This document shows, one piece after another, positions 1-64,000 of a DNA stretch of 64,000 nucleotides (within the stretch, counting starts at the first letter, position 1; each line of letters starts with the position of its first letter). Made by a program: the position numbers and the translations under genes. The stretch is from positions 62,001-126,000 of the IMG/VR virus record IMGVR_UViG_3300043409_000928; one strand, written 5' to 3'. Below the pieces are notes generated by a model that was given only the letters and a program-made list of their open reading frames with translations, was not told the DNA's origin and made no database searches.

Positions 1-1278
1 CTCATATACATCTGATGCTTTACTTGCAGTTGTTGTACTATCGCCATCCATGTCAGTAATACGCAAGGTATCTGGATTAAAACTTAATTCAATTTTCTGT
101 CCAACTGAACCAGAACTACGAGTTTTCATAAACTGCAATTGTACCATGCAACGCTCACGCATTGTGGGTGTGCTGTAAATACCAAACACATTGTCAGCAG
201 TTTGAATCTTACTCAAGCCACCTGCAATCATACTGTGGTCAAACTCCACACTTTCAACTGCACTACGATTTAATTGACTGGCAGTTGCCAATAACAACTG
301 TTCACCAACAACCAAGTTTCGCAATTCTTCTGCAACAAGTTTATCCTTGACAAACATGTCACTGACGCTGATCTTTTGTCCTGCTGGCATCATCAAGTCA
401 AGATAATCAACTAAAATTGCATCAACTTTGATCTTGCGCTGAGTCTGAAATTCTCTAATCCATGCTAACAAATCGTTTGGGGTTACGCCATTTGTCAACT
501 GCACAATTTGTAGTATGCCTGCTTTCTTACCTGCCATACGCACTTTAAGATCCACATGTTCTAATTTCTTAAACACTTCTCGAGTGGGAGTATCCGACAG
601 CATTGCATCCATACGCATTGCACACAGTCCCTCACTGAGTTCTAAACTAAAGTAAACTGTATTCAAACCTGTCATTGCCCAGTTGAGTCCTAGGTTTTGC
701 AAAAACAAACTCTTGCCTGCACCCGAGGCACCTGCAAAAATGTTTAACTCGCCTTTGTTAAAGCCACCATATAGCTTGTCATCAAGACTTTTCCATCCGG
801 TACTCAACTGTCCATTATTATCTTTGAGTGCTGTTAACCTGCCCTGTGGATCAGCAAAGTAATCTGTGCCGAATGTCTTTGGTAACCCTACTTGTACTGC
901 GTCCTTAATTAATTTTTCAACAGCACCATACTGACTTTTATCCAGTAGGTCTGCACTTTTTAAAATTGCCTGTTCCAATGCTTTGTGTCTAGCAAACCCT
1001 TCAAACTCATCAAGGAACCAAGTTGCATGATCCACTGCTGTTTGTCCAGCATCTGTTAACTCTACGCCTGTGATTGCTTTAACTTGTGTTATGTCTGGAA
1101 TGTTACCATGTTCATTTACATAGTTCTTAATAAACTCTGCCGCGGCACGGAGCCTACGATCAAAATGATCTGGATCCAATACATTCTGACAGCGAGCGGC
1201 CAGATCCCTGTTGGAGATTAAAAAGTTCAGAAACAGCTTTTGGGTTTCGTGGTTATATTCTTTTATATCATCTGCCAT
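1..1278 (-). CDS. gp41: Replicative DnaB/gp41-like helicase, 3' end outside the window
   Basis: Translated by hand because the ORF track omits it. ATG at 1278 (TGATG overlap with the upstream ORF), MADDIKEYNHETQKLF..., Walker A FAGASGAGKS, SLELSE, ILVDYLDL, ASQLNR. Open to base 1. Confidence 0.92.
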   Translation of the reverse strand, partial: MADDIKEYNHETQKLFLNFLISNRDLAARCQNVLDPDHFDRRLRAAAEFIKNYVNEHGNIPDITQVKAITGVELTDAGQTAVDHATWFLDEFEGFARHKALEQAILKSADLLDKSQYGAVEKLIKDAVQVGLPKTFGTDYFADPQGRLTALKDNNGQLSTGWKSLDDKLYGGFNKGELNIFAGASGAGKSLFLQNLGLNWAMTGLNTVYFSLELSEGLCAMRMDAMLSDTPTREVFKKLEHVDLKVRMAGKKAGILQIVQLTNGVTPNDLLAWIREFQTQRKIKVDAILVDYLDLMMPAGQKISVSDMFVKDKLVAEELRNLVVGEQLLLATASQLNRSAVESVEFDHSMIAGGLSKIQTADNVFGIYSTPTMRERCMVQLQFMKTRSSGSVGQKIELSFNPDTLRITDMDGDSTTTASKASDVYE

Positions 1279-1475
1279 CAATTATTCCCCCATCGCAATG
1301 CAGTTATTGCGGCATCATCTCTATTGTTAAAATCAAATATCATATAGTTTTCGTTTAGTTCTGTTTTATACTTGCCACCTGGAAGACCAAATTCTTCTAT
1401 CACCCAGGCACATACATGGTTCCACCACTCTGTGGTATCCTGGCCTATTTTCCAACTTAGTTTGACTTTATACAC
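1278..1475 (-). CDS. Hypothetical protein, 65 aa
   Basis: Overlaps both primase and helicase, suggesting translational coupling. No motif recognised. Confidence 0.6.
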   Translation of the reverse strand: MYKVKLSWKIGQDTTEWWNHVCAWVIEEFGLPGGKYKTELNENYMIFDFNNRDDAAITALRWGNN

Positions 1476-2436
1476 ACCACCGCCTACATAGTAATTTAAT
1501 CTTCAATGGTGAGCTCTCAATCGCCGATAACACACTTTGTAGCACAGCAATCCTTCCAAACTTCTGTGCGGCCTCATTTGCATCTTTAATACCATCTGGC
1601 CATTCTGGAAAACTAACACTCCATCCCAACTCTGCCGCTTGCATTGCAAGTACTAAACCAGCTTTGTCTCTATCAGGCAATACCACTGGCTCATTGTCAA
1701 TGTCTTCAATAATTTTTGCTTGCTCTGGGCTAATTGTGTTGGTCATAATAGCAACACCATCCAGTGTCAATGCATCATACTCGCCTTCAGTTACAATTGT
1801 GTATTTGCGACTATGACTTTGATGATCCAAATTGAATACAAAACTTGGAGGACGACTTGTGACCATCTTTGCAGTTTTCTTGTCCGGTACGTCACCTATC
1901 CAGCGGGCACTATATCCTACAATTTTACCATCACTTATATAAGGTAGTATAACACGATTATCCATGCCTTGTACAGGACTTGCACTAGTGTACCAATCGC
2001 TGAGTTCGATTATGCCTCTGCTGTCTAGATATTCGGCAGCTTCTAAATTTAATTCTCTAACAGTCCATGGCCATTGTATTTCTAGCCAATCTGGCTTTTT
2101 GTAGGCTTCATCTATGACTGTATTGTCTTCTGCAACCTGATCCCATAGTTGTATTTTTAATCTTTGTATTTCACCTTCGTCAATGCCCAGTACTCGCATT
2201 AACTTGATTAGTTTAAAGCCTAATCGCTGACCTGGTCTCCATCCTGTTGTGTAACTGCAATTAAAACAATGATAACCTACACGCTCTTGTTCAAATTTTA
2301 AACCACCACGCTTTTTAGTATCTGGTCTGGATTGGCCATTCTGAATACACATCGGGCAGTTCATTGTCAACCAACCGTTTGATGTTGTTTTTAATGCAGG
2401 TAAGTGCGACCTAAGTGTGTTTTCAACTAGACTCAT
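1468..2436 (-). CDS. gp61: DNA primase, gp61-like
   Basis: Zn ribbon CPMC...HCFNC, TOPRIM motifs VTEGEYD and PDRD, located next to the helicase. Confidence 0.9.
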   Translation of the reverse strand: MSLVENTLRSHLPALKTTSNGWLTMNCPMCIQNGQSRPDTKKRGGLKFEQERVGYHCFNCSYTTGWRPGQRLGFKLIKLMRVLGIDEGEIQRLKIQLWDQVAEDNTVIDEAYKKPDWLEIQWPWTVRELNLEAAEYLDSRGIIELSDWYTSASPVQGMDNRVILPYISDGKIVGYSARWIGDVPDKKTAKMVTSRPPSFVFNLDHQSHSRKYTIVTEGEYDALTLDGVAIMTNTISPEQAKIIEDIDNEPVVLPDRDKAGLVLAMQAAELGWSVSFPEWPDGIKDANEAAQKFGRIAVLQSVLSAIESSPLKIKLLCRRWCV

Positions 2437-2448
2437 ATAGAGTTTAGT

Positions 2449-3249
2449 TTACACTCTTATTAGAACTTTGTCAAGGGTGCCTGCGTTCGATTGGCTGTCG
2501 AGTCTTGCCACTCGTAACCAACGCACACCAGCATAATAGTTGTATGGATCTATACCAGTGAAACCAGCTAGGTCTAATTTAGCGGTGGTATAATCCTGTG
2601 GCTTCAGATCTGCCCATAATGTAGATCCAACTACCACATCGTCCAAGGTACCTTGTATAATTATACGACCAGTATAATTTGAAGCATAAATTGCCATCGA
2701 AAACAAACTGGTATCTTTTCTGTAAAACTGTGGCCCGTTGAATGCGCTAGATATCAAAATATTATTACCAGTATTGGTCCAAGTTGTTATTTCTGCACTT
2801 GAACGGCTGGTTGGTATAACTTCATCTTTGACTTCAATATCAAAGCCGGCTTGCATTGCTCTATTCCAAGTTAATGCTGTTTCTAAACCATCACCATCTA
2901 CAAAGGTAGCACCTAATTTATAAATGCCACTTGGCAATGTCATCAGGTCCCTGGGTTGTACTACTAGACGAGCTTGTCCGTTTTCTGCAACAGTGGGAAT
3001 TGATCGTCTACGGAAAATAGTAGTTCCTGTGTCACGATTCCACATTGTGATTGTTAGCTCTCTACGAAGCAAACTAACTGGTCTACGGTCGCTTCCAGTT
3101 ACGGTAATGTCTAATATATTGTCTACTCCTTTAAACCAAACAATCCGTTGATCGGTATAACCGGGTGCATGTCTTGTTGTGCTTGGACCCGTGCCTGCAC
3201 CGGCGTAGTTTAGGGTAGCTGAAGGGATAGATGAGTTAAGTGTCGCCAT
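2449..3249 (-). CDS. Hypothetical late (probably virion) beta-rich protein, 266 aa
   Basis: Start moved from 3411 to the ATG at 3249 (MATLNSS), 5 nt after TAAATA. Beta-strand-like composition. Confidence 0.65.
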   Translation of the reverse strand: MATLNSSIPSATLNYAGAGTGPSTTRHAPGYTDQRIVWFKGVDNILDITVTGSDRRPVSLLRRELTITMWNRDTGTTIFRRRSIPTVAENGQARLVVQPRDLMTLPSGIYKLGATFVDGDGLETALTWNRAMQAGFDIEVKDEVIPTSRSSAEITTWTNTGNNILISSAFNGPQFYRKDTSLFSMAIYASNYTGRIIIQGTLDDVVVGSTLWADLKPQDYTTAKLDLAGFTGIDPYNYYAGVRWLRVARLDSQSNAGTLDKVLIRV

Positions 3250-3295
3250 AACAGTATTTAGCAACGACCGGATCTTTAAAATGCTAAGTAAAGCA

Positions 3296-3673
3296 ATGAT
3301 GGATAGTAAAATCAAAGAATTTTTAGAGCGTTTCCCGTTTATGAGCTTGGTTCGGTACGGCGAAACCGAATTGGTAGGTATTATACAAAATAGTGACCAA
3401 ACAGTGGTCACTATGTATGTCTACAACTTATTAAAAGACGGTGACGATAAAACATTATTCATTGAATGTGGAGAAGAATGGTGGTGGGGCAGTAATAGAC
3501 TAATTCCCATCAACATTGTACTAAAGGCACCCATGCGTACATTCTTGTATGCATTAAAAACATACAGTTCAAAAGATTTTGAAGTTCTGCATGGGAACTT
3601 AACCAGCCTTACCAATGTCATTACTAAACGTACAAAAAGACGTCAAATTAGCCTTATAAGAAAGCTAGATTAA
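3296..3673 (+). CDS. Hypothetical late protein, 125 aa
   Basis: ATG at 3296 (MMDSKIKE) lies 5 nt after TAAGTA. Divergent from the 3249 gene. Confidence 0.65.
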   Translation: MMDSKIKEFLERFPFMSLVRYGETELVGIIQNSDQTVVTMYVYNLLKDGDDKTLFIECGEEWWWGSNRLIPINIVLKAPMRTFLYALKTYSSKDFEVLHGNLTSLTNVITKRTKRRQISLIRKLD

Positions 3674-4539
3674 TTTAAGTTTAAGTAGTCACTGGTACTA
3701 TTGTTATCAACCCACAGGTGCTGTGTATCTTTGTATTTTGCAATACTTCTATCTAACAGATCGACATATTGATTTACCTGGTGATTAGTAATTAATTTAC
3801 CTCTCCAAATAAACAATACTTTCATCCCTTTGGCACTCATGAGACTTCTGTGTTTGGTTCTTAAGTTATTCCAAGCAAATGAATTTGTTTCAGCAAGTTG
3901 TGGTATAGCAATGTACTTGTTTGTGTGTTGCTTAATTGGATCTGTTAACAAGTAAAGAGTTTCGCTGGCATTGTTGTCAAATAATTTAACTCGCATTGAC
4001 AATGGTGCATCAATTAGACTAGTACGGTCGCGATGTGGTATTATATCAGCGGCACTGGACCACATGTTCCATGCAAAATCTTTATCACCTACCCAAGGCA
4101 TGTAGTCGTGTATTTGCTCAAAAATTTCAGGGAATTCGGTGTAGGTTTTCTCCAATGCATTTAAAGACCAAATTGGATTCCATCCTGGCGTTACGCTGTC
4201 TATGCTCCTATAAGTTCGATCTGTTTCCGCAACTGTGGCGCTGGCAAAATCAGCCTGAGCCTTGCTTGCATGTTGTGCATTGTTATTAAAATAAAGAATA
4301 AATTTTTCAATGTCATTGATTTTAATACTAGGAATATTGTATGGAACAAACAAGTACTTGCCATATGTTTGTTCAAGCTTGGAGTGAAGGCCAATGACTT
4401 CGGGTAGTAAGCTCAACTCGTGTTTACGAAGCTTGGTTAAATTTTCCTTGGTCTCGGTTACAGCGCCACCTACTTTACGTTCTACGTTTTGTTCGGTGTA
4501 CACTGTTTGATTATCATTGCTCCTGATCATACTTGTCAA
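3670..4539 (-). CDS. Hypothetical protein, possible cupin/2OG-Fe(II) oxygenase fold
   Basis: 289 aa, ATGA overlap with the mini-DnaE stop. HxD (IIPHRD) and a distal His (WNNLRTKHRS). Confidence 0.5.
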   Translation of the reverse strand: MTSMIRSNDNQTVYTEQNVERKVGGAVTETKENLTKLRKHELSLLPEVIGLHSKLEQTYGKYLFVPYNIPSIKINDIEKFILYFNNNAQHASKAQADFASATVAETDRTYRSIDSVTPGWNPIWSLNALEKTYTEFPEIFEQIHDYMPWVGDKDFAWNMWSSAADIIPHRDRTSLIDAPLSMRVKLFDNNASETLYLLTDPIKQHTNKYIAIPQLAETNSFAWNNLRTKHRSLMSAKGMKVLFIWRGKLITNHQVNQYVDLLDRSIAKYKDTQHLWVDNNSTSDYLNLN

Positions 4540-5120
4540 GTATACCCATAACTGATTTGTTCACAAATTAAATTCATTTGTGCAACAATGGCAACTGCAT
4601 ACGCAGTGGCGTGACTTTTCTTAAAGAAGTATTCATCGTTCTTGGGCTTCGTCCAAACTTCGTTCATAATCGTCGTCCATGGCTTCCCAATCAGATAGCG
4701 TTTCGCGGGACGGATCATTGCTAGGACCGCAGATAATTGTTCCACTGAAGTCGGCTGGGTCCTCCGGAGAATATCGCCATGCCCGTTCAAATGAAATAAC
4801 AGATTTACAAAGTCGTTGTCTTGTAATAGATCCCATAATGGCTCCTGGTTGGCTAGTTGATCCAAATGTTCTTTGCTTTTTACCTTTTGGTACAAGCTTA
4901 CATTCAATAAGTCTACTTTAAAAAATCCTAGTTCTTCTGCTTTTTTATAATCAACATCGCACCATCCGGTAAATGGATTGGCTGGTACTGGATGAAAGTA
5001 CACTCCAGTTTTATGCTTTTGCTGTTGATTATTGGCAATCTGCATTGCTGGCGTGTGTGGCAATAGATTAAGAATTGCTTCTCTATTGGCAAAGTCAATG
5101 TCTACGTCGGGATGATTCAC
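4536..5120 (-). CDS. Miniature DNA polymerase III alpha (DnaE)-like protein, 194 aa
   Basis: DnaE motifs in the correct order: PDVDIDF, KHKTGVYF, FFKVDLLNV, QPTSVEQLSAVLAMIRP, YFFKKSHATAYA. Confidence 0.85.
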   Translation of the reverse strand: MNHPDVDIDFANREAILNLLPHTPAMQIANNQQQKHKTGVYFHPVPANPFTGWCDVDYKKAEELGFFKVDLLNVSLYQKVKSKEHLDQLANQEPLWDLLQDNDFVNLLFHLNGHGDILRRTQPTSVEQLSAVLAMIRPAKRYLIGKPWTTIMNEVWTKPKNDEYFFKKSHATAYAVAIVAQMNLICEQISYGYT

Positions 5121-5320
5121 TTTTTAAGTTTCTCTTTAAACATAGTAGTCAGCTGACTCTGTTGTGTTTTAATTTGATTCATTTCTGCATAGAGCATGTC
5201 AAGCTTTTTTATAAATTCAAGCAATCGCAGTTCTAGAGATTCGTATCTAGCGCCTGCATCATCATTGTGTTGATCCACAGTACTTCGTTCGGTTCTTTTT
5301 TTAATTTCTTTATCCACCAT
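5117..5320 (-). CDS. Small coiled-coil hypothetical protein, start uncertain
   Basis: Fills the gap up to the mini-DnaE (GTGA overlap) but overlaps the upstream gene by 88 bp. Confidence 0.4.
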   Translation of the reverse strand: MVDKEIKKRTERSTVDQHNDDAGARYESLELRLLEFIKKLDMLYAEMNQIKTQQSQLTTMFKEKLKK

Positions 5321-5925
5321 TCAGTTTCCACATGTTTTGCTACCGTATCAATTTGAGCTGGTTCCATTCTATCTAATAGATTCTGTGCCGCTTCAGTGGA
5401 GTAAATGATCCATGGACTTAATCTGCCCATAACTACCATATTCATTCCTGTTGCAGGCGGAATCTTATTAAAGAAATCTCTCCAATTGTTTCCGGTTTTC
5501 TCACCCCACTCGCGCATAGTGAGAATTGTTCTTTCAAGTGCTCTATCTGCCGTTTCTTTTTTTGCGGCTTCCTGAACATACAACTGATAAGTGCCGGGCT
5601 TTTGCCAATCACTTAATTTCACTCCCATTTTAAAAAGCCAGTTAATAAACTTGTCACTTTCGTATGGGCGAAGTTCTATCAAATAGTTAGCAAATTTTAT
5701 AAATGCAATGTAATCAAAACTCCTTATAAAATCATCAACTGTCTTTGTTTTTTTAGCGTTTGGACTAACATAGCTAATAAAGTCTGTCCACACTCTAAAA
5801 CCAATTCTGCTGTCTATGTCATCCTTGTTCATCCACCGCCTTTTCTTTTCACACATGTGGTTACTAAGTGTACTTTCGCGGCTAAAGGACTTTAAACAAA
5901 ATTTACATTGATGTTGTTGTGACAT
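5233..5925 (-). CDS. Hypothetical protein with N-terminal zinc finger
   Basis: CKFCLKSFSRESTLSNHMC fits C-x2-C-x3-F-x5-L-x2-H-x-C. Confidence 0.75.
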   Translation of the reverse strand: MSQQHQCKFCLKSFSRESTLSNHMCEKKRRWMNKDDIDSRIGFRVWTDFISYVSPNAKKTKTVDDFIRSFDYIAFIKFANYLIELRPYESDKFINWLFKMGVKLSDWQKPGTYQLYVQEAAKKETADRALERTILTMREWGEKTGNNWRDFFNKIPPATGMNMVVMGRLSPWIIYSTEAAQNLLDRMEPAQIDTVAKHVETEWWIKKLKKEPNEVLWINTMMMQALDTNL

Positions 5926-6420
5926 TTATTTAAACAATTCTTTAAATTCTTTATTACCCATGTTTTGTGAAGTTGCTATTTCAGCTAATACTTCTGGGCC
6001 ATTTATTTCTCGGAACAGTTCAATTTCATCATTGCTCATTGCTGGAAACTTCTCAATGAGCCATGCTGTTAGCTTGTCTTTCTTTGCACCGCCAATTGGT
6101 GGAATAAATTCATGTCTAAGTTTAACGCCCAGTCCAACCAGTGCCAGGGCCTTCCATCGAAGTTCTTCATGTTCACTTGTGGTGGCAATGTAATCAATGT
6201 TGCTGTAGTTGTTTACATCTATTAGATACTGTTCCTGTACATCTCTAGTACCTTGTACTTGACTGGCCCAACGCTGTGCCATAAAAGTGTTTACCCCTTT
6301 TTTATCCTCATCAGATAACTTTGTGTAATAATCACCTTTACGCAGATCCACTGCCGCCATCAATTGGTCAATGGGAACTTTGTATACAGCAGATGCTGGT
6401 GCTTTCTTTTTGGTAGCCAT
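5926..6420 (-). CDS. Probable clamp-loader small subunit, gp62-like
   Basis: YYTKLSDEDKKGVNTFMAQRWAS resembles the gp62 family. Size and replication-operon context fit. Confidence 0.5.
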   Translation of the reverse strand: MATKKKAPASAVYKVPIDQLMAAVDLRKGDYYTKLSDEDKKGVNTFMAQRWASQVQGTRDVQEQYLIDVNNYSNIDYIATTSEHEELRWKALALVGLGVKLRHEFIPPIGGAKKDKLTAWLIEKFPAMSNDEIELFREINGPEVLAEIATSQNMGNKEFKELFK

Positions 6421-6429
6421 ACTGTTATT

Positions 6430-6936
6430 TTAAAACCAAATCTTGTTTAAGTCAAGCACTTCTGGAATTTTATTTGTTTCTTTTAAAAAGAAAGCACAAA
6501 CTGGTTCTTTTTTATGTTCTAAAGGAACTGCCAACACATGCCCAAACTTTAGCTTGGGCACATACCATTTTACTTCTTGGTAGATGTTGACTATTTCAAC
6601 CTTCATCCATTCGGGCTTGTAGCCGTTGATGGGATTAAAGACAAACGTGCTGAACCCACGGTCATTTAAACTCATTACATTGATAACTTCTGGCTCTCCG
6701 TGATCGGGTTCTCCAATAATCAGTGACCAATCTAATGGCACTTTGAGTTCATGACTTCCTATACGCAATACTGCCGCAGGACAACTGAAGCTTTCTAAGA
6801 AAACAAGTGGTACAAACATATAGTCAACATCAGCAGGATTGCTGTAGTCAAGTACCCCGTAGCGCAAGTCTTCATCAATTTCTTCTGGTAAACGATCTAA
6901 ATCGTATGACAGATTATCAACTGTTAATATTCTCAT
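6430..6936 (-). CDS. Hypothetical protein, possibly a degenerate Hint-like beta fold
   Basis: 168 aa, coupled to uvsW. Fold guess from the hydrophobic pattern only. Confidence 0.6.
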   Translation of the reverse strand: MRILTVDNLSYDLDRLPEEIDEDLRYGVLDYSNPADVDYMFVPLVFLESFSCPAAVLRIGSHELKVPLDWSLIIGEPDHGEPEVINVMSLNDRGFSTFVFNPINGYKPEWMKVEIVNIYQEVKWYVPKLKFGHVLAVPLEHKKEPVCAFFLKETNKIPEVLDLNKIWF

Positions 6937-8390
6937 TTATAAATTACCTTTTCAGTTTGATATGGATAGTTTGCTTCTTCATAAAATTTCTTGCGCTTGG
7001 CCAAGTGTCTTTTGGCAAACTTTGCTGTGCTTGTTATGTCCCATATCTGGACAAAGTCTTTGTCTTCTGCTTTTCTAATACCTCGGCCAATGCTCTGTAT
7101 AACCCTGACAAAACTCTTTCCAGGCTCCACTAGAACCAAGTTAAAGATCCTAGGTATATTAATACCCACAGAGGCCACACCATACGTGGCCACAATGATT
7201 TTATTTGTTGCAAGAGTAACTTCATCATACTCTTCTTTTCTATCCTTTGATTTCATGGACCCTGATACAAATACGCTTTCTGGTAAACGCTCAACCAGCA
7301 TCTTACCCGAAGCAATACGATCGACCAATACCAAAGTATTTCCACTTTGACTAATTGCATCAATGGTCTTGGCCAGTTCATCAATCCTGCGTTCATTGCT
7401 GGTCAGATATGTTAATTCTTCTTGATATGTTTTGTATTCAACTTTATCATCAAATTGCAATACCTTTACATGGCAGTTACTCAATACACCAATGTCCTGT
7501 AGTTCACTGGCCTGTAATCTATGTAGGACATTGCCCAATGATGCTGTTAGACTGATATATTCATGTTCTTCTTTGGGTATGGTACCTGTTAACCCCCAAC
7601 GAATTGGAACATTTGCAAACGGGCCCGTCAACATTGTTTTAAGTACATCAGCCTTGGCCATGTGTACTTCGTCAACAATTACTGCAATCAGGTCATCCGT
7701 AATTGCTTCAATGCCAATTGCACTGGTTCCTTCTTTGCTTCGTTTGATTAAGGAGTTGATACTTTGCCATGTTGCAATGGTATGTGTATGCCCAAGATCT
7801 TTCTCGTCACCAAAGTATACACCAACATCTAATCCCATGTTGACATAGTCTGCATGTGTCTGCCGCACTAGATCCTTGTTGGGTACAATAACAACTGTGC
7901 GGCCATACGGTTCACACGTAAGACTCATGGCCGCTGTCATTAATGTCTTGCCAGCACCTGTTGCAATCTCTTGAACACCATGCGGATTAGCAAGGAAGCG
8001 ATTGATACACTCTACTTGGTAATCGCGAATCTTAATAGGCTGGCCTTCTGCTACGTGTCCTTTGGGCCAAAGTATGTGACTAAAGGTGTCCTCGGTAACT
8101 TCAGCAAAATTGAAATTGTGCGCGGTCCGCTTGTCTTCAATTTCAATTTGCCAACCTTCCTCATCTATAATGGGCAATACTCGTTCTAATAGATTTAGAT
8201 AGGTCGACCCTGCGGTGGTAAAGAAGCTGATCTTACCATCCCATCTTCCTAGCCTAAAGGCCGGCACATGATAAGCATATGGTAATTGATATTTTAGTTT
8301 GGCTTCGCATCGTCTGCGTGTTGAAGCATCTAAGTCGTGAAACTTGACATTTACTTCATCTTTGATTTCTAATCGGCATATTCCAGGCAT
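6933..8390 (-). CDS. uvsW: UvsW-like SF2 DNA helicase
   Basis: IRDYQ, ATGAGKT, DEVH, LTGT, QSIGRGIR. Confidence 0.92.
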   Translation of the reverse strand: MPGICRLEIKDEVNVKFHDLDASTRRRCEAKLKYQLPYAYHVPAFRLGRWDGKISFFTTAGSTYLNLLERVLPIIDEEGWQIEIEDKRTAHNFNFAEVTEDTFSHILWPKGHVAEGQPIKIRDYQVECINRFLANPHGVQEIATGAGKTLMTAAMSLTCEPYGRTVVIVPNKDLVRQTHADYVNMGLDVGVYFGDEKDLGHTHTIATWQSINSLIKRSKEGTSAIGIEAITDDLIAVIVDEVHMAKADVLKTMLTGPFANVPIRWGLTGTIPKEEHEYISLTASLGNVLHRLQASELQDIGVLSNCHVKVLQFDDKVEYKTYQEELTYLTSNERRIDELAKTIDAISQSGNTLVLVDRIASGKMLVERLPESVFVSGSMKSKDRKEEYDEVTLATNKIIVATYGVASVGINIPRIFNLVLVEPGKSFVRVIQSIGRGIRKAEDKDFVQIWDITSTAKFAKRHLAKRKKFYEEANYPYQTEKVIYK

Positions 8391-8395
8391 AAAGT

Positions 8396-8424
8396 ATTAT
8401 AACAGGTGTAAGGGGTAATGTCTA
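8396..8424 (-). promoter_or_regulatory. sigma70 promoter of uvsW, leaderless
   Basis: TAGACA-17-TATAAT with TGn extension. ATG follows the -10 after 5 nt. Confidence 0.8.
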
Positions 8425-8469
8425 TTCGTATGTTACCGTTATGGCAATACATGTATCAATGAGGCTAGA

Positions 8470-8475
8470 TACTTA
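8470..8475 (-). promoter_or_regulatory. Late promoter motif TAAGTA upstream of uvsW
   Basis: Intergenic match to the recurring TAA(A/G)TA motif. Confidence 0.5.
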
Positions 8476-8515
8476 GTGCAAAATCACTGGTTTTAAAAAG
8501 CAATTTGTCCATAAT

Positions 8516-8542
8516 CAAAAGAAAAGGCTCCGTAGAGCCTTC
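8516..8542 (-). terminator. Rho-independent terminator of the DUF4214 gene
   Basis: AAGGCTC-4 nt-GAGCCTT followed by TTCTTTT on the minus strand. Confidence 0.8.
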
Positions 8543-8557
8543 CTTAAATCGAGTAGA

Positions 8558-9457
8558 TTACAAGACTACTGGAGTATACTCAATGCCGGTAGTAGCAAGA
8601 CCAACCAGTCCAATTGTGGTTTCAAATGCTGGCAACTCACTGGCGGCAACTAGCACATCAGCTTGTGACAAATTGCCATTGCTCATCCATGCTGTGTAGT
8701 CTGTGACTTGTGCCAATGTTGCATCAGTGCCAAATACATTTTTGTAAACATGCTTGATGAATGTTTCATTGCTGACGCCACCTGCATCTGTTTTGTAAAC
8801 ATCCGTGGCCAACAACGCTTGGGCCAATTGTTTGTTGGTCCATCCTGCATCAGCTAGACCAATTCCAATTCCTTTATATGCGTTAGTAACATCAGCAGTA
8901 CCAAGTGCGGCTGACAACAATGCATATACATCACCTGCACGACCTGCGGCATCATAGGCAATGGCCTTGTCTGTGAACACCACACGCTCGTGATCAGCAA
9001 GGTTAAATTCCACATTGGTGGCCAATGTGCTGTCTAATTCAATTTTACCAGCAGTCTTGGCAACGGTGTATTCGGTACTTGCACCACCGACCGTATAAGT
9101 GTCAACACCTGCGGTGCCAGTAACATCAACTGTGATATCAACTGTGCCGTCACCTGCACGACCTGTACCTACTACACCAAATGTAGCAATCTTACCTGCT
9201 GTGCCAACTGTGGCCACTGTGACGATTAGGTTGTTGGCCGCTGTTCCACCTAGTGCTGTACCAGCAAGAGTGATAGTGTCACCTGCAACATAGCCCGAAC
9301 CTGAGCTGGCCGCAAGTGAGTCAAGGACCACAGAATATGTTCCGTTGGTCTTTGTAACATCAAATATGGCTCCGTCTCCTGTGCCACCTGTTAAACCTGT
9401 AACATTTTGGTAAGTTGTGTTTACCGGTTTGTCTTTGATTGTAATTGTCGTTGTCAT
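8558..9457 (-). CDS. DUF4214-domain (S-layer/secreted-protein-like) protein, 299 aa
   Basis: C-terminal DHERVVFTDKAIAYD...AGDVYALLSAALG...SNETFIKHVYKNVFG pattern. G/T-rich N-terminal beta domain (GSGYVAGDTITLAG). Confidence 0.75.
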   Translation of the reverse strand: MTTTITIKDKPVNTTYQNVTGLTGGTGDGAIFDVTKTNGTYSVVLDSLAASSGSGYVAGDTITLAGTALGGTAANNLIVTVATVGTAGKIATFGVVGTGRAGDGTVDITVDVTGTAGVDTYTVGGASTEYTVAKTAGKIELDSTLATNVEFNLADHERVVFTDKAIAYDAAGRAGDVYALLSAALGTADVTNAYKGIGIGLADAGWTNKQLAQALLATDVYKTDAGGVSNETFIKHVYKNVFGTDATLAQVTDYTAWMSNGNLSQADVLVAASELPAFETTIGLVGLATTGIEYTPVVL

Positions 9458-9525
9458 AATTTTCCTTTATAGTATGATTTATAAACAAACTGTTTATGTT
9501 ACTATTGTACATGAATTTAATTACA

Positions 9526-9551
9526 AAACATGTGCGTGTACGCACATGTTT
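9526..9551. repeat. Perfect 12-bp inverted repeat, operator-like
   Basis: AAACATGTGCGT-GT-ACGCACATGTTT. Confidence 0.8.
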
Positions 9552-9576
9552 GACACGATTGTCCAGAATATATTGC

Positions 9577-9603
9577 CAAAAGAAAAGGCTCCTAAGAGCC
9601 TTC
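9577..9603 (-). terminator. Rho-independent terminator of the RNA ligase gene
   Basis: 25 of 27 nt identical to the 8516-8542 terminator. Confidence 0.8.
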
Positions 9604-9651
9604 TCCCCACCGACCACATTCCACGCAAATAGTCAGCTGTCGGTGTCGAAC

Positions 9652-10698
9652 TTAGTCCTTGCTTTTCAACAAGAATCTGTTGCTGATTGCCTTAAAGGAT
9701 TGATCAAGTGAGTGTGCCTTAAGCACAATGCCTTCTCTTTCCGTTTGAGCATTAAGGTTACTTTTGCCTTCTGCAAATTTCAACATGTTGGCAATGGTCA
9801 CAATGCCCAGTGAGTCATACAGTTCGGCACTATATGCTAGTACAGGTACATGCATCAGCTGGTACAGCTCACAAAACTCATTTCGTTCTACTGGATTGAA
9901 ATAGCGTTTGGCATCTATGTCATAAATGTCAAAAGTGTAAAAACTTTGACCTTTAATTTTGTAAGGATTCCCCTGAATGCCTTCGCCTACAATTTCACCT
10001 TGTACAGCAAGATTGCGACCGCTTTCGATAATGGCCGTGATGATCTGATCACGGTGTGCCACTTTCCAAAGTGTATTGCCTTCTGTGTCCTTTAGATTTA
10101 GGTTACGGCTACATACTCCATGATCATCACCATTGACATACACTGTCATTGACGAACCATCCAGCTTCTCGGTAACTTCCCAATTGACTCGGTCAGCCTG
10201 CCATTGTGCAAACTCTGTGCTTAGGTTTTGAACACGCTCTTGGTCTGTCTTTGGAATAAATGTTGGGAACAGACCACGCACTTCGCCTGCCAAGTGTGCT
10301 GGCACAGGTGGATCGTATTTTACGATGCCTAAAATTTCAGTGACATCAAACGGTTCATCAGATGCCAAGCGAGTCTTATGAAATGCCTCTACCACTTTGG
10401 GAAAATCCCAGTACCTAAGAAGCAAGCCTTGGCTTAATTGGCCGCGAAGTTTTACTGTACGCAGACGCTCACCTGGAATGCCATCGTATACTCGAGGCTC
10501 TTGACCTTTGCTGAGGAACGGGGCAAGTGCTGTGGGAATCCAACTGTCAATTTCACAATAGACAGCCACGTCTCCCACTTTGAATTCATCCTTTTTAATG
10601 ACCACAGTCCAGCCACCAACCACTGCACATTCAATTGCGTCAGCATCTGGGATTGCCCGGATTTCGTCAATCGTTCTCATGGTTGCTAGTTTACGCAT
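9652..10698 (-). CDS. RNA ligase, Rnl2/DRB0094-like with N-terminal OB-like domain
   Basis: Nucleotidyltransferase motifs EKLDGSS, QGE, FDIY, EGIV, FKAISNRFL. Confidence 0.88.
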   Translation of the reverse strand: MRKLATMRTIDEIRAIPDADAIECAVVGGWTVVIKKDEFKVGDVAVYCEIDSWIPTALAPFLSKGQEPRVYDGIPGERLRTVKLRGQLSQGLLLRYWDFPKVVEAFHKTRLASDEPFDVTEILGIVKYDPPVPAHLAGEVRGLFPTFIPKTDQERVQNLSTEFAQWQADRVNWEVTEKLDGSSMTVYVNGDDHGVCSRNLNLKDTEGNTLWKVAHRDQIITAIIESGRNLAVQGEIVGEGIQGNPYKIKGQSFYTFDIYDIDAKRYFNPVERNEFCELYQLMHVPVLAYSAELYDSLGIVTIANMLKFAEGKSNLNAQTEREGIVLKAHSLDQSFKAISNRFLLKSKD

Positions 10699-10746
10699 AT
10701 CATATTCCTAAATACGGGAGGCATTGCCTCCCGGTAACTTCAGCTA

Positions 10747-11805
10747 TTATTCTGCTCGCTTCATTACAGTAGTTTCTGCAAGACGCTTCCAACGATCGCC
10801 AGCACCTGACATCTTCTTCAAGTCTGCAATCTTAATAACACTACGCAAGCTCAACTCGCGCAAGCGATCCTTGTTAGTGTCAACATACTCATAAATTTCT
10901 TTAGTAGCACCTTCTTCAAAATCATACGCATCCAACATACCATCCATGGTGATCTGTTTGATACGCAACATTTTGTCGCGGGTGGTATCCATTGTCAAGT
11001 CCAGATAGTGACAACGGCTCTCCAATGCTGTCAAGTGATCCTTGAGTTTGGCAGACCTGACATGCTCAAACTTAATGTTGGTAATGAAAATTGCACTGCC
11101 TTTAAAGTCAAACTTGTCTGGCACACCTTCTGAACGCAACATGCGGCTGTCAGTGTTCCAGCTGATAGTGCGCTTCTTGCTAGTATCCAAAGCGGCTTTC
11201 AAAATGTTCAAGCTCAAGTCGTCAAGCAAGATGCTGTCACAGTCGTCAAACACCAGCACATTGCCTTCGTCGCTGTACTGATACAGTTTGCAATACAAAC
11301 CAATGGCGCTCATTGCACCTTTGACCACTTCGTAGCGAGGACGAGTGCCGCCAATCTTGTCAAACATTGCGGCCTTGTTGAGAACTTTCTCAACGCCAAA
11401 GCTCTTACCCACGCCCGGAGGGCCAACAACAATCATTGCACGGACTGAGCCGTCGACTGCGCCTTCTGTCATTTCTTCCAAAATGTCAAAACGCTCACGA
11501 ATACGGGTAATTGCTTCTTGGTCTGTTTCTAATTGCATTGGCTTTTCTTTGCGCTTGGGTGCATCGTAGTTAGCTTCAATGCTGGTTGTGGCGCAATCCG
11601 CGGCACTGGCTGGCTCAACGTCACGCATGGATGCCACTTTAATACGCACCTCACGACCAGCAAACTCGCCAAGGCTTTCGTCACCTAGTACAGTAACATA
11701 GCCACCTTTGGTGCCTTCTTTGTAATCTGCAATCAACTGGAAAGTCTGATTGTTAATGTTGAAGCTACGGTAGGTACCGTTCTTGATAGTAATGTATGCT
11801 GACAT
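10747..11805 (-). CDS. Early AAA+ ATPase, 352 aa
   Basis: Walker A GPPGVGKS, Walker B VLVFDDCD. Start reassigned to MSAYI at 11805, preceded by SD AAGGA. Confidence 0.85.
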   Translation of the reverse strand: MSAYITIKNGTYRSFNINNQTFQLIADYKEGTKGGYVTVLGDESLGEFAGREVRIKVASMRDVEPASAADCATTSIEANYDAPKRKEKPMQLETDQEAITRIRERFDILEEMTEGAVDGSVRAMIVVGPPGVGKSFGVEKVLNKAAMFDKIGGTRPRYEVVKGAMSAIGLYCKLYQYSDEGNVLVFDDCDSILLDDLSLNILKAALDTSKKRTISWNTDSRMLRSEGVPDKFDFKGSAIFITNIKFEHVRSAKLKDHLTALESRCHYLDLTMDTTRDKMLRIKQITMDGMLDAYDFEEGATKEIYEYVDTNKDRLRELSLRSVIKIADLKKMSGAGDRWKRLAETTVMKRAE

Positions 11806-11845
11806 TTTTGGGTTCCTTTGCGTGGAATGATTAAACACAAACTCT

Positions 11846-11874
11846 ATTATGCTACAAAACAGACTACTTTGCAA
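11846..11874 (-). promoter_or_regulatory. sigma70 promoter, proximal, for the AAA ATPase
   Basis: TTGCAA-17-CATAAT with an A-rich upstream element. Confidence 0.7.
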
Positions 11875-11939
11875 CCTCTATTTTTGCTTTGTTGCATTTT
11901 TGCAACACGGGTTGTTTTAGTAGTGTTTTCCTGCATCAT
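11847..11939 (-). CDS. Possible leaderless 30-aa peptide MMQENTTKTTRVAKMQQSKNRGCKVVCFVA
   Basis: ATG lies 6 nt after the -10 of the distal promoter. Translated by hand. Confidence 0.3.
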   Translation of the reverse strand: MMQENTTKTTRVAKMQQSKNRGCKVVCFVA

Positions 11940-11945
11940 GTATGT

Positions 11946-11974
11946 ATTATATGCTGGCTATGCCCAAAGGTCAA
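11946..11974 (-). promoter_or_regulatory. sigma70 promoter, distal, strong
   Basis: TTGACC-17-TATAAT. Confidence 0.85.
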
Positions 11975-12000
11975 CCTATTTTTTGCACTTTCTGGTGCTG

Positions 12001-12013
12001 TAAGTCGTTGATT
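12001..12013 (-). promoter_or_regulatory. IHF consensus site
   Basis: AATCAACGACTTA matches WATCAANNNNTTR exactly, within an AT-rich tract upstream of the -35. Confidence 0.6.
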
Positions 12014-12089
12014 TTGTTGGAGTTTTTACATTATCAGCTTAAAAAGTGTGAGATTTTTGCACTTTTTGCTGTTTTTTAGTTAGTGCGTA

Positions 12090-12554
12090 CTAACTTAACT
12101 CTGCATCTTCCATGCCTGCTACACGAAGCTTGATTACATTGCTCAATTGCCATTGCTTGATATCAATGCCTTTTATTAGTCCCAGGAACTTGTTCCTAAT
12201 CAGTGCAAACTCATTGACAATACTATCCATGTCACACACGTCTGGTTCGCCGTCCACATACTTTTCAGCGTCGCGACTGGTCAGTGTGCGGTTGTAGTGT
12301 TCTGTAAATTCTCGAAACTTGGCACTACGAAGTTTTCTTAATTCAATATTGAGATGCTCAAGTATTGCTTCTATCTCTTGCAATTGGTTGAATCGATATT
12401 CTACAATACCTGGCATGTCTCTGCTGGCTCGCTCTAGGCTACCAGACATTTTTAACTCGGCTCGAGCCTCGGCCAATTGGTTTTCAAAGTAGGCAATACA
12501 GTCAGGTAACTGACCAATATCACCGGCTACTTTTCTATACCATTGACTCATCAA
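12090..12554 (-). CDS. uvsY: Recombination mediator UvsY
   Basis: EHYNRTLTSRDAEKYVDGE...RNKFLGLIKG...VIKLRVAGMED. Located in the same cluster as recA. Confidence 0.8.
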   Translation of the reverse strand: MMSQWYRKVAGDIGQLPDCIAYFENQLAEARAELKMSGSLERASRDMPGIVEYRFNQLQEIEAILEHLNIELRKLRSAKFREFTEHYNRTLTSRDAEKYVDGEPDVCDMDSIVNEFALIRNKFLGLIKGIDIKQWQLSNVIKLRVAGMEDAELS

Positions 12555-12784
12555 TATTCCTCTTCATCATCTGATTCAGATTCTTCATCATCACCTAGAA
12601 TTTCCGAAAATGCATTATCCAATGCAGAGTCTGATCCTTTTGCATCTTTACGGCAACCTTCTAAGTCTACAAAATTTTCCGCCACTCTTAAAAAGGCCAG
12701 TGCCGCATCTTGTCTTTCTTTTTTATCAATATAGGGTTTAAGAGCCAACCATGTTTCGGCTAACATTTCTCCAGATTCTGTCAT
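12551..12784 (-). CDS. Hypothetical acidic protein, 77 aa
   Basis: SD GGAG, overlaps the uvsY start. Confidence 0.7.
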   Translation of the reverse strand: MTESGEMLAETWLALKPYIDKKERQDAALAFLRVAENFVDLEGCRKDAKGSDSALDNAFSEILGDDEESESDDEEEY

Positions 12785-12838
12785 GCTAATTAATTCTCCA
12801 AAAAGTATATCGTTTTGATACAGCGATACTTAGTCGCA

Positions 12839-13297
12839 TCAATTATTTTGTTTTGCCATTTGTGAAAGGTATTCTTCATTGTGAATCCATTTATTCTTTA
12901 CCAAGAAACCCCATTCTCTTTGCTTTGGTCCAGGCACGAACAATGACCAACATGTAATATCTGGGTCAAGCTCGATGCGATGATAAGACCTACTGCTACA
13001 GATTCTAAAGTGACCAGGTTTTCTCCAATGGGCTAATTCGCCAAACTTGTTGCCGTGTTTATCAAATTGAGGAATCCATTCATAGTATCCGCCTTTTAGA
13101 ATCAATGTAAAATACGGCCACGGATGATCATGCACATCATCTGGATCACTTTTGCAAAACTTGTGTACAAAGATGTTGAACGGAAACCATGTACGATCTT
13201 TAAGAAACACATAGTAGCGTTCCAACAACGGTTCACTGCTTCGACGATCTAAAATAATTCTGTGTCGTCCAAGTCTTTGCATTAGTTTTTTAATCAT
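12839..13297 (-). CDS. Cupin-like metal-binding protein
   Basis: HKF...HDHPW...HRIEL pattern. Confidence 0.7.
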   Translation of the reverse strand: MIKKLMQRLGRHRIILDRRSSEPLLERYYVFLKDRTWFPFNIFVHKFCKSDPDDVHDHPWPYFTLILKGGYYEWIPQFDKHGNKFGELAHWRKPGHFRICSSRSYHRIELDPDITCWSLFVPGPKQREWGFLVKNKWIHNEEYLSQMAKQNN

Positions 13298-13502
13298 CTA
13301 CAAACCCACTTAGTATTGCATATACTCCATCTGCACTTCTTTCAATCCTTACTTGATTGCTAAAGCCAGCATACTGAAATACGCCTTGTTCAACTCGTTT
13401 AAAACAGTCAATCATAATTTCTGGTTCACCCATAACATCTGCATGAATCATTTCTGCTTCGTACAATGTTTGAAGCTGTTCGATCAAAGTTTTTATCAGC
13501 AT
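13290..13502 (-). CDS. Hypothetical protein, 70 aa, leaderless
   Basis: ATG lies 5 nt after TGtTATAAT. Confidence 0.65.
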   Translation of the reverse strand: MLIKTLIEQLQTLYEAEMIHADVMGEPEIMIDCFKRVEQGVFQYAGFSNQVRIERSADGVYAILSGFVDD

Positions 13503-13507
13503 AACAT

Positions 13508-13536
13508 ATTATAACATAAAATGTTGTCAAGGCCAA
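13508..13536 (-). promoter_or_regulatory. sigma70 extended -10 promoter
   Basis: TTGGCC-17-TATAAT with TGn extension. Confidence 0.65.
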
Positions 13537-13910
13537 TAGGTATCTTGTCCAAGTAGGGCTCTTATGGATTGAAACTCTTTCCAGGCTTCTCTATACATGG
13601 GATTGTTTACCATCATGTCGTTGTGCTTGGCTCTGTTGTCAAGGTAAAAACTTGTTGGAGAAGTATCCTGTTCGTCTGCATATTTGATTACATGATTCAA
13701 TCTGGACTCGTACATCTGCCATTTTTTAAGCGTTGCACCTGTTACTTCAATTTTATAAAGATGCTCTTCATGTTCGGGCCATGTAATTGCTGTGTCAATG
13801 TCAGGCGATTCTCTAAAAGAAAGCGGCTGGAAAAATGCACGGCGTAAGGGTCGCTTTTCAATGACCCTTACTCCTTGTTCCTGCAACCATTCAGCATGGC
13901 TGTCGGACAT
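13527..13910 (-). CDS. Hypothetical protein, 127 aa
   Basis: SD AGGAG, follows recA. Confidence 0.7.
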   Translation of the reverse strand: MSDSHAEWLQEQGVRVIEKRPLRRAFFQPLSFRESPDIDTAITWPEHEEHLYKIEVTGATLKKWQMYESRLNHVIKYADEQDTSPTSFYLDNRAKHNDMMVNNPMYREAWKEFQSIRALLGQDTYWP

Positions 13911-13912
13911 CT

Positions 13913-15007
13913 TTACTCCTCAGCTACTTCTGCGTCTATTTCGCCATTGGGGCTAATAGCGCCTTGGTAGGCCAAGTCTGTACCACGGGCTACAATGTCT
14001 GCCATGATCTTATCTAAAATTCCATCGGAGTAACCTTTACGGAATTCTTTAATAATCTCACCATCCAAGGTAGTGTAGGAAAGTTTGTTGCCTTCTTTCT
14101 TGAGCCAACCGCGAGCTTCAAACAAGTCTACTAGGCCGCTGTATGGATCCATACCAGTGGTCCACGGAATTTCTACTTGCACACTTTCAAAGGGTTTTGA
14201 ATAGCGTGTTTTCATAATCTTACAAGCGGCACGAATACCATTTACTGTAGTGGTCTTGTTGCCATCAGCATCAACTTTGAGTTTGAGCTTTTTCATAGCC
14301 ACCACCATTGAGCTGGCGTAAACAAAGCCTGATCCACCGGTGATTTTGTCATCGGGGTCAAACATGTCTTGGCTTGCGTAAGTGTGGTTGGTGACAACCA
14401 AGCCAACTGGATGTGGTGCAATACGATTAACAGTATTCTTAATAAGAGCCGTCAATGCCTTGGCCTTACGACCCATGTCACCTTTCATGTCACCTGCTTC
14501 AAACTGGTTAATGTCTGTTGGAGTCAACAACATACCAACAGAGTCGATTACAAACAATACTTTCTTTTGTTCTTCGTATGGAAGATCTGCGTAGGCTTCT
14601 TTGTATTCTTTCATGAACTCAGAGATAAACTTTGCCACTTCGTCAATCATTGATACACCAAAGCGCATCAACTTATCCGGAGCAGTATCAATGCCCAATG
14701 AACGTAACCATTCTTCGTCCAGTGCATTTTCACTGTCTAATATAACTGGAAGGATATCCAGCTTTTGTGCATGTCGAACCAGGTTACCTGAACAGATATA
14801 ACTTTTACCTGAACCAGATTCACCGGCAAACATTGTTACCTTGCCAAGTGGAATGCCACGACCAAAGTCGCCGGTCATCAAATAGTTAAGTGTATGATTG
14901 CCTGTGCTGATCCAATCTCTTGGATCGTTAAAGCCAGAACTCATTGCTGGAATGGCTTTGGTTAAGTTTTTACGAAACTTAGAAACGTCAAATGCTTTCT
15001 GTACCAT
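13913..15007 (-). CDS. uvsX: RecA/UvsX recombinase
   Basis: GESGSGKS, ILDSENA, VIDSVG, TNHTY, GGSG, KTRY. Confidence 0.93.
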   Translation of the reverse strand: MVQKAFDVSKFRKNLTKAIPAMSSGFNDPRDWISTGNHTLNYLMTGDFGRGIPLGKVTMFAGESGSGKSYICSGNLVRHAQKLDILPVILDSENALDEEWLRSLGIDTAPDKLMRFGVSMIDEVAKFISEFMKEYKEAYADLPYEEQKKVLFVIDSVGMLLTPTDINQFEAGDMKGDMGRKAKALTALIKNTVNRIAPHPVGLVVTNHTYASQDMFDPDDKITGGSGFVYASSMVVAMKKLKLKVDADGNKTTTVNGIRAACKIMKTRYSKPFESVQVEIPWTTGMDPYSGLVDLFEARGWLKKEGNKLSYTTLDGEIIKEFRKGYSDGILDKIMADIVARGTDLAYQGAISPNGEIDAEVAEE

Positions 15008-15029
15008 TGTATTATCCTTATAGATGATA

Positions 15030-15051
15030 GGAGGGTAGATCTCTACCCTCC
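15030..15051. other. Stable hairpin between gp32 and recA, no U-tract
   Basis: GGAGGGTAGA-TC-TCTACCCTCC. Processing or mRNA-stabilising role is an inference. Confidence 0.6.
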
Positions 15052-15060
15052 TTTGTTCAA

Positions 15061-16038
15061 TTAAGCTGAACGACTACGAATCATCTTTAGGATGTCATCG
15101 ACGCTGGGCTTTGCGGCTCCAGCAGGTGCGGCCACTGCGGTTGTTACTGTCGGAGCAGGCGCGGCCACTGCGGCAGGCTTGCTTGCTACTACTGGAGTGT
15201 CTTCATCAGCGTCAGCAACTGCCCCTGCTGTAGAAGCAGATGCGGTAAGTTGAACACCACTTGGACGATAAAACTTGCTCCACTTTTCTGGATCATACAA
15301 CTGACCATCAACACTGGCTTCAAACATTTCCATGATAGCACGAACTTCGTCTACACCTGGACGCTTGGGCATAAAGTCGTTCAAGTTGAACAGGCCGTGT
15401 GTTGCAATTGCTTGCAATTCCACTTCGTTCAAGCCACGCTCTTTACGTGCCCAACCTGATGTTGAGTAGTCAGCATAGCCACCCTTTTGCGTCTTGTTCA
15501 AACGGAAGTCTGTGCCACGCATGTAGTCTGTTGGCAATTCTTCCATGTCAGGATCCATTAAGGCCTGTTTGATCAAGGTAAAGATCTGTGGGCTGATGAT
15601 GAAACGGCGCACTGGATTTTCTGGAACACTTGATTCTTCCATTGGGCTGTTGACAACAAAACCTTGGAAAACATAACTGCGTTTCTTCCAATATTTGCGT
15701 CCAAGTGTTTCCATGTTGGGATCTTTGAACCAAGGACGGATTGTTGCGTGAACTGGACATGTTTCGTTCCACATTTCAACGCAAGGTACTTGAACAATAA
15801 CTTTCTTGTTTTCGTCTTGTCCCTTGACTCCCGGGAACTCAATACGAATCATTTGACGCTCACGCCAAAAGAATGTATTTGTGTCATCTCCATCTGGGAG
15901 AAAACGCATTGATGCGGATGTGCCTTCGGGGATATTCCAGTGTGCGTAAATTGCGTTATCACCGGTGCTGGTATTAGAACCACCAGACTTTTGTGCTTGC
16001 TCGGCTAGGCGAGCGCGGATTTCTGCTAAAGTTGCCAT
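15061..16038 (-). CDS. gp32: Single-stranded DNA-binding protein, gp32-like
   Basis: [37 protein letters not shown], flexible C-terminal tail. Confidence 0.88.
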
Positions 16039-16066
16039 GATAAATTTCCTTTATGTATTAGCCAAT

Positions 16067-16090
16067 AATAGTGTCAGACCCTATTGGGTC
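16067..16090 (-). promoter_or_regulatory. Candidate H-type pseudoknot in the gp32 leader
   Basis: GACC-C-AAUAG-GGUC-UGACA-CUAUU. Confidence 0.5.
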
Positions 16091-16127
16091 AAACAACACA
16101 CGCTTCAATTGTTTGGGCATGTGTTGT

Positions 16128-16157
16128 ATTATACTTATGATTGCAGTCAAAGAGCAA
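16128..16157 (-). promoter_or_regulatory. sigma70-type promoter of gp32
   Basis: TTGCTC-18-TATAAT. Confidence 0.55.
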
Positions 16158-16215
16158 TAGCCAAATCAATCTATTTTTGTCATTTTGGGCAAATGCGTTT
16201 AAATTGGTGTTTTGG

Positions 16216-16221
16216 TAAATA
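16216..16221 (+). promoter_or_regulatory. Late promoter TAAATA of the fibre gene
   Basis: Followed by a leader with SD AAGGA before ATG 16259. Confidence 0.7.
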
Positions 16222-16258
16222 TCTCAAAGCCACGACCCTGGCAAAAAGGAAAAATACA

Positions 16259-19200
16259 ATGTCAACTCGTAAAATTAATACCATCAAGGTAAACGATGTA
16301 ACACCAACCGACCACTTGGGACGGTTAGGTGAAATCACCTACAGAGACGGATACTTGTACTACCACGATGGTGTCACCCCAGGTGGTGAACTAATCAGTG
16401 GTGGCAGTGGTGGCGGAGGCGGACCTACAAGCTGGAGTAGCGTTACAGGCAAGCCCAGCTTTGCCACTGTTGCTACAAGCGGATCTTATGCTGACTTAAC
16501 TGGCAAACCAAGTATCCCAAGTAAAGTAAGCGACTTAACAAACGACAGTGGGTTTATTACCAGTGTTGCCTGGACGGATGTCTCTGACAAGCCAGCATTG
16601 TTCTCAGGTGCCTACACAGACTTAACTGGAAAACCAGCATTGTTCAGTGGCGACTACGATGACTTGACCAACAAGCCAACATTGACCACGGGACCTGCTG
16701 GTAATGATGGCGCCGCAGGCGCACAGGGACCACAAGGCGAACCAGGAGCCGCAGGCGCACAGGGACCTGCTGGTAATGATGGCGCCGCAGGCGCACAGGG
16801 ACCACAAGGCGAACCAGGAGCCGCAGGCGCACAGGGACCTGCTGGTAATGATGGCGCAGCCGGAGATCCAGGAGTAGGTGTACCGACAGGTGGTACAGTA
16901 GGACAAGTTCTTGCTAAAATAGACAGCACTGATTATAGCACAGAGTGGGTAACACCCGCTAGCGGCAGTGGCCCAACAAACGAAATTACTAACACAAGTC
17001 CAGAAGGCTCTATATATTCTGTTAGCGTAGGTACTGATGGTGTTGTTACTATGACAACTGCTCGTGGTGGCATTGAGTTCGGTGCCATGCCAGAAGTTGG
17101 CGGACCTTCACACTTCCACATCATGCGTCCAGCGGGACAAAATTCGTCAACTGATTTGTACTTTGGTGATGACTACAACTATGTTAAGATGCCAGGACTT
17201 TATGGATCAAATCCAACTACACAACAAGGTGTTGAAATTGGTTCCAGCATCAACGAAGGCACAGTCAGCGTTTGGAAGTTTGGCACAGATGGTACTACCA
17301 CATTCCCAACGCTAACAGTACCTATCAGCGACAATGCTAATCCAAGTGGCACTGGGCAAACTATAAAGTTCAGCGACTCCTCACAGCAGGCCATCATATT
17401 TGGACCAGCATCAACATCAGAAACTAATTCCGCTCAACGTATTATTATACAAGGTGCACCTGGATATACGGGAACTGGTGGCGAAGGTGGCGATGTTTAC
17501 TTGTGGGCTGGACCGGGCGGTGACACAGATGGTAATGGCGGTGATATCAAAGTCCGTGGTGGCTATGGCAATGGCACTGGTGGCGGTGGATACCTAAACT
17601 TCCAAGCAGGCGATAGTGCCACTGGTCAGGGCGGATACATCAATATTGAAAGCGGGGAATCTGGAACCCAGGGCCAGGGTGGTGATATTGATATTCGGGC
17701 TCGTAGTGGTGGAGACATTGATATCCGTGCTGATGGTGGCGGTGAAATAACACTACTCACACAGTCAGTAGGTGGAAATGAACACAATTGGCAGTTTGGC
17801 AACAGTGGTTCATTAACATTGCCTGGTGGTGGTATAATCACAGATAGTGTTCAAACTGTGACCATAAGTGGTGCTGGAACCTCAGAGGTGAATCAAACAT
17901 ACAACATAGTCTCCAATGGAGTGTATGTTGGGCAAACTGATAGTGCTTACCAAATTGACTACCCGGAGGCACCGTCTACCACATACAAACTACGCATCAA
18001 CACTGATGCCGGAGGGTTTTATGAATCTGAGGATCTTATCACCTGGACTATTGTGGCCGGTGCAGGTGGTGGTACAACACCTGTCCCTACTGGTGTCATA
18101 GTTCCTCAACGCATCACGGTCACTGTTGACTCAAGCAGTTGGAAGTTTGGCGCAGATGGTGATCTAGTATTACCCGCAGGCAAAACAATTAGAGACACAA
18201 GTGGCATAGATTTATTGGCCGACGACACAACATTATTAGAACCATACAAGGGCTTTAGAGCGCACTATGGTACCATGTACAATGGCACGGATGATGAAAA
18301 CGGTCCCATCAACAAACTGGTAATTTACAAATCCACAGCGTCACCTAGCAGTGCCATTGACACCAGCACTGAAAGTGATGACTTTCGAGTAACAGGCTTG
18401 ACCGGCAGTGATGTTGTGGCCATGTTGGTTGTTGTCAGTGATGGCACTGATTTTGAAATACAAACTCCCACTGCAACACTAAAGACATTTGTAGAAAAGA
18501 TCATTGATGAAGTTATCTTAGACGAAGGAGTCGAAGGTGATGTAAACACCGTGTCAGCAATGAGAACAGCATTCTACGCTAACTTCAGTAACTTTAACAC
18601 AGTGATTCCCAATGTAAAAGTTGACCTTGCGTTCTTCACTGTCAATAATCAGTTCAACATCAGTCCTCTATTTACTACAGGAGAAGGTGCAACATTTAGC
18701 GGCATAAGCTATAACATGGTCAACGACACGCTGGACTTGGGTAATTGGGGTCAATCAAATCCAGGTACACACGAAGTAGGTGACGTATATGTGATTCTTG
18801 GTAATACAATTCAAGATGCCAACAGTAATTTTCTTTTAACACCAGACAACGATGTTACTGTAACAATTACTGGTGTTAGTGGCGGCGCAATTCAAACTTA
18901 TACTGTAACAGGTACATTGCCTAGACCAGCAGAAATATGGCCAAGCACAAGTATCAGTGACGGTGGCGATGATGAATACGATGGTGCTAATGCTATTCAC
19001 ACCAACTTGGCCACAGAAATTAGTTACCGTGGCGGTGATGTTTACATTGAAGCAGATGAGTTTAACAGCAACGGCGAATCCACTTATGTTGTAACTTATC
19101 AAGCAGGTATTTTTGGTATATTTGCCACAGGCTGTGACATCAGCACTATAGGCACCAGCGGGGAGGGCGGCTATGGCAACGACAGCAGTAGTAGTGGATT

Positions 19201-20953
19201 TGACGGTGATGGCATTGCTGTCACTGGTAGCTTATATGGCGACAGCGAAAACGCAGTCGACATTGGTGACTTTGTGTTTACTAATTCCACACTTACTGCC
19301 ACAGGCAACGGTGGCGACATGTTCATCAAAGCAGGGGACGATCTGTGGCTGGATGCACTACAAGATGATGTTCATATTCGTGCCAGCGGTGATGTTAGAA
19401 TCAAAGTTGGCTATGATTTTGCCGAGGATACAGCACAATCTGAGTGGCAATTTGACACCGCTGGTTACATCTACTTTCCAGACGGTAGCCAACAAGGAAC
19501 TGCTTATACTGGTGACTATGATGATTTAACTAACAAACCAACTATACCAACCAGCTTCAGTAGTTTAGTCAACGGTTCTTTCACTGCAAGCCTTGGCACA
19601 GACGGCGTACTAACACTACCCGAAGGTGGCACTATAGATAACACACCAACAATCGTTACTGTTACAGTAGACCAGTTAACTTCTATCACAGCCTGGACTG
19701 GAACTTTGGTTTTTACTAGAGTCAGTGACATTTTATATCAAGTATTACCAAGTGGACCAACTATGGAACTGGTTGTCGATACTTGGAGACTGAGGTTTCA
19801 AACTGGTACATGGTACGAATCAACAGACCTTATAAATTGGGGAAATGTTGCCGGTTCATCACCTGCACCGGTTGGTACTCTGGAGATATTGGAGACAATG
19901 AACCTAACAGTGGATAGTAATGAATGGATCTTAGATAATAATGGCACATTAACATTGCCCTCAGGTGGCACTATCTCGGAAGGCGGTGGATTTACTGGTG
20001 CTATTCGACTAACGCCTGCAGGTGGCTCCAACGAATATCAAGCATTGGTAATTTATCCAACTGGCACAGGAGATGGTGATCACATACACTTGACCGCAGG
20101 TGGTGGCACCACTGAACTGTATCTTGGCAGTGACAGCCACTTTGTCAAGTTGGCAAATGATGGCGCTGTAGTAATACAGGCCAATGATGGCGTATCTAGT
20201 AATCAACAATGGCTGTTTGACACAGCTGGTAAACTACAACTACCAGCAGGTGGTGATATTGTTGACAGCACGGGCACAACAGTATTAGGTAGTGGAACTA
20301 CATTGCCCGCAAATGCCAGTGGTTATTTGGTCAACGATGGTGCTGGTGCGTTGTCCTGGGCCGCGGGTGATGGCACATTCAGTGGCGCTTACGCAGATCT
20401 AACTGGCAAGCCAACATTGTTTGATGGTGCATACAGTAGTTTAACTGGCACACCAGCATTGTTCTCAGGTGTTTATGCTGACTTGACTAGCAAGCCAACA
20501 TTGTTTGATGGCGACTACAATAGTTTAACCAACAAGCCAACCATCAGAATAGCTGTGGCAACTGGCAGTGGTCCTGGTGGCAACTTGCAAGCAGATTCAC
20601 TGGCCTTGGCTGGTCTTAACCCCACCGAAAACATACCATCAACTTGGGGTGGCGACCTAATACTTCAAGGTGGTGTAGGTGGCGCCAATGGTGACTTGTA
20701 TGGTGAAGTTAGAATCAAAAGCGGTACAATTGGTGCAAATTATGAATGGCACTTTACTACTGATAAGAAAATTAAATTACCAGCAGGTGGCGACATTGTC
20801 AACAGCACTGGTACCAGTGTAATGGGTGGTAGTGGTAGTTATGCTCCAGCAAATGCCGGTAACTGGGCAGGTACTGCTCCTACTACAATAGCCGAAGCAT
20901 TGGATCGAATAGCTGCCAAGCTTGCGTCTTCGGGTAGTGCTAACATGCCTTAA
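16259..20953 (+). CDS. Large mosaic tail fibre/adhesin with collagen-like segment, 1564 aa
   Basis: Start reassigned to MSTRKIN. G-X-Y repeats, FSGxYxDLTxKP repeats, repeated WxFxxxGxLxLPxGGxI motif, G/T/S-rich. Confidence 0.8.
16691..16857 (+). repeat. 72-bp perfect tandem repeat (2 copies plus 23 bp) encoding collagen triplets
   Basis: Units begin at 16691, 16763 and 16835. Confidence 0.9.
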
Positions 20954-20958
20954 AACAG

Positions 20959-20981
20959 AAAAGCCCCGCAAGGGGCTTTTT
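20959..20981. terminator. Bidirectional terminator between convergent genes
   Basis: AAAAGCCCC-GCAA-GGGGCTTTTT. Confidence 0.9.
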
Positions 20982-21000
20982 CTTTGGAAGTTAAATTGAA

Positions 21001-21852
21001 TTAACCCAGTAACTTGTTTAGTGCGTTGTCTAATTCTGCTACTGCTTCGCTGACCAGGCTATTGTCAACTGTATCTGTATTTGGTAAAGCGTATTCGTTG
21101 ATGTCGGTTAGGTCACCTGTGCGAGCGGCTCTCTCCATCATTCTGCGAAGCATTATTACTTCGTTTCTACCTCGTTCACGAATTTGATTTACTTGTGCGG
21201 TTTCGCCAAGCTTTTTAGACCAGCGTAACAATTCCATAATTTCTTTACGGCGTCTGCTGATCTCAAGAATCTTTTCACCTGCATTGTCCCACGGCTTGCC
21301 ACCTGACTCAACATGCAATGCCATTACTCTGGCGCCCAGTAAATGATTGAATGGGAAACGAAAACGCTCTCCATCTTTTTCAATAAACAGGGCCTTGATG
21401 TTACGGCTACGGGCTCCAGGCTTTTCTTCAGTTACACTTTTAGAGTGTGCCAATCTAACCTGTGTGCCACCCAATGGATGATAGCTAATTTTTAAACTGT
21501 TGCGACTTTCTATTACTTTTTCAGTTCTGTGACTCAATTGCTTGGGCTTGATTTCGCCGTCATAACTGCGGATAGTTGTACCGTACAAATATCTACGGGC
21601 TATAGCTTGTATTCTTGGTTTAAAATCTTCTTCTAACCAATCGGTATCAGTTTTAATAGGATCGTACCAAATTTCAATATCGGTATTCTCGTGATTGATA
21701 AAAACCATTACGCCCAATTTTGGCAAATAGTTATATACAGCGTCGTCTTGTTTTAAGGTGCTGTTACCATCTTCATCCTGAAAATTAGCATCGTGGCTAA
21801 CTCCTGCTACACTGGCAGATACTTCCCTGGCTAAGTCTTCTTTTGTTGACAT
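21001..21852 (-). CDS. Hypothetical late protein, 283 aa
   Basis: Start reassigned to MSTKEDL, 5 nt after TAAATA (21858-21863). Confidence 0.75.
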   Translation of the reverse strand: MSTKEDLAREVSASVAGVSHDANFQDEDGNSTLKQDDAVYNYLPKLGVMVFINHENTDIEIWYDPIKTDTDWLEEDFKPRIQAIARRYLYGTTIRSYDGEIKPKQLSHRTEKVIESRNSLKISYHPLGGTQVRLAHSKSVTEEKPGARSRNIKALFIEKDGERFRFPFNHLLGARVMALHVESGGKPWDNAGEKILEISRRRKEIMELLRWSKKLGETAQVNQIRERGRNEVIMLRRMMERAARTGDLTDINEYALPNTDTVDNSLVSEAVAELDNALNKLLG

Positions 21853-21865
21853 AAATGTATTTACC

Positions 21866-23422
21866 TTATAAGAAGCCAATTGGCATAGGGCGCAGTATTT
21901 CTTCTGTCCCTGCATTAATAAGTCGATCGTATGTTTTAGCGTCCCAAGTCATAATAACTTCTACCATACGCAATACCAGTATAGTTGCCATTACCAAGTC
22001 ATCTGTTTCGCCATCTTTAGCGGCAAAACTTGCTCCGCGGGCAATAAAGTTCTTAAGTTCTCGTAGCAAGTTATGACTATAAATTGTCATCTTATCACTT
22101 TCTACATAATTCTTTAGTCGCATACATGCTGATATTTTTGTTTTGTGAGTAGTAGCAAAGCCGCGGCGCCCCTTGCTTTGTCCTGCTCTGCGTACTTCTT
22201 GCACAAATGTACCAGAAATATTTTGTTCTCCATACTCCCTTACACTAATAAGTGCCGCTTCACCAATTGTGTTGTTTTCTACTGACCAATATAATTCTGC
22301 ACTATTCCCAGTTTCTTCTTTTAGCCAATTTAAAATGGCAACAAGTGTACGCAATTGCCCTTGAATGTCGGTTTTATTATGTTGCCATTCAGCTATTTGT
22401 TCTAGTTCAGGTAGTTTGAATACTTGAATGGCCGCTGGGTCGCTACCTGTGCCCAAACTAGGATCCCAACCAATTACATACGCACCTTGCGGTTGTGGAT
22501 ATTTGAAAATTCTAACTTGTCCCAGCTTGCCACTGGGTTCTTTGCTTTCCATTGTGATTAACTTCATTGAGTTAACCAGTGTTTCGTCTGCAATGATAAA
22601 TTCACATTCGTGTTCGCGCAAGAAACGTTCTTCACCAATTTTAACACGTTCAGTTGCGGCCCAAGCCTCATCGCGATCAGGATGCGAGTTCCAAATAAAT
22701 TTAATGCTGGCAAATCCATTACGACCCAGTCCGGTGGCATTTGGATTACCATATGCATCAGTTTTCTTGGTAGCGTCTTTCCAAATACGTGCAAATTGGT
22801 CATCGTCTTGATTAGGTGTACTAGTAATAATACACTTACCACCTGTACTCAATGTAGGACTGATTGAAGTCCAGAACTCACTGGCTATGCGTGGTTTAAC
22901 GAATGCAAACTCATCGCAATAAATCAATGACAGTGACATACCACGTGCTGTTGTTTCTGTTGTTGTGGTTGATACAATACGACTACCATTGTCAAAGTCA
23001 ATACTACCTTTGTTGTAGCTTGTTGCACCAGCTTTTAAAAATGTTGGAAGTGTTTCGTATGTATAGCGAACCCTTTGCATAATCTCTTGTGCACCGGCAA
23101 ATTTATGGGCCGCAATAAGAATAGTTTGATCTGCCATAAACATTGCTCGCCAAACTAGGTAAGCGGCCGCACATGCAGTCTTGCCCATCTGTCGTCCTAA
23201 CATGTTGATGCTGTAACGATTGTTGTGATAACAATCAATCAGTTCACGTTGATAATCAAACAGCTTGAATTGAACTTTACCTCTGGTTGGATGTTGCACC
23301 CAGCAGTACGTGTCGATAAAGTATATAGGATCTTGAGCGCACAAGGCAAGTTCACGGACATTATCGTCCGTGAACTTTTCTACCTTGAATGGAGCCTTTA
23401 CAAAAGTATTCTCAAGTGCCAT
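21866..23422 (-). CDS. gp17: Terminase large subunit, gp17-like
   Basis: GRQMGKT, LIYCDEFAF, STP, nuclease motifs WDPSLGTGSD and DDLVMA. Confidence 0.95.
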   Translation of the reverse strand: MALENTFVKAPFKVEKFTDDNVRELALCAQDPIYFIDTYCWVQHPTRGKVQFKLFDYQRELIDCYHNNRYSINMLGRQMGKTACAAAYLVWRAMFMADQTILIAAHKFAGAQEIMQRVRYTYETLPTFLKAGATSYNKGSIDFDNGSRIVSTTTTETTARGMSLSLIYCDEFAFVKPRIASEFWTSISPTLSTGGKCIITSTPNQDDDQFARIWKDATKKTDAYGNPNATGLGRNGFASIKFIWNSHPDRDEAWAATERVKIGEERFLREHECEFIIADETLVNSMKLITMESKEPSGKLGQVRIFKYPQPQGAYVIGWDPSLGTGSDPAAIQVFKLPELEQIAEWQHNKTDIQGQLRTLVAILNWLKEETGNSAELYWSVENNTIGEAALISVREYGEQNISGTFVQEVRRAGQSKGRRGFATTHKTKISACMRLKNYVESDKMTIYSHNLLRELKNFIARGASFAAKDGETDDLVMATILVLRMVEVIMTWDAKTYDRLINAGTEEILRPMPIGFL

Positions 23423-23437
23423 TGCTGGCCTCCAATC

Positions 23438-24820
23438 TTACTTTTTACGAGCGATGTTTTCAGAAACAAACTTTCTGTATTCACCCATTGCAGTTTCAAA
23501 CTGTTCTTCAACTGTAACTGTGTGAGTACCATCACCCATTGGGTTTTCACCTTGACCGTTAGCACGGTTTGCGCCAAAGTCTTTACGGCCTGCAGCCTGG
23601 CCACGAGCCGATGGCAAGTTGTCAAACAACTTTGGCTCTGGCATACTTGTACCTTCGGGGCTGTTTGCAAGTTTGCCTTCTGCAATTCCTGCAAGAGCTA
23701 AAATACGACTGTATTCTTGCTGACCTTCATATACACCTTGGCCATATATATTGTTTGATATTGCTGGTGCGTCTTCTTTGACTTCTTTGTCTTTGTCTGC
23801 CCAATCAGGAATGCCATCACCATCTTCGTCAGGCTTCTTGTTGTCGTCTTTCTTTTCGGCTTTGTCGTCTGACTTTTTGCCACCTTTGGCAGCAATCATT
23901 TTTGCAAATGCGGCCTTTTGTGCGGCGCTTTGTGCTTCGTTGGTAACGCCAGCAAGTTGAAGGATACGAGCAGATTCGCCAGACGATTCATGTAAACTAT
24001 CAAATGCCAGTTCGTTTGCAAGTTCACCGTGCTGATCATTGAGTTCATCCATTTCATCATCACTTAGGTCTGTGCCGTCAGTGAACGAAGCTTGGCTGAT
24101 GTATGCATCACTAAAATCTGGATAGTCTCTGGAATCCACACCATCAACTTGAAGACTGGCTCTGTCAACTTCTTTGCCAGAAATCATAATGCCTGATGCT
24201 TCGTTAACATAACCAGATTCTTTAACTTCTTCTTCTTCTTCTTTTTCAGGAACTGCACCTGCTGGAACTGGTGTGTCGTCTTCGTGGTCGTCTTCTGATC
24301 CACCATAATTGCCCGGCCCTGCTTTGTGAACTTGTCCTGTTGGAGTCTGTGTAACTGTTCCACCTTTGGAAGTTCTTGAAACATCACCAACTGCTTCGTG
24401 GGCAATTTTTTCTTCTTGCTCATCTTCGCCGCTGTTGGACATATCGGCTACATCACCACTGTTGGCCATTTCACCACTGTTACTCATATCACCGCTGTTG
24501 GCTCCAACATACATAACTTCTGGTTCGCTTGCACCAATTTCTGCGGCATGATCAGTTATGTCATGGTCGCCGTCACCGTCAACATCGCCCATTGGGGCTT
24601 CGCCACCTAACGTAATACCTGCTAAACGAAGAATGTTGCCAATTTCGTCTGCACTATCTGTCGTAACACTAATGTTCTTTCCTGGCATAGAAATTGTTAC
24701 TGACATTTGCTCGCCATTTCCATCTGAAGTCATTTCCTGACCCTCCATGTCATCCCAACATTCTTCTATGCCTTCTTTGGCTAATCGAATGCCTTCGTTT
24801 AATTTATTATTTGTTTTCAT
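23438..24820 (-). CDS. Acidic modular protein, probable internal head protein
   Basis: Very D/E-rich, three ILxLAG(I/V) motifs, many (L/I/V)xE sites. Confidence 0.65.
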   Translation of the reverse strand: MKTNNKLNEGIRLAKEGIEECWDDMEGQEMTSDGNGEQMSVTISMPGKNISVTTDSADEIGNILRLAGITLGGEAPMGDVDGDGDHDITDHAAEIGASEPEVMYVGANSGDMSNSGEMANSGDVADMSNSGEDEQEEKIAHEAVGDVSRTSKGGTVTQTPTGQVHKAGPGNYGGSEDDHEDDTPVPAGAVPEKEEEEEVKESGYVNEASGIMISGKEVDRASLQVDGVDSRDYPDFSDAYISQASFTDGTDLSDDEMDELNDQHGELANELAFDSLHESSGESARILQLAGVTNEAQSAAQKAAFAKMIAAKGGKKSDDKAEKKDDNKKPDEDGDGIPDWADKDKEVKEDAPAISNNIYGQGVYEGQQEYSRILALAGIAEGKLANSPEGTSMPEPKLFDNLPSARGQAAGRKDFGANRANGQGENPMGDGTHTVTVEEQFETAMGEYRKFVSENIARKK

Positions 24821-25434
24821 TACTTTGTTCCTTTAGTTTGCACTTTAGGATTCTTTACAGAACTTAAAGGACTCAGGCTAGTTTTTACTTCAAAGTCGGG
24901 TTTGCTTTCTTTAGCATCAGACTTGATGCCAGCCTTAACAATATTTGCTTTGGCATCTGCGCGACTCTTGTCAAGATCTTTTAACAAATTTTGTGTATGC
25001 TTATCCCCAAAACATTCTTCTGCTGAAACTGCATTTGCTTCTGCCGCTGTGTAGTCAGTGCCTGTAATGGCTTCTACTTGTTCTTTGGCTTCTGCTTCTA
25101 TTTGTTGTTCCACTGGCTCATCGCGCCCAAATACTTTTAATGTACCCTCGGATGCAAATAACAATGTACGAAGTTCTGATTCCAGTGTTGGCATGCTGAC
25201 TGGCAACCTTGTTACCACATCCATAATAACAATTTCATGTCCAGCATACTGTGAAAAGTCCATTGGCTGTGCTTGAAGCATTAGTTTTTCTGGACGACCT
25301 ACTTCCAGTGCGTCATATTTCTTCATATGTCGCTCTACTATTTCAAGTTGACTTTCAGTTGGCTGAAAAACCATCTTGATACGATAGCGATGTTCTCGCT
25401 GTAATTGATTAATGTACTCTAATAAAGTGGGCAT
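24820..25434 (-). CDS. Hypothetical late protein, 204 aa
   Basis: TAAATA at 25456-25461, SD GAGGA. Confidence 0.75.
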   Translation of the reverse strand: MPTLLEYINQLQREHRYRIKMVFQPTESQLEIVERHMKKYDALEVGRPEKLMLQAQPMDFSQYAGHEIVIMDVVTRLPVSMPTLESELRTLLFASEGTLKVFGRDEPVEQQIEAEAKEQVEAITGTDYTAAEANAVSAEECFGDKHTQNLLKDLDKSRADAKANIVKAGIKSDAKESKPDFEVKTSLSPLSSVKNPKVQTKGTK

Positions 25435-25454
25435 AATTAAATCCTCTCATAAGA

Positions 25455-25961
25455 CTATTTATTGTTACCCGCACTCTTTAGGATGGCTTTGACAATGTCG
25501 TTACGATTTCCTGTAATACCTGCATCTGTAGCATCAATTACATTGTTCGAATCGTTACCTTTTTCGTTGTCCAGTCTTGCTTTACGCAATTGTAGTTCAA
25601 CCATTTTAAGTTTTTTGTCTATTTTTGCTGTTTTGGCGTCAACTGCTGTTTTAAGTAGCTGTGCCGCAACTTCAAATATTTTACCAGCATTCCTATCATC
25701 AACATTAAAACCCAAATCCATCAAGCGATCACTGTGCTCTTGTGCGAGATTGGCCAAAATGTCAAGCTCACGCTCAGCATTTGCCATATCTGTTACTGTT
25801 GGTAACGCCAAGTCAACACGATTTGCCATATCAATTGTAGCTATGGCAGTATCTAGTTCGCTCTGTATTTCTTCAGGTAGCTGAGAATCTTGAGTGTCTT
25901 GTTCGAGGTTAGCTTCATCAATCGGTGGGAAGCCAAAAACCTCTTCTAATTTTTTAGTCAT
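25455..25961 (-). CDS. Probable terminase small subunit, gp16-like
   Basis: Helical protein with FEVAAQLLKTAVD resembling the gp16 core, upstream of gp17. ATG lies 5 nt after TAAGTA. Confidence 0.55.
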   Translation of the reverse strand: MTKKLEEVFGFPPIDEANLEQDTQDSQLPEEIQSELDTAIATIDMANRVDLALPTVTDMANAERELDILANLAQEHSDRLMDLGFNVDDRNAGKIFEVAAQLLKTAVDAKTAKIDKKLKMVELQLRKARLDNEKGNDSNNVIDATDAGITGNRNDIVKAILKSAGNNK

Positions 25962-25975
25962 GCAATTACTTATGA

Positions 25976-26425
25976 CTATTTGCGTCGTTTCTTAGTCGGA
26001 TTGGCGTTGTTAAATATATCTTCTTCAGTTAGAACACGAAAAGTAGCACCCATGCGTTTGCACCATGCTCTTGCGGCTGTCCATTTAACCATATTAAGTA
26101 CTACTGCGGCCTTTTCTTGTTGACTACGAGCAAGTTCCATTACTGCTTGTGCCTTGGGTTTAATTTCTACTAACTCTGCTTTCCTGCCTGCAGGACCCTG
26201 ATACACTACAAAGAAGTCTGGCACATAAAATGTATCTTTACCAGTGAATGGATTACGATAAGGTATACGAACATTTTCGCTTGCCCAACTAACTACGCTA
26301 GGATGATTATCACAAAAGCGCATGAATGTCAATTCCCAGCCACTGCGATACTTTGGAGACCCGTTGCCCACATACTTTTCAGGGTGTAGTACTGTGTAGT
26401 TTCCTTGAGTGTAATTGTTTGCCAT
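25976..26425 (-). CDS. gp4: Head completion nuclease, T4 gp4-like (TnsA-type PD-(D/E)xK)
   Basis: YRSGWE, SWASE, YVPDF, LVEIKP, KWTAA, FRVLTE. Confidence 0.85.
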   Translation of the reverse strand: MANNYTQGNYTVLHPEKYVGNGSPKYRSGWELTFMRFCDNHPSVVSWASENVRIPYRNPFTGKDTFYVPDFFVVYQGPAGRKAELVEIKPKAQAVMELARSQQEKAAVVLNMVKWTAARAWCKRMGATFRVLTEEDIFNNANPTKKRRK

Positions 26426-26718
26426 TACAATTCACGGGCTACCAATCCTGACACAGTCTTTACTGAGTCTTTCCTGTATCGAATAGTGCTGGGTAAATTT
26501 TTATTAATTATATCAAGGATGGGTTGCTCAACATCAAGCTGGCCGTCACGAATGCTATTATCTAAGAATTTTTTAAAATCAATGTCAAGGTCTTGACATA
26601 ATTTCCAAAAAGATAATACCAAGCTTTCTGCAGGAGTCCTACTAAGTCCAATGGCCAGTATGCGTTGTACCGCTTTATCAAATTCAACTTGTGGTATTAC
26701 TTTATAATTCATGATCAA
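26425..26718 (-). CDS. Hypothetical protein, 97 aa
   Basis: Coupled ORF within the late operon. Confidence 0.65.
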   Translation of the reverse strand: MIMNYKVIPQVEFDKAVQRILAIGLSRTPAESLVLSFWKLCQDLDIDFKKFLDNSIRDGQLDVEQPILDIINKNLPSTIRYRKDSVKTVSGLVAREL

Positions 26719-28139
26719 TAAACCTTATCGCGTGGTGCCTTAATGCGGCCATGCCCCGTTGCAGTATCTGGTGGCTGTTTGTATATGCCCGCTTGTTCCA
26801 ATTGTACTTGTCTAGATACAATTTCATTACCTTTTGCATCATTTGGTCTTGATCGGATCACGCTGGTACCTTCTCTTACTGTATTTGGTGCAGGTTCCTG
26901 AGATTTTAAATTGGCATTGGCAGAAGCTATGCCGGCGTCACTGGTTCTAGTTTGAGTTGGATATTTTGAGCCATCTCTTTGGGCGGCGGCATCTGCCGCC
27001 AGTTTGGCCATTTGCTGGGACTGTGGTGAATTGCTCAATGGAGGATTTTTCTTAAGATTTTCAATATAGGATTTTTTATATTCTTCGCTATAAGTAGAAT
27101 TTTTCATGTTAGCTTCTTCTTGTGTAACAAGATCTTTATGCTTTTGAGTAAGCTCTGGTTGTTTATTTGAAGTTGCTGGTATGTTACTTCCTGTACTTGG
27201 GTTTACTGTTCCTGCGGCCACACTATTTGTTGAAGCGGTTCCGTTTGCTGTTCCACCAGGCCATGCACGGGCCGCTTCTCTAGCGGCATTGGCCTGTGCG
27301 GCACGATCGCGTAAACTGCCAGGTCTGATATTTGGATTGCCCAGGCGTGTTTGATTTGTCATAGTAGGATTGCCAGTAGCGGCGCCGCCGCCTGTGACTG
27401 TGCCGCCAGCATTTGTCCAAGCGTTTCCAAAGTCAGGTTTTTTAGTCTCAGCAACAGCATCTGCCTTTGGCGGCTTGGTAATAGGAGTAAAAGAAGAGGA
27501 TGTCTTTTTATCATTTGATATCACTGGCTTTGGAGGCTTTGGTAATGGTTTAATAAGTGTTGGCGGAAACTTTGGAGTAGGACCTTCAAATCCAGGGCCT
27601 TTTAAATCTTCGTAACGAACGGTAATTGTCCATAGTACAGGATCACTTGTTGAGTAGTCTAACGTATCATGCTGAGCATCAACGATGAAAGCATTTGTCA
27701 AGGTGTATACTTTGGGGGCGGCGCCAGGTGCAGATAAGTTTTTCATTGTGATTTCAATTGTCAATGGTTTAAATTTACTGGCCTTGCTTGAATCTGTAGG
27801 GTCAAATTGATCTTTGACAAAGTTCCAAATCATTGATTCAGCAGTACCATTTGCCTGATCATAAAAACTGATGGTGATTGGTTCGTAGTTTAACTTTGTT
27901 TGTACAATTGTTTTATGGTTGTACACATTGACAATTTGCGTTTCTACTGAGAAGCGGGGCAGTTCGCATGACTTTGCCACCAATGGTGGAGCAGAGCTTA
28001 AATCTGAGTCAGTGACCTTAATTGACCATGCATATTTTAAATATACAAAACCATCGCCCAATGGCAATTGATTGGGGTACGGTCCATGGTTCTGTACTCC
28101 ATTTAATATCTTCTTAGTTGCAATGTTACTGAATGACAT
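26715..28139 (-). CDS. Tail-tube-fold protein (gp54/gp48-like) with long C-terminal extension
   Basis: N-terminal ~180 aa parallels the tube gene (ELPRFSVET...VYNHK...YEPITISFYD), followed by a P/K- and A/T/N-rich tail. Confidence 0.65.
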   Translation of the reverse strand: MSFSNIATKKILNGVQNHGPYPNQLPLGDGFVYLKYAWSIKVTDSDLSSAPPLVAKSCELPRFSVETQIVNVYNHKTIVQTKLNYEPITISFYDQANGTAESMIWNFVKDQFDPTDSSKASKFKPLTIEITMKNLSAPGAAPKVYTLTNAFIVDAQHDTLDYSTSDPVLWTITVRYEDLKGPGFEGPTPKFPPTLIKPLPKPPKPVISNDKKTSSSFTPITKPPKADAVAETKKPDFGNAWTNAGGTVTGGGAATGNPTMTNQTRLGNPNIRPGSLRDRAAQANAAREAARAWPGGTANGTASTNSVAAGTVNPSTGSNIPATSNKQPELTQKHKDLVTQEEANMKNSTYSEEYKKSYIENLKKNPPLSNSPQSQQMAKLAADAAAQRDGSKYPTQTRTSDAGIASANANLKSQEPAPNTVREGTSVIRSRPNDAKGNEIVSRQVQLEQAGIYKQPPDTATGHGRIKAPRDKVY

Positions 28140-28148
28140 TTGTTCATG

Positions 28149-28175
28149 AAAAAGGGCGAGTTTAATCGCCCTTTT
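28149..28175 (-). terminator. Terminator after the tail tube gene
   Basis: AAAAGGGCGA-6 nt-TCGCCCTTTTT. Confidence 0.8.
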
Positions 28176-28239
28176 CTTTCTCCTGTAAGGGCAAGCATTT
28201 TTGCTTACACTTACTTATCACTTCTAATTAACGCTTACT

Positions 28240-28845
28240 TTAAGTATCATCACTCAATGAACTTGGATCGCTTTCCTCACCTAATCCGCCGCGTAGTAAT
28301 TCAGCTTGGGTATCGTCAATGTGGTTGGCATTGTCATACTTGATAGCAACAGTAATCTGTAAAGGATCGCTTGTTGCATAGTTGTTTTCGCCATAGTTCA
28401 CGTTCTGAATATAGCAACCACCTAGATGCCAGGCATCTAGTACCGTTTCAGTACCATTGCCACCATCCAAGTTTTCAATGTGCATTGCAAACTTGTAGCC
28501 ACTTCCTGCTTTTGTTGATGATTGATCTGCATGATCCACTTGCTTTTGAATTTGCTTTGCAATACTCTTGGCGACACCGTTTGTTACATCGTCGCGAACT
28601 GTTAATGTAATAGGATCCCAAGTATGCTTGCCTGCTAGGAAGATTCTTGAGTTGTAAACATCAACTACCACATCGTCATGTGTCAAGCTTGGACGGCTTA
28701 CACTAACAACCTGACTGGTTAACTGTTCAGATGTTTCACCACCAAAGTTGATTAATGTAACACGAAAGCGATATGATAGCTTTGGTTGCACTAAAACACC
28801 TTCTACGCCACCCGGTACGTTAAATTTACTTAGATCGACTGCCAT
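28240..28845 (-). CDS. gp19: Tail tube protein, gp19-like
   Basis: YRFRV, RPSLTHD, GKHTWDPITLTVRDD, directly after the sheath gene. Confidence 0.85.
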   Translation of the reverse strand: MAVDLSKFNVPGGVEGVLVQPKLSYRFRVTLINFGGETSEQLTSQVVSVSRPSLTHDDVVVDVYNSRIFLAGKHTWDPITLTVRDDVTNGVAKSIAKQIQKQVDHADQSSTKAGSGYKFAMHIENLDGGNGTETVLDAWHLGGCYIQNVNYGENNYATSDPLQITVAIKYDNANHIDDTQAELLRGGLGEESDPSSLSDDT

Positions 28846-28867
28846 TATATATTTCTCCTAGTGTTAT

Positions 28868-31252
28868 TTAGCGTGTGCCGCCGGCAATCGCGCCAGTGTT
28901 GACAATCCTAACTGGAATGTAGATGAATTCTGCGGCTTTGACTGGCTCGATTGCCACATCAATGTACAGTTCATTTCTATCAATTCTAGTTGGAGTGTTA
29001 TTTGTTTCATCACAAACTACCAAGAAGTCGTATACGGCTCTCTTAGTGAATAAGTCTTGCAAAAATCCAGAAAATACTGCAATTACACGATCTCTAGTTT
29101 TCTTGTCGTTTGGTTCAAAGATGAACGGACGAGCAATAACATCAAAGCGTTCACGCAAGTACGCTAATAGTCGACCCACGTTAACACGATCTAATGCTGA
29201 ATCAAATGGGTACAATGTTTTTTGTCCCCAAATGTACAAACCTTGACCAGGGTAGTTAACCAATGGATTGATTTTCTTCAAATACAATGTATCTCGCTGG
29301 CCTTGGTTCAGTGCCACTGGAACAAATTCATTCTCGGCATTAACTAAACCTAAGTTGCTGATACCGCTCAATGAACCGCGAGTTAAACCAGCTGGGGCAA
29401 ACCATGGATAACTAACTTGGTCGTTATAAGCAATACCACGCAGAACTGCATGACTTGCTGGAACAGCAACATCGTTACCCAGTAAGTCTGTAGACAATGC
29501 GCTTGGGTAGTAAATTGCTACAGCACCATTGCGACTTGTTAAGCCATCTGCACCGTTTGTGCCTGCTTCTGTACCGTTGGCCCATGTAGTAACATCGCTC
29601 ATTTTTGCTGATAACTTCATTGGGGTATCAGCAATAACAAACGCTGTTTCTTTACGGTCCACGTTCAACGTAATCATTTCATCAATACACTCAACATAAC
29701 CTGGTGTTGCTATAATGTTAAATGTCAATGTTTCTGCACGAAGATCTTCGTTGTCTGTTAGTGCGGCTTGTAAACGCTTGACTACTACACGGCGTTGGGC
29801 CTTTTCAAACATGTAAGGGGCGCCTGCTTTAAAGCCACTGTCAACATTGCCAGACTCTGACTGCCAGTGTCCTTCTGCAACATTCCATGCTTTTACGTTG
29901 CCTGAACTTAATGCGCTGTTCCATAGAATCATACCGTCTGGATAAAACGCTGGGTTTGGAACTTGATCATCCATTGGTGTTGCACCGCCGCCAACACCAG
30001 TTGAATCTGCTAATGTTGCTGTTAAGTCAACAAACAATGCGCCATCTGGAGTAGACTGATCGGCGTTATCTTTCTGTACCCAATCGCTACCATTATACAT
30101 TTTAATTACAGGATAGTTGGCTACATCGTTAGTATCAATCCAAACATCACCATTGCTTGCAGTTGAAGGTTCTTCAGTGTTTACACTGACATTTTGAACT
30201 GCTTTCCATGTTGGTAAGCCACCAACTGTGTCTTTAACATAGATATCAACTGTGTCGCCTGCATCGTACCATAACTTACCATCAGGGATAGCACCAGTTG
30301 GAGCATTGGCTGTTGCTGATGGTGAAATTGTTACCCAGGCCGCGCCGTCGTAACGCTTGACTTCAAACTTGGCTTCGTTGTCATCTGCAAACTGTAGATA
30401 AAGATCATTAGTATTTAGAGCTGAGCCAAACGCAGTAGTTGCAGTTGCATTGTCTAGATAACCCACTAACTTGTCAACTGTATTTGGACCAATAACTTGT
30501 GCTGTCCAGCTTTGAGTTGTTGAATTGTATTTCTTTAATTTAATGTTTAATCCTGCATTAGGACTTGTTGTCTTAAACCATACGTCACCAGTAAGCGACC
30601 CTGTTGGTACTGAATAGTGAGGTGCAACAGTAACATTCTGGCTTAAATTGCCTGCTGTCACAGTTTTCCAAACGCCAGCAACTTTCTTATAAAAAGTTTT
30701 TACTGTGGCTGATGTTACATTTAGTGCGTACTGTCCATTGGAACCAACACTGGCACCTGGAACGCCATCAGTTGTTAGAACTGGTTTGACTTGCCATGCT
30801 GTACCAGTGTATTCAAAAATACCATATGTGCTTGCATCTGTATCTAACCAATATTGATTGTTGGTTGGAGGACCAAACGGAGCAGTTGCTTGTGGCTCCA
30901 ACTCTTCCATTTTTAAATCTGCTCGTACTACAATAGCACGGTTGGCGATACCTAAATAATAATAGGCGGCCAACAAGCCGTATTCGTTTAATTCGTGACC
31001 GTGTACTGGTGTACCGTCAACAATGGTGAACTCTGGTTCACCGTATAACTGTACCAACTCGCGCTGGCTAGTTAAAATAAGTGGTTTTTTGGCAAATGGT
31101 GCTGTGGTATAAGTTGCTGTTGATCCGTCTGGTGCTGTTTTGTTAGAACGAGTTGCTAACACAATGACAGGTACAGTTCCATTACCGGCGCCGGCGTAGG
31201 CACTTTCATCAATAATCGAAACGCTTACGCCTGGGGAAACTAGCTGAGCCAT
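28868..31252 (-). CDS. gp18: Tail sheath protein, gp18-like
   Basis: MAQLVSPGVSVSIIDES, YPWFAPAGLTRG, RVNVGRL, IFEPND, AIEPVKAAEFIYIP. Confidence 0.95.
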   Translation of the reverse strand: MAQLVSPGVSVSIIDESAYAGAGNGTVPVIVLATRSNKTAPDGSTATYTTAPFAKKPLILTSQRELVQLYGEPEFTIVDGTPVHGHELNEYGLLAAYYYLGIANRAIVVRADLKMEELEPQATAPFGPPTNNQYWLDTDASTYGIFEYTGTAWQVKPVLTTDGVPGASVGSNGQYALNVTSATVKTFYKKVAGVWKTVTAGNLSQNVTVAPHYSVPTGSLTGDVWFKTTSPNAGLNIKLKKYNSTTQSWTAQVIGPNTVDKLVGYLDNATATTAFGSALNTNDLYLQFADDNEAKFEVKRYDGAAWVTISPSATANAPTGAIPDGKLWYDAGDTVDIYVKDTVGGLPTWKAVQNVSVNTEEPSTASNGDVWIDTNDVANYPVIKMYNGSDWVQKDNADQSTPDGALFVDLTATLADSTGVGGGATPMDDQVPNPAFYPDGMILWNSALSSGNVKAWNVAEGHWQSESGNVDSGFKAGAPYMFEKAQRRVVVKRLQAALTDNEDLRAETLTFNIIATPGYVECIDEMITLNVDRKETAFVIADTPMKLSAKMSDVTTWANGTEAGTNGADGLTSRNGAVAIYYPSALSTDLLGNDVAVPASHAVLRGIAYNDQVSYPWFAPAGLTRGSLSGISNLGLVNAENEFVPVALNQGQRDTLYLKKINPLVNYPGQGLYIWGQKTLYPFDSALDRVNVGRLLAYLRERFDVIARPFIFEPNDKKTRDRVIAVFSGFLQDLFTKRAVYDFLVVCDETNNTPTRIDRNELYIDVAIEPVKAAEFIYIPVRIVNTGAIAGGTR

Positions 31253-31297
31253 ATAATATCTCCGTTATCTAAGGGTTATTCATACCCTTCATGGAGA

Positions 31298-31303
31298 TAT
31301 TTA
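31298..31303 (-). promoter_or_regulatory. Late promoter TAAATA of the sheath gene
   Basis: Overlaps the 5' arm of an SD-occluding hairpin. Confidence 0.75.
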
Positions 31304-31355
31304 GCTGATACAGTTAAAAGTGAGCCTATTTAGCGGAAGTGGTAGATTTACAGTT

Positions 31356-31976
31356 TTACTGGACAATCATTGCCAACTGTTTGTAAAGAGCATCAACTGT
31401 GCTGTTGTTGTCTACTATATAGTCAAAATTGGTTCCAACCCATGCTGTTTCACTAGCATGAATATCTGGGTATGCAATGGCCATATGGTTGAAGTTACCT
31501 CGATTTGTTTCAACCGCAACATCGTACCATTCTGGGTCTTCTCCTCGCACTACCCTGATCACTTGGCCGCCAGCATTTCTAATTGCTTTAATTTCATTGG
31601 GAAATCTACAATCTGATATTACAATATTGTCTGTGGTATTTTGTAATCTTGCTTCTAAGCTAGCAATCCAGATATCATCATGAAAGCTTTTGCGGCAGAC
31701 TTCTGTACCCCACCATTGAAGTACCCAGCGTGGGGTTAGATTTGGCATACCTAAGCGTTCTGCCCACCAAGGATCTACTTGTTCTCGCCATTCACGGGCA
31801 CTCTTAGTGCGGCCTTCAAGTAACTCGCGGTTCCATCCAAATACTGCGGCAACTGCATCTTTAAGAGTTGCGGCAAAGGAGTCTCTGCGGAACTCATAGA
31901 AGTTTACAAGATAATCTGCGGCAGTGTCCTTGCCTGAACCAATGAAACCGCAAATACCAATAATTTGTTTAGTCAT
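31356..31976 (-). CDS. Deoxynucleoside monophosphate kinase, T4 gp1-like
   Basis: GICGFIGSGKDT, TPRWVLQWWGTE, ISDCRFPNE. Confidence 0.9.
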   Translation of the reverse strand: MTKQIIGICGFIGSGKDTAADYLVNFYEFRRDSFAATLKDAVAAVFGWNRELLEGRTKSAREWREQVDPWWAERLGMPNLTPRWVLQWWGTEVCRKSFHDDIWIASLEARLQNTTDNIVISDCRFPNEIKAIRNAGGQVIRVVRGEDPEWYDVAVETNRGNFNHMAIAYPDIHASETAWVGTNFDYIVDNNSTVDALYKQLAMIVQ

Positions 31977-31981
31977 AAACT

Positions 31982-32010
31982 ATTGTAGCATAACTATAAC
32001 ACTAGGTCAA
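31982..32010 (-). promoter_or_regulatory. sigma70 promoter of dNMP kinase, leaderless
   Basis: TTGACC-17-TACAAT with TGn extension. ATG follows after 5 nt. Confidence 0.85.
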
Positions 32011-32015
32011 TGCTT

Positions 32016-32642
32016 TTACTTTTCGTATTTTACCATAAAGTCGGTACAGGTTCTGTACATTTGTGGGACCAAGTTCTTTTCTTTTTCAATTAGCCTATGT
32101 AGGTCTACAAATTGCTCTGCATAGTTTACTGCTCTTAATGCATTCAAAACCAACTCTACACAACTTACATGAGTGTCATCTGCCAAGTCAAACAAGTCAT
32201 CGTACGGCTTACCCTGTTGTTTTAGTAAAGCATCAATAATTTTGGTCCACTCTGTATTGTCAATGTTATTTGGTGTCAGTAAACAAACTGAATCACAAGC
32301 AAATACTTGATCAAATGTAGAATAGTGTACACCTACCCCAGTGGCTTCTACAAACTTAAAGCTGGCAGTATCTGTTGGATCAGTGATATTATCGCAGTTC
32401 ATTAAGGCATGAGTATAGTTTGCCCATATACCAGTCTTGGCCCATGACAAGAATGAAACTATAATACTACTAAGATGGTGCTTCTCTCCTGTTAAGATAA
32501 TGTAATATCCACTGGCCAGCACTTGGGCAATTTCCGTTTTATCAGTTACCGTAACGTAGGTTTTTTTGCTCCAAGAAATTTTGCCCGGCATCATTGCTAC
32601 CCAATGGTATAGCTTGTATAATAGTGTGGAATACTTAGACAT
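32016..32642 (-). CDS. Permuted papain-like NlpC/P60 (YiiX/YebB-type) enzyme
   Basis: His before Cys: YTHAL...GKPYDDLF...SCVELV. Confidence 0.75.
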   Translation of the reverse strand: MSKYSTLLYKLYHWVAMMPGKISWSKKTYVTVTDKTEIAQVLASGYYIILTGEKHHLSSIIVSFLSWAKTGIWANYTHALMNCDNITDPTDTASFKFVEATGVGVHYSTFDQVFACDSVCLLTPNNIDNTEWTKIIDALLKQQGKPYDDLFDLADDTHVSCVELVLNALRAVNYAEQFVDLHRLIEKEKNLVPQMYRTCTDFMVKYEK

Positions 32643-33394
32643 TATCCAAAAATAAATCCCAGTGGTGTTCCACCTTCGGAATATGTTTTTAAATCTTCCT
32701 CAAGCTTTTCCATTTCTGCTTGACCTTGGGCAATTAGGTCGTTGCCGTTTAGCTGTACACCACCTTGCGGACCGGCTAATTGACTGTACTTGCTACGAGC
32801 TTGGCCAAGTGTAAGCTTAGAAACTGCAAGAGCAAATTCACGCACCCAAGGTCCGGAACTGGTGTCTAGTAACAGCATTTCATCTGGGCGATAGTTATAA
32901 GTGTGTACAATAATACTTTCTTCAGCTTTCAAATAACGCTGTAGATTTAATCTCTTGCTGGTGTTAGACCAGTTATACACCAGGTAGGCTCCAAACATTG
33001 TTGCCATTAATTCACGCTGTCCCATGTACAATTCAAAAGATGCTAGGCCACCTTGTCTGATTGAATTCAACATGTACATGTTTAAGTAGCCTGCTTCAAA
33101 GGGATCAAATCCTGTTGCACCACTACTGTCGCTCATGCCGCCGCTATTTGCACGGTATACATTTCGTACATCAATTACTTCATTTGGTAGTGTGTATTCG
33201 CTTTCTCCTGGCGTAATTTGTAACACCATAAAGCTTTCTTCTACCGCCCGACTACTACGCTGACGATATTTGGATACGGCACGATCAATTGCCATATCGT
33301 AGTGTTCTTTATCCAGCTCTACATCAACCATACCTCCGCCGAGGTTCAGTTCAATATATTTTTGAGCTTTAGATCTTTGTGTTGTTTCTGACAT
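32642..33394 (-). CDS. gp13: Neck protein, gp13-like
   Basis: LGGGMVDVELDKEHY, LGQARSKY, GGVQLNG, PLGFIFG. Confidence 0.85.
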   Translation of the reverse strand: MSETTQRSKAQKYIELNLGGGMVDVELDKEHYDMAIDRAVSKYRQRSSRAVEESFMVLQITPGESEYTLPNEVIDVRNVYRANSGGMSDSSGATGFDPFEAGYLNMYMLNSIRQGGLASFELYMGQRELMATMFGAYLVYNWSNTSKRLNLQRYLKAEESIIVHTYNYRPDEMLLLDTSSGPWVREFALAVSKLTLGQARSKYSQLAGPQGGVQLNGNDLIAQGQAEMEKLEEDLKTYSEGGTPLGFIFG

Positions 33395-33410
33395 AGGGTG
33401 TCTCCAGGAC

Positions 33411-33416
33411 TATTTA
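33411..33416 (-). promoter_or_regulatory. Late promoter TAAATA of gp13, inside a hairpin loop
   Basis: Lies in the loop of the 11-bp inverted repeat at 33393-33431. Confidence 0.75.
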
Positions 33417-33436
33417 CCGAAGACACCCTATAAAAC

Positions 33437-34690
33437 TTACTTGATTGCTCGGAGCAAGATCGTTTCTGGACTAATGCGTCCTTTTAGCCTTGTTTCCACT
33501 GACCTAATGGTGTCCATAAACTTACGCAATCCGGGCTTGCCTTGTGTCTTAAACTCTGCCAGCTTTTCTGCGGGTTTACGCAAGGTCTTGCAGGTGCTCT
33601 TGATCTCATCAAAGCCAATGATAGCAGAGCCCTTAACGCCCAACTGTCCCACTACCATGTCGCCATGCATGGCTACAACAAAGCGACCCAACTTACGAGT
33701 CTTGGTATTGTAAGTCCACAGCTCACTCATTTCTAGAATCTCAGTTGGATTGATACTCTTAAGACCCAGCTCAGCAAACTCTCTAAGATACTTTAGACCT
33801 TTAACTTGGCGCTCAGGTGGCACAGGCTTGCGCTTGGGTTTGGCACGGGTGGCTATTTTACTAGTCTTGTATGCACTGGCATCATTGATGATTGCCTCGT
33901 AGAACTTGATTAATGCTTTGACATCACGCTTGTTCATGTGTTTGTAACCCTCCATGAGCTGGCTGTCTCTTCCTTCTAGCAATTCATTTAGTTCGTTAAT
34001 TTTAGGTTGTATTACTTCTGCCACTTTGGCAATGTATTGCACAGAAATGTTTTGCCCTTGGAAGAATTTGTAAGCAGAAAATTCCTTGCCTTCTAAAATA
34101 TAGTCGTCAATTGCTCCTTCAACTTCTCCCATTGCTTCGCTGAACTTTTCAGCAAGCCTGTCTTGTATTGTTTCTTTTTTGACTACTGGTACTGCTGGAT
34201 CAACTACCACAGTTTTCTCAGACGCAAGACGAGCTTCCAAGTTTCCAATTAGCTGATGGATGTGACGCTCCTCATCATTTTGCAGTTCAAATCCTGCCAG
34301 CACCATACGGCACACCCAACCAACTGTTAAAGTATACTGGCTGTCATTGACTGATTTGAACTTGGCAGGATAATGTGCCAATTCTTCTTTGGTAGCACAG
34401 TATGCGTCAAAGAACGCCCTGGCATCTTTATGGTCACAGGAGTAGTTGTACCAGTTAAACGCACGGCTCATTTGAATCCTGCGTTGTACTTCATCCCATG
34501 CGGCTTGTTCGGTCCATTCTGGTTCATGCCCCATACGATGGATGTCTGTGACTTGGATGGCTTTTAGCTTGGGCTTGCCACTGGCATCAAATTTTACTGT
34601 ACCAGAGTCTTTGGCAGTACGAGTGCTTCGGCCCAGTGTTTTTTTCTTTTTAGGGGGTTTTGCGACTGTGCGTTTTGTTGCTGTGGCCAT
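33437..34690 (-). CDS. Early protein of unknown function, 417 aa
   Basis: SD GGAG, perfect sigma70 promoter, basic N-terminus. Confidence 0.8.
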   Translation of the reverse strand: MATATKRTVAKPPKKKKTLGRSTRTAKDSGTVKFDASGKPKLKAIQVTDIHRMGHEPEWTEQAAWDEVQRRIQMSRAFNWYNYSCDHKDARAFFDAYCATKEELAHYPAKFKSVNDSQYTLTVGWVCRMVLAGFELQNDEERHIHQLIGNLEARLASEKTVVVDPAVPVVKKETIQDRLAEKFSEAMGEVEGAIDDYILEGKEFSAYKFFQGQNISVQYIAKVAEVIQPKINELNELLEGRDSQLMEGYKHMNKRDVKALIKFYEAIINDASAYKTSKIATRAKPKRKPVPPERQVKGLKYLREFAELGLKSINPTEILEMSELWTYNTKTRKLGRFVVAMHGDMVVGQLGVKGSAIIGFDEIKSTCKTLRKPAEKLAEFKTQGKPGLRKFMDTIRSVETRLKGRISPETILLRAIK

Positions 34691-34721
34691 GTTTTACTCC
34701 AAGTTGTTAGCGTATGATGCT

Positions 34722-34750
34722 ATTATAACTTATCTTTGCGAACCTGTCAA
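34722..34750 (-). promoter_or_regulatory. Perfect consensus sigma70 promoter
   Basis: TTGACA-17-TATAAT. Confidence 0.92.
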
Positions 34751-34765
34751 GTGACATCTAAGCGG

Positions 34766-34771
34766 TAAATA
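34766..34771 (+). promoter_or_regulatory. Late promoter TAAATA of the gp14/gp15 operon
   Basis: Back-to-back with the sigma70 promoter. Confidence 0.7.
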
Positions 34772-34809
34772 GCATGATGAAATAGGCCCAATAGTGGCCC
34801 AGGAAAATT

Positions 34810-35913
34810 ATGCCTAAAATATCACTTTGGAAAAACGCCAAGACGCAAGACTTTTACTTTCAGGATCGAATTATCCGTGAAGCAGTGGGTGCTGGCGGAA
34901 CTACATTTTTGGTCCATAAGTATCTTGGACCTGCGGCAGTTGAGGACGGATCTGATCCGGCCAAGCCAAATTTGTCGGCTCAAAATGAAATTACAGAATT
35001 AGACATGCAAGACTTGCTGTTTATGGAAAACCGTGATCGGGTATATGATACTTCCATTTATGAATTGCGTGGGACATATAATGTGACCGACCAGGACTTT
35101 GACTTGAGTCAGTTTGGTTTGTTTTTAAATGCCGACACGCTGTTTATTACATTCCATACAAACGAAATGGTTGATCGTTTAGGACGTAAATTGATGGCTG
35201 GTGATGTCATTGAAGTTCCGCACTTGAATGACGACTTGCTATTGGATGCTACTGCAAAAAGCATTAACAAATTTTATGCAGTCCAGGATGCTAGTCGCGC
35301 CGCAGAAGGATTTGGTCCAACTTGGTGGCCGCACTTGTGGCGTATCAAAGTTGCCCCTATTAATGATGCACAAGAGTATCGTAGTATCTTGGGTGACCCC
35401 GAAGATGCTGACAGTTTAAAAAATGCACTGAGCACTTATCAGACCGAAATTAAAATTAATAATGCAATTTTAGCCAGTGCTGAAATGATGACTCCAACAG
35501 TTGGTTATAAAAATCCAGAGCTCAATGATCCAACTTATGTTCCAACTATTAATGTTATGTCAACTGGTGGGATATCTGACAATACTGTTAACACTAGAGA
35601 GTATGCGGCATCCAAAGGTGACACTACTGGAATTGCGAACGGCTTGTCATTTCCACAAAGTCCAGATCAGGGAGAATTGTTTATTCGTATGGACTTCCGT
35701 CCACAAAGACTTTTTGTATTCCGAGGCAATCGTTGGCACAGAGTTCTTGATAATGTAGATCAGTCCAATTGGAGAATTAATACTGTTAATGCTGGCGATT
35801 TTATTGATAACAACACAGGCACATCAGTTAATAATTTAAGCACTACAAAAGACACAATTGATCAAAAGCAAGCACTGAGCAAGGTGTTTACAAAACCTAA
35901 GGCAGATAATTAA
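34810..35913 (+). CDS. gp14: Neck/head-closure protein, gp14-like
   Basis: DLLFMENRDR, LSQFGLF, GDVIEVPH, structural-cluster context. Confidence 0.7.
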   Translation: MPKISLWKNAKTQDFYFQDRIIREAVGAGGTTFLVHKYLGPAAVEDGSDPAKPNLSAQNEITELDMQDLLFMENRDRVYDTSIYELRGTYNVTDQDFDLSQFGLFLNADTLFITFHTNEMVDRLGRKLMAGDVIEVPHLNDDLLLDATAKSINKFYAVQDASRAAEGFGPTWWPHLWRIKVAPINDAQEYRSILGDPEDADSLKNALSTYQTEIKINNAILASAEMMTPTVGYKNPELNDPTYVPTINVMSTGGISDNTVNTREYAASKGDTTGIANGLSFPQSPDQGELFIRMDFRPQRLFVFRGNRWHRVLDNVDQSNWRINTVNAGDFIDNNTGTSVNNLSTTKDTIDQKQALSKVFTKPKADN

Positions 35914-37253
35914 TGGCACAGTCATATTTTTATGATCAACAAATTAGACGTTGGTTACTACAGTTTATGCGACTGTTTGGTGGCTACTCTGTTAAGATGG
36001 GCAAAGATTCAAATGGCAATGATTCTTATCATCAGGTACCGGTGCGCTACGGTGATACAACTCGTATGAGTCAACATATTTTACGCAAGAACAGTGAGAA
36101 CACAATACTAAGCGTGCCTGCAATCAGTTGCTACATTGCAGAACTGTTGCCAAATGCCGAGCGCAGAATTAGTCCAACTTACCAAGATACTGTTCAAGTT
36201 TTTGAAAAGTCATATGACGCCGCTTCAGGAACTTACCAAGATCAAGTTGGCGAAACCTATAGTCTAGATCGACATAGCCCAATACCATATGACTTGACAA
36301 TCAATGTGGACATTTGGACCAGTAACACAGAACAGAAATTACAATTGCTTGAACAAATTTTATTATTGTTCAACCCAAGCGTTAACTTACAAAGCAGTCA
36401 AAATCCCTATGACTGGACCAGTTTGGCAGTTGTTGAGCTTATTAACATTACATGGACTGCTCGTAGTATTCCGCAAGGCACTGATGACATTATTGATGTG
36501 GCAAGTTTAATTTTTCAACTTCCTATATTTTTAACACCACCTGCCAAAATTAAACGACAAGTGCTTATCCATAGCATCATTAATAATGTTGGTGCAGACT
36601 ATGGATTTATTGATGACATTATTATCAATGGCAACTTCCAGGGTAGACAATGGATTACATTTGAGGATCGTCACATTAAAGTTACTGGAGATTATATACA
36701 GCTATTGTCACGCACCAACAGTGCAGTAGATGGGCAAACTGGCAACAATCTAAGCTGGAAAGACCATTTTAAAAATTATGGTGGAATTAATAATGGTATT
36801 ACAGAAATTAGATTAAAGCTTGGTGATCTCTCTGATCCACAGGAAGTAATTTTAAGAGTTGTAGAAGTTGTGGCCAATGAAAATGTTTTAAGTTTTACAA
36901 TGGACAACTCAACATTGCCCAACGATACTATTGCAATGATTAATGGTGTAGTAAATCCCACCACAGGTGTTCCTGGTAACGGTAACATTCCTGCAGTAAG
37001 TGCAGGACAGCGTTACTTGTTGACTGCTGGCGTTGTACAAACTGGTCAATGGGGTTCTGTAGTTGCAGAAGAAAATGATATAATTGAATACAACGGCAGT
37101 GACTGGATTGTGAGCTTTGATGCCAGTGCTGTAAATACCACTGCCTATACTACAAATGCAAATACTATGAAGAAACTTTTCTTTACTGGAACCGATTGGG
37201 TGCTGGCAGTAGAAGGTCTCTTTGAGCAGGGCTACTGGCGAATTGTTAACTAA
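35913..37253 (+). CDS. gp15: Tail terminator/sheath stabiliser, gp15-like with C-terminal extension
   Basis: YFYDQQIRR, VPVRYG, PIPYDLTINVDIWT, QLLEQILLLFNP. Confidence 0.8.
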   Translation: MAQSYFYDQQIRRWLLQFMRLFGGYSVKMGKDSNGNDSYHQVPVRYGDTTRMSQHILRKNSENTILSVPAISCYIAELLPNAERRISPTYQDTVQVFEKSYDAASGTYQDQVGETYSLDRHSPIPYDLTINVDIWTSNTEQKLQLLEQILLLFNPSVNLQSSQNPYDWTSLAVVELINITWTARSIPQGTDDIIDVASLIFQLPIFLTPPAKIKRQVLIHSIINNVGADYGFIDDIIINGNFQGRQWITFEDRHIKVTGDYIQLLSRTNSAVDGQTGNNLSWKDHFKNYGGINNGITEIRLKLGDLSDPQEVILRVVEVVANENVLSFTMDNSTLPNDTIAMINGVVNPTTGVPGNGNIPAVSAGQRYLLTAGVVQTGQWGSVVAEENDIIEYNGSDWIVSFDASAVNTTAYTTNANTMKKLFFTGTDWVLAVEGLFEQGYWRIVN

Positions 37254-37263
37254 CTATTAGATA

Positions 37264-37698
37264 ATGAGAGCAGTTGGCGCACTAATCGTAAGTGAAAAAA
37301 CAAAAAGAGTTTTGATGCAACTCCGTAGTCCTACCGAAACACATGCTATGTGTTGGGGACTGTGGGGCGGAAGACTTGACGGCGAAGAGGGTGACCTCAA
37401 TGGACTAAAGCGCGAACTATGCGAAGAGCTTGGATATCCTGGTGTACCTGATACTATTGCAATGAGTCATGTGTATACATTTACTACCAAAGATAAAAGA
37501 TTCAGGCACGTAAGTTATCTAATTTTATGCAAGGAAGAATTTATTCCTACCATTGATGATGAAAGCGCAGGATATTGCTGGGTCAACTTGTGGGAATGGC
37601 CTGCGCCATTGCATCGTAATACTGCAAAAATGTTTAGTAGTCGAGGATTTAAAACTGCATTGGAAGGACTGTTGAATGTTAAAACTAATCCGACCTAA
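37264..37698 (+). CDS. NUDIX hydrolase
   Basis: Complete Nudix box G-x5-E-x7-RELCEELG. Confidence 0.9.
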   Translation: MRAVGALIVSEKTKRVLMQLRSPTETHAMCWGLWGGRLDGEEGDLNGLKRELCEELGYPGVPDTIAMSHVYTFTTKDKRFRHVSYLILCKEEFIPTIDDESAGYCWVNLWEWPAPLHRNTAKMFSSRGFKTALEGLLNVKTNPT

Positions 37699-38101
37699 GC
37701 CAAGTTCTATTGTTTACAGTGGGCCGCATTATCAACTAGAATTCCAACATTGTTGGGCGCCGTGGCTTAATAATCCGTTGCTGAACAAACTTTATAAAAA
37801 TTCAGTTTGCTATTCTGAACGATGGTACCTTGAAACACGCCGACTAATTAATGACGGGCTCTGGTATCATCCGCTACTAAACAGTATTATAAAAGATCCT
37901 GATATGAAAACTTTACTGGTTAAGAGTACAGTTATCGACGGTGCAATGTTAAGGAGTGTTATACAAAACGAAAGCTATCCAGAGTTTCATATTTCTGCTG
38001 GTATTAATCTTAAAAAGATAAACCGATGGTGTTCGTTTTTTGTTAGTCTACCTGATTCACTAGAAATTCTTGTATCCCTAAGTGCCCAATCTGTCGACTA
38101 A
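37676..38101 (+). CDS. Hypothetical protein, 141 aa
   Basis: Continues the plus-strand operon. Its 3' end overlaps the convergent glycosyltransferase gene. Confidence 0.55.
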   Translation: MLKLIRPKPSSIVYSGPHYQLEFQHCWAPWLNNPLLNKLYKNSVCYSERWYLETRRLINDGLWYHPLLNSIIKDPDMKTLLVKSTVIDGAMLRSVIQNESYPEFHISAGINLKKINRWCSFFVSLPDSLEILVSLSAQSVD

Positions 38102-38702
38102 GATCTAAGTCACAGTATATATTGAATCCATTTTCTTTTAACAAATCGCAAAATCCCATATCTTCTCCGTGCCAGGTTGAACTCGGAGCATGCCATGCTA
38201 AAGGAAAATGAGGACTTGGCATGCTGTCGGCTATTACAGCCTTCATTAGTACACAACCAAAGCCGGTATATCTAATTTTTATCAACCCATGTCCAGTTGT
38301 ATCGACTGGTTCTACTGGATCAATATCAGCAAACGCTGTTGGATGGAAGGGTGGCACTCGCTTGGAGTAGGTTGCACATACCACATTCTTTTTGTGCTCT
38401 AGCAGTCTAACAATAACATCTTCAGGAAATGTCATGTCGCTATCAAACCACATGATGTGATCTGCGTCATGGTCGTTGATTGCAGTATCTAATAAGATCT
38501 GGCGTTGATTACTTAAAACCGTACCAGCATCCATGTCTAGCACTACAGGAATCCCACGAGATTCAGTATAGCGAATGGCATTGACCAAACAAAATGTAAA
38601 TGCAGAATGTACCATACCGTTGGTAGGTACGCATATTACAACCTGCTCGCTTAGTGTTGCTTCTGTGTTTTCAAAAAGACTTTTTGAACCGCTGCCAAAC
38701 AT
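38043..38702 (-). CDS. GT-A (family 2-like) glycosyltransferase
   Basis: IMWFDSDM (DxD), GFGCVL, GEDMGFC, IGH. Confidence 0.8.
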   Translation of the reverse strand: MFGSGSKSLFENTEATLSEQVVICVPTNGMVHSAFTFCLVNAIRYTESRGIPVVLDMDAGTVLSNQRQILLDTAINDHDADHIMWFDSDMTFPEDVIVRLLEHKKNVVCATYSKRVPPFHPTAFADIDPVEPVDTTGHGLIKIRYTGFGCVLMKAVIADSMPSPHFPLAWHAPSSTWHGEDMGFCDLLKENGFNIYCDLDLSRQIGHLGIQEFLVNQVD

Positions 38703-38703
38703 T

Positions 38704-39216
38704 TTATTCTTCTGACTCGGTGTTTACATTTCGTAGGTTGGCTTTTCTTTCAGCAATCCTTGTTACTTTGTTGATAACATTTAAAAAGCTTTGGCATTTA
38801 GTAATAGTTTCTTCGTACAATTCTGCTGGCAATTTTAACATTTGTCCCATGTTGTCAGTTGTCACTGCTTGACATATCGCCTCAACGGCCGAACGACGGG
38901 CTAGTTCTTCTACCCAGTAAGATGCTTCACCTTCTTCAATTGCTTTGGCCAAGTCGGTACCAATCTCAGTTTGTAACTCAACAATTTTAGTATTGACAGC
39001 ATTCATTTCTGCTAGAATTGCTTCTTTTTCCCAATCATTTGATACTTTTAAATATTCCGAATTTAAAAACTCAATGTCCTGGCAAAGAGTTACCAATAAG
39101 CGTGGTCCACCTTGTGTGTTGAATAGGAAATTTTCTCTTTCAAATGTTGTTCTATACGGCACTTGTTTTAACAAGTTGCGTACACTGTATAAAATTTCAT
39201 TTTGTTGTAATGGCAT
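38704..39216 (-). CDS. Hypothetical helical protein, 170 aa
   Basis: SD AGGAG. Confidence 0.7.
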   Translation of the reverse strand: MPLQQNEILYSVRNLLKQVPYRTTFERENFLFNTQGGPRLLVTLCQDIEFLNSEYLKVSNDWEKEAILAEMNAVNTKIVELQTEIGTDLAKAIEEGEASYWVEELARRSAVEAICQAVTTDNMGQMLKLPAELYEETITKCQSFLNVINKVTRIAERKANLRNVNTESEE

Positions 39217-39273
39217 GTAATTTGCTCCTTTGATACACTATGTATCATTTTTTATTCTTAAAAAATAACCAAA

Positions 39274-39297
39274 AGAAAAGGGCCGAAGCCCTTTTCT
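39274..39297 (-). terminator. Terminator of the fibre operon, cUUCGg loop
   Basis: AGAAAAGGGC-TTCG-GCCCTTTTCT on the minus strand. Confidence 0.88.
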
Positions 39298-39314
39298 AAT
39301 ATTACCTAATCAAA

Positions 39315-39509
39315 TTAGGTATCAGCATACGGTGTAGTTCTTAGTCCAAAAGTTGAACTTAAACCAACACTACCTGTTGAAATGCCTAGGTGGCCACCTA
39401 GTGTACCGCGCAAACTGATGTTTGAACCTGCACCAGGGGCTGAGTTAGAGTAACCTTTTTGTACTCGTCCCATTGTCATTGCTGATCCAGTTGCTGGAAG
39501 AATTGCCAT
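39315..39509 (-). CDS. Small G/S-rich fibre-associated protein, 64 aa
   Basis: MAILPATGSAMTMG start, SD GGAGG, directly after the fibre gene. Confidence 0.65.
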   Translation of the reverse strand: MAILPATGSAMTMGRVQKGYSNSAPGAGSNISLRGTLGGHLGISTGSVGLSSTFGLRTTPYADT

Positions 39510-39535
39510 TTTATTTGCCTCCTCTTTTCACTAGA

Positions 39536-42532
39536 TTAAAGTTCAGTTGTCGCTGAACCAGCCAACTTGGAAATTTCTGCTCTTAGAGCATCAATTTGTA
39601 GTTGTTGAGCTTTTACTGCTTCTAGCAATAGTGCTGTTAACTTATCGTACTTAACAGTCTTGTAACCAGCAAACGCACTGGCTGTTACCAACTGTGGCAA
39701 TACTGCTTCAACTTCTTGAGCAATAACACCAACTTCTTCTTTGTCAGTAATACCTAATGCCAACGCTGTTGCATTTGGACGGAAAGTAACACCACGCAAA
39801 CTCATTACCTTGGCAATTGGATCTGTAATTTCTACAATATCTTTCTTCAAGTTAATGTCTGAGTAGTAAGCTGTAACTTCACCAGTAGCTGTAATTGCAC
39901 CTGTTACTGATAATGCACCTGTTGATGCTGTGCCAAAACTGACATTAGAACCTGAACTATAAAAACCGTTGCCGTTAGTTAGTTGGTTATTATTAGTTAC
40001 ATTGGTAGCGCCTGCGGCAATACCATCTAACTTACTAGCGTATGTGCTTGTCATATAACCGTTAACTGCAGACGTTGCCGCTGCCATACTGATTACAGGA
40101 GCTGTCCCACCGCTTGATACTACAGGACCAGTCGCTGTAACACCAGTAACTGTACCTACGTTGGTTGTATAACCACTTGGGTTAGTACTGTTATAAGGTG
40201 TAAAGCCTAGACCTGTTGTAATTTGCCCACTTGTTAATGTGTTACCACTAATACTTGTTACTGTAGCGGCGTTACCAGTTGTAGAACCAGAACTACCAGT
40301 TACGTTACCTGTTACGTTACCTGTTACGTTACCTGTTAGTGCGGCTGAAATTGTACCGGCACTAAAGTTGCCACTTGCGTCACGGAAAACTATTGTACTG
40401 GCTGTGTTTAAGTTAGTAGCATTTGAAGTCACTGTAAAAGTTGCACCTTCTGAACTAGCACTTCCACTTAAACCACTACCTGATACTGCACCAGCCGCTA
40501 CATAGTTACCAGTTGTATCTGTGCCTAGTGCAACTGTATCACCAGCTACTGTAGCTGTCAATGTTACGTTAGCACTACCATCAATACTTACGCTACCAGA
40601 CAAGTCACCACCTAAGGTGATTGTGCGGGCTGTTGTCCACGCTGCCGCTGTAGTAGCTGTAGTAGCTGTACTTGCGTTACCTGTCAATGCGGCTGTAATT
40701 GTACCGGCTGCAAAATTACCACTTGCATCACGCAATACAATAGTTGAAGCTGTATTAGCACTTGCGGCTGTAGTAGTTGCACTATTAGCTTGGCTAGTAA
40801 TTGTACCTGCTGTAGTAGCAGATGTGGCTGTACTAGCATTACCTGTTAAAGCGCCAACAAATGTTGTTGATGTAACACTAGTTAAACCAGCCAATGTTGT
40901 TGAAGTTGCGCCCAGTGCAGTTGATGTTGAACCAATTGTTACTGTGCTGTTTGCCAACTTGGCATTAGCAATACTACCAGCTAACATTGCGTTTGTGACT
41001 GCTAAGGCAGAAATTGTAGACGCTGATGACACACTACCAGATCCATCAAATGCCAAACTGGTCCAAACTACATCACCGCTCATAGCAATAGTTCTTGCTG
41101 TTGCCAATGCTGTTGCTGTACTTGCGTTACCTGTCAATGCACCAGTAAAGCCAGTTGATGTAACACTAGTTAAACCAGCTAATGTGGTTGATGTTGCACC
41201 CAGTGCAGTTGATGTTGAACCAATTGTAACTGTTGTGTTGGTCAATGAGCTGTTAGGAATACTACCCAAGCTAAAAGCACCAGTTCCACTGCTGTAGGTG
41301 ATACCAGTTCCACTGCTACCACTTACTGATGCGCGAGCACGAGCCTGTGTAAAGTATTGGTTTGTTGAACCTTCTGTTAAGCCGTCAGTGTTAACTGCTA
41401 ATGGGTTGTATGTTGCGCCATCATTTGTAAATTGCCAAATGTCTGAACCTTCATTCCAACGAATTTGTACATTTGTGTCATCGCCACGCTCAACTTCAAT
41501 ACCAGCATTTTGACTTGCGGCACCTGTTGCATCACTGTTTAGCGTGATAATGTTGTCAGCCAAGTTAATTGTGTTTGAGTTAACACTTGTAGTTGTACCG
41601 CTAACTGTAAAGTCACCAGCAACTACTACACCACTGGCATTAACTGTCAATGCTGTTGAACCGTCAACTGTAACTGTTACAGTACCTGTACCGCTGTCAA
41701 CCACTGCAACACTTGAGTTACCTTGTGTGATACTGGTTGTGCTGATAGCACTAATGCTTGTATCAACATAAGTCTTTGTTGCCGCATCATTGGCACTGCT
41801 TGGAACACCTAGACCAATAACTTTGTTACCGTTCATTTCGATGCTGTCACCAAAGTTAACTTTGATACCTGCGCTGTCAGTAATGTTCTTACCGGCTGCG
41901 ATTTGCAATGTACCGTCAATGTTGATGTTTGTTGAGCTTGAACCCAACTGTAAAATACCTGCGCCAAGTGTTTTGATACGGATGTTTTGATCTGCATCAG
42001 CACTGAATGTAATTGTACCGGTATCGTCTTCTAGAACTTTACTACCGTTAACATACAAAGAACCTGGACCAACGTAAATATCTTTCCATTGCTTTGCGGC
42101 ACTACCTAAGTCATAGGTAATGTCTGCACTTGGAATGATACTACCAGCAATACTGCTGATACCACCGGTCAATGTTAAACCAGCAAATGCTGGAGTTGCG
42201 CTTGTTGCAATGTTTTGTGATGTTGCAATAACACCAGTTGAACTGCTATAACTAATACCTGTACCTGCACTGACTGCACTTCTTGCACGGGCTGTGGTGT
42301 GGTATTCAGCTGAACCTTCTGCTACGCTATCTGTCGTTAAGACCACAGTTCCTGTAGAACCGTTGACGCTTTTAACTGCGCCAATTTCAATAACTGCCGC
42401 GGTGCCATCATCTTTCTTGATGAAGATTTTACCATCGTATGTATTGATACCAATTTCGCCTAATGCCAACTGCCCAGTTGTTGGTACCTTCGCTGGTGTT
42501 GCACTACGCTTTAAAATGATTGTATTTGCCAT
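39536..42532 (-). CDS. Tail fibre with C-terminal S74-type intramolecular chaperone
   Basis: Mtd-N-like start (IILKRS...LGEIGINTYDGKIF). YYSDINLKKDI...GVIAQEVEAVLP...VKYDKL at the C-terminus. Confidence 0.88.
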   Translation of the reverse strand: MANTIILKRSATPAKVPTTGQLALGEIGINTYDGKIFIKKDDGTAAVIEIGAVKSVNGSTGTVVLTTDSVAEGSAEYHTTARARSAVSAGTGISYSSSTGVIATSQNIATSATPAFAGLTLTGGISSIAGSIIPSADITYDLGSAAKQWKDIYVGPGSLYVNGSKVLEDDTGTITFSADADQNIRIKTLGAGILQLGSSSTNINIDGTLQIAAGKNITDSAGIKVNFGDSIEMNGNKVIGLGVPSSANDAATKTYVDTSISAISTTSITQGNSSVAVVDSGTGTVTVTVDGSTALTVNASGVVVAGDFTVSGTTTSVNSNTINLADNIITLNSDATGAASQNAGIEVERGDDTNVQIRWNEGSDIWQFTNDGATYNPLAVNTDGLTEGSTNQYFTQARARASVSGSSGTGITYSSGTGAFSLGSIPNSSLTNTTVTIGSTSTALGATSTTLAGLTSVTSTGFTGALTGNASTATALATARTIAMSGDVVWTSLAFDGSGSVSSASTISALAVTNAMLAGSIANAKLANSTVTIGSTSTALGATSTTLAGLTSVTSTTFVGALTGNASTATSATTAGTITSQANSATTTAASANTASTIVLRDASGNFAAGTITAALTGNASTATTATTAAAWTTARTITLGGDLSGSVSIDGSANVTLTATVAGDTVALGTDTTGNYVAAGAVSGSGLSGSASSEGATFTVTSNATNLNTASTIVFRDASGNFSAGTISAALTGNVTGNVTGNVTGSSGSTTGNAATVTSISGNTLTSGQITTGLGFTPYNSTNPSGYTTNVGTVTGVTATGPVVSSGGTAPVISMAAATSAVNGYMTSTYASKLDGIAAGATNVTNNNQLTNGNGFYSSGSNVSFGTASTGALSVTGAITATGEVTAYYSDINLKKDIVEITDPIAKVMSLRGVTFRPNATALALGITDKEEVGVIAQEVEAVLPQLVTASAFAGYKTVKYDKLTALLLEAVKAQQLQIDALRAEISKLAGSATTEL

Positions 42533-42589
42533 CTGAGTATATACTCCCTTATGTTAGCGTATGAGTGATCGATTCATACGCTTCAGGAC

Positions 42590-42595
42590 TATTTA
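42590..42595 (-). promoter_or_regulatory. Late promoter TAAATA of the fibre gene
   Basis: The leader carries a 9-bp hairpin (AGCGTATGA/TCATACGCT) and SD GGGAG. Confidence 0.7.
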
Positions 42596-42657
42596 CCCAA
42601 AATCTCTTTTAATTGCCTGTTACGGTCTAAAATACCACATGTAATAATTGTGTAATA

Positions 42658-43158
42658 TTAAAACTCACCACCATCAACACTGATGTCTGTGGCCACAATA
42701 GAGTCAATTTGTCCTGTATCAGTCAGCGTGATCGCCAGAGTCTTTGAAGAATTTCCATATACGCCTGATATATCAACTGGTCCAATTCTACTTTCTTTGG
42801 AAAATGTGATACTTGTAGCACCAGGATTGATGGTGCCTGTGGTAATTAATACCCAGGTCGTTTTTGCATAGGTGTTTCCTTCTTCAATGTAAATTCGTGT
42901 GCCAGCGGTTAAATCACCAGACGAATCAGCATCCTTGGCTCGATAAAGTTTTGAATCACTGGATAACCACTCGTATATGCCGTTTTGAGTGGCTACCGTC
43001 TGGCCGGCCAATAGAACTCGATCATTATCGTTTAAGGTGACCCCGTCAATGATAGTCACTGCGTTGGCCAGAGTCAGCGGTGTTCGAAGTGCAACACGGG
43101 CACTATCTTTGTAGTCAGTTACGGCACTGACAAATTGTTTACCACGAAATATTGGCAT
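42658..43158 (-). CDS. Fibre-like structural protein, 166 aa
   Basis: IDGVTLNDNDRVLLAGQT..TQNGIY motif. TAAATA at 43194-43199. Confidence 0.65.
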   Translation of the reverse strand: MPIFRGKQFVSAVTDYKDSARVALRTPLTLANAVTIIDGVTLNDNDRVLLAGQTVATQNGIYEWLSSDSKLYRAKDADSSGDLTAGTRIYIEEGNTYAKTTWVLITTGTINPGATSITFSKESRIGPVDISGVYGNSSKTLAITLTDTGQIDSIVATDISVDGGEF

Positions 43159-43225
43159 TATTGAGCAAAATCCTATGCTTCTTAGCGACAGCTTATTTAG
43201 TAGATCAAGTAAATGCAGTCATTAG

Positions 43226-43255
43226 AAAAGGGTGCAAGTTTCCTTGCACCCTTTT
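43226..43255 (-). terminator. Terminator with GNRA loop
   Basis: AAAAGGGTGCAAG-GAAA-CTTGCACCCTTTT on the minus strand. Confidence 0.88.
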
Positions 43256-43282
43256 GTGACTAAAATTAGATTTTATTCTAAA

Positions 43283-46200
43283 TTAGTATACACCACCATC
43301 AATTGAACTTGATTCGTTTAGAACACCACCAGCTGTCAAGCTAGAAGTAGAGCTTACACGAACAAAGATATAATCGCCATCTGCAGGAGCTTCAGTCATA
43401 ACAATACTTGATACACTACTAGCTGTGACAAGTGTGTAAGAGTATGTAGGTGCTTGGATTAAACCGTTAATAAACACTTGCGTGTTATCAATTGAGCTTA
43501 CTTCAACACCTGTACTGAATGATGTAGTTGAACCGTTACCAGTGAAGTTTAATGTTGTGGCTGTAACAGCAATGTTCTGTGGAACAAAGTTAGAAAGCGC
43601 ACTAGACCAAACCAATGTGTAACCATCTTGCAAACCACTTGTTAAATCAACATCAGACAATGCACCAACGCTGGCGGCTGCAATACGAGCATCTGCACGA
43701 TTATTCGTGTAATACAAGTTAACTGCACCTTCATCAATTGCATCAGTGGTTGGTGTTACAAAGGTAAACACACCAGTTGCACTGTTGTAGGCTAAGATAT
43801 TAGCATCATCTGATGTTAATGTAATAGCTGAACGAGCCTGAGCATTTGTAAACCATTTGTTTGTACGACCAACATCAGAGATGTCATCACTTGTCAATAC
43901 AACAACGCCTGTTTGTGAGTTAACACTATGAACTGCGGCCAATGTACTGATAACACCAGTACTTGCATCATATACAATGTTACTACCGTTGCTGATGCTG
44001 TTACGAGCACGAGTTGTTGTGAAGTACTGGTTAGTTGCGCCTTCTACTACATCATCTGTAGTTGAATTAGCCAAGTTGAATACAAATACACCAGTTGCAC
44101 TGTCATATGACAATACTGAGTTTTTGCTTGTGGTCAAACTAACAGCGCCTCTGGCACGAGTATTAGTAAAGTATTGGTTAACTGGTGAAGCACCTTCTGC
44201 TACATCATCAGTAACCAATGAGTAACTGGCTCCCAATGCAATAGCATGACCGTTAACTGTAACTCCACTATTTGTCAAACTTGCATTTGGAATACTTGCA
44301 AGAGCAATAACACCAGTTGCTGAGTCATATGTAGCACCGCTTGCTGTTGTTGCGCTTAGGGCTTGACGAATATTTGCATCTGTCACTTTGGCGTATGTGA
44401 ATACACCTGCGGCATAAGTCAAATCACCCCAACCAGTACCACTTGTTGCGGCACTAAAGTGGGCGCGAGCTTCTGTAGCACTTGGACCTGTGTATGTAAA
44501 TGCACCAGTTGCTGAGTCATATGCAAAACTGCCATCACCACCTGCATCGACTCCACTTAATGCACCACGAGCACGAGTATTTGTAAAGTACATTGTACCA
44601 CTTGTTACTGTTGCGGCTGGATCTTCTGTTAGGTCACTGGTGTCATGATTACTAATATCACTTACTTGTCCTGTTACATTACCAGTCAATGGTGCTGTTA
44701 CACCAGCAAAAGTAACACTAGAACCTGTGCCAACTGCTTGACCAATTGCAACAGATGTACCAGTTACTGTAACGCCTGTACCAGCGGTAACCACTGTAAT
44801 GTCAGCACTACCATTGAAGCTTACGCCTTGAATATTACGGGCAGTTGCCAATGTTGTTGTTGTGGTTGCGTTACCAGTTAAGTCGCCGGTTACATTGCCT
44901 GTAACATTGCCTGTAACATTGCCTGTTAGGTTACCAGTAAATGTCGGAGCAGTCAATGTAGTTGTTACACTTAAACCACCTGTAATCGCAACAGTCTTGT
45001 TGAAGTTCCAGCTATCTGTACCACTTGCGTATGTTAATGTTGCACTGGCACCATCAACTGTTAAACCAGCACCATTGGCAGCGGCTGCGTTCGCGGCTCC
45101 CTTGGCAACTGTGATGTTTAAGTCATTGATTTCAACTATAGTTGATTGAATAGATGTTAGTGTACCTTGAACTGTTAAGTCGCCGCTAACTGTTACATCA
45201 CCAAAAGTAACGTCACTTGTTGTACCAACTGCTTGACCAATTTCAAATACACCTGTACCAGCTGTGTATGTTACACCTGTACCACCACTAACGTCTGCAC
45301 GAGTGCGGGCTGTTGTGTAGTATAGGTTAGCGCCTTCTGTAAGATTGGTAGTTGACTTGGTAGCTAACTGAGTATCAAATCTTGCTGTTGTGTAGTATAG
45401 ATTTGAGCCTTCTGCAAGATTGGTAGTTGACTTGGTAGCAAGTCTTGTGTCCCATCGTGCATCTGTCAAGTACTTGTTAGTACCACCAACAGCTTCAGCA
45501 ATGTCATCAGCGTTTAGTGTTGCACTACCACCTAAGGCAATAACAGCACCGTTGACTGTGACTGAGCTGTTTGTCAAACTTGCATTTGGAATACTTGCAA
45601 GAGCAATAACACCAGTTGCTGAGTCATATGTAGCACCGCTTGCTGTTGTAGCACTTAAATTACCACGAACATCAGCGGCTGTTACTTTGGCAAATGTAAC
45701 TACACCAGTTGCTGAGTCATATGTTAATCCACCAAAGCCAGTACCACTTGTTGCGGCACTTAATGCTTGACGAATGTTTGCATCTGTTACTTTTGCATAA
45801 GTGAATACGCCTGCGGCATAAGTCAAATCACCCCAACCAGTACCACTTGTTGCGGCGCTTACGTGAGCACGAACTTCTGTAGCACTTGGACCTGTGTACG
45901 TCATTACACCAGTTGCTGAGTTGTATGCAAAACTGCCGTCACCGCCTACATCAACTGCACTCAGTGCGGCTTGAGCACGAGCATTTGTAAAGTACATTGT
46001 ACCACTTGATGCTGTTGCGGCTGGATCTTCTATGACATCAGTTGTATCTGGAGCAATAATGTCAATGACACCTGTTCCAGAAGTATAGCTTAGGTTAGCC
46101 CAACCTGTTGCACTAATTGAAGCACGGGCTCTTGCATCTGTATAATATAAGTTTGTACCTTCAGCAATATCAGTTGTTGATGGCATTACAAAAGTAAACA

Positions 46201-47137
46201 CACCAGTTGAACTGTTATAGGCTAAAATACTAGAGTTGCCAGTTGTTAAACTTACTGCGCCACGGGCTCTTACATTGGTAAAATATAAGTTTGTACCTTC
46301 AGCAATGTCTGTAGTTGACAATACCACTGCATTAGTTTGTCCGTTAACTGACCAAACTGCGGCTTGTGTACTGATAATACCTGTTGCTGAATCATAAGCA
46401 ATATTGGAACCATTGCTTACACTTGCACGAGCACGGGCTGTTGTAAAGTACTGGTTAGTTGAACCTTCTGCTACTTTATCTGTGTCTTGCTTGGCAAAAG
46501 TAATGACACCAGTACCGCTACTGTATGTTAAAATACTAGCATCATCTGATGTTACGCTTACTGCGCCACGGGCTCTTGCATTACTAAAATATATATTAGT
46601 AGTGCCTTCTAATATGCCATCGCTGTTAGGATGTGAGTATGTAAACACACCAGTACCGCTGTTATATGCCAATACTGTGTTGTTGTCAGTTGTTAAAGTT
46701 ACTGCACTGCGGGCTCTTGTATTGGTAAAATATAGGTTATTTGAACCTTCTGCAACATCATCTGTACTATTGATGTCCTGTGCGTTGATTTCATTATCAA
46801 CATATTGCTTTGTTACGGCATGCATTGCACTTGATGGATCAGCATGTAGTGACAAAAAGCCAGACATTGAATCGCCAGCTTTGGCAACCTTGGCAGCTAA
46901 TGCATTGGTGATCGTAGTTGAAAAATCACCATCATTGGCCAGCGAAGTTGCTAGTTCAGATAGTGTGTCTAAAATACCAGGAGCACCATTAACTAAATTG
47001 GTGATACCTGTGGTAACGAACGCTGTGGAAGCAATTTGCGTTGTGTTTGCACCGGCCGATGCCGTTGGTGTTGTTGGTGAGCCGCTTAACGCAATTGACG
47101 TTTGAAGCGAGCTCGATTTTGCTCTAATTAAAGGCAT
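43283..47137 (-). CDS. Long repeat-containing virion fibre/structural protein, 1284 aa
   Basis: 14 copies of TDxxxEGxxNLYFTxxRAR counted by eye. Confidence 0.8.
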   Translation of the reverse strand: MPLIRAKSSSLQTSIALSGSPTTPTASAGANTTQIASTAFVTTGITNLVNGAPGILDTLSELATSLANDGDFSTTITNALAAKVAKAGDSMSGFLSLHADPSSAMHAVTKQYVDNEINAQDINSTDDVAEGSNNLYFTNTRARSAVTLTTDNNTVLAYNSGTGVFTYSHPNSDGILEGTTNIYFSNARARGAVSVTSDDASILTYSSGTGVITFAKQDTDKVAEGSTNQYFTTARARASVSNGSNIAYDSATGIISTQAAVWSVNGQTNAVVLSTTDIAEGTNLYFTNVRARGAVSLTTGNSSILAYNSSTGVFTFVMPSTTDIAEGTNLYYTDARARASISATGWANLSYTSGTGVIDIIAPDTTDVIEDPAATASSGTMYFTNARAQAALSAVDVGGDGSFAYNSATGVMTYTGPSATEVRAHVSAATSGTGWGDLTYAAGVFTYAKVTDANIRQALSAATSGTGFGGLTYDSATGVVTFAKVTAADVRGNLSATTASGATYDSATGVIALASIPNASLTNSSVTVNGAVIALGGSATLNADDIAEAVGGTNKYLTDARWDTRLATKSTTNLAEGSNLYYTTARFDTQLATKSTTNLTEGANLYYTTARTRADVSGGTGVTYTAGTGVFEIGQAVGTTSDVTFGDVTVSGDLTVQGTLTSIQSTIVEINDLNITVAKGAANAAAANGAGLTVDGASATLTYASGTDSWNFNKTVAITGGLSVTTTLTAPTFTGNLTGNVTGNVTGNVTGDLTGNATTTTTLATARNIQGVSFNGSADITVVTAGTGVTVTGTSVAIGQAVGTGSSVTFAGVTAPLTGNVTGQVSDISNHDTSDLTEDPAATVTSGTMYFTNTRARGALSGVDAGGDGSFAYDSATGAFTYTGPSATEARAHFSAATSGTGWGDLTYAAGVFTYAKVTDANIRQALSATTASGATYDSATGVIALASIPNASLTNSGVTVNGHAIALGASYSLVTDDVAEGASPVNQYFTNTRARGAVSLTTSKNSVLSYDSATGVFVFNLANSTTDDVVEGATNQYFTTTRARNSISNGSNIVYDASTGVISTLAAVHSVNSQTGVVVLTSDDISDVGRTNKWFTNAQARSAITLTSDDANILAYNSATGVFTFVTPTTDAIDEGAVNLYYTNNRADARIAAASVGALSDVDLTSGLQDGYTLVWSSALSNFVPQNIAVTATTLNFTGNGSTTSFSTGVEVSSIDNTQVFINGLIQAPTYSYTLVTASSVSSIVMTEAPADGDYIFVRVSSTSSLTAGGVLNESSSIDGGVY

Positions 47138-47225
47138 TTTTTGTATCCTCGTTGGTTAGATTTCTAGTGAAATCTAAATTCTAAAATTAGCATTTTTAAG
47201 TGTGGTGCCGCCACCATGAGAATAA

Positions 47226-48392
47226 TTATAATACTAGTAACCAGAAATTTTTCGTTATATCAACGCTTCCGTTACTAGCTGTTACTTTTAACTCATATCG
47301 ACTAGGGCTACTGTTCTGAGGCGCAGTTCCTACGATGTGAGTCCCACTAATTGATAACCAATTAAGTGATGTTCCTCCTGCATTGGCAGGTTCAATTATA
47401 ATACTTACAGCGTTATTTACACTCAAAGTAAAATTAATGGTGTCTCCAGCACTAAAAGCCCCTATATAGGAAACTGATTTTGTCCAATAGGGTTTAGAGC
47501 TGGCATAGTTAATAAGTTTTGGAAATACAAATTCATTTCCAGTGGTATCTATCAGAGTTAAATCTTGTTCTGAGTTCCACATTGACAAGGTCATCAATGC
47601 TGTCTCTATCATTAATTGCATTATGTTTGCAGATGGATAGTCAATCCTTGTGATATTTAAGTTTCCAATACGAGCACCGGTTCCAAAAGCAATATCAGTT
47701 GCTGTTATACTAATTGTAGTATATCCTGATAATGTACCATACGATACTCCAGTCACTGTTGGTCTTGGACGATCACTGGTAACTGTGCTTTTTAAAATCT
47801 TAATTTGTATTCTATCGCCTGTAGTTGGTGCTTCGTCAAACACCACAATGTGACTGTCTATTAAGTTGTAACTGTAAAATGGATCTTGTTGTATACCATT
47901 GATAGTAACCACCAACAGGTGTACAGAACTGGATGTGACTTCAATATCAAATGATAATGTGCTATCATCACCAACAAAGTTTTTTGTTGTGGCGATAAAA
48001 GTTTGCGTTTGATTTCTAAATTGTCCAGCATCAATATCAAATGATAATACTTGACCGCTGGTTGGTGTAGAAATAATTACATCAGTTAATGCATTTAGAT
48101 CTAGGTTATCAATTTTAAGACTTAACGCAGATCCAGGGCCTGTGGCACTAATTATATCTGTTGCAATTTTATTATCAACGTAAACTTCATCTGTAATTGT
48201 TTGCCAATTACTTCCATCAAAATATTCTGGCTTTGTTACAATTTGATCAAATCTGATATGGCCACCAACTGCACCCAATGGGCGAGCAGTTTGAGCGCCG
48301 GATGGTAATGCCAATGCACCAGTTGCATCAATTGTTAACACACCAGAGTCTGGTGTAATTGATTCTTGTGCGTGATTGGTACTTATTGACAT
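47226..48392 (-). CDS. Virion structural protein, 388 aa
   Basis: FVGDDSTLSF...NGIQQDP...FDEAPTTGD module also present at the end of the 1284-aa protein. Ig-like C-terminus. Confidence 0.6.
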   Translation of the reverse strand: MSISTNHAQESITPDSGVLTIDATGALALPSGAQTARPLGAVGGHIRFDQIVTKPEYFDGSNWQTITDEVYVDNKIATDIISATGPGSALSLKIDNLDLNALTDVIISTPTSGQVLSFDIDAGQFRNQTQTFIATTKNFVGDDSTLSFDIEVTSSSVHLLVVTINGIQQDPFYSYNLIDSHIVVFDEAPTTGDRIQIKILKSTVTSDRPRPTVTGVSYGTLSGYTTISITATDIAFGTGARIGNLNITRIDYPSANIMQLMIETALMTLSMWNSEQDLTLIDTTGNEFVFPKLINYASSKPYWTKSVSYIGAFSAGDTINFTLSVNNAVSIIIEPANAGGTSLNWLSISGTHIVGTAPQNSSPSRYELKVTASNGSVDITKNFWLLVL

Positions 48393-48838
48393 TAGCTTTT
48401 ACCTGCAATCTTTTCTTGACTACGACCGTATGCGGCCAGTCCCAACACAGCACCCATGGCAATGTGATACAGGCCTGCACCTTGCAGGGTTAGAGGACTC
48501 CATTGGCTAGTTACTTGGCCGCCTTGTACTGCTTGAAGTACACTCCATAAAATTGGGAATATAACAAAGTCTGTGGCACAGGTGACCATATAGATAAATG
48601 CCATCATTGGGCGCCATTTTGAGTTAATGAAGTTGCCAAACTTATCATCTGTTGCCAAAGTGTTTGTAGCACCCATTACTGCTACTTGTGCGGCCGCATC
48701 TGCTACTGCTTTTGTTTTTGCGGCTTCATCTGCACTGGACCAACCACCCTGAGCCACTCTTTGATCTACATTCAGTTGAACTTGAGGACTTAATGCATTA
48801 AATGCACCACTGTCGTCATAATTTTCTAATTTTGGCAT
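48392..48838 (-). CDS. Holin-like membrane protein (GTA 3TM holin-like)
   Basis: WRPMMAFIY, hydrophobic helices, YGRSQEKIAG. Confidence 0.7.
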   Translation of the reverse strand: MPKLENYDDSGAFNALSPQVQLNVDQRVAQGGWSSADEAAKTKAVADAAAQVAVMGATNTLATDDKFGNFINSKWRPMMAFIYMVTCATDFVIFPILWSVLQAVQGGQVTSQWSPLTLQGAGLYHIAMGAVLGLAAYGRSQEKIAGKS

Positions 48839-48870
48839 AATAGCTCTCCTATGAACTATTTACCAGAGGA

Positions 48871-49101
48871 TCATTTTTTTGGTTTAAAAAAGTTGTATGC
48901 CGACTGTGAAATTTCTGATATAAAGTCATTACTTGGTGCAACTTTACCCCATTTTCCTACAGGACAAGATTCATTTGCCAGTGTTACTTTTAAATTAACT
49001 AAACAACCACACTGTCTGCATTGTTTTGCAGGACGATAGTACCATTCACACTTTTGGCATTGCCCTGCTCGTTCTAATCTTATTTGCATTGATGTAAACA
49101 T
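48871..49101 (-). CDS. Small Cys-rich metal-binding protein
   Basis: CQKC...CRQCGC...CPVGKW. TAAGTA at 49108-49113. Confidence 0.7.
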   Translation of the reverse strand: MFTSMQIRLERAGQCQKCEWYYRPAKQCRQCGCLVNLKVTLANESCPVGKWGKVAPSNDFISEISQSAYNFFKPKK

Positions 49102-49119
49102 ATAATTTACTTACTCATA

Positions 49120-49145
49120 AGAAAAGGCTCCAAAGAGCCTTTTCT
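49120..49145 (-). terminator. Terminator of the head operon
   Basis: AGAAAAGGCTC-4 nt-GAGCCTTTTCT. Confidence 0.88.
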
Positions 49146-49178
49146 GTCTAACACTTAAACTTAACTAATCTTGTAAGA

Positions 49179-50378
49179 TTAGATGAAGCTTAGGCTTGTG
49201 CTATCAATAGCGATAGTGTTTACATAATCAGCCGCATTACCTAAAGAGGAACCTGCATTTGACAATTCAACATATCCATAACGAGTCATGAAGCTTACTG
49301 TTGGCTCGAATGTTGCTGGATCTAAAATAACACCAGAACTCATCAATGGAATGTATGGGCAATAAAATGCTGGAGCATCCATCTCGTTTGCGCCTTTGTA
49401 ACCAACTAGCACTGGACTTGCATCGCCTGCATAGTGGTTTACATAAACACGAACTGAGCTGTTTAATGTACCAACAAACTTAGTATTTGTTGGGGCTTCA
49501 AATGTACCTTCTGTTGTACGAGCAAATGCGCTGGTAGTGGCAGATTGTAGAATTGTTAAAGCTGTTGGGCTAACAACGATGTAGTTACCAGCACCACGAC
49601 GTGTGCGGGCGGCAATATCGTTAGCGGCACGGTTTACTAATACTGCAAGTGCGGCGTGTTGATCACCAACAAAGTTGGCTTGACCTGATACTGCTGACTG
49701 ATCGTATGTACCAAAAGCAGAACCTGCCAAGTTGATCAATGAACCGATAACTTCTTGGTCGATTTCAGCAGTAATTTCTTGTGCTAGAGCGGCCATGATT
49801 TCAGCTTCAACATCAACACCGTGGATGGCTTGAGCGTCTTGAGCCGCTTCAAATGTCCAACGAGCTGACAACTTGCGTGATTTAGCTTCAACAGTCTCTT
49901 TCAAGATCTGGATGTTCATCTTTCTGCCGCCGGCACCTTCTAAGGTACCTGTGGCTTCAGCTTTACCAGCTGTGCTACCAGAATACTGAGTAGCGATGCT
50001 GAATGGGCTTAGTGCTTCATCGCTGGCTGTAACAGCTTTACCGATGTTGCCGTCTGCGGCTGAACTTGCACTTACTGATTCTGCATAACGCACACGCAAT
50101 GTGTGGATCTGAGAAACTGGGCCTTGCATTGGTTGTACACCAACTAATTCGTTAGCAATGGTTGTTGGCATTACACGACGAATAACTGGCAAAATAACCT
50201 TGTTTAGTACGCTGATGTTACCAGAAGCTGTACCACCGGCAGTGGCTGTTTCTGTCAAATACTTCTTAGTATTTTCTAAGCATACTTCCATTGTAGTCTT
50301 ACGCTGACCACTTAGACCTTCTAAAAGGGCTGATTTAGTAGCTGACCAATTTTTAGCTTCAAATAGAGCTTGTGACAT
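49179..50378 (-). CDS. gp23: Major capsid protein, gp23-like
   Basis: LPVIRRVMP, GVQPMQGP, KSRKLSARWTFE, EITAEIDQE, FYCPYIPL, FMTRYG. Confidence 0.96.
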   Translation of the reverse strand: MSQALFEAKNWSATKSALLEGLSGQRKTTMEVCLENTKKYLTETATAGGTASGNISVLNKVILPVIRRVMPTTIANELVGVQPMQGPVSQIHTLRVRYAESVSASSAADGNIGKAVTASDEALSPFSIATQYSGSTAGKAEATGTLEGAGGRKMNIQILKETVEAKSRKLSARWTFEAAQDAQAIHGVDVEAEIMAALAQEITAEIDQEVIGSLINLAGSAFGTYDQSAVSGQANFVGDQHAALAVLVNRAANDIAARTRRGAGNYIVVSPTALTILQSATTSAFARTTEGTFEAPTNTKFVGTLNSSVRVYVNHYAGDASPVLVGYKGANEMDAPAFYCPYIPLMSSGVILDPATFEPTVSFMTRYGYVELSNAGSSLGNAADYVNTIAIDSTSLSFI

Positions 50379-50395
50379 TTTGTATGTCTCCTTAA

Positions 50396-51508
50396 TTAAT
50401 TCTTAATACCAGCGAGTTTACGAAGTTGTTGAATTGTTTCATCAGCTTCGGCTGGGATGGCAACGATCTCTACTAGAGATTTGTTACCGGTAATCACAGT
50501 CTTCTGCGATTGGTGTCCTTCAATAAGTTGTTTCTTCTCTCGACGAACTTCCTCATTTAAGACAGACGGCAAGTATTTCTGGAAATGGTCTTTTAGTTTA
50601 GTAGTATCAGTACCTTCTAATAACTCTTCCATTACACCACGTTTGTCTTTTGACAATGGTGAGCATAATTCTTGCATAACGCGAACTCGCTGTGCTTGAT
50701 CTTCCGCAATGCGCTGATGACGAAGCGACTCGCTAATTTGTACTTCTTTTTGTGTTAGTTTTGTATTAGCCTCGGCCAATTGGCCTTGAATTTCGATAAT
50801 TGATTTGTTAAGTTGGCTAACGGCAGTGCCGTCTGCAAACTTAGATGCCATAAATTCTGCGGCAAACGCTTCCATGATCTTGCGACCAAAGTTGTTTTCT
50901 TTTGCTTCACGAATATCTGTTTTTAACTGTGTCATTTCTTTTCTAAATGATTCAGCAACCAAGGTATTAACTTTTTCGCTTGCTTTCTTAACAAAAGCTA
51001 CCTTAGTTTCATTAATTGCTTTACGACCTTCTGCAACTAGTTTAACACGAGCTTCTACTAGTTTCTTGTGATCTTCATGTAATTCACTTAGTTCACCTGT
51101 TAGTTTGCGTAATGCAAATTCTTCAAGTTGACCAATTGCTACTTTAGAAGCTGTACGATCTGAACGAAGTTCGCTGATTTCTTTTGTTAAAGTTCCAACA
51201 ACTAGCTTTTGTAACAAAGCTGTATCTTCTTTGATCTTGGCGGCATACTTTGTGCGCTGTCCAACTGCTTCTTCACGCAATGTTTTTAATTCTGTTGCAC
51301 CGGCACTGATAGTGTCTTGCATTAACTTATCCATTGCTTCAATAAGTTGACCTTTATCGTGATCGTAGCGTGTAGCAAATTCTTCACGCAGTTCTGCCGT
51401 GATGTTTTCACGGCTTTCGGCTAAATGTTTATCCCAAGCGGTGTTGATATTATCGCGCACCTCTTCGGACAAAACTACTGAACCGAGCATTTCTGTAAAT
51501 TGACTCAT
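50396..51508 (-). CDS. gp22: Prohead scaffolding protein, gp22-like
   Basis: Coiled-coil protein between protease and MCP. Confidence 0.85.
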   Translation of the reverse strand: MSQFTEMLGSVVLSEEVRDNINTAWDKHLAESRENITAELREEFATRYDHDKGQLIEAMDKLMQDTISAGATELKTLREEAVGQRTKYAAKIKEDTALLQKLVVGTLTKEISELRSDRTASKVAIGQLEEFALRKLTGELSELHEDHKKLVEARVKLVAEGRKAINETKVAFVKKASEKVNTLVAESFRKEMTQLKTDIREAKENNFGRKIMEAFAAEFMASKFADGTAVSQLNKSIIEIQGQLAEANTKLTQKEVQISESLRHQRIAEDQAQRVRVMQELCSPLSKDKRGVMEELLEGTDTTKLKDHFQKYLPSVLNEEVRREKKQLIEGHQSQKTVITGNKSLVEIVAIPAEADETIQQLRKLAGIKN

Positions 51509-51521
51509 TATAGTAATCTCC

Positions 51522-52163
51522 TCAGACTTTTCTTAAACTTGAAATGAATTTTGATACTTCATTTTCAAGATGTTTTTGTGCGGACCGATCGTGGTTCACC
51601 GCGTAGGCCACATCCATTAGAGCGGCACGTCTACGACTGCCCATTACTCTTTCATAAATTGCGGTAGGGTAGGCTTCTGGAGCACTGGGTTGTGCTACAA
51701 CGTCAACTGTTACGATTTCAAACTCGGAAACATTACCAGATTCCTGGACATTTCCTGAACCGCGACTGCTGACACCTAACTTAACACCACTTTCAAGTAA
51801 TGTTTTGATAATGTTACCCATCGGAGTTGGAATAAGTTTTAATTTACCATATCCATTGGGGCCATCCATCCACATCTCAGTGACCATATGACTTACTCGG
51901 TCAATGTTCACTTGTAGATCGTCTGGATGATCTGCTTCTCCTAATACGGACAAGCCACTATCTAGTCGTTTTCGAATGCTCTCTACAGCATTGGCAATTT
52001 CGTTAACAGGGTAAATGCGCGAATTATGATTGCGTACTCCGCCTTGTATAAAAACGCCTTTCATGTAGAGATCCTTACCGCCACTGGCCGAGTCTTTAGA
52101 TTCGACAACCATAGCTGCCTGATCAAAAGTTAAGTGTTCGCGTAGTGGCTGTAGGTTCTGCAT
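51522..52163 (-). CDS. gp21: Prohead protease, gp21-like
   Basis: LGEADHP, GVSSRGSG, DVVAQPSAP. Confidence 0.93.
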   Translation of the reverse strand: MQNLQPLREHLTFDQAAMVVESKDSASGGKDLYMKGVFIQGGVRNHNSRIYPVNEIANAVESIRKRLDSGLSVLGEADHPDDLQVNIDRVSHMVTEMWMDGPNGYGKLKLIPTPMGNIIKTLLESGVKLGVSSRGSGNVQESGNVSEFEIVTVDVVAQPSAPEAYPTAIYERVMGSRRRAALMDVAYAVNHDRSAQKHLENEVSKFISSLRKV

Positions 52164-52166
52164 GGT

Positions 52167-52847
52167 TTAACCTTTTGTTGAAACTTTGCTAAGAGCTGGC
52201 TTAGTAGTGCCGCCCATGTCTTGTGCTTTTGGTGCTTTAGCTGGTGATGTACCACTAGCTGTACCTTCTGCTGATCCACCTGCAAAGTTTGTTGCTGGAC
52301 GGGCCATCATCGGGTTGCGTTTAGCAACTGGACTTTGTTTTTCATCGGCTTTGTCGCCGTTGTCTGGGGAAGAAACTTTGGTTAATTCTGCAGATTCTTC
52401 AATGCTTTCTGGCATATCTTCAGGAGCAACTTCTGTATCATCTACAGGAGCTTCTTCTTCGCCGCCAACCATTTGTTCAAATTCTGCTTTTAATTTTGCT
52501 AATGCGGATTCAACATCCATCATTGCATCTGCAACATCGCCTGCATCTGCATCAACTGGCGCTTCTGCACCCATATCAGCACCTAAATCGGCTGTTGCGG
52601 CTTCGTCATCGCCCATTTCTGGTGCAACTTCTTCGTCGCCTTCTTCAGTTAAATCTGCATCTACTTCATCAGATAAATCAGAAATAGCGTTTAAATCTTC
52701 GTCTTCGAAGTTGATGTCATCTGCCATAATATCTTCATAGACTTGACGGCCGATTCCAACATAGTAATCATGTAACAATGCAGAGGCTTTATCCTCTTCT
52801 TTATTTAGAAGGTGATCCAATGCTTGTTCGAGAACTGTTTTGCTCAT
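52167..52847 (-). CDS. Acidic prohead core protein, gp67/gp68 position
   Basis: Highly acidic, between portal and protease. TAAGTA at 52908-52913. Confidence 0.6.
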   Translation of the reverse strand: MSKTVLEQALDHLLNKEEDKASALLHDYYVGIGRQVYEDIMADDINFEDEDLNAISDLSDEVDADLTEEGDEEVAPEMGDDEAATADLGADMGAEAPVDADAGDVADAMMDVESALAKLKAEFEQMVGGEEEAPVDDTEVAPEDMPESIEESAELTKVSSPDNGDKADEKQSPVAKRNPMMARPATNFAGGSAEGTASGTSPAKAPKAQDMGGTTKPALSKVSTKG

Positions 52848-53019
52848 TTATATGTCTCCTTGCGCTAAGGGGTACACACCACATTAAGAGTGTGCTTTAC
52901 CAATAACTACTTACAGAAGGCACACTTAAATGATGCTGAAATGGCAGTAAAAACGGAGTTTTTGACAGTTATGTTACGATGATAAATGTAAAAATCCGCC
53001 TTATTATTGGCGGATCTTA

Positions 53020-53226
53020 TTAAGTTGCTGGGGGTCTTGCGTACATTGTTTTAACAAACTTCAGTCTTTGTTTGTTTTCATAATCTCTTAGATCTCTAAT
53101 TTTTCTTAGTTGATTTATATGTTCCAGTGTTAGACGCTTCCTACGCAGGTCTCCAAAGAAAGCAACTTCGGGGTCAATTTCTTTTTCAATTTCTTCTTCA
53201 GCGTTGATAATATCATTGAATCTCAT
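53020..53226 (-). CDS. Hypothetical late protein, 68 aa
   Basis: Start reassigned to MRFNDII, 5 nt after TAAGTA. Confidence 0.7.
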   Translation of the reverse strand: MRFNDIINAEEEIEKEIDPEVAFFGDLRRKRLTLEHINQLRKIRDLRDYENKQRLKFVKTMYARPPAT

Positions 53227-53251
53227 AGCTCTACTTATCCAATTTAGGCTA

Positions 53252-54925
53252 TTAAGCTGGAGGAGATGCAGCCGGTGTTGGGCTTGCAGAAGCGCCAGTA
53301 TCAGCTGTATCTGTGGCAACATCAGGAGCGGCACCTAGATCACCTATGCCACCTGACAGGTCTAAGTCACCTTCTGAAGGACCTTTTAATCCAGTTGCAC
53401 CAAAGTCTGCACCTTCTTCATTTGGTTGACTTTCCCCGGCATTTTCTTCTCTCCAGGCTTTTTCGTTTTCTAAGATTTCATCATCTGTCAGTCCTAAGAA
53501 TTTCTGTAGTTTGAAGCGATGTGCTAGATACGGAATTTCTGCTAGCTGTGTGAATACTGCGGCACGGGCATTGTTAATTTCAATTTCTCTGTAGCCACTG
53601 AAGTTTTGCGGCTCAAGCATGTCAATATCAAAACTCGAGCTATCAATATTAACACCACGCTGTTTTAAGAATATTTTAAATTCTTTATCTAAATACGGAG
53701 CAACTAAACCTTGTAATCGTCTGCAATATCGATTGAATCGAAATTCCTGAATTAATGCTGTACCCATACGTCCGTCTGTAAACTGTACAGCAGTATCATC
53801 TGGGCCAGTTGGCAAATAACTACTTGGAATACGCAGACCACGCAGTAACTTATTAGTAAAAAACTTCAAGTCGTCAATTTCACCCAGCCCTTGCCCACCG
53901 GGCAATACTTCAACTTTTGATCCACGACCATCGGCTGTTTGTGCAAAGAAGAAATCTTCCATGATACTCAATGGATTATAACTAGCATCCATTTGTGTAC
54001 TACCACCAGAACGAGTTGGAATACGGCGTTGATGTATTTCGTTTTTAACACGCTCAACGAAAGCCATGGCCTGGTGACTTGGTAAATTGCCTGTATCAAT
54101 ATAGAATACTCTGCGTTCTGGAGCTCGCTGTACACGATAGATGATAATAGCATCTTCAAGTAATTCTTTTTGCTTGTAAATTTTAAATACACTATCTAAA
54201 ATACTTGCACCAAACGGCCAGCTAGCATCTAACCCTTCATTTAATGTGATATGTATAACATGCTCACCATCAACAGCAATTTCACCACCCTGTGCTCCAG
54301 GTTTACCGTAATTACTGCCTTGACTATATACCCCTGGCGTGTTAGGTGCCGCGGCACCTGTTAATGTCTGTACATTATCAATAGGTTGTGTTGCAACTTT
54401 ATTTGCAAAGTTAGGGTGTACATTGGCAATAACATATTGTTCAACTGCGCGACCTTCGGCTTCATTGATAACTGCTCGTTTCACATCTGCTGAGTTAACC
54501 CAGTACAGTTCAAATGTTTCTGGATCACGCAAGAAGAAATGATCACCATACTTGATTGCATTTCTAAATGTACGGAATATACGCTGATCCATTTTATTAA
54601 TGGCACACCACTTTTTCAATGATGCAGTAACAATCTTACTTTCACTTTCTGTTGGTTCTTCTTTCCACATCACACGGAATGGTAAATTTGTATCTGGTTC
54701 TGATTGTGTGCAAAATTCAGCAATGGTGTCCAGTGCGGCATTGATCTCGCTGTCTTGGTCCATTTGATCGTATTGAACATATCGTTCAACTCTGTTTGGT
54801 TGTCCAGTGTATACATCTTGTAACCAAGATGCAAATTTTGCAGAAGATCCTTGAACAGCTTGACGGCCATTACTTTTTAGTTCACCTTCTGGTTCCCAAA
54901 TTTTAAAATGTTTTCTCCAACTCAT
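53252..54925 (-). CDS. gp20: Portal protein, gp20-like
   Basis: EDAIIIYRVQRAPERRVFYIDTG, EDFFFAQ, LPGGQ, LRIPSS. ATG lies 5 nt after TAAGTA. Confidence 0.95.
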   Translation of the reverse strand: MSWRKHFKIWEPEGELKSNGRQAVQGSSAKFASWLQDVYTGQPNRVERYVQYDQMDQDSEINAALDTIAEFCTQSEPDTNLPFRVMWKEEPTESESKIVTASLKKWCAINKMDQRIFRTFRNAIKYGDHFFLRDPETFELYWVNSADVKRAVINEAEGRAVEQYVIANVHPNFANKVATQPIDNVQTLTGAAAPNTPGVYSQGSNYGKPGAQGGEIAVDGEHVIHITLNEGLDASWPFGASILDSVFKIYKQKELLEDAIIIYRVQRAPERRVFYIDTGNLPSHQAMAFVERVKNEIHQRRIPTRSGGSTQMDASYNPLSIMEDFFFAQTADGRGSKVEVLPGGQGLGEIDDLKFFTNKLLRGLRIPSSYLPTGPDDTAVQFTDGRMGTALIQEFRFNRYCRRLQGLVAPYLDKEFKIFLKQRGVNIDSSSFDIDMLEPQNFSGYREIEINNARAAVFTQLAEIPYLAHRFKLQKFLGLTDDEILENEKAWREENAGESQPNEEGADFGATGLKGPSEGDLDLSGGIGDLGAAPDVATDTADTGASASPTPAASPPA

Positions 54926-54946
54926 AGCGTTACTTACCTTATTTTT

Positions 54947-57892
54947 TTAACTTAGTCTTACCGGAGCATCGCTGGTGGATGGTCTTGTATTACCTCTAAT
55001 TGCGGCCATATCGTTTTGTATTGAACTAACCATTGACATTAATTGGCCAACTGTTTCTTGGGTAAATGTAGGACTATCTTTTGGTCCAGTTTGTACGTCC
55101 TGATTTGCAACAATATTGCCTGCTACATTACTGTCTACACTTGGGGTATTAATACTTGCATACTGTCTCTCAGTAATGGTTCCTGCAATTTGTCCATTTG
55201 TAGAATTTGGATTTGATATTGTAGCAGTTGGTGTTGGCTGTGTAACAATTGAAGCTGTCTGTGTGGCATTTGAAGCTGTCTGAGTGGCAGTTGGGGGTGG
55301 CTGTGTAGCATTCGAAGCTGTTTGTGTAGCAGTTGATGATGCCACAGGGTTTAAATCTTCGTTACCACTTGGCTCAGAATTGTCTGCAACAGCGTTATCT
55401 TTACTAAGACCCATGGCCTTGCCTATCCATGAATCACTTAGCCAACCAAACAAACTAGTAAATGGTTTTGTGATTACTTTCCATATTGCACTGGCACCTG
55501 ATTTTAATATGCTGGTTAAACCGTCAAATGCACCAGTAAAAAGTCCAGTCACTGAATTCCAAATTGCACTGGCACCTGATTTTAATATGCTGGTTAAACC
55601 GCTAAATGCACTACTGAAAACTCCAGTTACTGCATTCCATATCGCACTTGCACCATTGGCAAACCATCCTACTAGATCTTTAAATCCGTCCCATAACTTA
55701 CCAGAAATTTCAACAATTTCATCCCAGAAATAAATGATACCAGCACCCACTGCAACCACTGCCGCAATAATTCCCCATACTGGTGCTGTTATACCAGCCA
55801 GGAGACCACCAATTGCTGTGGCAATACCACCTAGGATTGATCCAAGGCCAGCCATCATACCGCCTAGCATAGGCACTAATTTAGCAATCCAAGGTCCTAA
55901 TTTCCCAAACCAACCAGCAACAGGTCCTATGAATTTTCCAAGCTTGCCAAAACTGCCCACTACCGATCCCCATGCAGATGTTGCCATTGCAATCAGGGCT
56001 GGTATAACAGTTGATAATATTGTCCAGGCCATAACAGCAAGATTTTTTATCATTGCTCCTGCACTAGAAAGTAAGGCCATACTAAATTTGCCCATGGATA
56101 ACAGCATTCCAGTAAACCCACCAGCACTTCGGTATGCTGCCATTGTTCCTGCTAATAGGCTTCCAACAAATTTACCCATTGAAGCGGCCATTCCAACTAG
56201 CCCACCTGCATTTTTCCACATGGCCACAGAGCCTGCTAATATGCTTTTACCAAAGTCCAGTAGTGCTGGTATAATCATTTTAACAGAACCAGCACCACCT
56301 GACATAAATGCACCTACACCACCGGCCGCCAACACAGCCGGTAATATTCCAACTAGGCCTATAATGCCAGCAGTCAATCCAACAAGAACATTACGCAAAC
56401 TTCTCATTGTGTCTGCTAGGTTATCCATTGATTGAATGTTCTTGGCTTCAGAAGTTTTAAACATACCTTCTAATTCTTTTTTTGCACTTGCATCACCTGC
56501 CGCTGCCTTGGCCTGCAGGTCTAACTTTTTAGCCAATACACCAGCCGCAATACCTGCATCAAATAAACCTTCAGTGCCTTTTGCTCCAAGATTTGATCTA
56601 CTGTTTGAAATTGCTTCAAGATTGCCTCGCTGTCCTTGCATGCCTTTTGCCAAGCTTGCCGCATCTACTACACCACCATTTGCTTGCTTGGCACTGGTAA
56701 CTGCTCCTGTTACTGCTTGAAAGTTTGCCATTGCTTCAGGACTGGCATAAGTTGCTGCCGCACCATTATCGCCTTTGGCAATTAACAATGCCATTCTGTT
56801 TAAATCTTCTTCGTTATTGCTTACACCTGCCGCGGCCAGTGCTTGTTTAATATCTTCTGCGCCTTTAACTCCTTGGAGTGCGGCCGCTTGTCCACTTGTA
56901 CTCTTTCTAAAGTTTTCAATACTCTTTAGAATTTCTTTTGAGCTGGTACCAAATGCGTTGCTTAATGTTCTGGCACTGTCAACAGTTTCAGCATACTGCT
57001 TGACCATCATCTGTTGTGCTTCTTTTTCACTTTTAGCAGTCAACTGAATAGTTGCACTCAGTGAACCCATAACATTTGCTTGATCTTCTTGTGTCAATCC
57101 CATTGCCGCAGTAGACTTTGCGGCTTTGTTCATTGTCTTTGTTAATTCAGGTCCAAGATTTTTACTAAGCGTTCCGCTGATAACACCACTTCCCATTCTA
57201 AAACCTCTGGCCAGTTCGCTGAGTGTTTCAACTGATTGTTGTGAGTTTTTACCAAATGCTTTAAATCCGCCTTGACTCTGTTCAATAACTTTAATAAAAT
57301 TATCACCAAGGCCACTCATTAGTTTTGCTTGTGTAATGGAACCAATTTTAAATGCTCCAAGATCAGCCATGCCACCAAGTTGTCTAGCGTCACTGGCAAA
57401 CTCATTCATCATAGTAAGCATAAAACTTACACCACCAGCAAATCCGCCTAAGGCTTTTCCTACCACAGAAGTACTGTATTTTAAATTAGAACTTAGTCCT
57501 TTAAATGCTCCTTCAAAAGTTTGGCCACCTCTAAATAGGTCAGTGCCAAAGTTTTTAAATTCTTTGCCTACATCTTTCATTGAAAGTGCCACTTTGGCAT
57601 GTGCGTCTTCTTCTTTCTTTATTGTCTTGATTAATTCTTCGCGCTCGTCATTGTCCTTTTGAGATAATGATCCTGTTTTTTCCAGAACTTTGCTTAAACT
57701 TGCTAATCTAGATTCTAACTCCAAAAATTCCTTTGACTTTGGCGCTGACTTTGATGATGTCTTTGCTCCGGCTACTCCAGAAGTGGATCCTGTGCCTCGA
57801 CCTACGCCATCAGACATGCCGTTCATTTTTAATGTCAAACGCTCAAGGGCATCTGCCAAATTCCGGCCTGTTTCTTCGGTCAATTCACTCAT
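54947..57892 (-). CDS. Tape measure protein
   Basis: 981 aa, helical A/G/K-rich, long hydrophobic segment, Trp/Phe-periodic repeats. Confidence 0.75.
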   Translation of the reverse strand: MSELTEETGRNLADALERLTLKMNGMSDGVGRGTGSTSGVAGAKTSSKSAPKSKEFLELESRLASLSKVLEKTGSLSQKDNDEREELIKTIKKEEDAHAKVALSMKDVGKEFKNFGTDLFRGGQTFEGAFKGLSSNLKYSTSVVGKALGGFAGGVSFMLTMMNEFASDARQLGGMADLGAFKIGSITQAKLMSGLGDNFIKVIEQSQGGFKAFGKNSQQSVETLSELARGFRMGSGVISGTLSKNLGPELTKTMNKAAKSTAAMGLTQEDQANVMGSLSATIQLTAKSEKEAQQMMVKQYAETVDSARTLSNAFGTSSKEILKSIENFRKSTSGQAAALQGVKGAEDIKQALAAAGVSNNEEDLNRMALLIAKGDNGAAATYASPEAMANFQAVTGAVTSAKQANGGVVDAASLAKGMQGQRGNLEAISNSRSNLGAKGTEGLFDAGIAAGVLAKKLDLQAKAAAGDASAKKELEGMFKTSEAKNIQSMDNLADTMRSLRNVLVGLTAGIIGLVGILPAVLAAGGVGAFMSGGAGSVKMIIPALLDFGKSILAGSVAMWKNAGGLVGMAASMGKFVGSLLAGTMAAYRSAGGFTGMLLSMGKFSMALLSSAGAMIKNLAVMAWTILSTVIPALIAMATSAWGSVVGSFGKLGKFIGPVAGWFGKLGPWIAKLVPMLGGMMAGLGSILGGIATAIGGLLAGITAPVWGIIAAVVAVGAGIIYFWDEIVEISGKLWDGFKDLVGWFANGASAIWNAVTGVFSSAFSGLTSILKSGASAIWNSVTGLFTGAFDGLTSILKSGASAIWKVITKPFTSLFGWLSDSWIGKAMGLSKDNAVADNSEPSGNEDLNPVASSTATQTASNATQPPPTATQTASNATQTASIVTQPTPTATISNPNSTNGQIAGTITERQYASINTPSVDSNVAGNIVANQDVQTGPKDSPTFTQETVGQLMSMVSSIQNDMAAIRGNTRPSTSDAPVRLS
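55485..55601 (-). repeat. 78-bp-period repeat (39 identical bp) in the tape measure gene
   Basis: Identical blocks at 55485-55523 and 55563-55601. Confidence 0.85.
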
Positions 57893-57926
57893 TAAATTAC
57901 GGTCCTGAAGCCATTATATTAGTACA

Positions 57927-57963
57927 TAAATAGATTATGAAAGTAGGCCTACGAACCTATTTA
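57927..57963. promoter_or_regulatory. Face-to-face late promoters for gp26-like (+, 57927-57932) and tape measure (-, 57958-57963)
   Basis: TAAATA present on both strands. Confidence 0.6.
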
Positions 57964-57981
57964 CCGTTAAGGATTAAGTAC

Positions 57982-58875
57982 ATGGATAACCAAAACCCAC
58001 TAAAAAAGCCGTTTAAGGCAGTGACACCAAACCCGTTGGCAGGGTATTACCGCCGCCCTGGCACATACATTGAACTTCCTTCAAAAGGAAGATTTTATAA
58101 GCTTCCACCCAAGGTTTCAGACACAAACGAATTGGCAATCTATCCAATGACTGCCAAAGATGAATTGGCATTAAAAAATCCAGATTCGTTATTAAACGGT
58201 GAAGCGTTAAAGCAGGTAATACAAAGTGTTTGTCCAGATATCAGGAATGTCAACGAAATTCCTGCCCCGGACATTGATGCTATCTTAGTGGCCATGCGTA
58301 TGGCCAGCTATGGTGATGACATGGAATTGAATGTCACACACGGATGCAATGAAAGCGAAGGGAAGAGCCAACGAATTACCATTGGACTAGGCGGAGTTCT
58401 TTCTACTCTTAAAGAAATTCCAGAAGGTGTAGGCTCAGTTACACTTAGTACCGGTGTACGAGTTGAATTAAGACCGTATACGTTAGAATCACAAAGTAAG
58501 CTTCTTCGCATTCAATTTACAACAATGCGACAGTTGCAGGCCATGGAAGCAAACGAAACTTCAACAGTTGATCAAAAAGCAGAAGTTGCTACCAATGGAT
58601 ACAATGTGTTGGTTGATCTAAGTCAAGAAATACTTGCACAAAGTATCATTTCAGTAACATTACCAGATGAAACTGAAGTAACTAACTATTCACATATTTT
58701 TGAATGGGTTAAGAATTTAGATCGTGCAAGCAATGAACGATTAGATGTAGAGCTAAAAAGATTTGGCGAGTTTGGTATTACTCGAACAGTTAAAATAAAG
58801 TGTGATTACTGCAATGAGGATTACACATCAGATATGTTGTTTGACCCCACAAGTTTTTTCGCCAACGGCTCTTGA
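57982..58875 (+). CDS. Baseplate hub assembly chaperone, gp26-like
   Basis: YIELPSKG, YPMTAKDE, PDIDAILVAMR, CDYC, ends SFF. Start at 57982 with SD AAGGA. Confidence 0.75.
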   Translation: MDNQNPLKKPFKAVTPNPLAGYYRRPGTYIELPSKGRFYKLPPKVSDTNELAIYPMTAKDELALKNPDSLLNGEALKQVIQSVCPDIRNVNEIPAPDIDAILVAMRMASYGDDMELNVTHGCNESEGKSQRITIGLGGVLSTLKEIPEGVGSVTLSTGVRVELRPYTLESQSKLLRIQFTTMRQLQAMEANETSTVDQKAEVATNGYNVLVDLSQEILAQSIISVTLPDETEVTNYSHIFEWVKNLDRASNERLDVELKRFGEFGITRTVKIKCDYCNEDYTSDMLFDPTSFFANGS

Positions 58876-59099
58876 TGTTTGGAGTTGATAGAGTAAAGAT
58901 TAGAAACTTTATTGACGCAATCGAATCAGATGCAAGAGCCTTAATCAAAGAAGTATCTACACTAAGCATCTGGGGACCAGTGGATCCAGAATCAATCTGG
59001 AATATGACATATCTTGAAAGACTTGTTCTTAGTGAAGCAATAAAAGAGAAGACAGAAACAATGTATGGGAAAAAAGGTATTGCTCGTAGTCGGATGTAA
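58872..59099 (+). CDS. gp51-like hub assembly protein, possibly the -1 frameshift extension of gp26-like
   Basis: IWNMTYLERLVL resembles the gp51 LENMxPWER pattern. No SD. Confidence 0.6.
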   Translation: MMFGVDRVKIRNFIDAIESDARALIKEVSTLSIWGPVDPESIWNMTYLERLVLSEAIKEKTETMYGKKGIARSRM

Positions 59100-59229
59100 C
59101 TTGTTATATCTTGGTAGAGCGAATACTTCGCTCTTGAATTTCGTATCGCTTCGCTCTACTCATTCATCTTGTATTATATAGAGTAGTTAAAGTAATTATA
59201 GTGGATTATAGTGAATCACATTTGATAAC

Positions 59230-59640
59230 ATTTTGATTACTTGACACTGATGCTTCAGTCACACTTAGCCCTGTTAAGGACTAAGAGAAAACTTGACACC
59301 GAAGTTCAAGCCACATTCAACTAAAGAAACTTGTTAAAGTAAGGGCGGTCACGCTGTACCCTTTTACACTCATCTTATATGACGCTACCGTATTGACCTA
59401 GTTGAAATCGTCGATACAGCATGTAGGTTGTAATAGTTCACCAGAGCCTACTCATTTTAGCTTTCGTATACTAATCCCAGTTCTTTTCAAGCAATTGAAC
59501 TTCGTCCTGTGAAGGATAGTGGGCGTTAGTCTCTGCTACTGCACAGAATTTCCTTCCCCAGCGCAACCCTAGTGCCTGGTTTTATGGGTGTCTAATTATA
59601 TCGGTGACACTGACCTATCAGTAGTGATCTTGTCGTTGTG
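59230..59640 (-). ncRNA. Candidate large structured RNA, boundaries approximate
   Basis: No ORF of 60 aa or more across 660 bp, and at least 7 predicted helices including a cUUCGg tetraloop on the minus strand. Confidence 0.5.
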
Positions 59641-59757
59641 AGTTTGCTAATTGAATTTGCGAAATCGCTGTGAGTGTCTACATTGCGTAGTAAATTAGCC
59701 AGGATGAGTTATTGTACACTTTAATTATCAAATGAGCCAGGTGAGTTATAGCCGTTG

Positions 59758-60186
59758 TTACAGCTTGTTTATTATGTGTGAGCCATGTACACGAACACTA
59801 ATTTGTCCATTGTAATAATCTGTCGATTCCAATACTTTTCTATCAAATTGTTCTTTGGCCTCTATGTAAGAGCATACTGCCTTTGAATTACAGTAATGTA
59901 GAATCTCTCTAATAAAGTTATCTCTACCAAGAGATTCTACATCTTTGTTCAACTGATCGTTGCTACCGTAGTATTCTTTCCAGTCTGAGTCAATCTTAGA
60001 ACGAATACGCTTTTTCTTCTTGACTCCATTTTTCTGTTTGACCACTTTATAGGTAGTCTTGGAAAATTTTGCTAACTTTTTGCCAATATACATCCGATGG
60101 TCAGTTTTATTTGTTATAAGATAAACAAAACCAACGCATTCTTCAGGAAGTACATCTACCACAGTACCTTGATACAGCCAAGTCAT
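59758..60186 (-). CDS. Stand-alone GIY-YIG endonuclease domain, 142 aa
   Basis: GFVY-x9-YIG, EAKE, YYNG. Basic insert KVVKQKNGVKKKKRIR. Confidence 0.85.
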   Translation of the reverse strand: MTWLYQGTVVDVLPEECVGFVYLITNKTDHRMYIGKKLAKFSKTTYKVVKQKNGVKKKKRIRSKIDSDWKEYYGSNDQLNKDVESLGRDNFIREILHYCNSKAVCSYIEAKEQFDRKVLESTDYYNGQISVRVHGSHIINKL

Positions 60187-60377
60187 TACTTGGGAGTTGA
60201 CAGGGCTTCTTTCTCGGCTGTAATCTCTTTACGGCGTTCTTTGATTGCTTTGCTCATTTCTTGCAGAGCCTTACGAGCTCGAGCGGCCGCGGCCTTTACA
60301 CCCTTGCCTGAGAACTTTTCGTTTTCAGCTTTATAATTTTCAAATTGTTCTAAAAGTGTTTCATGATTTGTTGACAT
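60186..60377 (-). CDS. Histone H1-like (Hc1-type) small basic protein
   Basis: KGVKAAAARARKAL motif. Start at 60377 with SD AAGGAG. Confidence 0.6.
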   Translation of the reverse strand: MSTNHETLLEQFENYKAENEKFSGKGVKAAAARARKALQEMSKAIKERRKEITAEKEALSTPK

Positions 60378-60387
60378 TACAGTCTCC

Positions 60388-62166
60388 TTAGTTAATTTCA
60401 TTCACTTGTGTATCTGTGTCAAGCATGGTAAATCCACTTTCTTTGACTACCAAAAGTACATTGTTGACTCGACTTGCTAACTCGTCTCTATGCGAGATTA
60501 AGAAAATATTTCGATTCATTTCTCTACCCATGGATTTTAAGATTGACATTGAACATTCAATACCAACCTGATCCATACCTGAATCCACCAACTCATCAAT
60601 AAACAACAAGTTCATTGGTTCAGTAAAGCTCTCATACACATCTCTAAAACTCCAGCTTAGTGCTAGAATTAATCGATTCCGTTCGCCCCTACTCAAGTTA
60701 TCAAAATCAAAGCTTTGACCCAGTTGGTTGATATCAACTTCTAAATCGCTTCTAAAAGAAACTTGATGCGGCAATTGTAACTTATCCAAGTAATAACCCA
60801 ATCTGTGATTCAAATACGCTAAATTCTGTTCAATAATGCGTTTTCGGACAAATGAGTCTTTGCTTGTAAGTAACTTGAGCAAGAATTCTTGATGTTCAAG
60901 CAGTTTACTTACCCTGTTAATTTCATCCCAGCTAACCTCTGCAAGCGCAGTATTTTTAAGAGCTTCAATTTGTTCCTGATAAGGATCTTCTTCTTGGTCT
61001 TTTGCTTCTAGTTGTTTTCGAATGTTTTCTAGATTATTTTTATGTGCCGCGGCATCCTCTACATTTTGATATTTGGTCTGAGGTCTTGCCGGCAATTGAT
61101 TAATAGTACGCACTACCATGTCAGCCTGCGCCAAATAGCCATGTTCTTCTTTTAATGCAGTATCAGTTACTTTAACAGTATTGGTTGCAGATGCAACCAT
61201 TTCATCGTGCTTCTCGTCATGTACATCTTGCCCACAACTGGGACATTGATGTTCTTCGATTAAAGACAAGCTTCGTTGTGCTGACACAAGTGCATCTTGC
61301 AATTTCTTAACATTGCTTTGTCTTGTTGCCAATTCTTTATTGGCTAACTTTAGGCGATTTTCGTTTTCCTTATAAACAGCAAGGGCTCGATGAGAATCAA
61401 GTTCCAAATCAATATCAGTGTTTTCTAATTCAGTGATAGCAGATACATAGGCAGTAAGATCATCTGTTTTCTTTTTGACCCACGTTCGCGAACGGCGTTG
61501 CAAATCTTCTACAGTTGTTTGTACTCTGACATTGCTTTCTTGTAAAGCTTTGATTCGTGCTTCCTCATCGCGCACTTGCTCTTTACTATTTTTAATTTGT
61601 TCTCGTAGTAACTCAGCCTTTTCACTCAACTGAGTAATGCCAAGCAGTTCTTCGATGATGTCTCTTTGATCGTTTGATTTCAAACTTAAAAACGGTTGTG
61701 TATATGTGTTTAGTGCAACCAGATGTTTGAACATCTCGCTACTCATGCCAATAATGCGACCAATTGCTTCTTGTGTGACTCTATTCTCACCAGCACCTTC
61801 ATCTGTACCAGCTTCGTTGACTTCATGATCGTCAACAATAAAACGTAACAGGTTAGGCTTGCGACCACGCTCAATCCTATACTTGTTGCCGTTCTTTTCA
61901 AATTCAACTGTGACCAACATGTTATTAATGTTGGTCTTATTGATCAAGTTTTCTTTGCGAATGTTGGTAAGAGCTGATCCAAAGATAGCATAGCTGAGTG
62001 CGTTAACAATGGTGGTCTTACCTACACCGTTTCTAGCACCGTCGCCGCCTAAGTCTAAGTTATGCCCTAACACAAGAGTCAATCCATACTGATCCAGTAG
62101 AAGGGCCTGGGTAACATTACCCACGCTCATGAAGTTTTTGATTGTTATATTTTTAAACTTGATCAA
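60388..62166 (-). CDS. gp46: Recombination endonuclease ATPase subunit, gp46/SbcC-like
   Basis: NGVGKT, Zn hook CPSC, LSRGE, LFIDE, ISH. Confidence 0.93.
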   Translation of the reverse strand: MIKFKNITIKNFMSVGNVTQALLLDQYGLTLVLGHNLDLGGDGARNGVGKTTIVNALSYAIFGSALTNIRKENLINKTNINNMLVTVEFEKNGNKYRIERGRKPNLLRFIVDDHEVNEAGTDEGAGENRVTQEAIGRIIGMSSEMFKHLVALNTYTQPFLSLKSNDQRDIIEELLGITQLSEKAELLREQIKNSKEQVRDEEARIKALQESNVRVQTTVEDLQRRSRTWVKKKTDDLTAYVSAITELENTDIDLELDSHRALAVYKENENRLKLANKELATRQSNVKKLQDALVSAQRSLSLIEEHQCPSCGQDVHDEKHDEMVASATNTVKVTDTALKEEHGYLAQADMVVRTINQLPARPQTKYQNVEDAAAHKNNLENIRKQLEAKDQEEDPYQEQIEALKNTALAEVSWDEINRVSKLLEHQEFLLKLLTSKDSFVRKRIIEQNLAYLNHRLGYYLDKLQLPHQVSFRSDLEVDINQLGQSFDFDNLSRGERNRLILALSWSFRDVYESFTEPMNLLFIDELVDSGMDQVGIECSMSILKSMGREMNRNIFLISHRDELASRVNNVLLVVKESGFTMLDTDTQVNEIN

Positions 62167-63185
62167 TGTGTAAGTCCTTGATAGATATGTGCCAGTATTT
62201 GCTTATCAATTTGAGCAGAGTCAATTGCTTGTATCTGATTTAATACAATAGCATCAACTGATTCAAACTGTAGTTCGCCACCCTTCCATTCAGTTGAGTG
62301 TTCTTCTTTCTTGGTTGGCATTAGACTAAGCTCTCGCATTCCATATTCGTTGACCCATTTTTCTTTAATATAGGTTGCTTCTTCAAACGAAATATCAACA
62401 TCAATTGTAACACGGGCAAAAGTATGTTCATCAAACAAACTCTCATGTTTATCAATTGCATCTGTTAGTGTTAGTGTTCTAAATTTTGGGGCACTGGGCC
62501 AGTTTTGGAATTCTGGTTGACCACCATATTCTAAAAACATGCAACCACGCTCGTCATCCCACGCATCGGCGTAGTTGTGCGGGAAACAATTTCCCATGTA
62601 TACAACATTACCTCGCTTTTGTCGTTTATGAAAGTGTCCAGAAAATACAAGCTCTTGGTTGGGAAAGTGTCCTTCGTTCAATCCGCCATGGTCTGGCATT
62701 TCTACCATGGCATTCATTTTAAAATGTGGAAGTTCAAAGTGTCCAAATACATAACGACTCTTTAACTTTTTCATGTTCTCCCATTCACTGCCAACAAGCC
62801 AAGGAACAATTGTCATATCACCGATGGTTGTAATCTCATCAATCAAGTTAACATTGCTCAAGTGTCTAGCAAACGGGAGTGAGTTGATTTCACGCTTCTC
62901 TCTATATGCCAAATCATGGTTACCCATAATAATGTATACCTGCTCAAAGTTTTCTGAAAGGTACTTGACATTTGAAGTAGTGTAGTTGAGTGTGCTCACA
63001 TTCACAGTGGATCTGTTGTTGTGCCAATCGCCAAGGAAGATGCAAGTTTCAGCACCTGCTCGTTTGGCTTCTTGGGTCATCCATTTTATAAAGTTCTCAC
63101 AATCATCATTGTGAGCTCTACTGTTGTTTCTTAAGCCAAAATGAATATCTGTAAAGCACACAGCTTTTTTAAAAGGTTGAGTCAT
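62163..63185 (-). CDS. gp47: Recombination endonuclease nuclease subunit, gp47/SbcD-like
   Basis: DIH, GDW, GNHD, GHFE, SGHFH. Confidence 0.93.
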   Translation of the reverse strand: MTQPFKKAVCFTDIHFGLRNNSRAHNDDCENFIKWMTQEAKRAGAETCIFLGDWHNNRSTVNVSTLNYTTSNVKYLSENFEQVYIIMGNHDLAYREKREINSLPFARHLSNVNLIDEITTIGDMTIVPWLVGSEWENMKKLKSRYVFGHFELPHFKMNAMVEMPDHGGLNEGHFPNQELVFSGHFHKRQKRGNVVYMGNCFPHNYADAWDDERGCMFLEYGGQPEFQNWPSAPKFRTLTLTDAIDKHESLFDEHTFARVTIDVDISFEEATYIKEKWVNEYGMRELSLMPTKKEEHSTEWKGGELQFESVDAIVLNQIQAIDSAQIDKQILAHIYQGLTH

Positions 63186-63190
63186 CAGTA

Positions 63191-63219
63191 ATTATAGCAT
63201 TTCTATTGTTGTAGGACAA
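63191..63219 (-). promoter_or_regulatory. sigma70 promoter of gp47, leaderless
   Basis: TTGTCC-17-TATAAT with TGn extension. ATG follows after 5 nt. Confidence 0.75.
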
Positions 63220-63234
63220 TGACATATCTGCCCG

Positions 63235-63918
63235 TCATTGGTTTGATCCATAGTTGTATATACTCATTGTATATGTAGGATCTCTAAAAATTGCATTGGA
63301 GACTCTGATCTCCAATCTTGTCTTACCAGAATAAGCTTTAACTTGTGCAAATTTGGGATCAATAACAGATAGTACTTTCATTGACTTTTTTGTAAAAATA
63401 CAATCAGACTCTGTAAAATTTACTTGATCGCCGCCAACTTTAAAACCGGCCAACGAACAATTGAGTGCATTGTCTCGAAAAATTGTCAGCATGTAGTATT
63501 CTTTGACTGTGGATACTTTTTTGAACCATCCATCAACAAATAAATTCCATAAGGCCTGTTTATCTTTATTACCAAAGTCAACAGTTGATTTTTCTTGCAA
63601 TGCCAATGGTTGATACATGCTTGCTTCTGTGGTGTAGTTGCCAATAATTTGCATACTTTTGACATCACACTTGATGTTGTCACTCAAGCTGACATCAGCA
63701 ATACCTTTGCCGGCGCCACACCAAGTGGCATTGGCAATACTGTCAGCCACAGCGTATTCCCACAGTTCTTTTCCCATACTAAGCGGTCTGCCAATGGCAA
63801 CATTTTTTCTATAAGGTTGCAAGTATAAATCCATTTCAGACTGAAACGTATTAATAAATGCTGTACCTATTAGTTGTTGCAATTCAGTTACAGCCAATGG
63901 GGTTAAGTAATACGCCAT
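63235..63918 (-). CDS. Hypothetical protein, possible PD-(D/E)xK restriction-like nuclease
   Basis: ADV-x7-DVKS motif. Confidence 0.55.
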   Translation of the reverse strand: MAYYLTPLAVTELQQLIGTAFINTFQSEMDLYLQPYRKNVAIGRPLSMGKELWEYAVADSIANATWCGAGKGIADVSLSDNIKCDVKSMQIIGNYTTEASMYQPLALQEKSTVDFGNKDKQALWNLFVDGWFKKVSTVKEYYMLTIFRDNALNCSLAGFKVGGDQVNFTESDCIFTKKSMKVLSVIDPKFAQVKAYSGKTRLEIRVSNAIFRDPTYTMSIYNYGSNQ

Positions 63919-63924
63919 CTACTG

Positions 63925-63999
63925 TTAGATCATTTCTGCTAACGTGATACGACAGCGAGATAGTTCATCTTTGACAAATAACTTTTTCTTCTTAAGAGT
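63925..63999 (-). CDS. C-terminal fragment of a DUF465-like coiled-coil protein
   Basis: Translated by hand: ...TLKKKKLFVKDELSRCRITLAEMI*. The 5' end lies outside the window. Confidence 0.45.
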   Translation of the reverse strand, partial: TLKKKKLFVKDELSRCRITLAEMI

Positions 64000-64000
64000 A

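Follow-up and report, generated by a model that had tools for sequence, protein, structure and literature searches.

A probable programmed -1 frameshift, conserved among homologues, in a baseplate-hub assembly gene of a jumbo phage

Genes and sequence features at the locus

We analysed a stretch of 64,000 nucleotides (hereafter, the window) from the 285-kb genome of a jumbo phage, IMGVR_UViG_3300043409_000928, positions 62,001 to 126,000 of that record. The gene of interest (57982-58875, plus strand) has 297 codons followed by a TGA stop and encodes a baseplate-hub assembly protein of the T4 gp26/gp51 family: the protein matches Pfam PF12322 (T4_baseplate) with E 3.6e-13 and 50.2 bits, against a gathering cut-off of 24.5, over profile positions 11-219 of 219, and matches phrog_150 (baseplate hub) with E 3.8e-18. 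Its AlphaFold model has a pLDDT of 84.9. The start is almost certainly ATG 57982 (MDNQNPL...), which is conserved in all homologues, and not ATG 57937; contigs from RNA libraries begin at 57954-57960. The nearest relatives are Atu_ph07, PA5oct and Rak2/PBECO4-type phages, at 27-35% identity; the description of this phage as T4-like in the preceding sequence-only reading does not hold in the strict sense. A DNA-level search of the phage collection with the locus found nothing.

The gene ends with the codons ACA AGT TTT TTC, followed by GCC AAC GGC TCT and the TGA stop at 58873-58875. This places a slippery heptamer, U_UUU_UUC, at 58854-58860 in the X_XXY_YYZ register, four codons before the stop, such that the Phe292 codon would sit in the P site and the Phe293 codon in the A site. 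After a -1 slip, the next codons are CGC CAA CGG CTC TTG ATG, and this frame is open to the TAA at 59097-59099; the extension (58860-59099, plus strand) comprises 79 codons plus TAA. The short product is thus 297 aa and the trans-frame product 293 + 79 = 372 aa. The TGA lies at the 3' edge of the 5' arm of a predicted stem and overlaps ATG 58875 (TGATG), and no purine-rich Shine-Dalgarno motif is present in the 15 nt before this ATG. The sequence-only reading had described this junction, and what it described is correct.

Upstream, a divergently transcribed 981-aa ORF (54947-57892, minus strand) hits tape-measure PHROGs at 1e-14, and this tape-measure-like (gp29-like) gene is followed by portal, prohead protease and major head genes, identified by PHROG hits. 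The same hub/tape-measure-like/portal order is found in PA5oct, Phosso and PBECO4. Just after the extension lies a GC-rich hairpin region (59113-59160; -15.4 kcal/mol, z = -2.19), which may mark the end of the two-ORF transcript. This is uncertain: the depth of RNA-library contigs falls after about 59070, but a simple terminator scan did not call the hairpin.

Conservation of the heptamer, the -1 frame and the RNA structure

The sequence-only reading had proposed that a programmed -1 frameshift would be contradicted by homologues with synonymous non-slippery codons, or with stops in the -1 frame before the ATG. We examined this directly and found that no single-gene homologue uses non-slippery codons or has a stop in the -1 frame at the junction. 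All 173 homologous loci with a scorable junction, forming 19 clusters at 50% identity, keep NNT-TTT-TTY; they include 88 jumbo-type loci (64 unique junctions, 26-100% protein identity), 79 of 79 scorable cyanophage-type loci, and S-WAM1, S-RIM2, Vibrio D479, phiN3, OLIVR5 and LPCS28, and thus jumbo phages, cyanophages, and KVP40-like, rhizobial and Nanhuvirus phages. The residue before the two Phe varies (S, H, D, T, A, N; codons AGT, CAT, GAT, ACT, GCT, TCT or AAT), but its third base is always T. Third-position identity at the heptamer is 1.0, compared to a background of 0.63. Elsewhere in these genes TTT:TTC is 769:292, and T-ending codons make up 28-72%; from these numbers we estimated chance retention across 19 lineages at about 4e-9, or 4e-6 with the most generous figures. 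In homologues the zero-frame stop lies 1-11 codons after the heptamer. A coincidental pattern, in which Phe-Phe is simply a conserved C-terminal motif and the downstream ORF is an unrelated small gene or non-coding, is very unlikely. The dipeptide is indeed conserved in T4 gp26 (EFFELL*), where nothing is fused, but synonymous choices are fixed in 19 independent clusters, the -1 ORF is conserved and predicted to fold, and the only non-slippery versions occur where a separate long-form gene exists, in T4 and in the second gene of the metagenomic contig L191 described below.

The -1 ORF is 57-81 codons long in all loci but one; the exception, a locus designated L074, has an in-frame TAG after 11 codons. 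The extension is conserved as a protein in 40 diverse homologues, from the first -1 codon onward, which is Arg in most members, and is predicted to form a small helical domain (AlphaFold pLDDT 88.1) with a conserved M-x-x-x-ER motif. A search with it returned 146 cluster representatives at E<=1e-3, nearly all called as short ORFs, whereas a tblastn search with the 74-aa ORF alone found nothing, and Pfam, PHROGs and NCBIfam scans of the window extension gave no match. The two pieces of the product were analysed apart. Foldseek against the PDB gave no match with E<=0.001 for either piece, and BFVD returned only uncharacterised small ORFs plus weak, non-significant hits, including a gp51 (E 3.9) and an entry named "tape measure chaperone" (E 2.5).

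An alternative, considered already in the sequence-only reading, is two separate genes with translational coupling: ribosomes would terminate at TGA 58873-58875 and re-initiate at ATG 58875, or at TTG 58872, giving a free 74-75-aa protein and no fusion. In its favor, the TGATG overlap is present in the window, TTG at -1 codon 5 is present throughout the window's clade, ATG at codon 6 is present in 14 unique junctions, and public records annotate the downstream part as a separate small gene, "baseplate hub assembly catalyst". It should be noted that some independent initiation cannot be excluded for this phage. However, re-initiation at TGATG cannot be the conserved mechanism, because most homologues have no ATG near the junction, and PA5oct has no ATG, GTG or TTG anywhere in its -1 ORF. 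In other lineages the first ATG/GTG/TTG lies at codon 13-33, and in many the first ATG is at codon 13-49. Residues encoded before any start codon are nevertheless conserved (R3 invariant, L4 near-invariant), and the TTG lies inside the conserved stem arm. This model explains neither the invariant heptamer with its constrained wobble base nor the in-frame fusion of the same module in T4 gp51 and in a metagenomic contig described below, and we consider it unlikely.

A six-nucleotide spacer (58861-58866) separates the heptamer from a predicted stimulatory stem-loop (58867-58940). The outer 8-bp stem pairs 58867-58874 (GGCUCUUG) with 58933-58940 (CAAGAGCC), and an inner hairpin pairs about 58886-58891 with 58909-58914; the MFE is -23.9 kcal/mol (z = -3.66). 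The predicted stem starts at position 7 after the heptamer (position 6 in one) in 10 of 10 diverse jumbo-type sequences. On 63 sequences, 89.9% of cells are paired and 7 of 9 pairs change on both sides, whereas slid controls give 26-54%. RNAalifold predicted no consensus structure on the full, very diverse 63-sequence alignment, and the stem appeared only when it was specified and its pairs were counted, or when the alignment was restricted to one clade; the consensus on 36 clade members shows 4 compensated inner pairs. Downstream structure is weak or absent in some cyanophage-type sequences, with z near 0, no Rfam family matches, and no chemical probing exists. Synonymous sites in both arms are frozen.

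A second alternative is transcriptional slippage, in which RNA polymerase adds one U in the U6-U8 run and the edited mRNA encodes exactly the same 372-aa fusion. The site is a homopolymer run of 6 T, or 8 T in one clade of homologues (L058-L066). Contigs from three metatranscriptome libraries span the junction with an unchanged U6 run, although these are assembled contigs and cannot exclude or quantify a minority of U7 transcripts. Six U is short for efficient slippage by bacterial-type polymerases. Moreover, the last base of the heptamer is C in 158 of the 173 scored loci, although TTT is the preferred Phe codon, which limits the run length and fits an X_XXY_YYZ site better, and a stem at a fixed 5-6-nt spacing with covariation is the classic ribosomal stimulator. 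Transcriptional slippage is thus also unlikely, although marginally less so than re-initiation.

One gene, two inferred products

The comparative evidence for a programmed -1 frameshift is strong, and the interpretation proposed in the sequence-only reading, i.e., a frameshift joining a gp26-like ORF to a gp51-like ORF, is supported, with qualifications. The upstream ORF is as much gp51-like as gp26-like; both T4 proteins are full PF12322 domains. The downstream ORF corresponds only to the C-terminal ~48 residues of T4 gp51, and for the window's own subtype this homology is modest. In the explanation that we favor with high confidence, most ribosomes terminate at TGA 58873 and make the 297-aa short form, whereas a fraction slips back one base on U_UUU_UUC, when the two tRNA-Phe re-pair on UUU UUU, probably promoted by the stem-loop, and reads on in the -1 frame to 59099, making the 372-aa long form with a 79-residue helical C-terminal domain. 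In this view the short form corresponds to T4 gp26 and the long form to T4 gp51, and the T4 lineage duplicated the gene, dropped the extension from one copy and fused it in frame in the other. The present analysis establishes the sequence features, their conservation and the homologies; that the slippage is ribosomal, how efficient it is, and that the two forms act together as non-virion assembly factors for the hub built around the neighboring tape-measure protein, in the way lambda G and GT do, are inferences. No trans-frame protein, junction peptide or reporter measurement exists for any member, and all the evidence is comparative. We found no published report of this frameshift in the literature searched, which is not proof of novelty. 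Programmed frameshifts in tail assembly genes are a hallmark of long-tailed phages.

The comparison with T4 supports this view. T4 gp26 is the bare domain (PF12322 residues 1-206, E 8.8e-64, 215.6 bits), ends EFFELL* and uses non-slippery TTC TTT, whereas T4 gp51 is PF12322 residues 1-201 (E 3.9e-52, 177.5 bits) plus an in-frame tail that hits phrog_634 (baseplate hub assembly catalyst) and aligns with the -1 extensions starting exactly after its VF. In the window, the extension likewise starts right after the Phe-Phe at profile position 218-219, i.e., directly after the end of the PF12322 domain. T4 gp26 and gp51 are paralogues (E 2e-6) and group together in the tree (support 92/94), inside a clade that also holds the frameshift-type hubs of LPCS28 and Vibrio D479; it should be noted that this tree rests on very divergent sequences, long branches and a midpoint root. 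HHalign of the hub alignment against single T4 sequences was uninformative, and the argument is carried by the Pfam matches. Thus, T4 genes 26 and 51 look like a duplicated, "resolved" frameshift, and a frameshift looks like a hidden, widespread feature of T4-related phages. The metagenomic contig L191 shows the same solution independently: it has two tandem paralogues, one short, with a closed -1 frame, and the other carrying the extension fused in frame through a non-slippery AGT TTC AGA.

Whether the window extension itself belongs to the gp51 C-terminal module was left undecided by our searches. It has no direct phrog_634 hit and matches the gp51 tail only at profile level: profile-profile comparison (HHalign) with the T4 gp51 C-terminal/phrog_634 group gave E 6.8e-5 at 63% probability, and E 2.8e-4 at 41% with a broader profile, over the M-x-x-x-ER motif. 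Direct BLASTP of the extension against T4 gp51 was not significant, and neither was that against T4 gp25, which was considered because T4 gene 25 overlaps the gene 26 stop in the -1 frame; it is a different protein. By contrast, the cyanophage, OLIVR5 and LPCS28 extensions hit phrog_634 clearly (cyanophage subtype, E 2e-30).

A broader reading, which the evidence does not rule out but which we regard as tentative, is that the PF12322 frameshift is ancestral to the whole T4 superfamily, including Rak2/PA5oct/Atu_ph07-type jumbo phages, cyanomyoviruses, and KVP40-like, rhizobial and Nanhuvirus phages, that T4 genes 26 and 51 are its resolved copy, with the same resolution arising at least twice, and that the short/long pair is the functional counterpart of lambda G/GT, acting on the tape-measure/hub complex. 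This would remove the T4-type phages as the standing exception to the conserved tail-chaperone frameshift, and would give gp26 and gp51 a mechanistic role. T4-type phages have been treated as lacking such a frameshift (Xu, Hendrix and Duda 2004). If the frameshift is real, it shows that most of the T4 superfamily does use a chaperone-type frameshift, in a different protein family; it explains why T4 has two paralogous hub "chaperones", as the two products of an ancestral recoded gene, and predicts that the ratio of short to long form matters for hub assembly; and it corrects the annotation of hundreds of phage genomes.

Comparison with known systems

Compared to T4 gp26 and gp51, the body of the protein belongs to the same family and the gene sits in the same place, divergent from the operon that holds the tape-measure gene, as T4 gene 26 is relative to the 51-27-28-29 operon. 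The short product ends a few residues after a conserved Phe-Phe, as gp26 does, and the long product would carry a C-terminal helical module at the same point as gp51. However, T4 uses two paralogous genes with no slippery site, whereas here one gene appears to give both forms, and the window protein is longer (297 against 208 aa) and only distantly similar. Leiman et al. 2010 (PMC3004832) list gp26 and gp51 as hub assembly chaperones and report that gp51 is absent from the particle.

The cyanophage, KVP40-like and rhizobiophage pairs of a "gp26 baseplate hub" and a short "gp51 baseplate hub assembly catalyst" ORF have an identical architecture, i.e., a PF12322 gene, NNT TTT TTC, a stop 1-2 codons later, and a -1 ORF of 57-68 codons. 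Their extension, found in 579 phage records, is a recognisable phrog_634/gp51 C-terminal module, while that of the window belongs to a more divergent subtype. In the records inspected they are annotated as two separate genes, with the second cut at its first ATG and no joined CDS; public annotations of the extensions are truncated 30-53-aa ORFs or are missing, and in the PA5oct-type records inspected (PA5oct, PAC2, MIJ3) the extension has no annotation at all.

The sequence-only reading had also likened the pair to lambda G/GT, and this holds as an analogy of expression logic and genomic neighborhood, not as homology. In lambda G/GT, P2 E/E+E' and other tail assembly chaperone frameshifts (Xu, Hendrix and Duda 2004, Mol Cell 16:11), a -1 frameshift a few codons before the stop of a tail-morphogenesis gene next to the tape-measure gene gives a short form and a C-terminally extended form with a shared N-terminus, an arrangement inferred here from sequence. 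P2 also uses a poly-U heptamer, and the T4 counterparts are assembly factors rather than clear virion parts. Conversely, we found no sequence or fold similarity to chaperone families, since Pfam gives only PF12322 and no PDB fold matches, the gene is adjacent to the tape-measure-like gene but divergent from it and not directly upstream of it on the same strand, and the extension is small (about 60-80 aa). The T4 proteins act in hub assembly; binding to tape-measure or tube protein and absence from virions were not assayed for the window proteins, the only hints being the report on T4 gp51 and the lack of a mass-spectrometry note on the PA5oct hub gene, while its neighbors carry one.

Bacterial dnaX (tau/gamma) likewise gives two proteins that share an N-terminus, through a -1 frameshift at a heptamer with a downstream stem-loop, and in other lineages the same pair arises by other means. 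The protein and function are unrelated, and in dnaX the frameshift makes the shorter product, whereas here it would make the longer one.

The probable frameshift site and its conservation

The sequence-only reading of the site is correct as an observation: a plus-strand ORF ends AGT TTT TTC GCC AAC GGC TCT TGA, with the stop codon at 58873-58875, and T_TTT_TTC at 58854-58860 lies in the X_XXY_YYZ register. After a -1 slip, the frame reads CGC CAA CGG CTC TTG ATG and stays open for 79 codons, to the TAA at 59097-59099. The upstream protein is a member of Pfam PF12322 'T4_baseplate' (50.2 bits, E 3.6e-13) and of phrog_150 'baseplate hub'. Its divergent 981-aa neighbor is tape-measure-like and is followed by portal, prohead protease and major head genes. 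The ORF as called starts at the first ATG, at 57937, whereas every homologue starts at the equivalent of ATG 57982 (MDNQNPL), so that the short product is 297 aa and the trans-frame product 293 + 79 = 372 aa. An alignment of 41 homologues shows that Cys122, Cys274 and Cys277 are invariant, in H-x-C and C-x-x-C contexts, and T4 gp26 and gp51 also carry C-P-x-C motifs, suggesting a small zinc-binding site in the family. HHalign placed the N-terminal motif of T4 gp51 (L-P-D-G-x-x-x-F-K-P-F-T) on residues 152-177 of the window protein (58390-58480), and a similar motif occurs near its N-terminus (residues ~27-60; 58060-58160); thus, the longer jumbo-type proteins may contain an internal duplication.

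The window, which is identical to a 285-kb IMG/VR contig, has no DNA-level match among 50,697 phage records. At the protein level, the hub gene is closest to those of jumbo phages, namely, Atu_ph07, Phosso and PA5oct at 32-35% identity, and XacN1, SCTP-2 and the PBECO4/Rak2 group at 26-29%. In all 94 matching records, the gene occurs at a single place. The phage had initially been described as T4-like; it is a distant T4 relative, and not a T4-like phage in the narrow sense.

Conservation of the slippery run and of an open -1 frame across homologues had been put forward in advance as the comparison that could overturn the proposal, and the heptamer proved to be conserved far beyond what the protein needs. 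In Atu_ph07, Phosso and PA5oct, the same T_TTT_TTC lies 1-3 codons before the hub stop, and a scan of IMG/VR gave 80 further loci. All 88 scorable jumbo-type loci, representing 64 unique junctions that span 26-100% protein identity, carry NNT TTT TTY (78 have TTTTTTC and 10 have TTTTTTT), and the zero-frame stop lies 1-11 codons downstream. The residue before the Phe pair varies (Ser, His, Asp, Thr, Ala), yet its codon always ends in T. The same holds in 79 of 79 scorable cyanophage-type loci, and in S-WAM1, S-RIM2, the KVP40-like Vibrio phage D479, Sinorhizobium phiN3, Agrobacterium OLIVR5 and the Straboviridae member LPCS28. Together, these form 19 clusters at 50% identity, or 14 at 40%. Elsewhere in the same genes, TTT:TTC is 769:292, and T-ending codons make up 28-72%, depending on the amino acid; from these numbers, we estimate chance retention in 19 lineages at roughly 4e-9, or 4e-6 with the most generous figures. 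The A-site codon is TTC in 158 of the 173 scored loci, although TTC is the minority Phe codon elsewhere. It should be noted that in Escherichia phage CMSTMSU (L086:3585-3866 in our set of loci; MH494197), the T run has five T instead of six and the hub gene is split into two ORFs; this record is flagged UNVERIFIED_ORG, and these differences are probably homopolymer sequencing errors rather than biology.

The -1 frame extension and a predicted downstream RNA structure

The -1 ORF is a real protein segment that lacks its own start. It is 57-81 codons long in every locus except L074 (IMGVR_UViG_3300010885_020795; 3849-3955), where an in-frame TAG interrupts it after 11 codons, at a site where relatives have a Glu codon; conserved coding continues after this TAG, which could be a sequencing error, a mark of a pseudogene or a recoded stop. 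Forty diverse jumbo-type extensions align with conserved positions from the third -1 codon onward, and the AlphaFold model is a compact helical domain with mean pLDDT 88. A profile search of 1.84 billion representative proteins found 146 clusters, nearly all of which are 30-98-aa ORFs that begin at different profile positions, as expected if gene callers start at whatever ATG happens to be present. PA5oct has no ATG, GTG or TTG anywhere in its -1 ORF, and in several other lineages, the first possible start is at codon 13-33. Public annotation reflects this: in PA5oct-type phages (PA5oct, L002:4867-5085, and PAC2, L100:2066-2197), the extension has no start codon and is unannotated, as it also is in MIJ3, and in PAC2, a 43-aa ORF on the opposite strand is annotated over its first part instead. 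Only a 40-aa tail is annotated in Atu_ph07, whereas in cyanophages, Vibrio phage D479 and phiN3, the extension appears as 30-53-aa 'baseplate hub assembly catalyst' ORFs. None of the inspected records has a joined CDS. Termination followed by re-initiation at the overlapping TGATG, the alternative that was raised at the outset, is possible in this one phage; however, it cannot explain the conserved features, and we consider it unlikely.

A predicted downstream RNA structure sits at the right distance from the heptamer. In the window, GGCUCUUG (58867-58874) pairs with CAAGAGCC (58933-58940) and encloses an inner hairpin, with an MFE of -23.9 kcal/mol and z = -3.66. In 10 of 10 diverse jumbo-type sequences, the predicted stem starts 5-6 nt after the heptamer, even where the sequence itself differs (PA5oct, XacN1, SCTP-2). 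On a 63-sequence alignment, the named 9-pair stem is 89.9% paired, and seven pairs change on both sides, in 33 cells, whereas versions slid by 1-3 columns are only 26-54% paired. One covarying pair couples a synonymous Leu change (CUC to CUU) in the 5' arm with an Arg-to-Lys change (AGA to AAA) in the 3' arm. Within the window's clade, RNAalifold recovers the invariant outer stem and an inner 6-bp hairpin with four compensated pairs. In the cyanophage group, the structure is strong in some members and absent in others, so it is not universal, and no Rfam family matches. Third-codon-position identity is 1.0 at the heptamer and in both stem arms, against a background of 0.63.

The locus is present in freshwater and lake metagenomes, and in several lake metatranscriptome libraries. 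Contigs from three RNA libraries cross the heptamer, stop and ATG without any indel in the U run, and all of them break between 57932 and 57954-57960, in the divergent intergenic region, where the DNA contig is continuous. This fits a transcript that starts shortly before ATG 57982 and carries both ORFs. Being assembled, these contigs cannot exclude a minority of U7 transcripts, so that transcriptional slippage, which would give the same protein, cannot be excluded either; however, it fits the C-terminated heptamer and the fixed stem spacing less well, and is likewise an improbable explanation. The contigs that begin at 57954-57960, and another that ends at 57932, suggest divergent transcript starts (region 57900-57960) in the 90-bp gap between the hub and tape-measure genes, and a T4-late-promoter-like ATAAATA lies at 57926-57932. 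On the other side of the locus, 59100-59757 is a 650-bp stretch without ORFs or tRNA genes that holds a GC-rich hairpin region at 59113-59160 with two alternative 3' partners, and two copies of ACTTGACAC at about 59239 and 59291, which may be -35-like promoter elements. Beyond it, on the minus strand (59758-60401), a SegE-type GIY-YIG homing-endonuclease gene (PF19835, E 7e-32) and a 71-aa Hc1 histone-H1-like gene (PF07432, E 2e-13) lie between the hub locus and the gp46/gp47-like recombination nuclease genes (60388-63185).

Relationship to T4 gp26 and gp51

T4 gp26 (208 aa) is a complete PF12322 domain (residues 1-206, E 8.8e-64) that ends EFFELL, with the non-slippery codons TTC TTT. T4 gp51 (249 aa) is also a complete PF12322 domain (residues 1-201, E 3.9e-52), followed by a tail, and residues 147-246 of gp51, which include that tail, hit phrog_634 'baseplate hub assembly catalyst' (E 1.2e-23). 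The -1 extensions of S-WAM1, OLIVR5 and LPCS28 hit the same PHROG (E 2e-30, 5.5e-8 and 3.5e-10, respectively), and in a joint alignment, the T4 gp51 tail lines up with them so that the extension begins exactly after the DVF of gp51. T4 gp51 is therefore the in-frame equivalent of the frameshift product, and gp26 the equivalent of the unshifted product. The two T4 proteins are paralogues (BLASTP E 2e-6), and in a maximum-likelihood tree, the T4-type gp26 and gp51 sequences group together (support 92/94) inside a well-supported clade (95/92) that also holds the frameshift-type genes of LPCS28 and Vibrio D479. Although the branches are long and the root is arbitrary, this fits a duplication that replaced the frameshift. 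T4-type Aeromonas and Acinetobacter phages have no heptamer at the end of gene 26, as in T4, and the Acinetobacter phage and a second Aeromonas phage also show the divergent gp26/gp51 gene pair. In T4 (L088:2803) and T4-type Aeromonas and Acinetobacter phages (L105 and L106), gene 25 starts in the -1 frame and overlaps the gene 26 stop (TAATG or ATGA); this is the same frame relation as that of the extension ORF elsewhere, although gp25 is unrelated to the extension (BLASTP E 1.8).

An independent natural experiment is provided by L191, a Logan contig from SRR29078296, which encodes the only long protein among the profile hits with a clean C-terminal match (P0127, 351 aa) and carries two tandem PF12322 paralogues (411-2389). 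Gene 1 (294 aa) is a short form that keeps a relic AAT TTT TTC, but its -1 frame closes at once, whereas gene 2 is a long form that carries the jumbo-type extension fused in frame through a non-slippery AGT TTC AGA; the two genes are 23% identical (E 2e-11). A jumbo-type lineage has thus independently reached the same two-gene solution as T4, which argues that both a short and a long form are needed.

The evidence that the extension of the window itself is gp51-like is weaker than that for cyanophages. There is no direct phrog_634 hit, and profile-profile comparison with the gp51-tail group gives E 6.8e-5 at 63% probability, or E 2.8e-4 at 41% with a broader profile, in both cases over the same [YW]-x-x-x-x-x-M-x-x-x-ER stretch. 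A BFVD fold hit to an Acinetobacter phage gp51 is not significant (E 3.9). The identical position, length, helical nature and expression signal make homology likely, but it is not proven.

Mechanism, function and comparison with known systems

The interpretation offered in the sequence-only reading, a programmed -1 frameshift that joins a gp26-like to a gp51-like ORF, is supported. Taking as established the sequence features at the junction, their conservation and the relationship of the hub protein to the T4 proteins, we infer with high confidence a simultaneous -1 slippage of the two tRNA-Phe on U_UUU_UUC, probably promoted by the stem-loop. The function of the two forms is likewise inferred: by homology with T4, they are hub-assembly factors. 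Leiman et al. 2010 (PMC3004832) list gp26 and gp51 as 'hub assembly chaperones', state that gp51 is not in the particle, and say that the presence of gp26 is disputed. The PA5oct record marks its portal and tape-measure-like neighbors as found by mass spectrometry, but not the hub gene.

Full-text literature searches found no paper that describes a frameshift in gp26, gp51 or 'baseplate hub' genes of these phages, although these searches largely excluded subscription journals, so that prior description cannot be ruled out, and no inspected GenBank or RefSeq record annotates such a frameshift. Chaperone-type frameshifts as such are already known; what differs here is the protein family, and the lineages, which were thought to lack such a frameshift. 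The similarity to lambda G/GT, with which the pair had been equated, is an analogy; we found no sequence or fold similarity to chaperone families, and the gene is divergent from the tape-measure gene rather than directly upstream of it. The parallel covers three points, that is, a morphogenetic factor next to the tape-measure gene, a -1 shift just before the stop, and a shared N-terminus.

What the first reader, a model, noticed from the sequence alone, without database searches (positions are those of the whole stretch)
59100..60186. Stand-alone GIY-YIG nuclease followed by a ~400-500 nt multi-helix non-coding element: candidate nuclease-RNA system
Seen: 59100-59757 is by far the longest non-coding gap in a tightly packed genome, and it begins at the GIY-YIG stop codon on the same strand. 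On the minus strand it can form a run of helices: CUG-GG-GAAGGA/UCCUUC-A-CAG (about 59490-59560); GUAGG/CCUAC (59423-59451); GCUGUAUCGAC/GUCAAUACGGU (59387-59420); AAGGG/CCCUU (59341-59363); GGCUUGA-AC(UUCG)GU-G-UCAAGUU with a cUUCGg tetraloop (59290-59312); CUUAGUCC/GGGCUAAG (59264-59285); and UGAC-UGA hairpin (59242-59261). Several helices need G-U pairs that work only on this strand. The 142-aa protein is just the catalytic GIY-YIG core plus a very basic insert (KVVKQKNGVKKKKRIRSK). Known: GIY-YIG homing enzymes such as I-TevI need appended DNA-recognition domains, which are missing here. Inference: the RNA may supply the specificity or scaffold, giving an RNP nuclease or an intron-derived ribozyme partner. 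The alternative is an unrelated phage ncRNA that merely sits downstream.
Basis: partly seen in the sequence, partly recalled or inferred. Interest (0 to 1): 0.85.

Follow-up and report, generated by a model that had tools for sequence, protein, structure and literature searches.

The report
Large orphan RNA beside phage nuclease
The long gap after a small phage nuclease gene holds a roughly 510-base folded RNA from a catalogued family of unknown function (Polynucleobacter-1); the RNA is about three times longer than its database model and also occurs without the nuclease, so it is probably an independent RNA gene and not the nuclease's guide.

Summary
The gap 59100-59757 is the longest in the window and is filled, on the minus strand, by a conserved structured RNA. 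Its 5' third (59615-59470) matches Rfam RF01718, Polynucleobacter-1 RNA, at 88 bits against a threshold of 37. That family was described in 2010 as lying downstream of a gene family related to cyanophage gene PSSM2_218. I show that PSSM2_218 is this GIY-YIG protein family.

New here:
- The element runs from about 59624 to 59116.
- It has two covarying pseudoknots, about 13 supported helices, two 3' hairpins and an unexplained covarying direct repeat.

In about 150 uncultured freshwater T4-like phage contigs the RNA follows the last gene of an SbcD-SbcC-(histone-like)-nuclease operon, often starting within a few bases of the stop codon.

Four results argue against a nuclease-RNA particle:
- In ten contigs an unrelated PD-(D/E)XK nuclease occupies the slot.
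- One phage carries the RNA in a tRNA/tmRNA cluster.
- 29 betaproteobacterial genomes carry the RNA in integrase-bearing islands with no such nuclease.
- The GIY-YIG family occurs in 422 phage records; three representative loci were scanned and carry no RNA.

The nuclease-RNA particle idea is therefore unlikely but not excluded. The RNA's function remains unknown.

The parts
59758..60186 (-). 142-aa stand-alone GIY-YIG nuclease gene (PF19835 / phrog_447). It is the last protein gene of the SbcD-SbcC-Hc1-nuclease operon, and its start overlaps the stop of the upstream gene.
59116..59624 (-). The whole conserved RNA element, about 510 nt: 5' pseudoknot strand, Rfam core, 3' domains, a loosely conserved linker and two terminal hairpins.
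59619..59624 (-). 5' strand of pseudoknot PK1 (CUACUG). It pairs with the loop CAGUAG at 59536-59541 and lies outside the Rfam model.
   Evidence: 100% paired, 2 compensatory pairs; about ten different covarying versions across the family.
59470..59615 (-). Match to Rfam RF01718 Polynucleobacter-1 RNA (helices P1-P6).
   Evidence: 88.3 bits, gathering score 37, model 1-141
59341..59451 (-). Middle domain: hairpins P7 (59451-59423) and P8 (59421-59386); pseudoknot PK2 (GUCA 59383-59380 with UGAC 59351-59348), which crosses hairpin P10 (59363-59341).
   Evidence: 92.9% of cells paired against 72% in shuffles and 35-47% when slid..
59239..59340 (-). 3' domain: P11 (59340-59329), doubtful UUCG hairpin (59311-59291), covarying hairpin P13 (59285-59264), and two copies of the direct repeat GUGUCAAGU (59299-59291 and 59247-59239).
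59167..59238 (-). A/U-rich linker. It is poorly conserved and lies at a breakpoint between a conserved upstream module and a more divergent structural-gene module.
59116..59166 (-). Two terminal hairpins: T1 (59166-59135, loop with the GAGCG..AGCGAA motif) and T2 (59134-59116). They are conserved in phage and bacterial copies and may form the 3' end or a terminator, though no U tract follows.
59692..59747 (-). Spacer between the stop codon and the RNA, holding two copies of an 18-19-nt repeat (AACTCA(T)CCTGGCT.ATTT). It is found only in the closest relatives; most relatives have no spacer.
60186..63185 (-). Upstream genes of the same operon: Hc1 histone-like (60186-60401), SbcC-like ATPase (60388-62166) and SbcD-like phosphoesterase (62163-63185).
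57937..59099 (+). Convergent genes that end at the RNA's 3' side: a T4_baseplate-family protein (57937-58875) and a 75-aa ORF (58872-59099).

Best explanation
The gap encodes a full-length member of the Polynucleobacter-1 RNA family. This is a complex RNA of about 400-510 nt carried by mobile elements of freshwater Betaproteobacteria and by uncultured T4-like phages.

In this phage the RNA is the last unit of the SbcD-SbcC-Hc1-nuclease operon. It is most likely made by read-through transcription and then processed into a stable RNA (inferred). It acts on its own, or with a host factor, and not as a partner of the GIY-YIG protein (inferred).

The GIY-YIG protein is a separate, self-sufficient small DNA nuclease of the recombination operon. 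A PD-(D/E)XK nuclease can replace it (inferred).

Shown: family membership, extent, folds, strand, synteny and distribution. Inferred: co-transcription, processing, independence from the nuclease. What the RNA does is unknown. My best guess is that it binds a host-clade-specific factor, or is a self-contained RNA machine like other large orphan RNAs of phages.
For: - Rfam RF01718 scores 88.3 bits here and 63-115 bits in relatives.
- The 2010 description puts the motif downstream of a family related to PSSM2_218. PSSM2_218 is 38% identical to this protein, E 8e-19.
- Covariation supports P1, P3, P4, P6-P8, P10, P11, P13, T1, T2 and two pseudoknots.
- 29 bacterial loci carry the RNA but no GIY-YIG, PD-(D/E)XK or SbcCD gene. 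There it sits in a divergent promoter region next to a DUF6641 gene, inside islands with integrases beside tRNA genes.
- In phage locus L175 the RNA lies among about 20 tRNA genes and a permuted tmRNA, with no nuclease.
- Ten contigs have PF24608 PDDEXK_15 (phrog_244, annotated as a RusA-like resolvase) in the GIY-YIG slot. For two of them (L269, L306) the RNA was compared and is 64-65% identical to the window's, within the 58-98% seen for GIY-associated copies.
- GIY-YIG homologues occur in 422 phage records. Melnitz (53% identical), Variovorax phage V45v66 and S-SRM01 have no Rfam match within 4 kb. The basic insert is conserved in those RNA-less homologues.
- L046, L047 and L061 keep a 72%-identical GIY-YIG with no RNA within 3 kb.
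Against: - In 69 of 104 phage loci the nuclease ORF ends 90-119 nt before the scan motif. That is about where the RNA's 5' pseudoknot strand begins. This arrangement recalls guide RNAs that abut their nuclease gene.
- Whenever the upstream gene could be seen in these T4-like phages it was a small catalytic-domain-only nuclease (about 143 GIY-YIG, 10 PD-(D/E)XK).
- In about half of the bacterial loci a 188-aa catalytic-domain-only tyrosine recombinase follows the RNA.
- GIY-YIG loci that lack an Rfam match often carry a diverged or domain-swapped version of the RNA.
- No expression data were available. No function has been shown for any member of the family.
- My RNA-first scans used sequence patterns taken from this lineage, so the census of contexts is biased.
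Confidence: 0.62

Rival explanations
1. Nuclease-RNA particle. The RNA is a scaffold or specificity module for interchangeable catalytic-domain-only DNA enzymes: GIY-YIG or PD-(D/E)XK in phages, and a 188-aa tyrosine recombinase in bacterial islands.
For: - The nuclease-then-RNA order is constant, and the RNA often starts at the stop codon.
- All three adjacent enzymes lack DNA-recognition domains.
- The covarying direct repeat and a lysine/arginine-rich beta-hairpin predicted in the GIY-YIG protein (residues 40-66) could be contact or guide elements.
Against: - No protein is shared by all contexts. The bacterial loci have none of the nucleases, and the recombinase is present in only 14 of 29.
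- L175 has no such enzyme.
- The RNA is not remodelled when the nuclease fold is swapped.
- The basic insert is also present in homologues that lack the RNA.
- The repeat word has no other copy or complement in the 64-kb window.
Confidence: 0.1
2. Cis-acting 3' end of the operon mRNA. The structure protects the transcript from 3' exonucleases, terminates convergent transcription, or tunes expression of the last gene. A ribosome stopping at the stop codon would cover the 5' pseudoknot strand.
For: - The RNA lies at the end of the operon, facing convergent genes.
- The terminal GC-rich hairpins T1 and T2 are conserved.
- The stop codon abuts the PK1 strand in most relatives.
Against: - Some 400 nt with two pseudoknots and invariant loops is far more than a 3' stabiliser needs.
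- In bacteria the RNA stands alone, divergent from its neighbour, with its own promoter-like region.
- In the window a 130-nt spacer separates it from the gene, and in seven loci about 800 nt are inserted.
- No intrinsic-terminator match was found.
Confidence: 0.13
3. The small nuclease genes are selfish, homing-type genes lodged next to an ultra-conserved RNA gene that serves as their target or safe landing site. From my own knowledge, SegB in the T4 tRNA cluster is such a case.
For: - Two unrelated nuclease families occupy the same slot.
- Extra ORFs are sometimes inserted there.
- The Pfam family is named after the T4 homing enzyme SegE.
- The RNA has long invariant blocks.
Against: - GIY-YIG is almost universal in the lineage, and its divergence tracks SbcC and SbcD (50-99% against 46-95%), which indicates vertical descent and not sporadic invasion.
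- It has no DNA-binding domain.
- The family is widespread in T4-like cyanophage records, at other genome positions in the loci I examined.
Confidence: 0.08
4. A degenerate group I intron, or another known ribozyme, tied to a GIY-YIG homing gene.
For: From my own knowledge, GIY-YIG genes sit in phage group I introns such as the T4 td intron with I-TevI. The RNA is of similar size.
Against: - No Rfam intron or ribozyme family matched, even at E up to 10.
- There are no split host-gene exons: the upstream gene ends normally and the downstream genes are convergent.
- The nuclease gene is translationally coupled to the operon and is not in an intron loop.
- The same RNA is free-standing in bacteria.
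Confidence: 0.01

Closest known systems
Rfam RF01718, Polynucleobacter-1 RNA motif (Weinberg et al. 2010, PMC2864571)
   Same: The window matches the full 141-position model at 88 bits. It has the same helices, the same freshwater/Burkholderiales setting, and the same location downstream of the gene family related to PSSM2_218.
   Different: - The model covers only 59615-59470.
- The conserved element also has a 5' pseudoknot strand, about 230 nt of further covarying structure with a second pseudoknot, a covarying direct repeat and two terminal hairpins.
- The 2010 paper found it in no purified phage. Here it is in a 285-kb T4-like phage contig and about 150 related contigs.
- The flanking gene is identified here as a GIY-YIG nuclease.
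OMEGA systems: TnpB or IscB with omega RNA (HEARO RNA)
   Same: A structured RNA of a few hundred nt abuts a small nuclease gene on the same strand. The RNA's 5' end lies at the end of the ORF. This comparison rests on my own knowledge.
   Different: - The nuclease folds differ: GIY-YIG or PD-(D/E)XK here, not RuvC or HNH.
- I looked for transposon ends or an IS context and saw none.
- No evident guide segment was found.
- RNA and nuclease each occur widely without the other.
Large orphan ncRNAs of phages and prophages (GOLLD, ROOL)
   Same: Hundreds of nucleotides, many helices and pseudoknots, carried by mobile elements, sometimes next to tRNA genes (L175), function unknown. This comparison rests on my own knowledge.
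   Different: No sequence or model match to those families. The host range differs (freshwater Betaproteobacteria and their phages). The usual position is at the end of a recombination-nuclease operon.
T4 free-standing Seg homing endonucleases (SegE; SegB in the tRNA cluster)
   Same: The GIY-YIG catalytic domain belongs to the SegE Pfam family, and the gene sits beside a structured RNA gene.
   Different: There is no C-terminal DNA-binding domain; the protein is 142 aa. Seg proteins are about 200 aa or more by my own knowledge. It is inherited vertically across the lineage.
T4 endonuclease II (DenA), a stand-alone GIY-YIG nuclease of about 136 aa
   Same: By my own knowledge it is a small GIY-YIG enzyme of a T4-like phage that works without an added recognition domain. 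In phage Melnitz the homologue lies just after the ribonucleotide reductase genes.
   Different: No sequence match to the solved structure. No significant Foldseek match of the predicted model to any PDB chain. Homology to DenA is therefore not shown.

Membership tests
Rfam RF01718 Polynucleobacter-1 RNA | Covariance-model score above the curated gathering score over the full model | tested here: met
   88.3 bits against 37, model positions 1-141, E 1.8e-17
Rfam RF01718 Polynucleobacter-1 RNA | Consensus helices kept with compensatory changes in relatives | tested here: met
   P1, P3, P4 and P6 are 86-100% paired with 1-5 compensatory pairs each. P2 is only 66% paired because subgroups differ.
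Rfam RF01718 Polynucleobacter-1 RNA | Genomic context reported by its authors: downstream of the gene family related to P-SSM2 gene PSSM2_218 | tested here: met
   PSSM2_218 is 38% identical to the window's GIY-YIG protein, E 8e-19.
GIY-YIG nuclease superfamily (PF19835 SegE_GIY-YIG) | Profile match, and the catalytic Tyr, Tyr/Gly, Arg, Glu and Asn present | tested here: met
   E 7e-32. Y22, Y33, G35, E94 and N126 are invariant and R62 invariant or nearly so.
Homing endonuclease of the Seg / I-TevI type | Separate DNA-binding domain joined to the catalytic domain | tested here: not met
   The Pfam domain covers residues 3-129 of 142. The predicted tail 123-134 is disordered.
Homing endonuclease of the Seg / I-TevI type | Sporadic presence among close relatives | tested here: not met
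   Present in nearly all of about 150 related contigs, with divergence parallel to SbcC and SbcD.
RNA-guided nuclease system (OMEGA-like) | Obligate co-occurrence of the RNA and its nuclease | tested here: not met
   The RNA occurs without the nuclease in 29 bacterial loci and in L175. The nuclease occurs without the RNA in Melnitz, Variovorax phage V45v66, S-SRM01, L046, L047 and L061, with another gene directly downstream in P-SSM2.
RNA-guided nuclease system (OMEGA-like) | A variable guide segment attached to a conserved scaffold | tested here: inconclusive
   A 7-9-nt word varies between lineages but is kept identical in two copies. It has no other match in the window. The variable linker is explained by a module breakpoint.
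RNA-guided nuclease system (OMEGA-like) | Physical RNA-protein complex and RNA-dependent cleavage | not testable with these tools
   Needs biochemistry.
Group I intron | Match to the intron model, and flanking exons of a split gene | tested here: not met
   No Rfam match up to E 10 in 58900-60300. The neighbouring genes are complete and convergent.
tRNA / tmRNA | Detected by ARAGORN or by the Rfam tRNA and tmRNA models | tested here: not met
   No tRNA or tmRNA anywhere in the window.

The most novel reading that the evidence does not exclude
The Polynucleobacter-1 RNA is a shared, portable specificity or scaffold module for several unrelated catalytic-domain-only DNA enzymes: GIY-YIG or PD-(D/E)XK nucleases in T4-like phages, and a 188-aa tyrosine recombinase in bacterial islands. 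The twin covarying 7-9-nt words would act as paired guide or contact segments. This would be a new class of RNA-directed DNA enzymes.
Probability: 0.07. Interest if true: 0.95.

Novelty: new member of a known kind. Interest (0 to 1): 0.5.

Why it matters
Large, intricately folded bacterial and phage RNAs of unknown function are rare, and earlier ones have led to new biology. This work adds the following:
- An RNA catalogued since 2010 as a 141-nt 'sRNA motif' is really an element of about 400-510 nt with two pseudoknots.
- It is shared by uncultured freshwater T4-like phages and by integrative islands of Polynucleobacter, Limnohabitans and related bacteria.
- Cultured Polynucleobacter strains carry it, so it can be studied at the bench.
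- The 'small nuclease then RNA' order, the swap of nuclease fold in that slot, and a direct repeat whose two copies covary are concrete puzzles that experiments could settle.
- For the scan itself, the attractive 'RNA-guided GIY-YIG' reading should be ranked low.

Tried and rejected
- Group I intron or other known ribozyme or riboswitch: no Rfam family other than RF01718, even at E up to 10.
- tRNA or tmRNA: none in the window.
- Sigma-70 promoter or intrinsic terminator in the gap on the minus strand: none found.
- Cultured phage carrying the RNA: blastn of the window copy, a majority-type copy and a bacterial-type copy against 50,697 phage records found nothing.
- Homology of the protein to T4 endonuclease II or any solved structure: sequence search gave only 3r3p at E 0.064. 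The AlphaFold model (pLDDT 83) had no Foldseek match in the PDB below E 0.3.
- My covariance model R1, built on the majority phage group, was too narrow. It scored window-type copies at 20-31 bits and missed the window and the bacterial copies. I therefore used MAFFT alignments of subfamilies and my own pair counts.
- RNAalifold on the 3' domain found only P10 and P13, so the repeat-bearing segments have no simple nested fold.
- A crude complementarity test for PK1 was noisy: 67% of true pairs against 34% of cross pairs had runs of 5 or more. The case for PK1 rests on the listed covarying variants and.
- 'Hypervariable guide-like linker': rejected, because the downstream genes are also only about 70% identical in otherwise near-identical contigs, so the linker lies at a recombination breakpoint.
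- Same-strand genes that follow the RNA in some contigs have no Pfam match.
- There is no literature on DUF6641, PF24608 or PF19835 in the searchable library.

Full report
WHAT IS THERE

The window is part of a 285-kb uncultured T4-like phage contig, IMGVR_UViG_3300043409_000928. With ORFs of 70 aa or more, the stretch 59100-59757 is the longest unoccupied region; the next is about 320 nt. It is bounded by two stop codons: that of a minus-strand 142-aa gene (59758-60186) and that of a convergent plus-strand gene (58872-59099).

The 142-aa protein is a complete PF19835 SegE_GIY-YIG domain and nothing else (E 7e-32, residues 3-129). It also matches phrog_447. The catalytic residues are conserved. 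It closes an operon of SbcD-like, SbcC-like and Hc1 histone-like genes.

IDENTITY OF THE RNA

Rfam places 59615-59470 (minus strand) in RF01718, Polynucleobacter-1 RNA, at 88.3 bits against a gathering score of 37. Nothing else matches, even at E 10.

The 2010 description (PMC2864571, supplement) reports three things: the motif is mostly downstream of genes related to PSSM2_218 of cyanophage P-SSM2; its 3' half is not always detected; and it was not seen in any purified phage. PSSM2_218 is 38% identical to the window's GIY-YIG protein, E 8e-19. The nuclease-then-RNA association was therefore already on record, although the gene had not been recognised as a nuclease.

TRUE EXTENT AND FOLD

Iterative nhmmer on 80 loci that encode relatives of the protein shows conservation well beyond the Rfam model, from about 59620 to 59240. 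The original Rfam seed flanks, including the Polynucleobacter genome copy, contain the same 3' blocks.

In 48 diverged phage copies the middle domain is 92.9% paired. Column shuffles give 72% and slid partners give 35-47%. All 12 pairs of P8 are compensatory, and a pseudoknot covaries cleanly (U-A 29 / C-G 19; G-C 34 / A-U 13; U-A 32 / G-C 9 / A-U 4).

On 28 window-type copies I counted pairs for each helix in window coordinates. A 5' pseudoknot joins 59624-59619 to the P3 loop at 59541-59536. Across the family it appears in about ten covarying versions, for example CUACCG/CGGUAG, UUCAG/CUGAA, AACGG/CCGUU and ACACCAA/UUGGUGU.

Two terminal hairpins at 59166-59116, with a GAGCG..AGCGAA loop motif, are conserved in phage and bacterial copies. 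The element is therefore about 510 nt, running from 59624 to 59116.

AN UNEXPLAINED FEATURE

A 7-9-nt word occurs twice, 50-75 nt apart, on either side of hairpin P13. The first copy follows CUC and the second follows UCU. The word differs between lineages. At the four variable positions the two copies are identical in 43/43, 43/43, 39/39 and 32/33 sequences.

In the window the word is GUGUCAAGU, at 59299-59291 and 59247-59239, and it has no other copy or complement in the 64 kb. RNAalifold finds no nested fold that explains it.

DISTRIBUTION

I ran three kinds of search:
- A protein-first search: 71 of 80 related loci have the RNA downstream on the same strand.
- Two RNA-first pattern scans of IMG/VR, which gave 117 and 45 further true loci.
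- A scan of bacterial genomes (described below).

All but one of the phage loci show SbcD-SbcC-(Hc1)-nuclease-RNA facing a convergent baseplate gene. In 69 of 104 loci the nuclease ORF ends 90-119 nt before the scan motif. That is about where the 5' pseudoknot strand begins, and in the two cases I read by eye it begins directly after the stop codon. The window's 130-nt spacer with its tandem repeat is the exception.

In ten contigs the slot holds a 173-188-aa PF24608 PDDEXK_15 protein (phrog_244, annotated as a RusA-like resolvase) and not GIY-YIG. In the two of these that I aligned (L269, L306) the RNA is not remodelled: it is 64-65% identical to the window's, within the 58-98% seen for GIY-associated copies.

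Some GIY-YIG loci have no Rfam match but carry a diverged RNA, or one with the same 3' domain and a different 5' domain. Three loci have no RNA within 3 kb.

Outside this lineage:
- The protein family is in 422 phage records, 287 of them Synechococcus phages.
- The three loci I scanned (Melnitz at 53% identity, Variovorax phage V45v66, S-SRM01) have no Rfam match. In P-SSM2 another gene follows directly.
- Conversely, phage locus L175 has the RNA among about 20 tRNA genes and a permuted tmRNA, with no recognisable nuclease gene beside it.
- 29 genomes of Polynucleobacter, Limnohabitans and related Burkholderiales have the RNA (80-94 bits in the six scanned with Rfam) with none of the phage genes.
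- In those genomes the RNA is divergent from a DUF6641 gene in 25 of 29 loci, and a 188-aa tyrosine recombinase follows it in 14.
- In those loci it lies in islands with a full-size integrase, which in two of them sits next to a tRNA gene.

INTERPRETATION

No protein partner is common to all contexts. The RNA survives a swap of nuclease fold. Each of the RNA and the nuclease occurs widely without the other. The most economical reading is two separate things.

The first is a small self-sufficient DNA nuclease that belongs with the SbcCD recombination genes. Its replacement by a resolvase-like PD-(D/E)XK enzyme fits a DNA-processing role.

The second is an autonomous, complex RNA gene parked at the end of that operon. 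It is probably transcribed by read-through and then processed.

What the RNA does is unknown. Its complexity, its carriage by mobile elements of one host clade, and its placement among tRNA and tmRNA genes in one phage suggest a stable trans-acting RNA that engages a host factor or acts as an RNA machine.

The tight abutment to small catalytic-only DNA enzymes keeps a ribonucleoprotein reading alive at low probability. A cis 3'-end role and a 'selfish nuclease beside a conserved RNA target' reading are further minor rivals.

LIMITS

- No expression data were available.
- The pattern scans are biased towards relatives of this lineage.
- The full-length RNA exceeds the size limit for covariance models here, so some pair counts come from my own scripts on MAFFT alignments.
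- The PK1 variant list was read by eye.
- The AlphaFold model of the protein (pLDDT 83; a long basic beta-hairpin at residues 40-66) found no PDB neighbour.

Noticed in passing
window 59291-59299 and 59239-59247 (minus strand); alignment A4 columns 61-67 and 124-130: A 7-9-nt word occurs twice, flanking hairpin P13. It varies between lineages, yet the two copies stay identical in nearly every sequence (43/43, 43/43, 39/39, 32/33 at the variable positions). This is direct-repeat covariation, not complementary covariation, and it is unexplained.
   Followed up: partly
L099, L103, L134, L136, L165, L269, L292, L297, L304, L306 (gene just upstream of the RNA, e.g. L103:3963-4484): A 173-188-aa PF24608 PDDEXK_15 protein (phrog_244, 'RusA-like Holliday junction resolvase') replaces the GIY-YIG gene in exactly the same slot between the Hc1/SbcC genes and the RNA.
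   Followed up: partly
L175 (IMG/VR contig), about 1000-11200: A different phage carries the Polynucleobacter-1 RNA (9381-9527) inside an array of about 20 tRNA genes plus a permuted tmRNA (about 10790-11190), all on one strand. A kinase-like gene (phrog_15752) lies next to it.
   Followed up: partly
L205-L263, e.g. L245:3626-6398, L243:1571-7756: In Polynucleobacter, Limnohabitans and related genomes the RNA sits in integrative islands. A DUF6641 gene is divergent upstream (25 of 29 loci). A 188-aa catalytic-domain-only tyrosine recombinase lies about 250 nt downstream (14 loci). Then come two unknown genes, an AAA ATPase and a 424-aa integrase; the integrase lies beside a tRNA gene in L228 and L258.
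   Followed up: partly
L053:1114-1560, L082:3418-3850; L050:1974-2400, L029, L038: Variant RNAs follow the GIY-YIG gene. L053 and L082 keep the 3' domain (ACCGCC block, P13, repeat word) but have an unrelated 5' domain. L050, L029 and L038 carry a diverged relative that Rfam's model misses. The family looks modular and wider than RF01718.
   Followed up: no
window 59692-59710 and 59730-59747 (minus strand): A tandem 18-19-nt repeat, AACTCA(T)CCTGGCT.ATTT, lies in the spacer between the nuclease stop codon and the RNA. It occurs nowhere else in the window and is present only in the closest relatives. It may be a promoter or a protein-binding site.
   Followed up: partly
window 60183-60190: The Hc1 histone-like gene (60186-60401, PF07432) and the GIY-YIG gene overlap in the sequence TAATG, which suggests translational coupling. 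A chlamydial-type histone-like protein in a T4-like phage recombination operon is unusual.
   Followed up: no
L271, L278, L280, L305, L308 compared with window 57937-59240: Contigs whose GIY-YIG (99-100%) and RNA (about 98%) are near-identical to the window's have downstream structural genes only about 70% identical. A recombination breakpoint therefore lies at the RNA's 3' linker.
   Followed up: partly
RNA loci L093, L147, L153, L158, L180 and others, starting 325-420 nt after the scan motif: In about 35 contigs a variable same-strand gene of 270-570 aa with no Pfam match follows directly after the RNA's 3' domain. The RNA's 3' side appears to be an insertion hot spot for unknown cargo genes.
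   Followed up: partly
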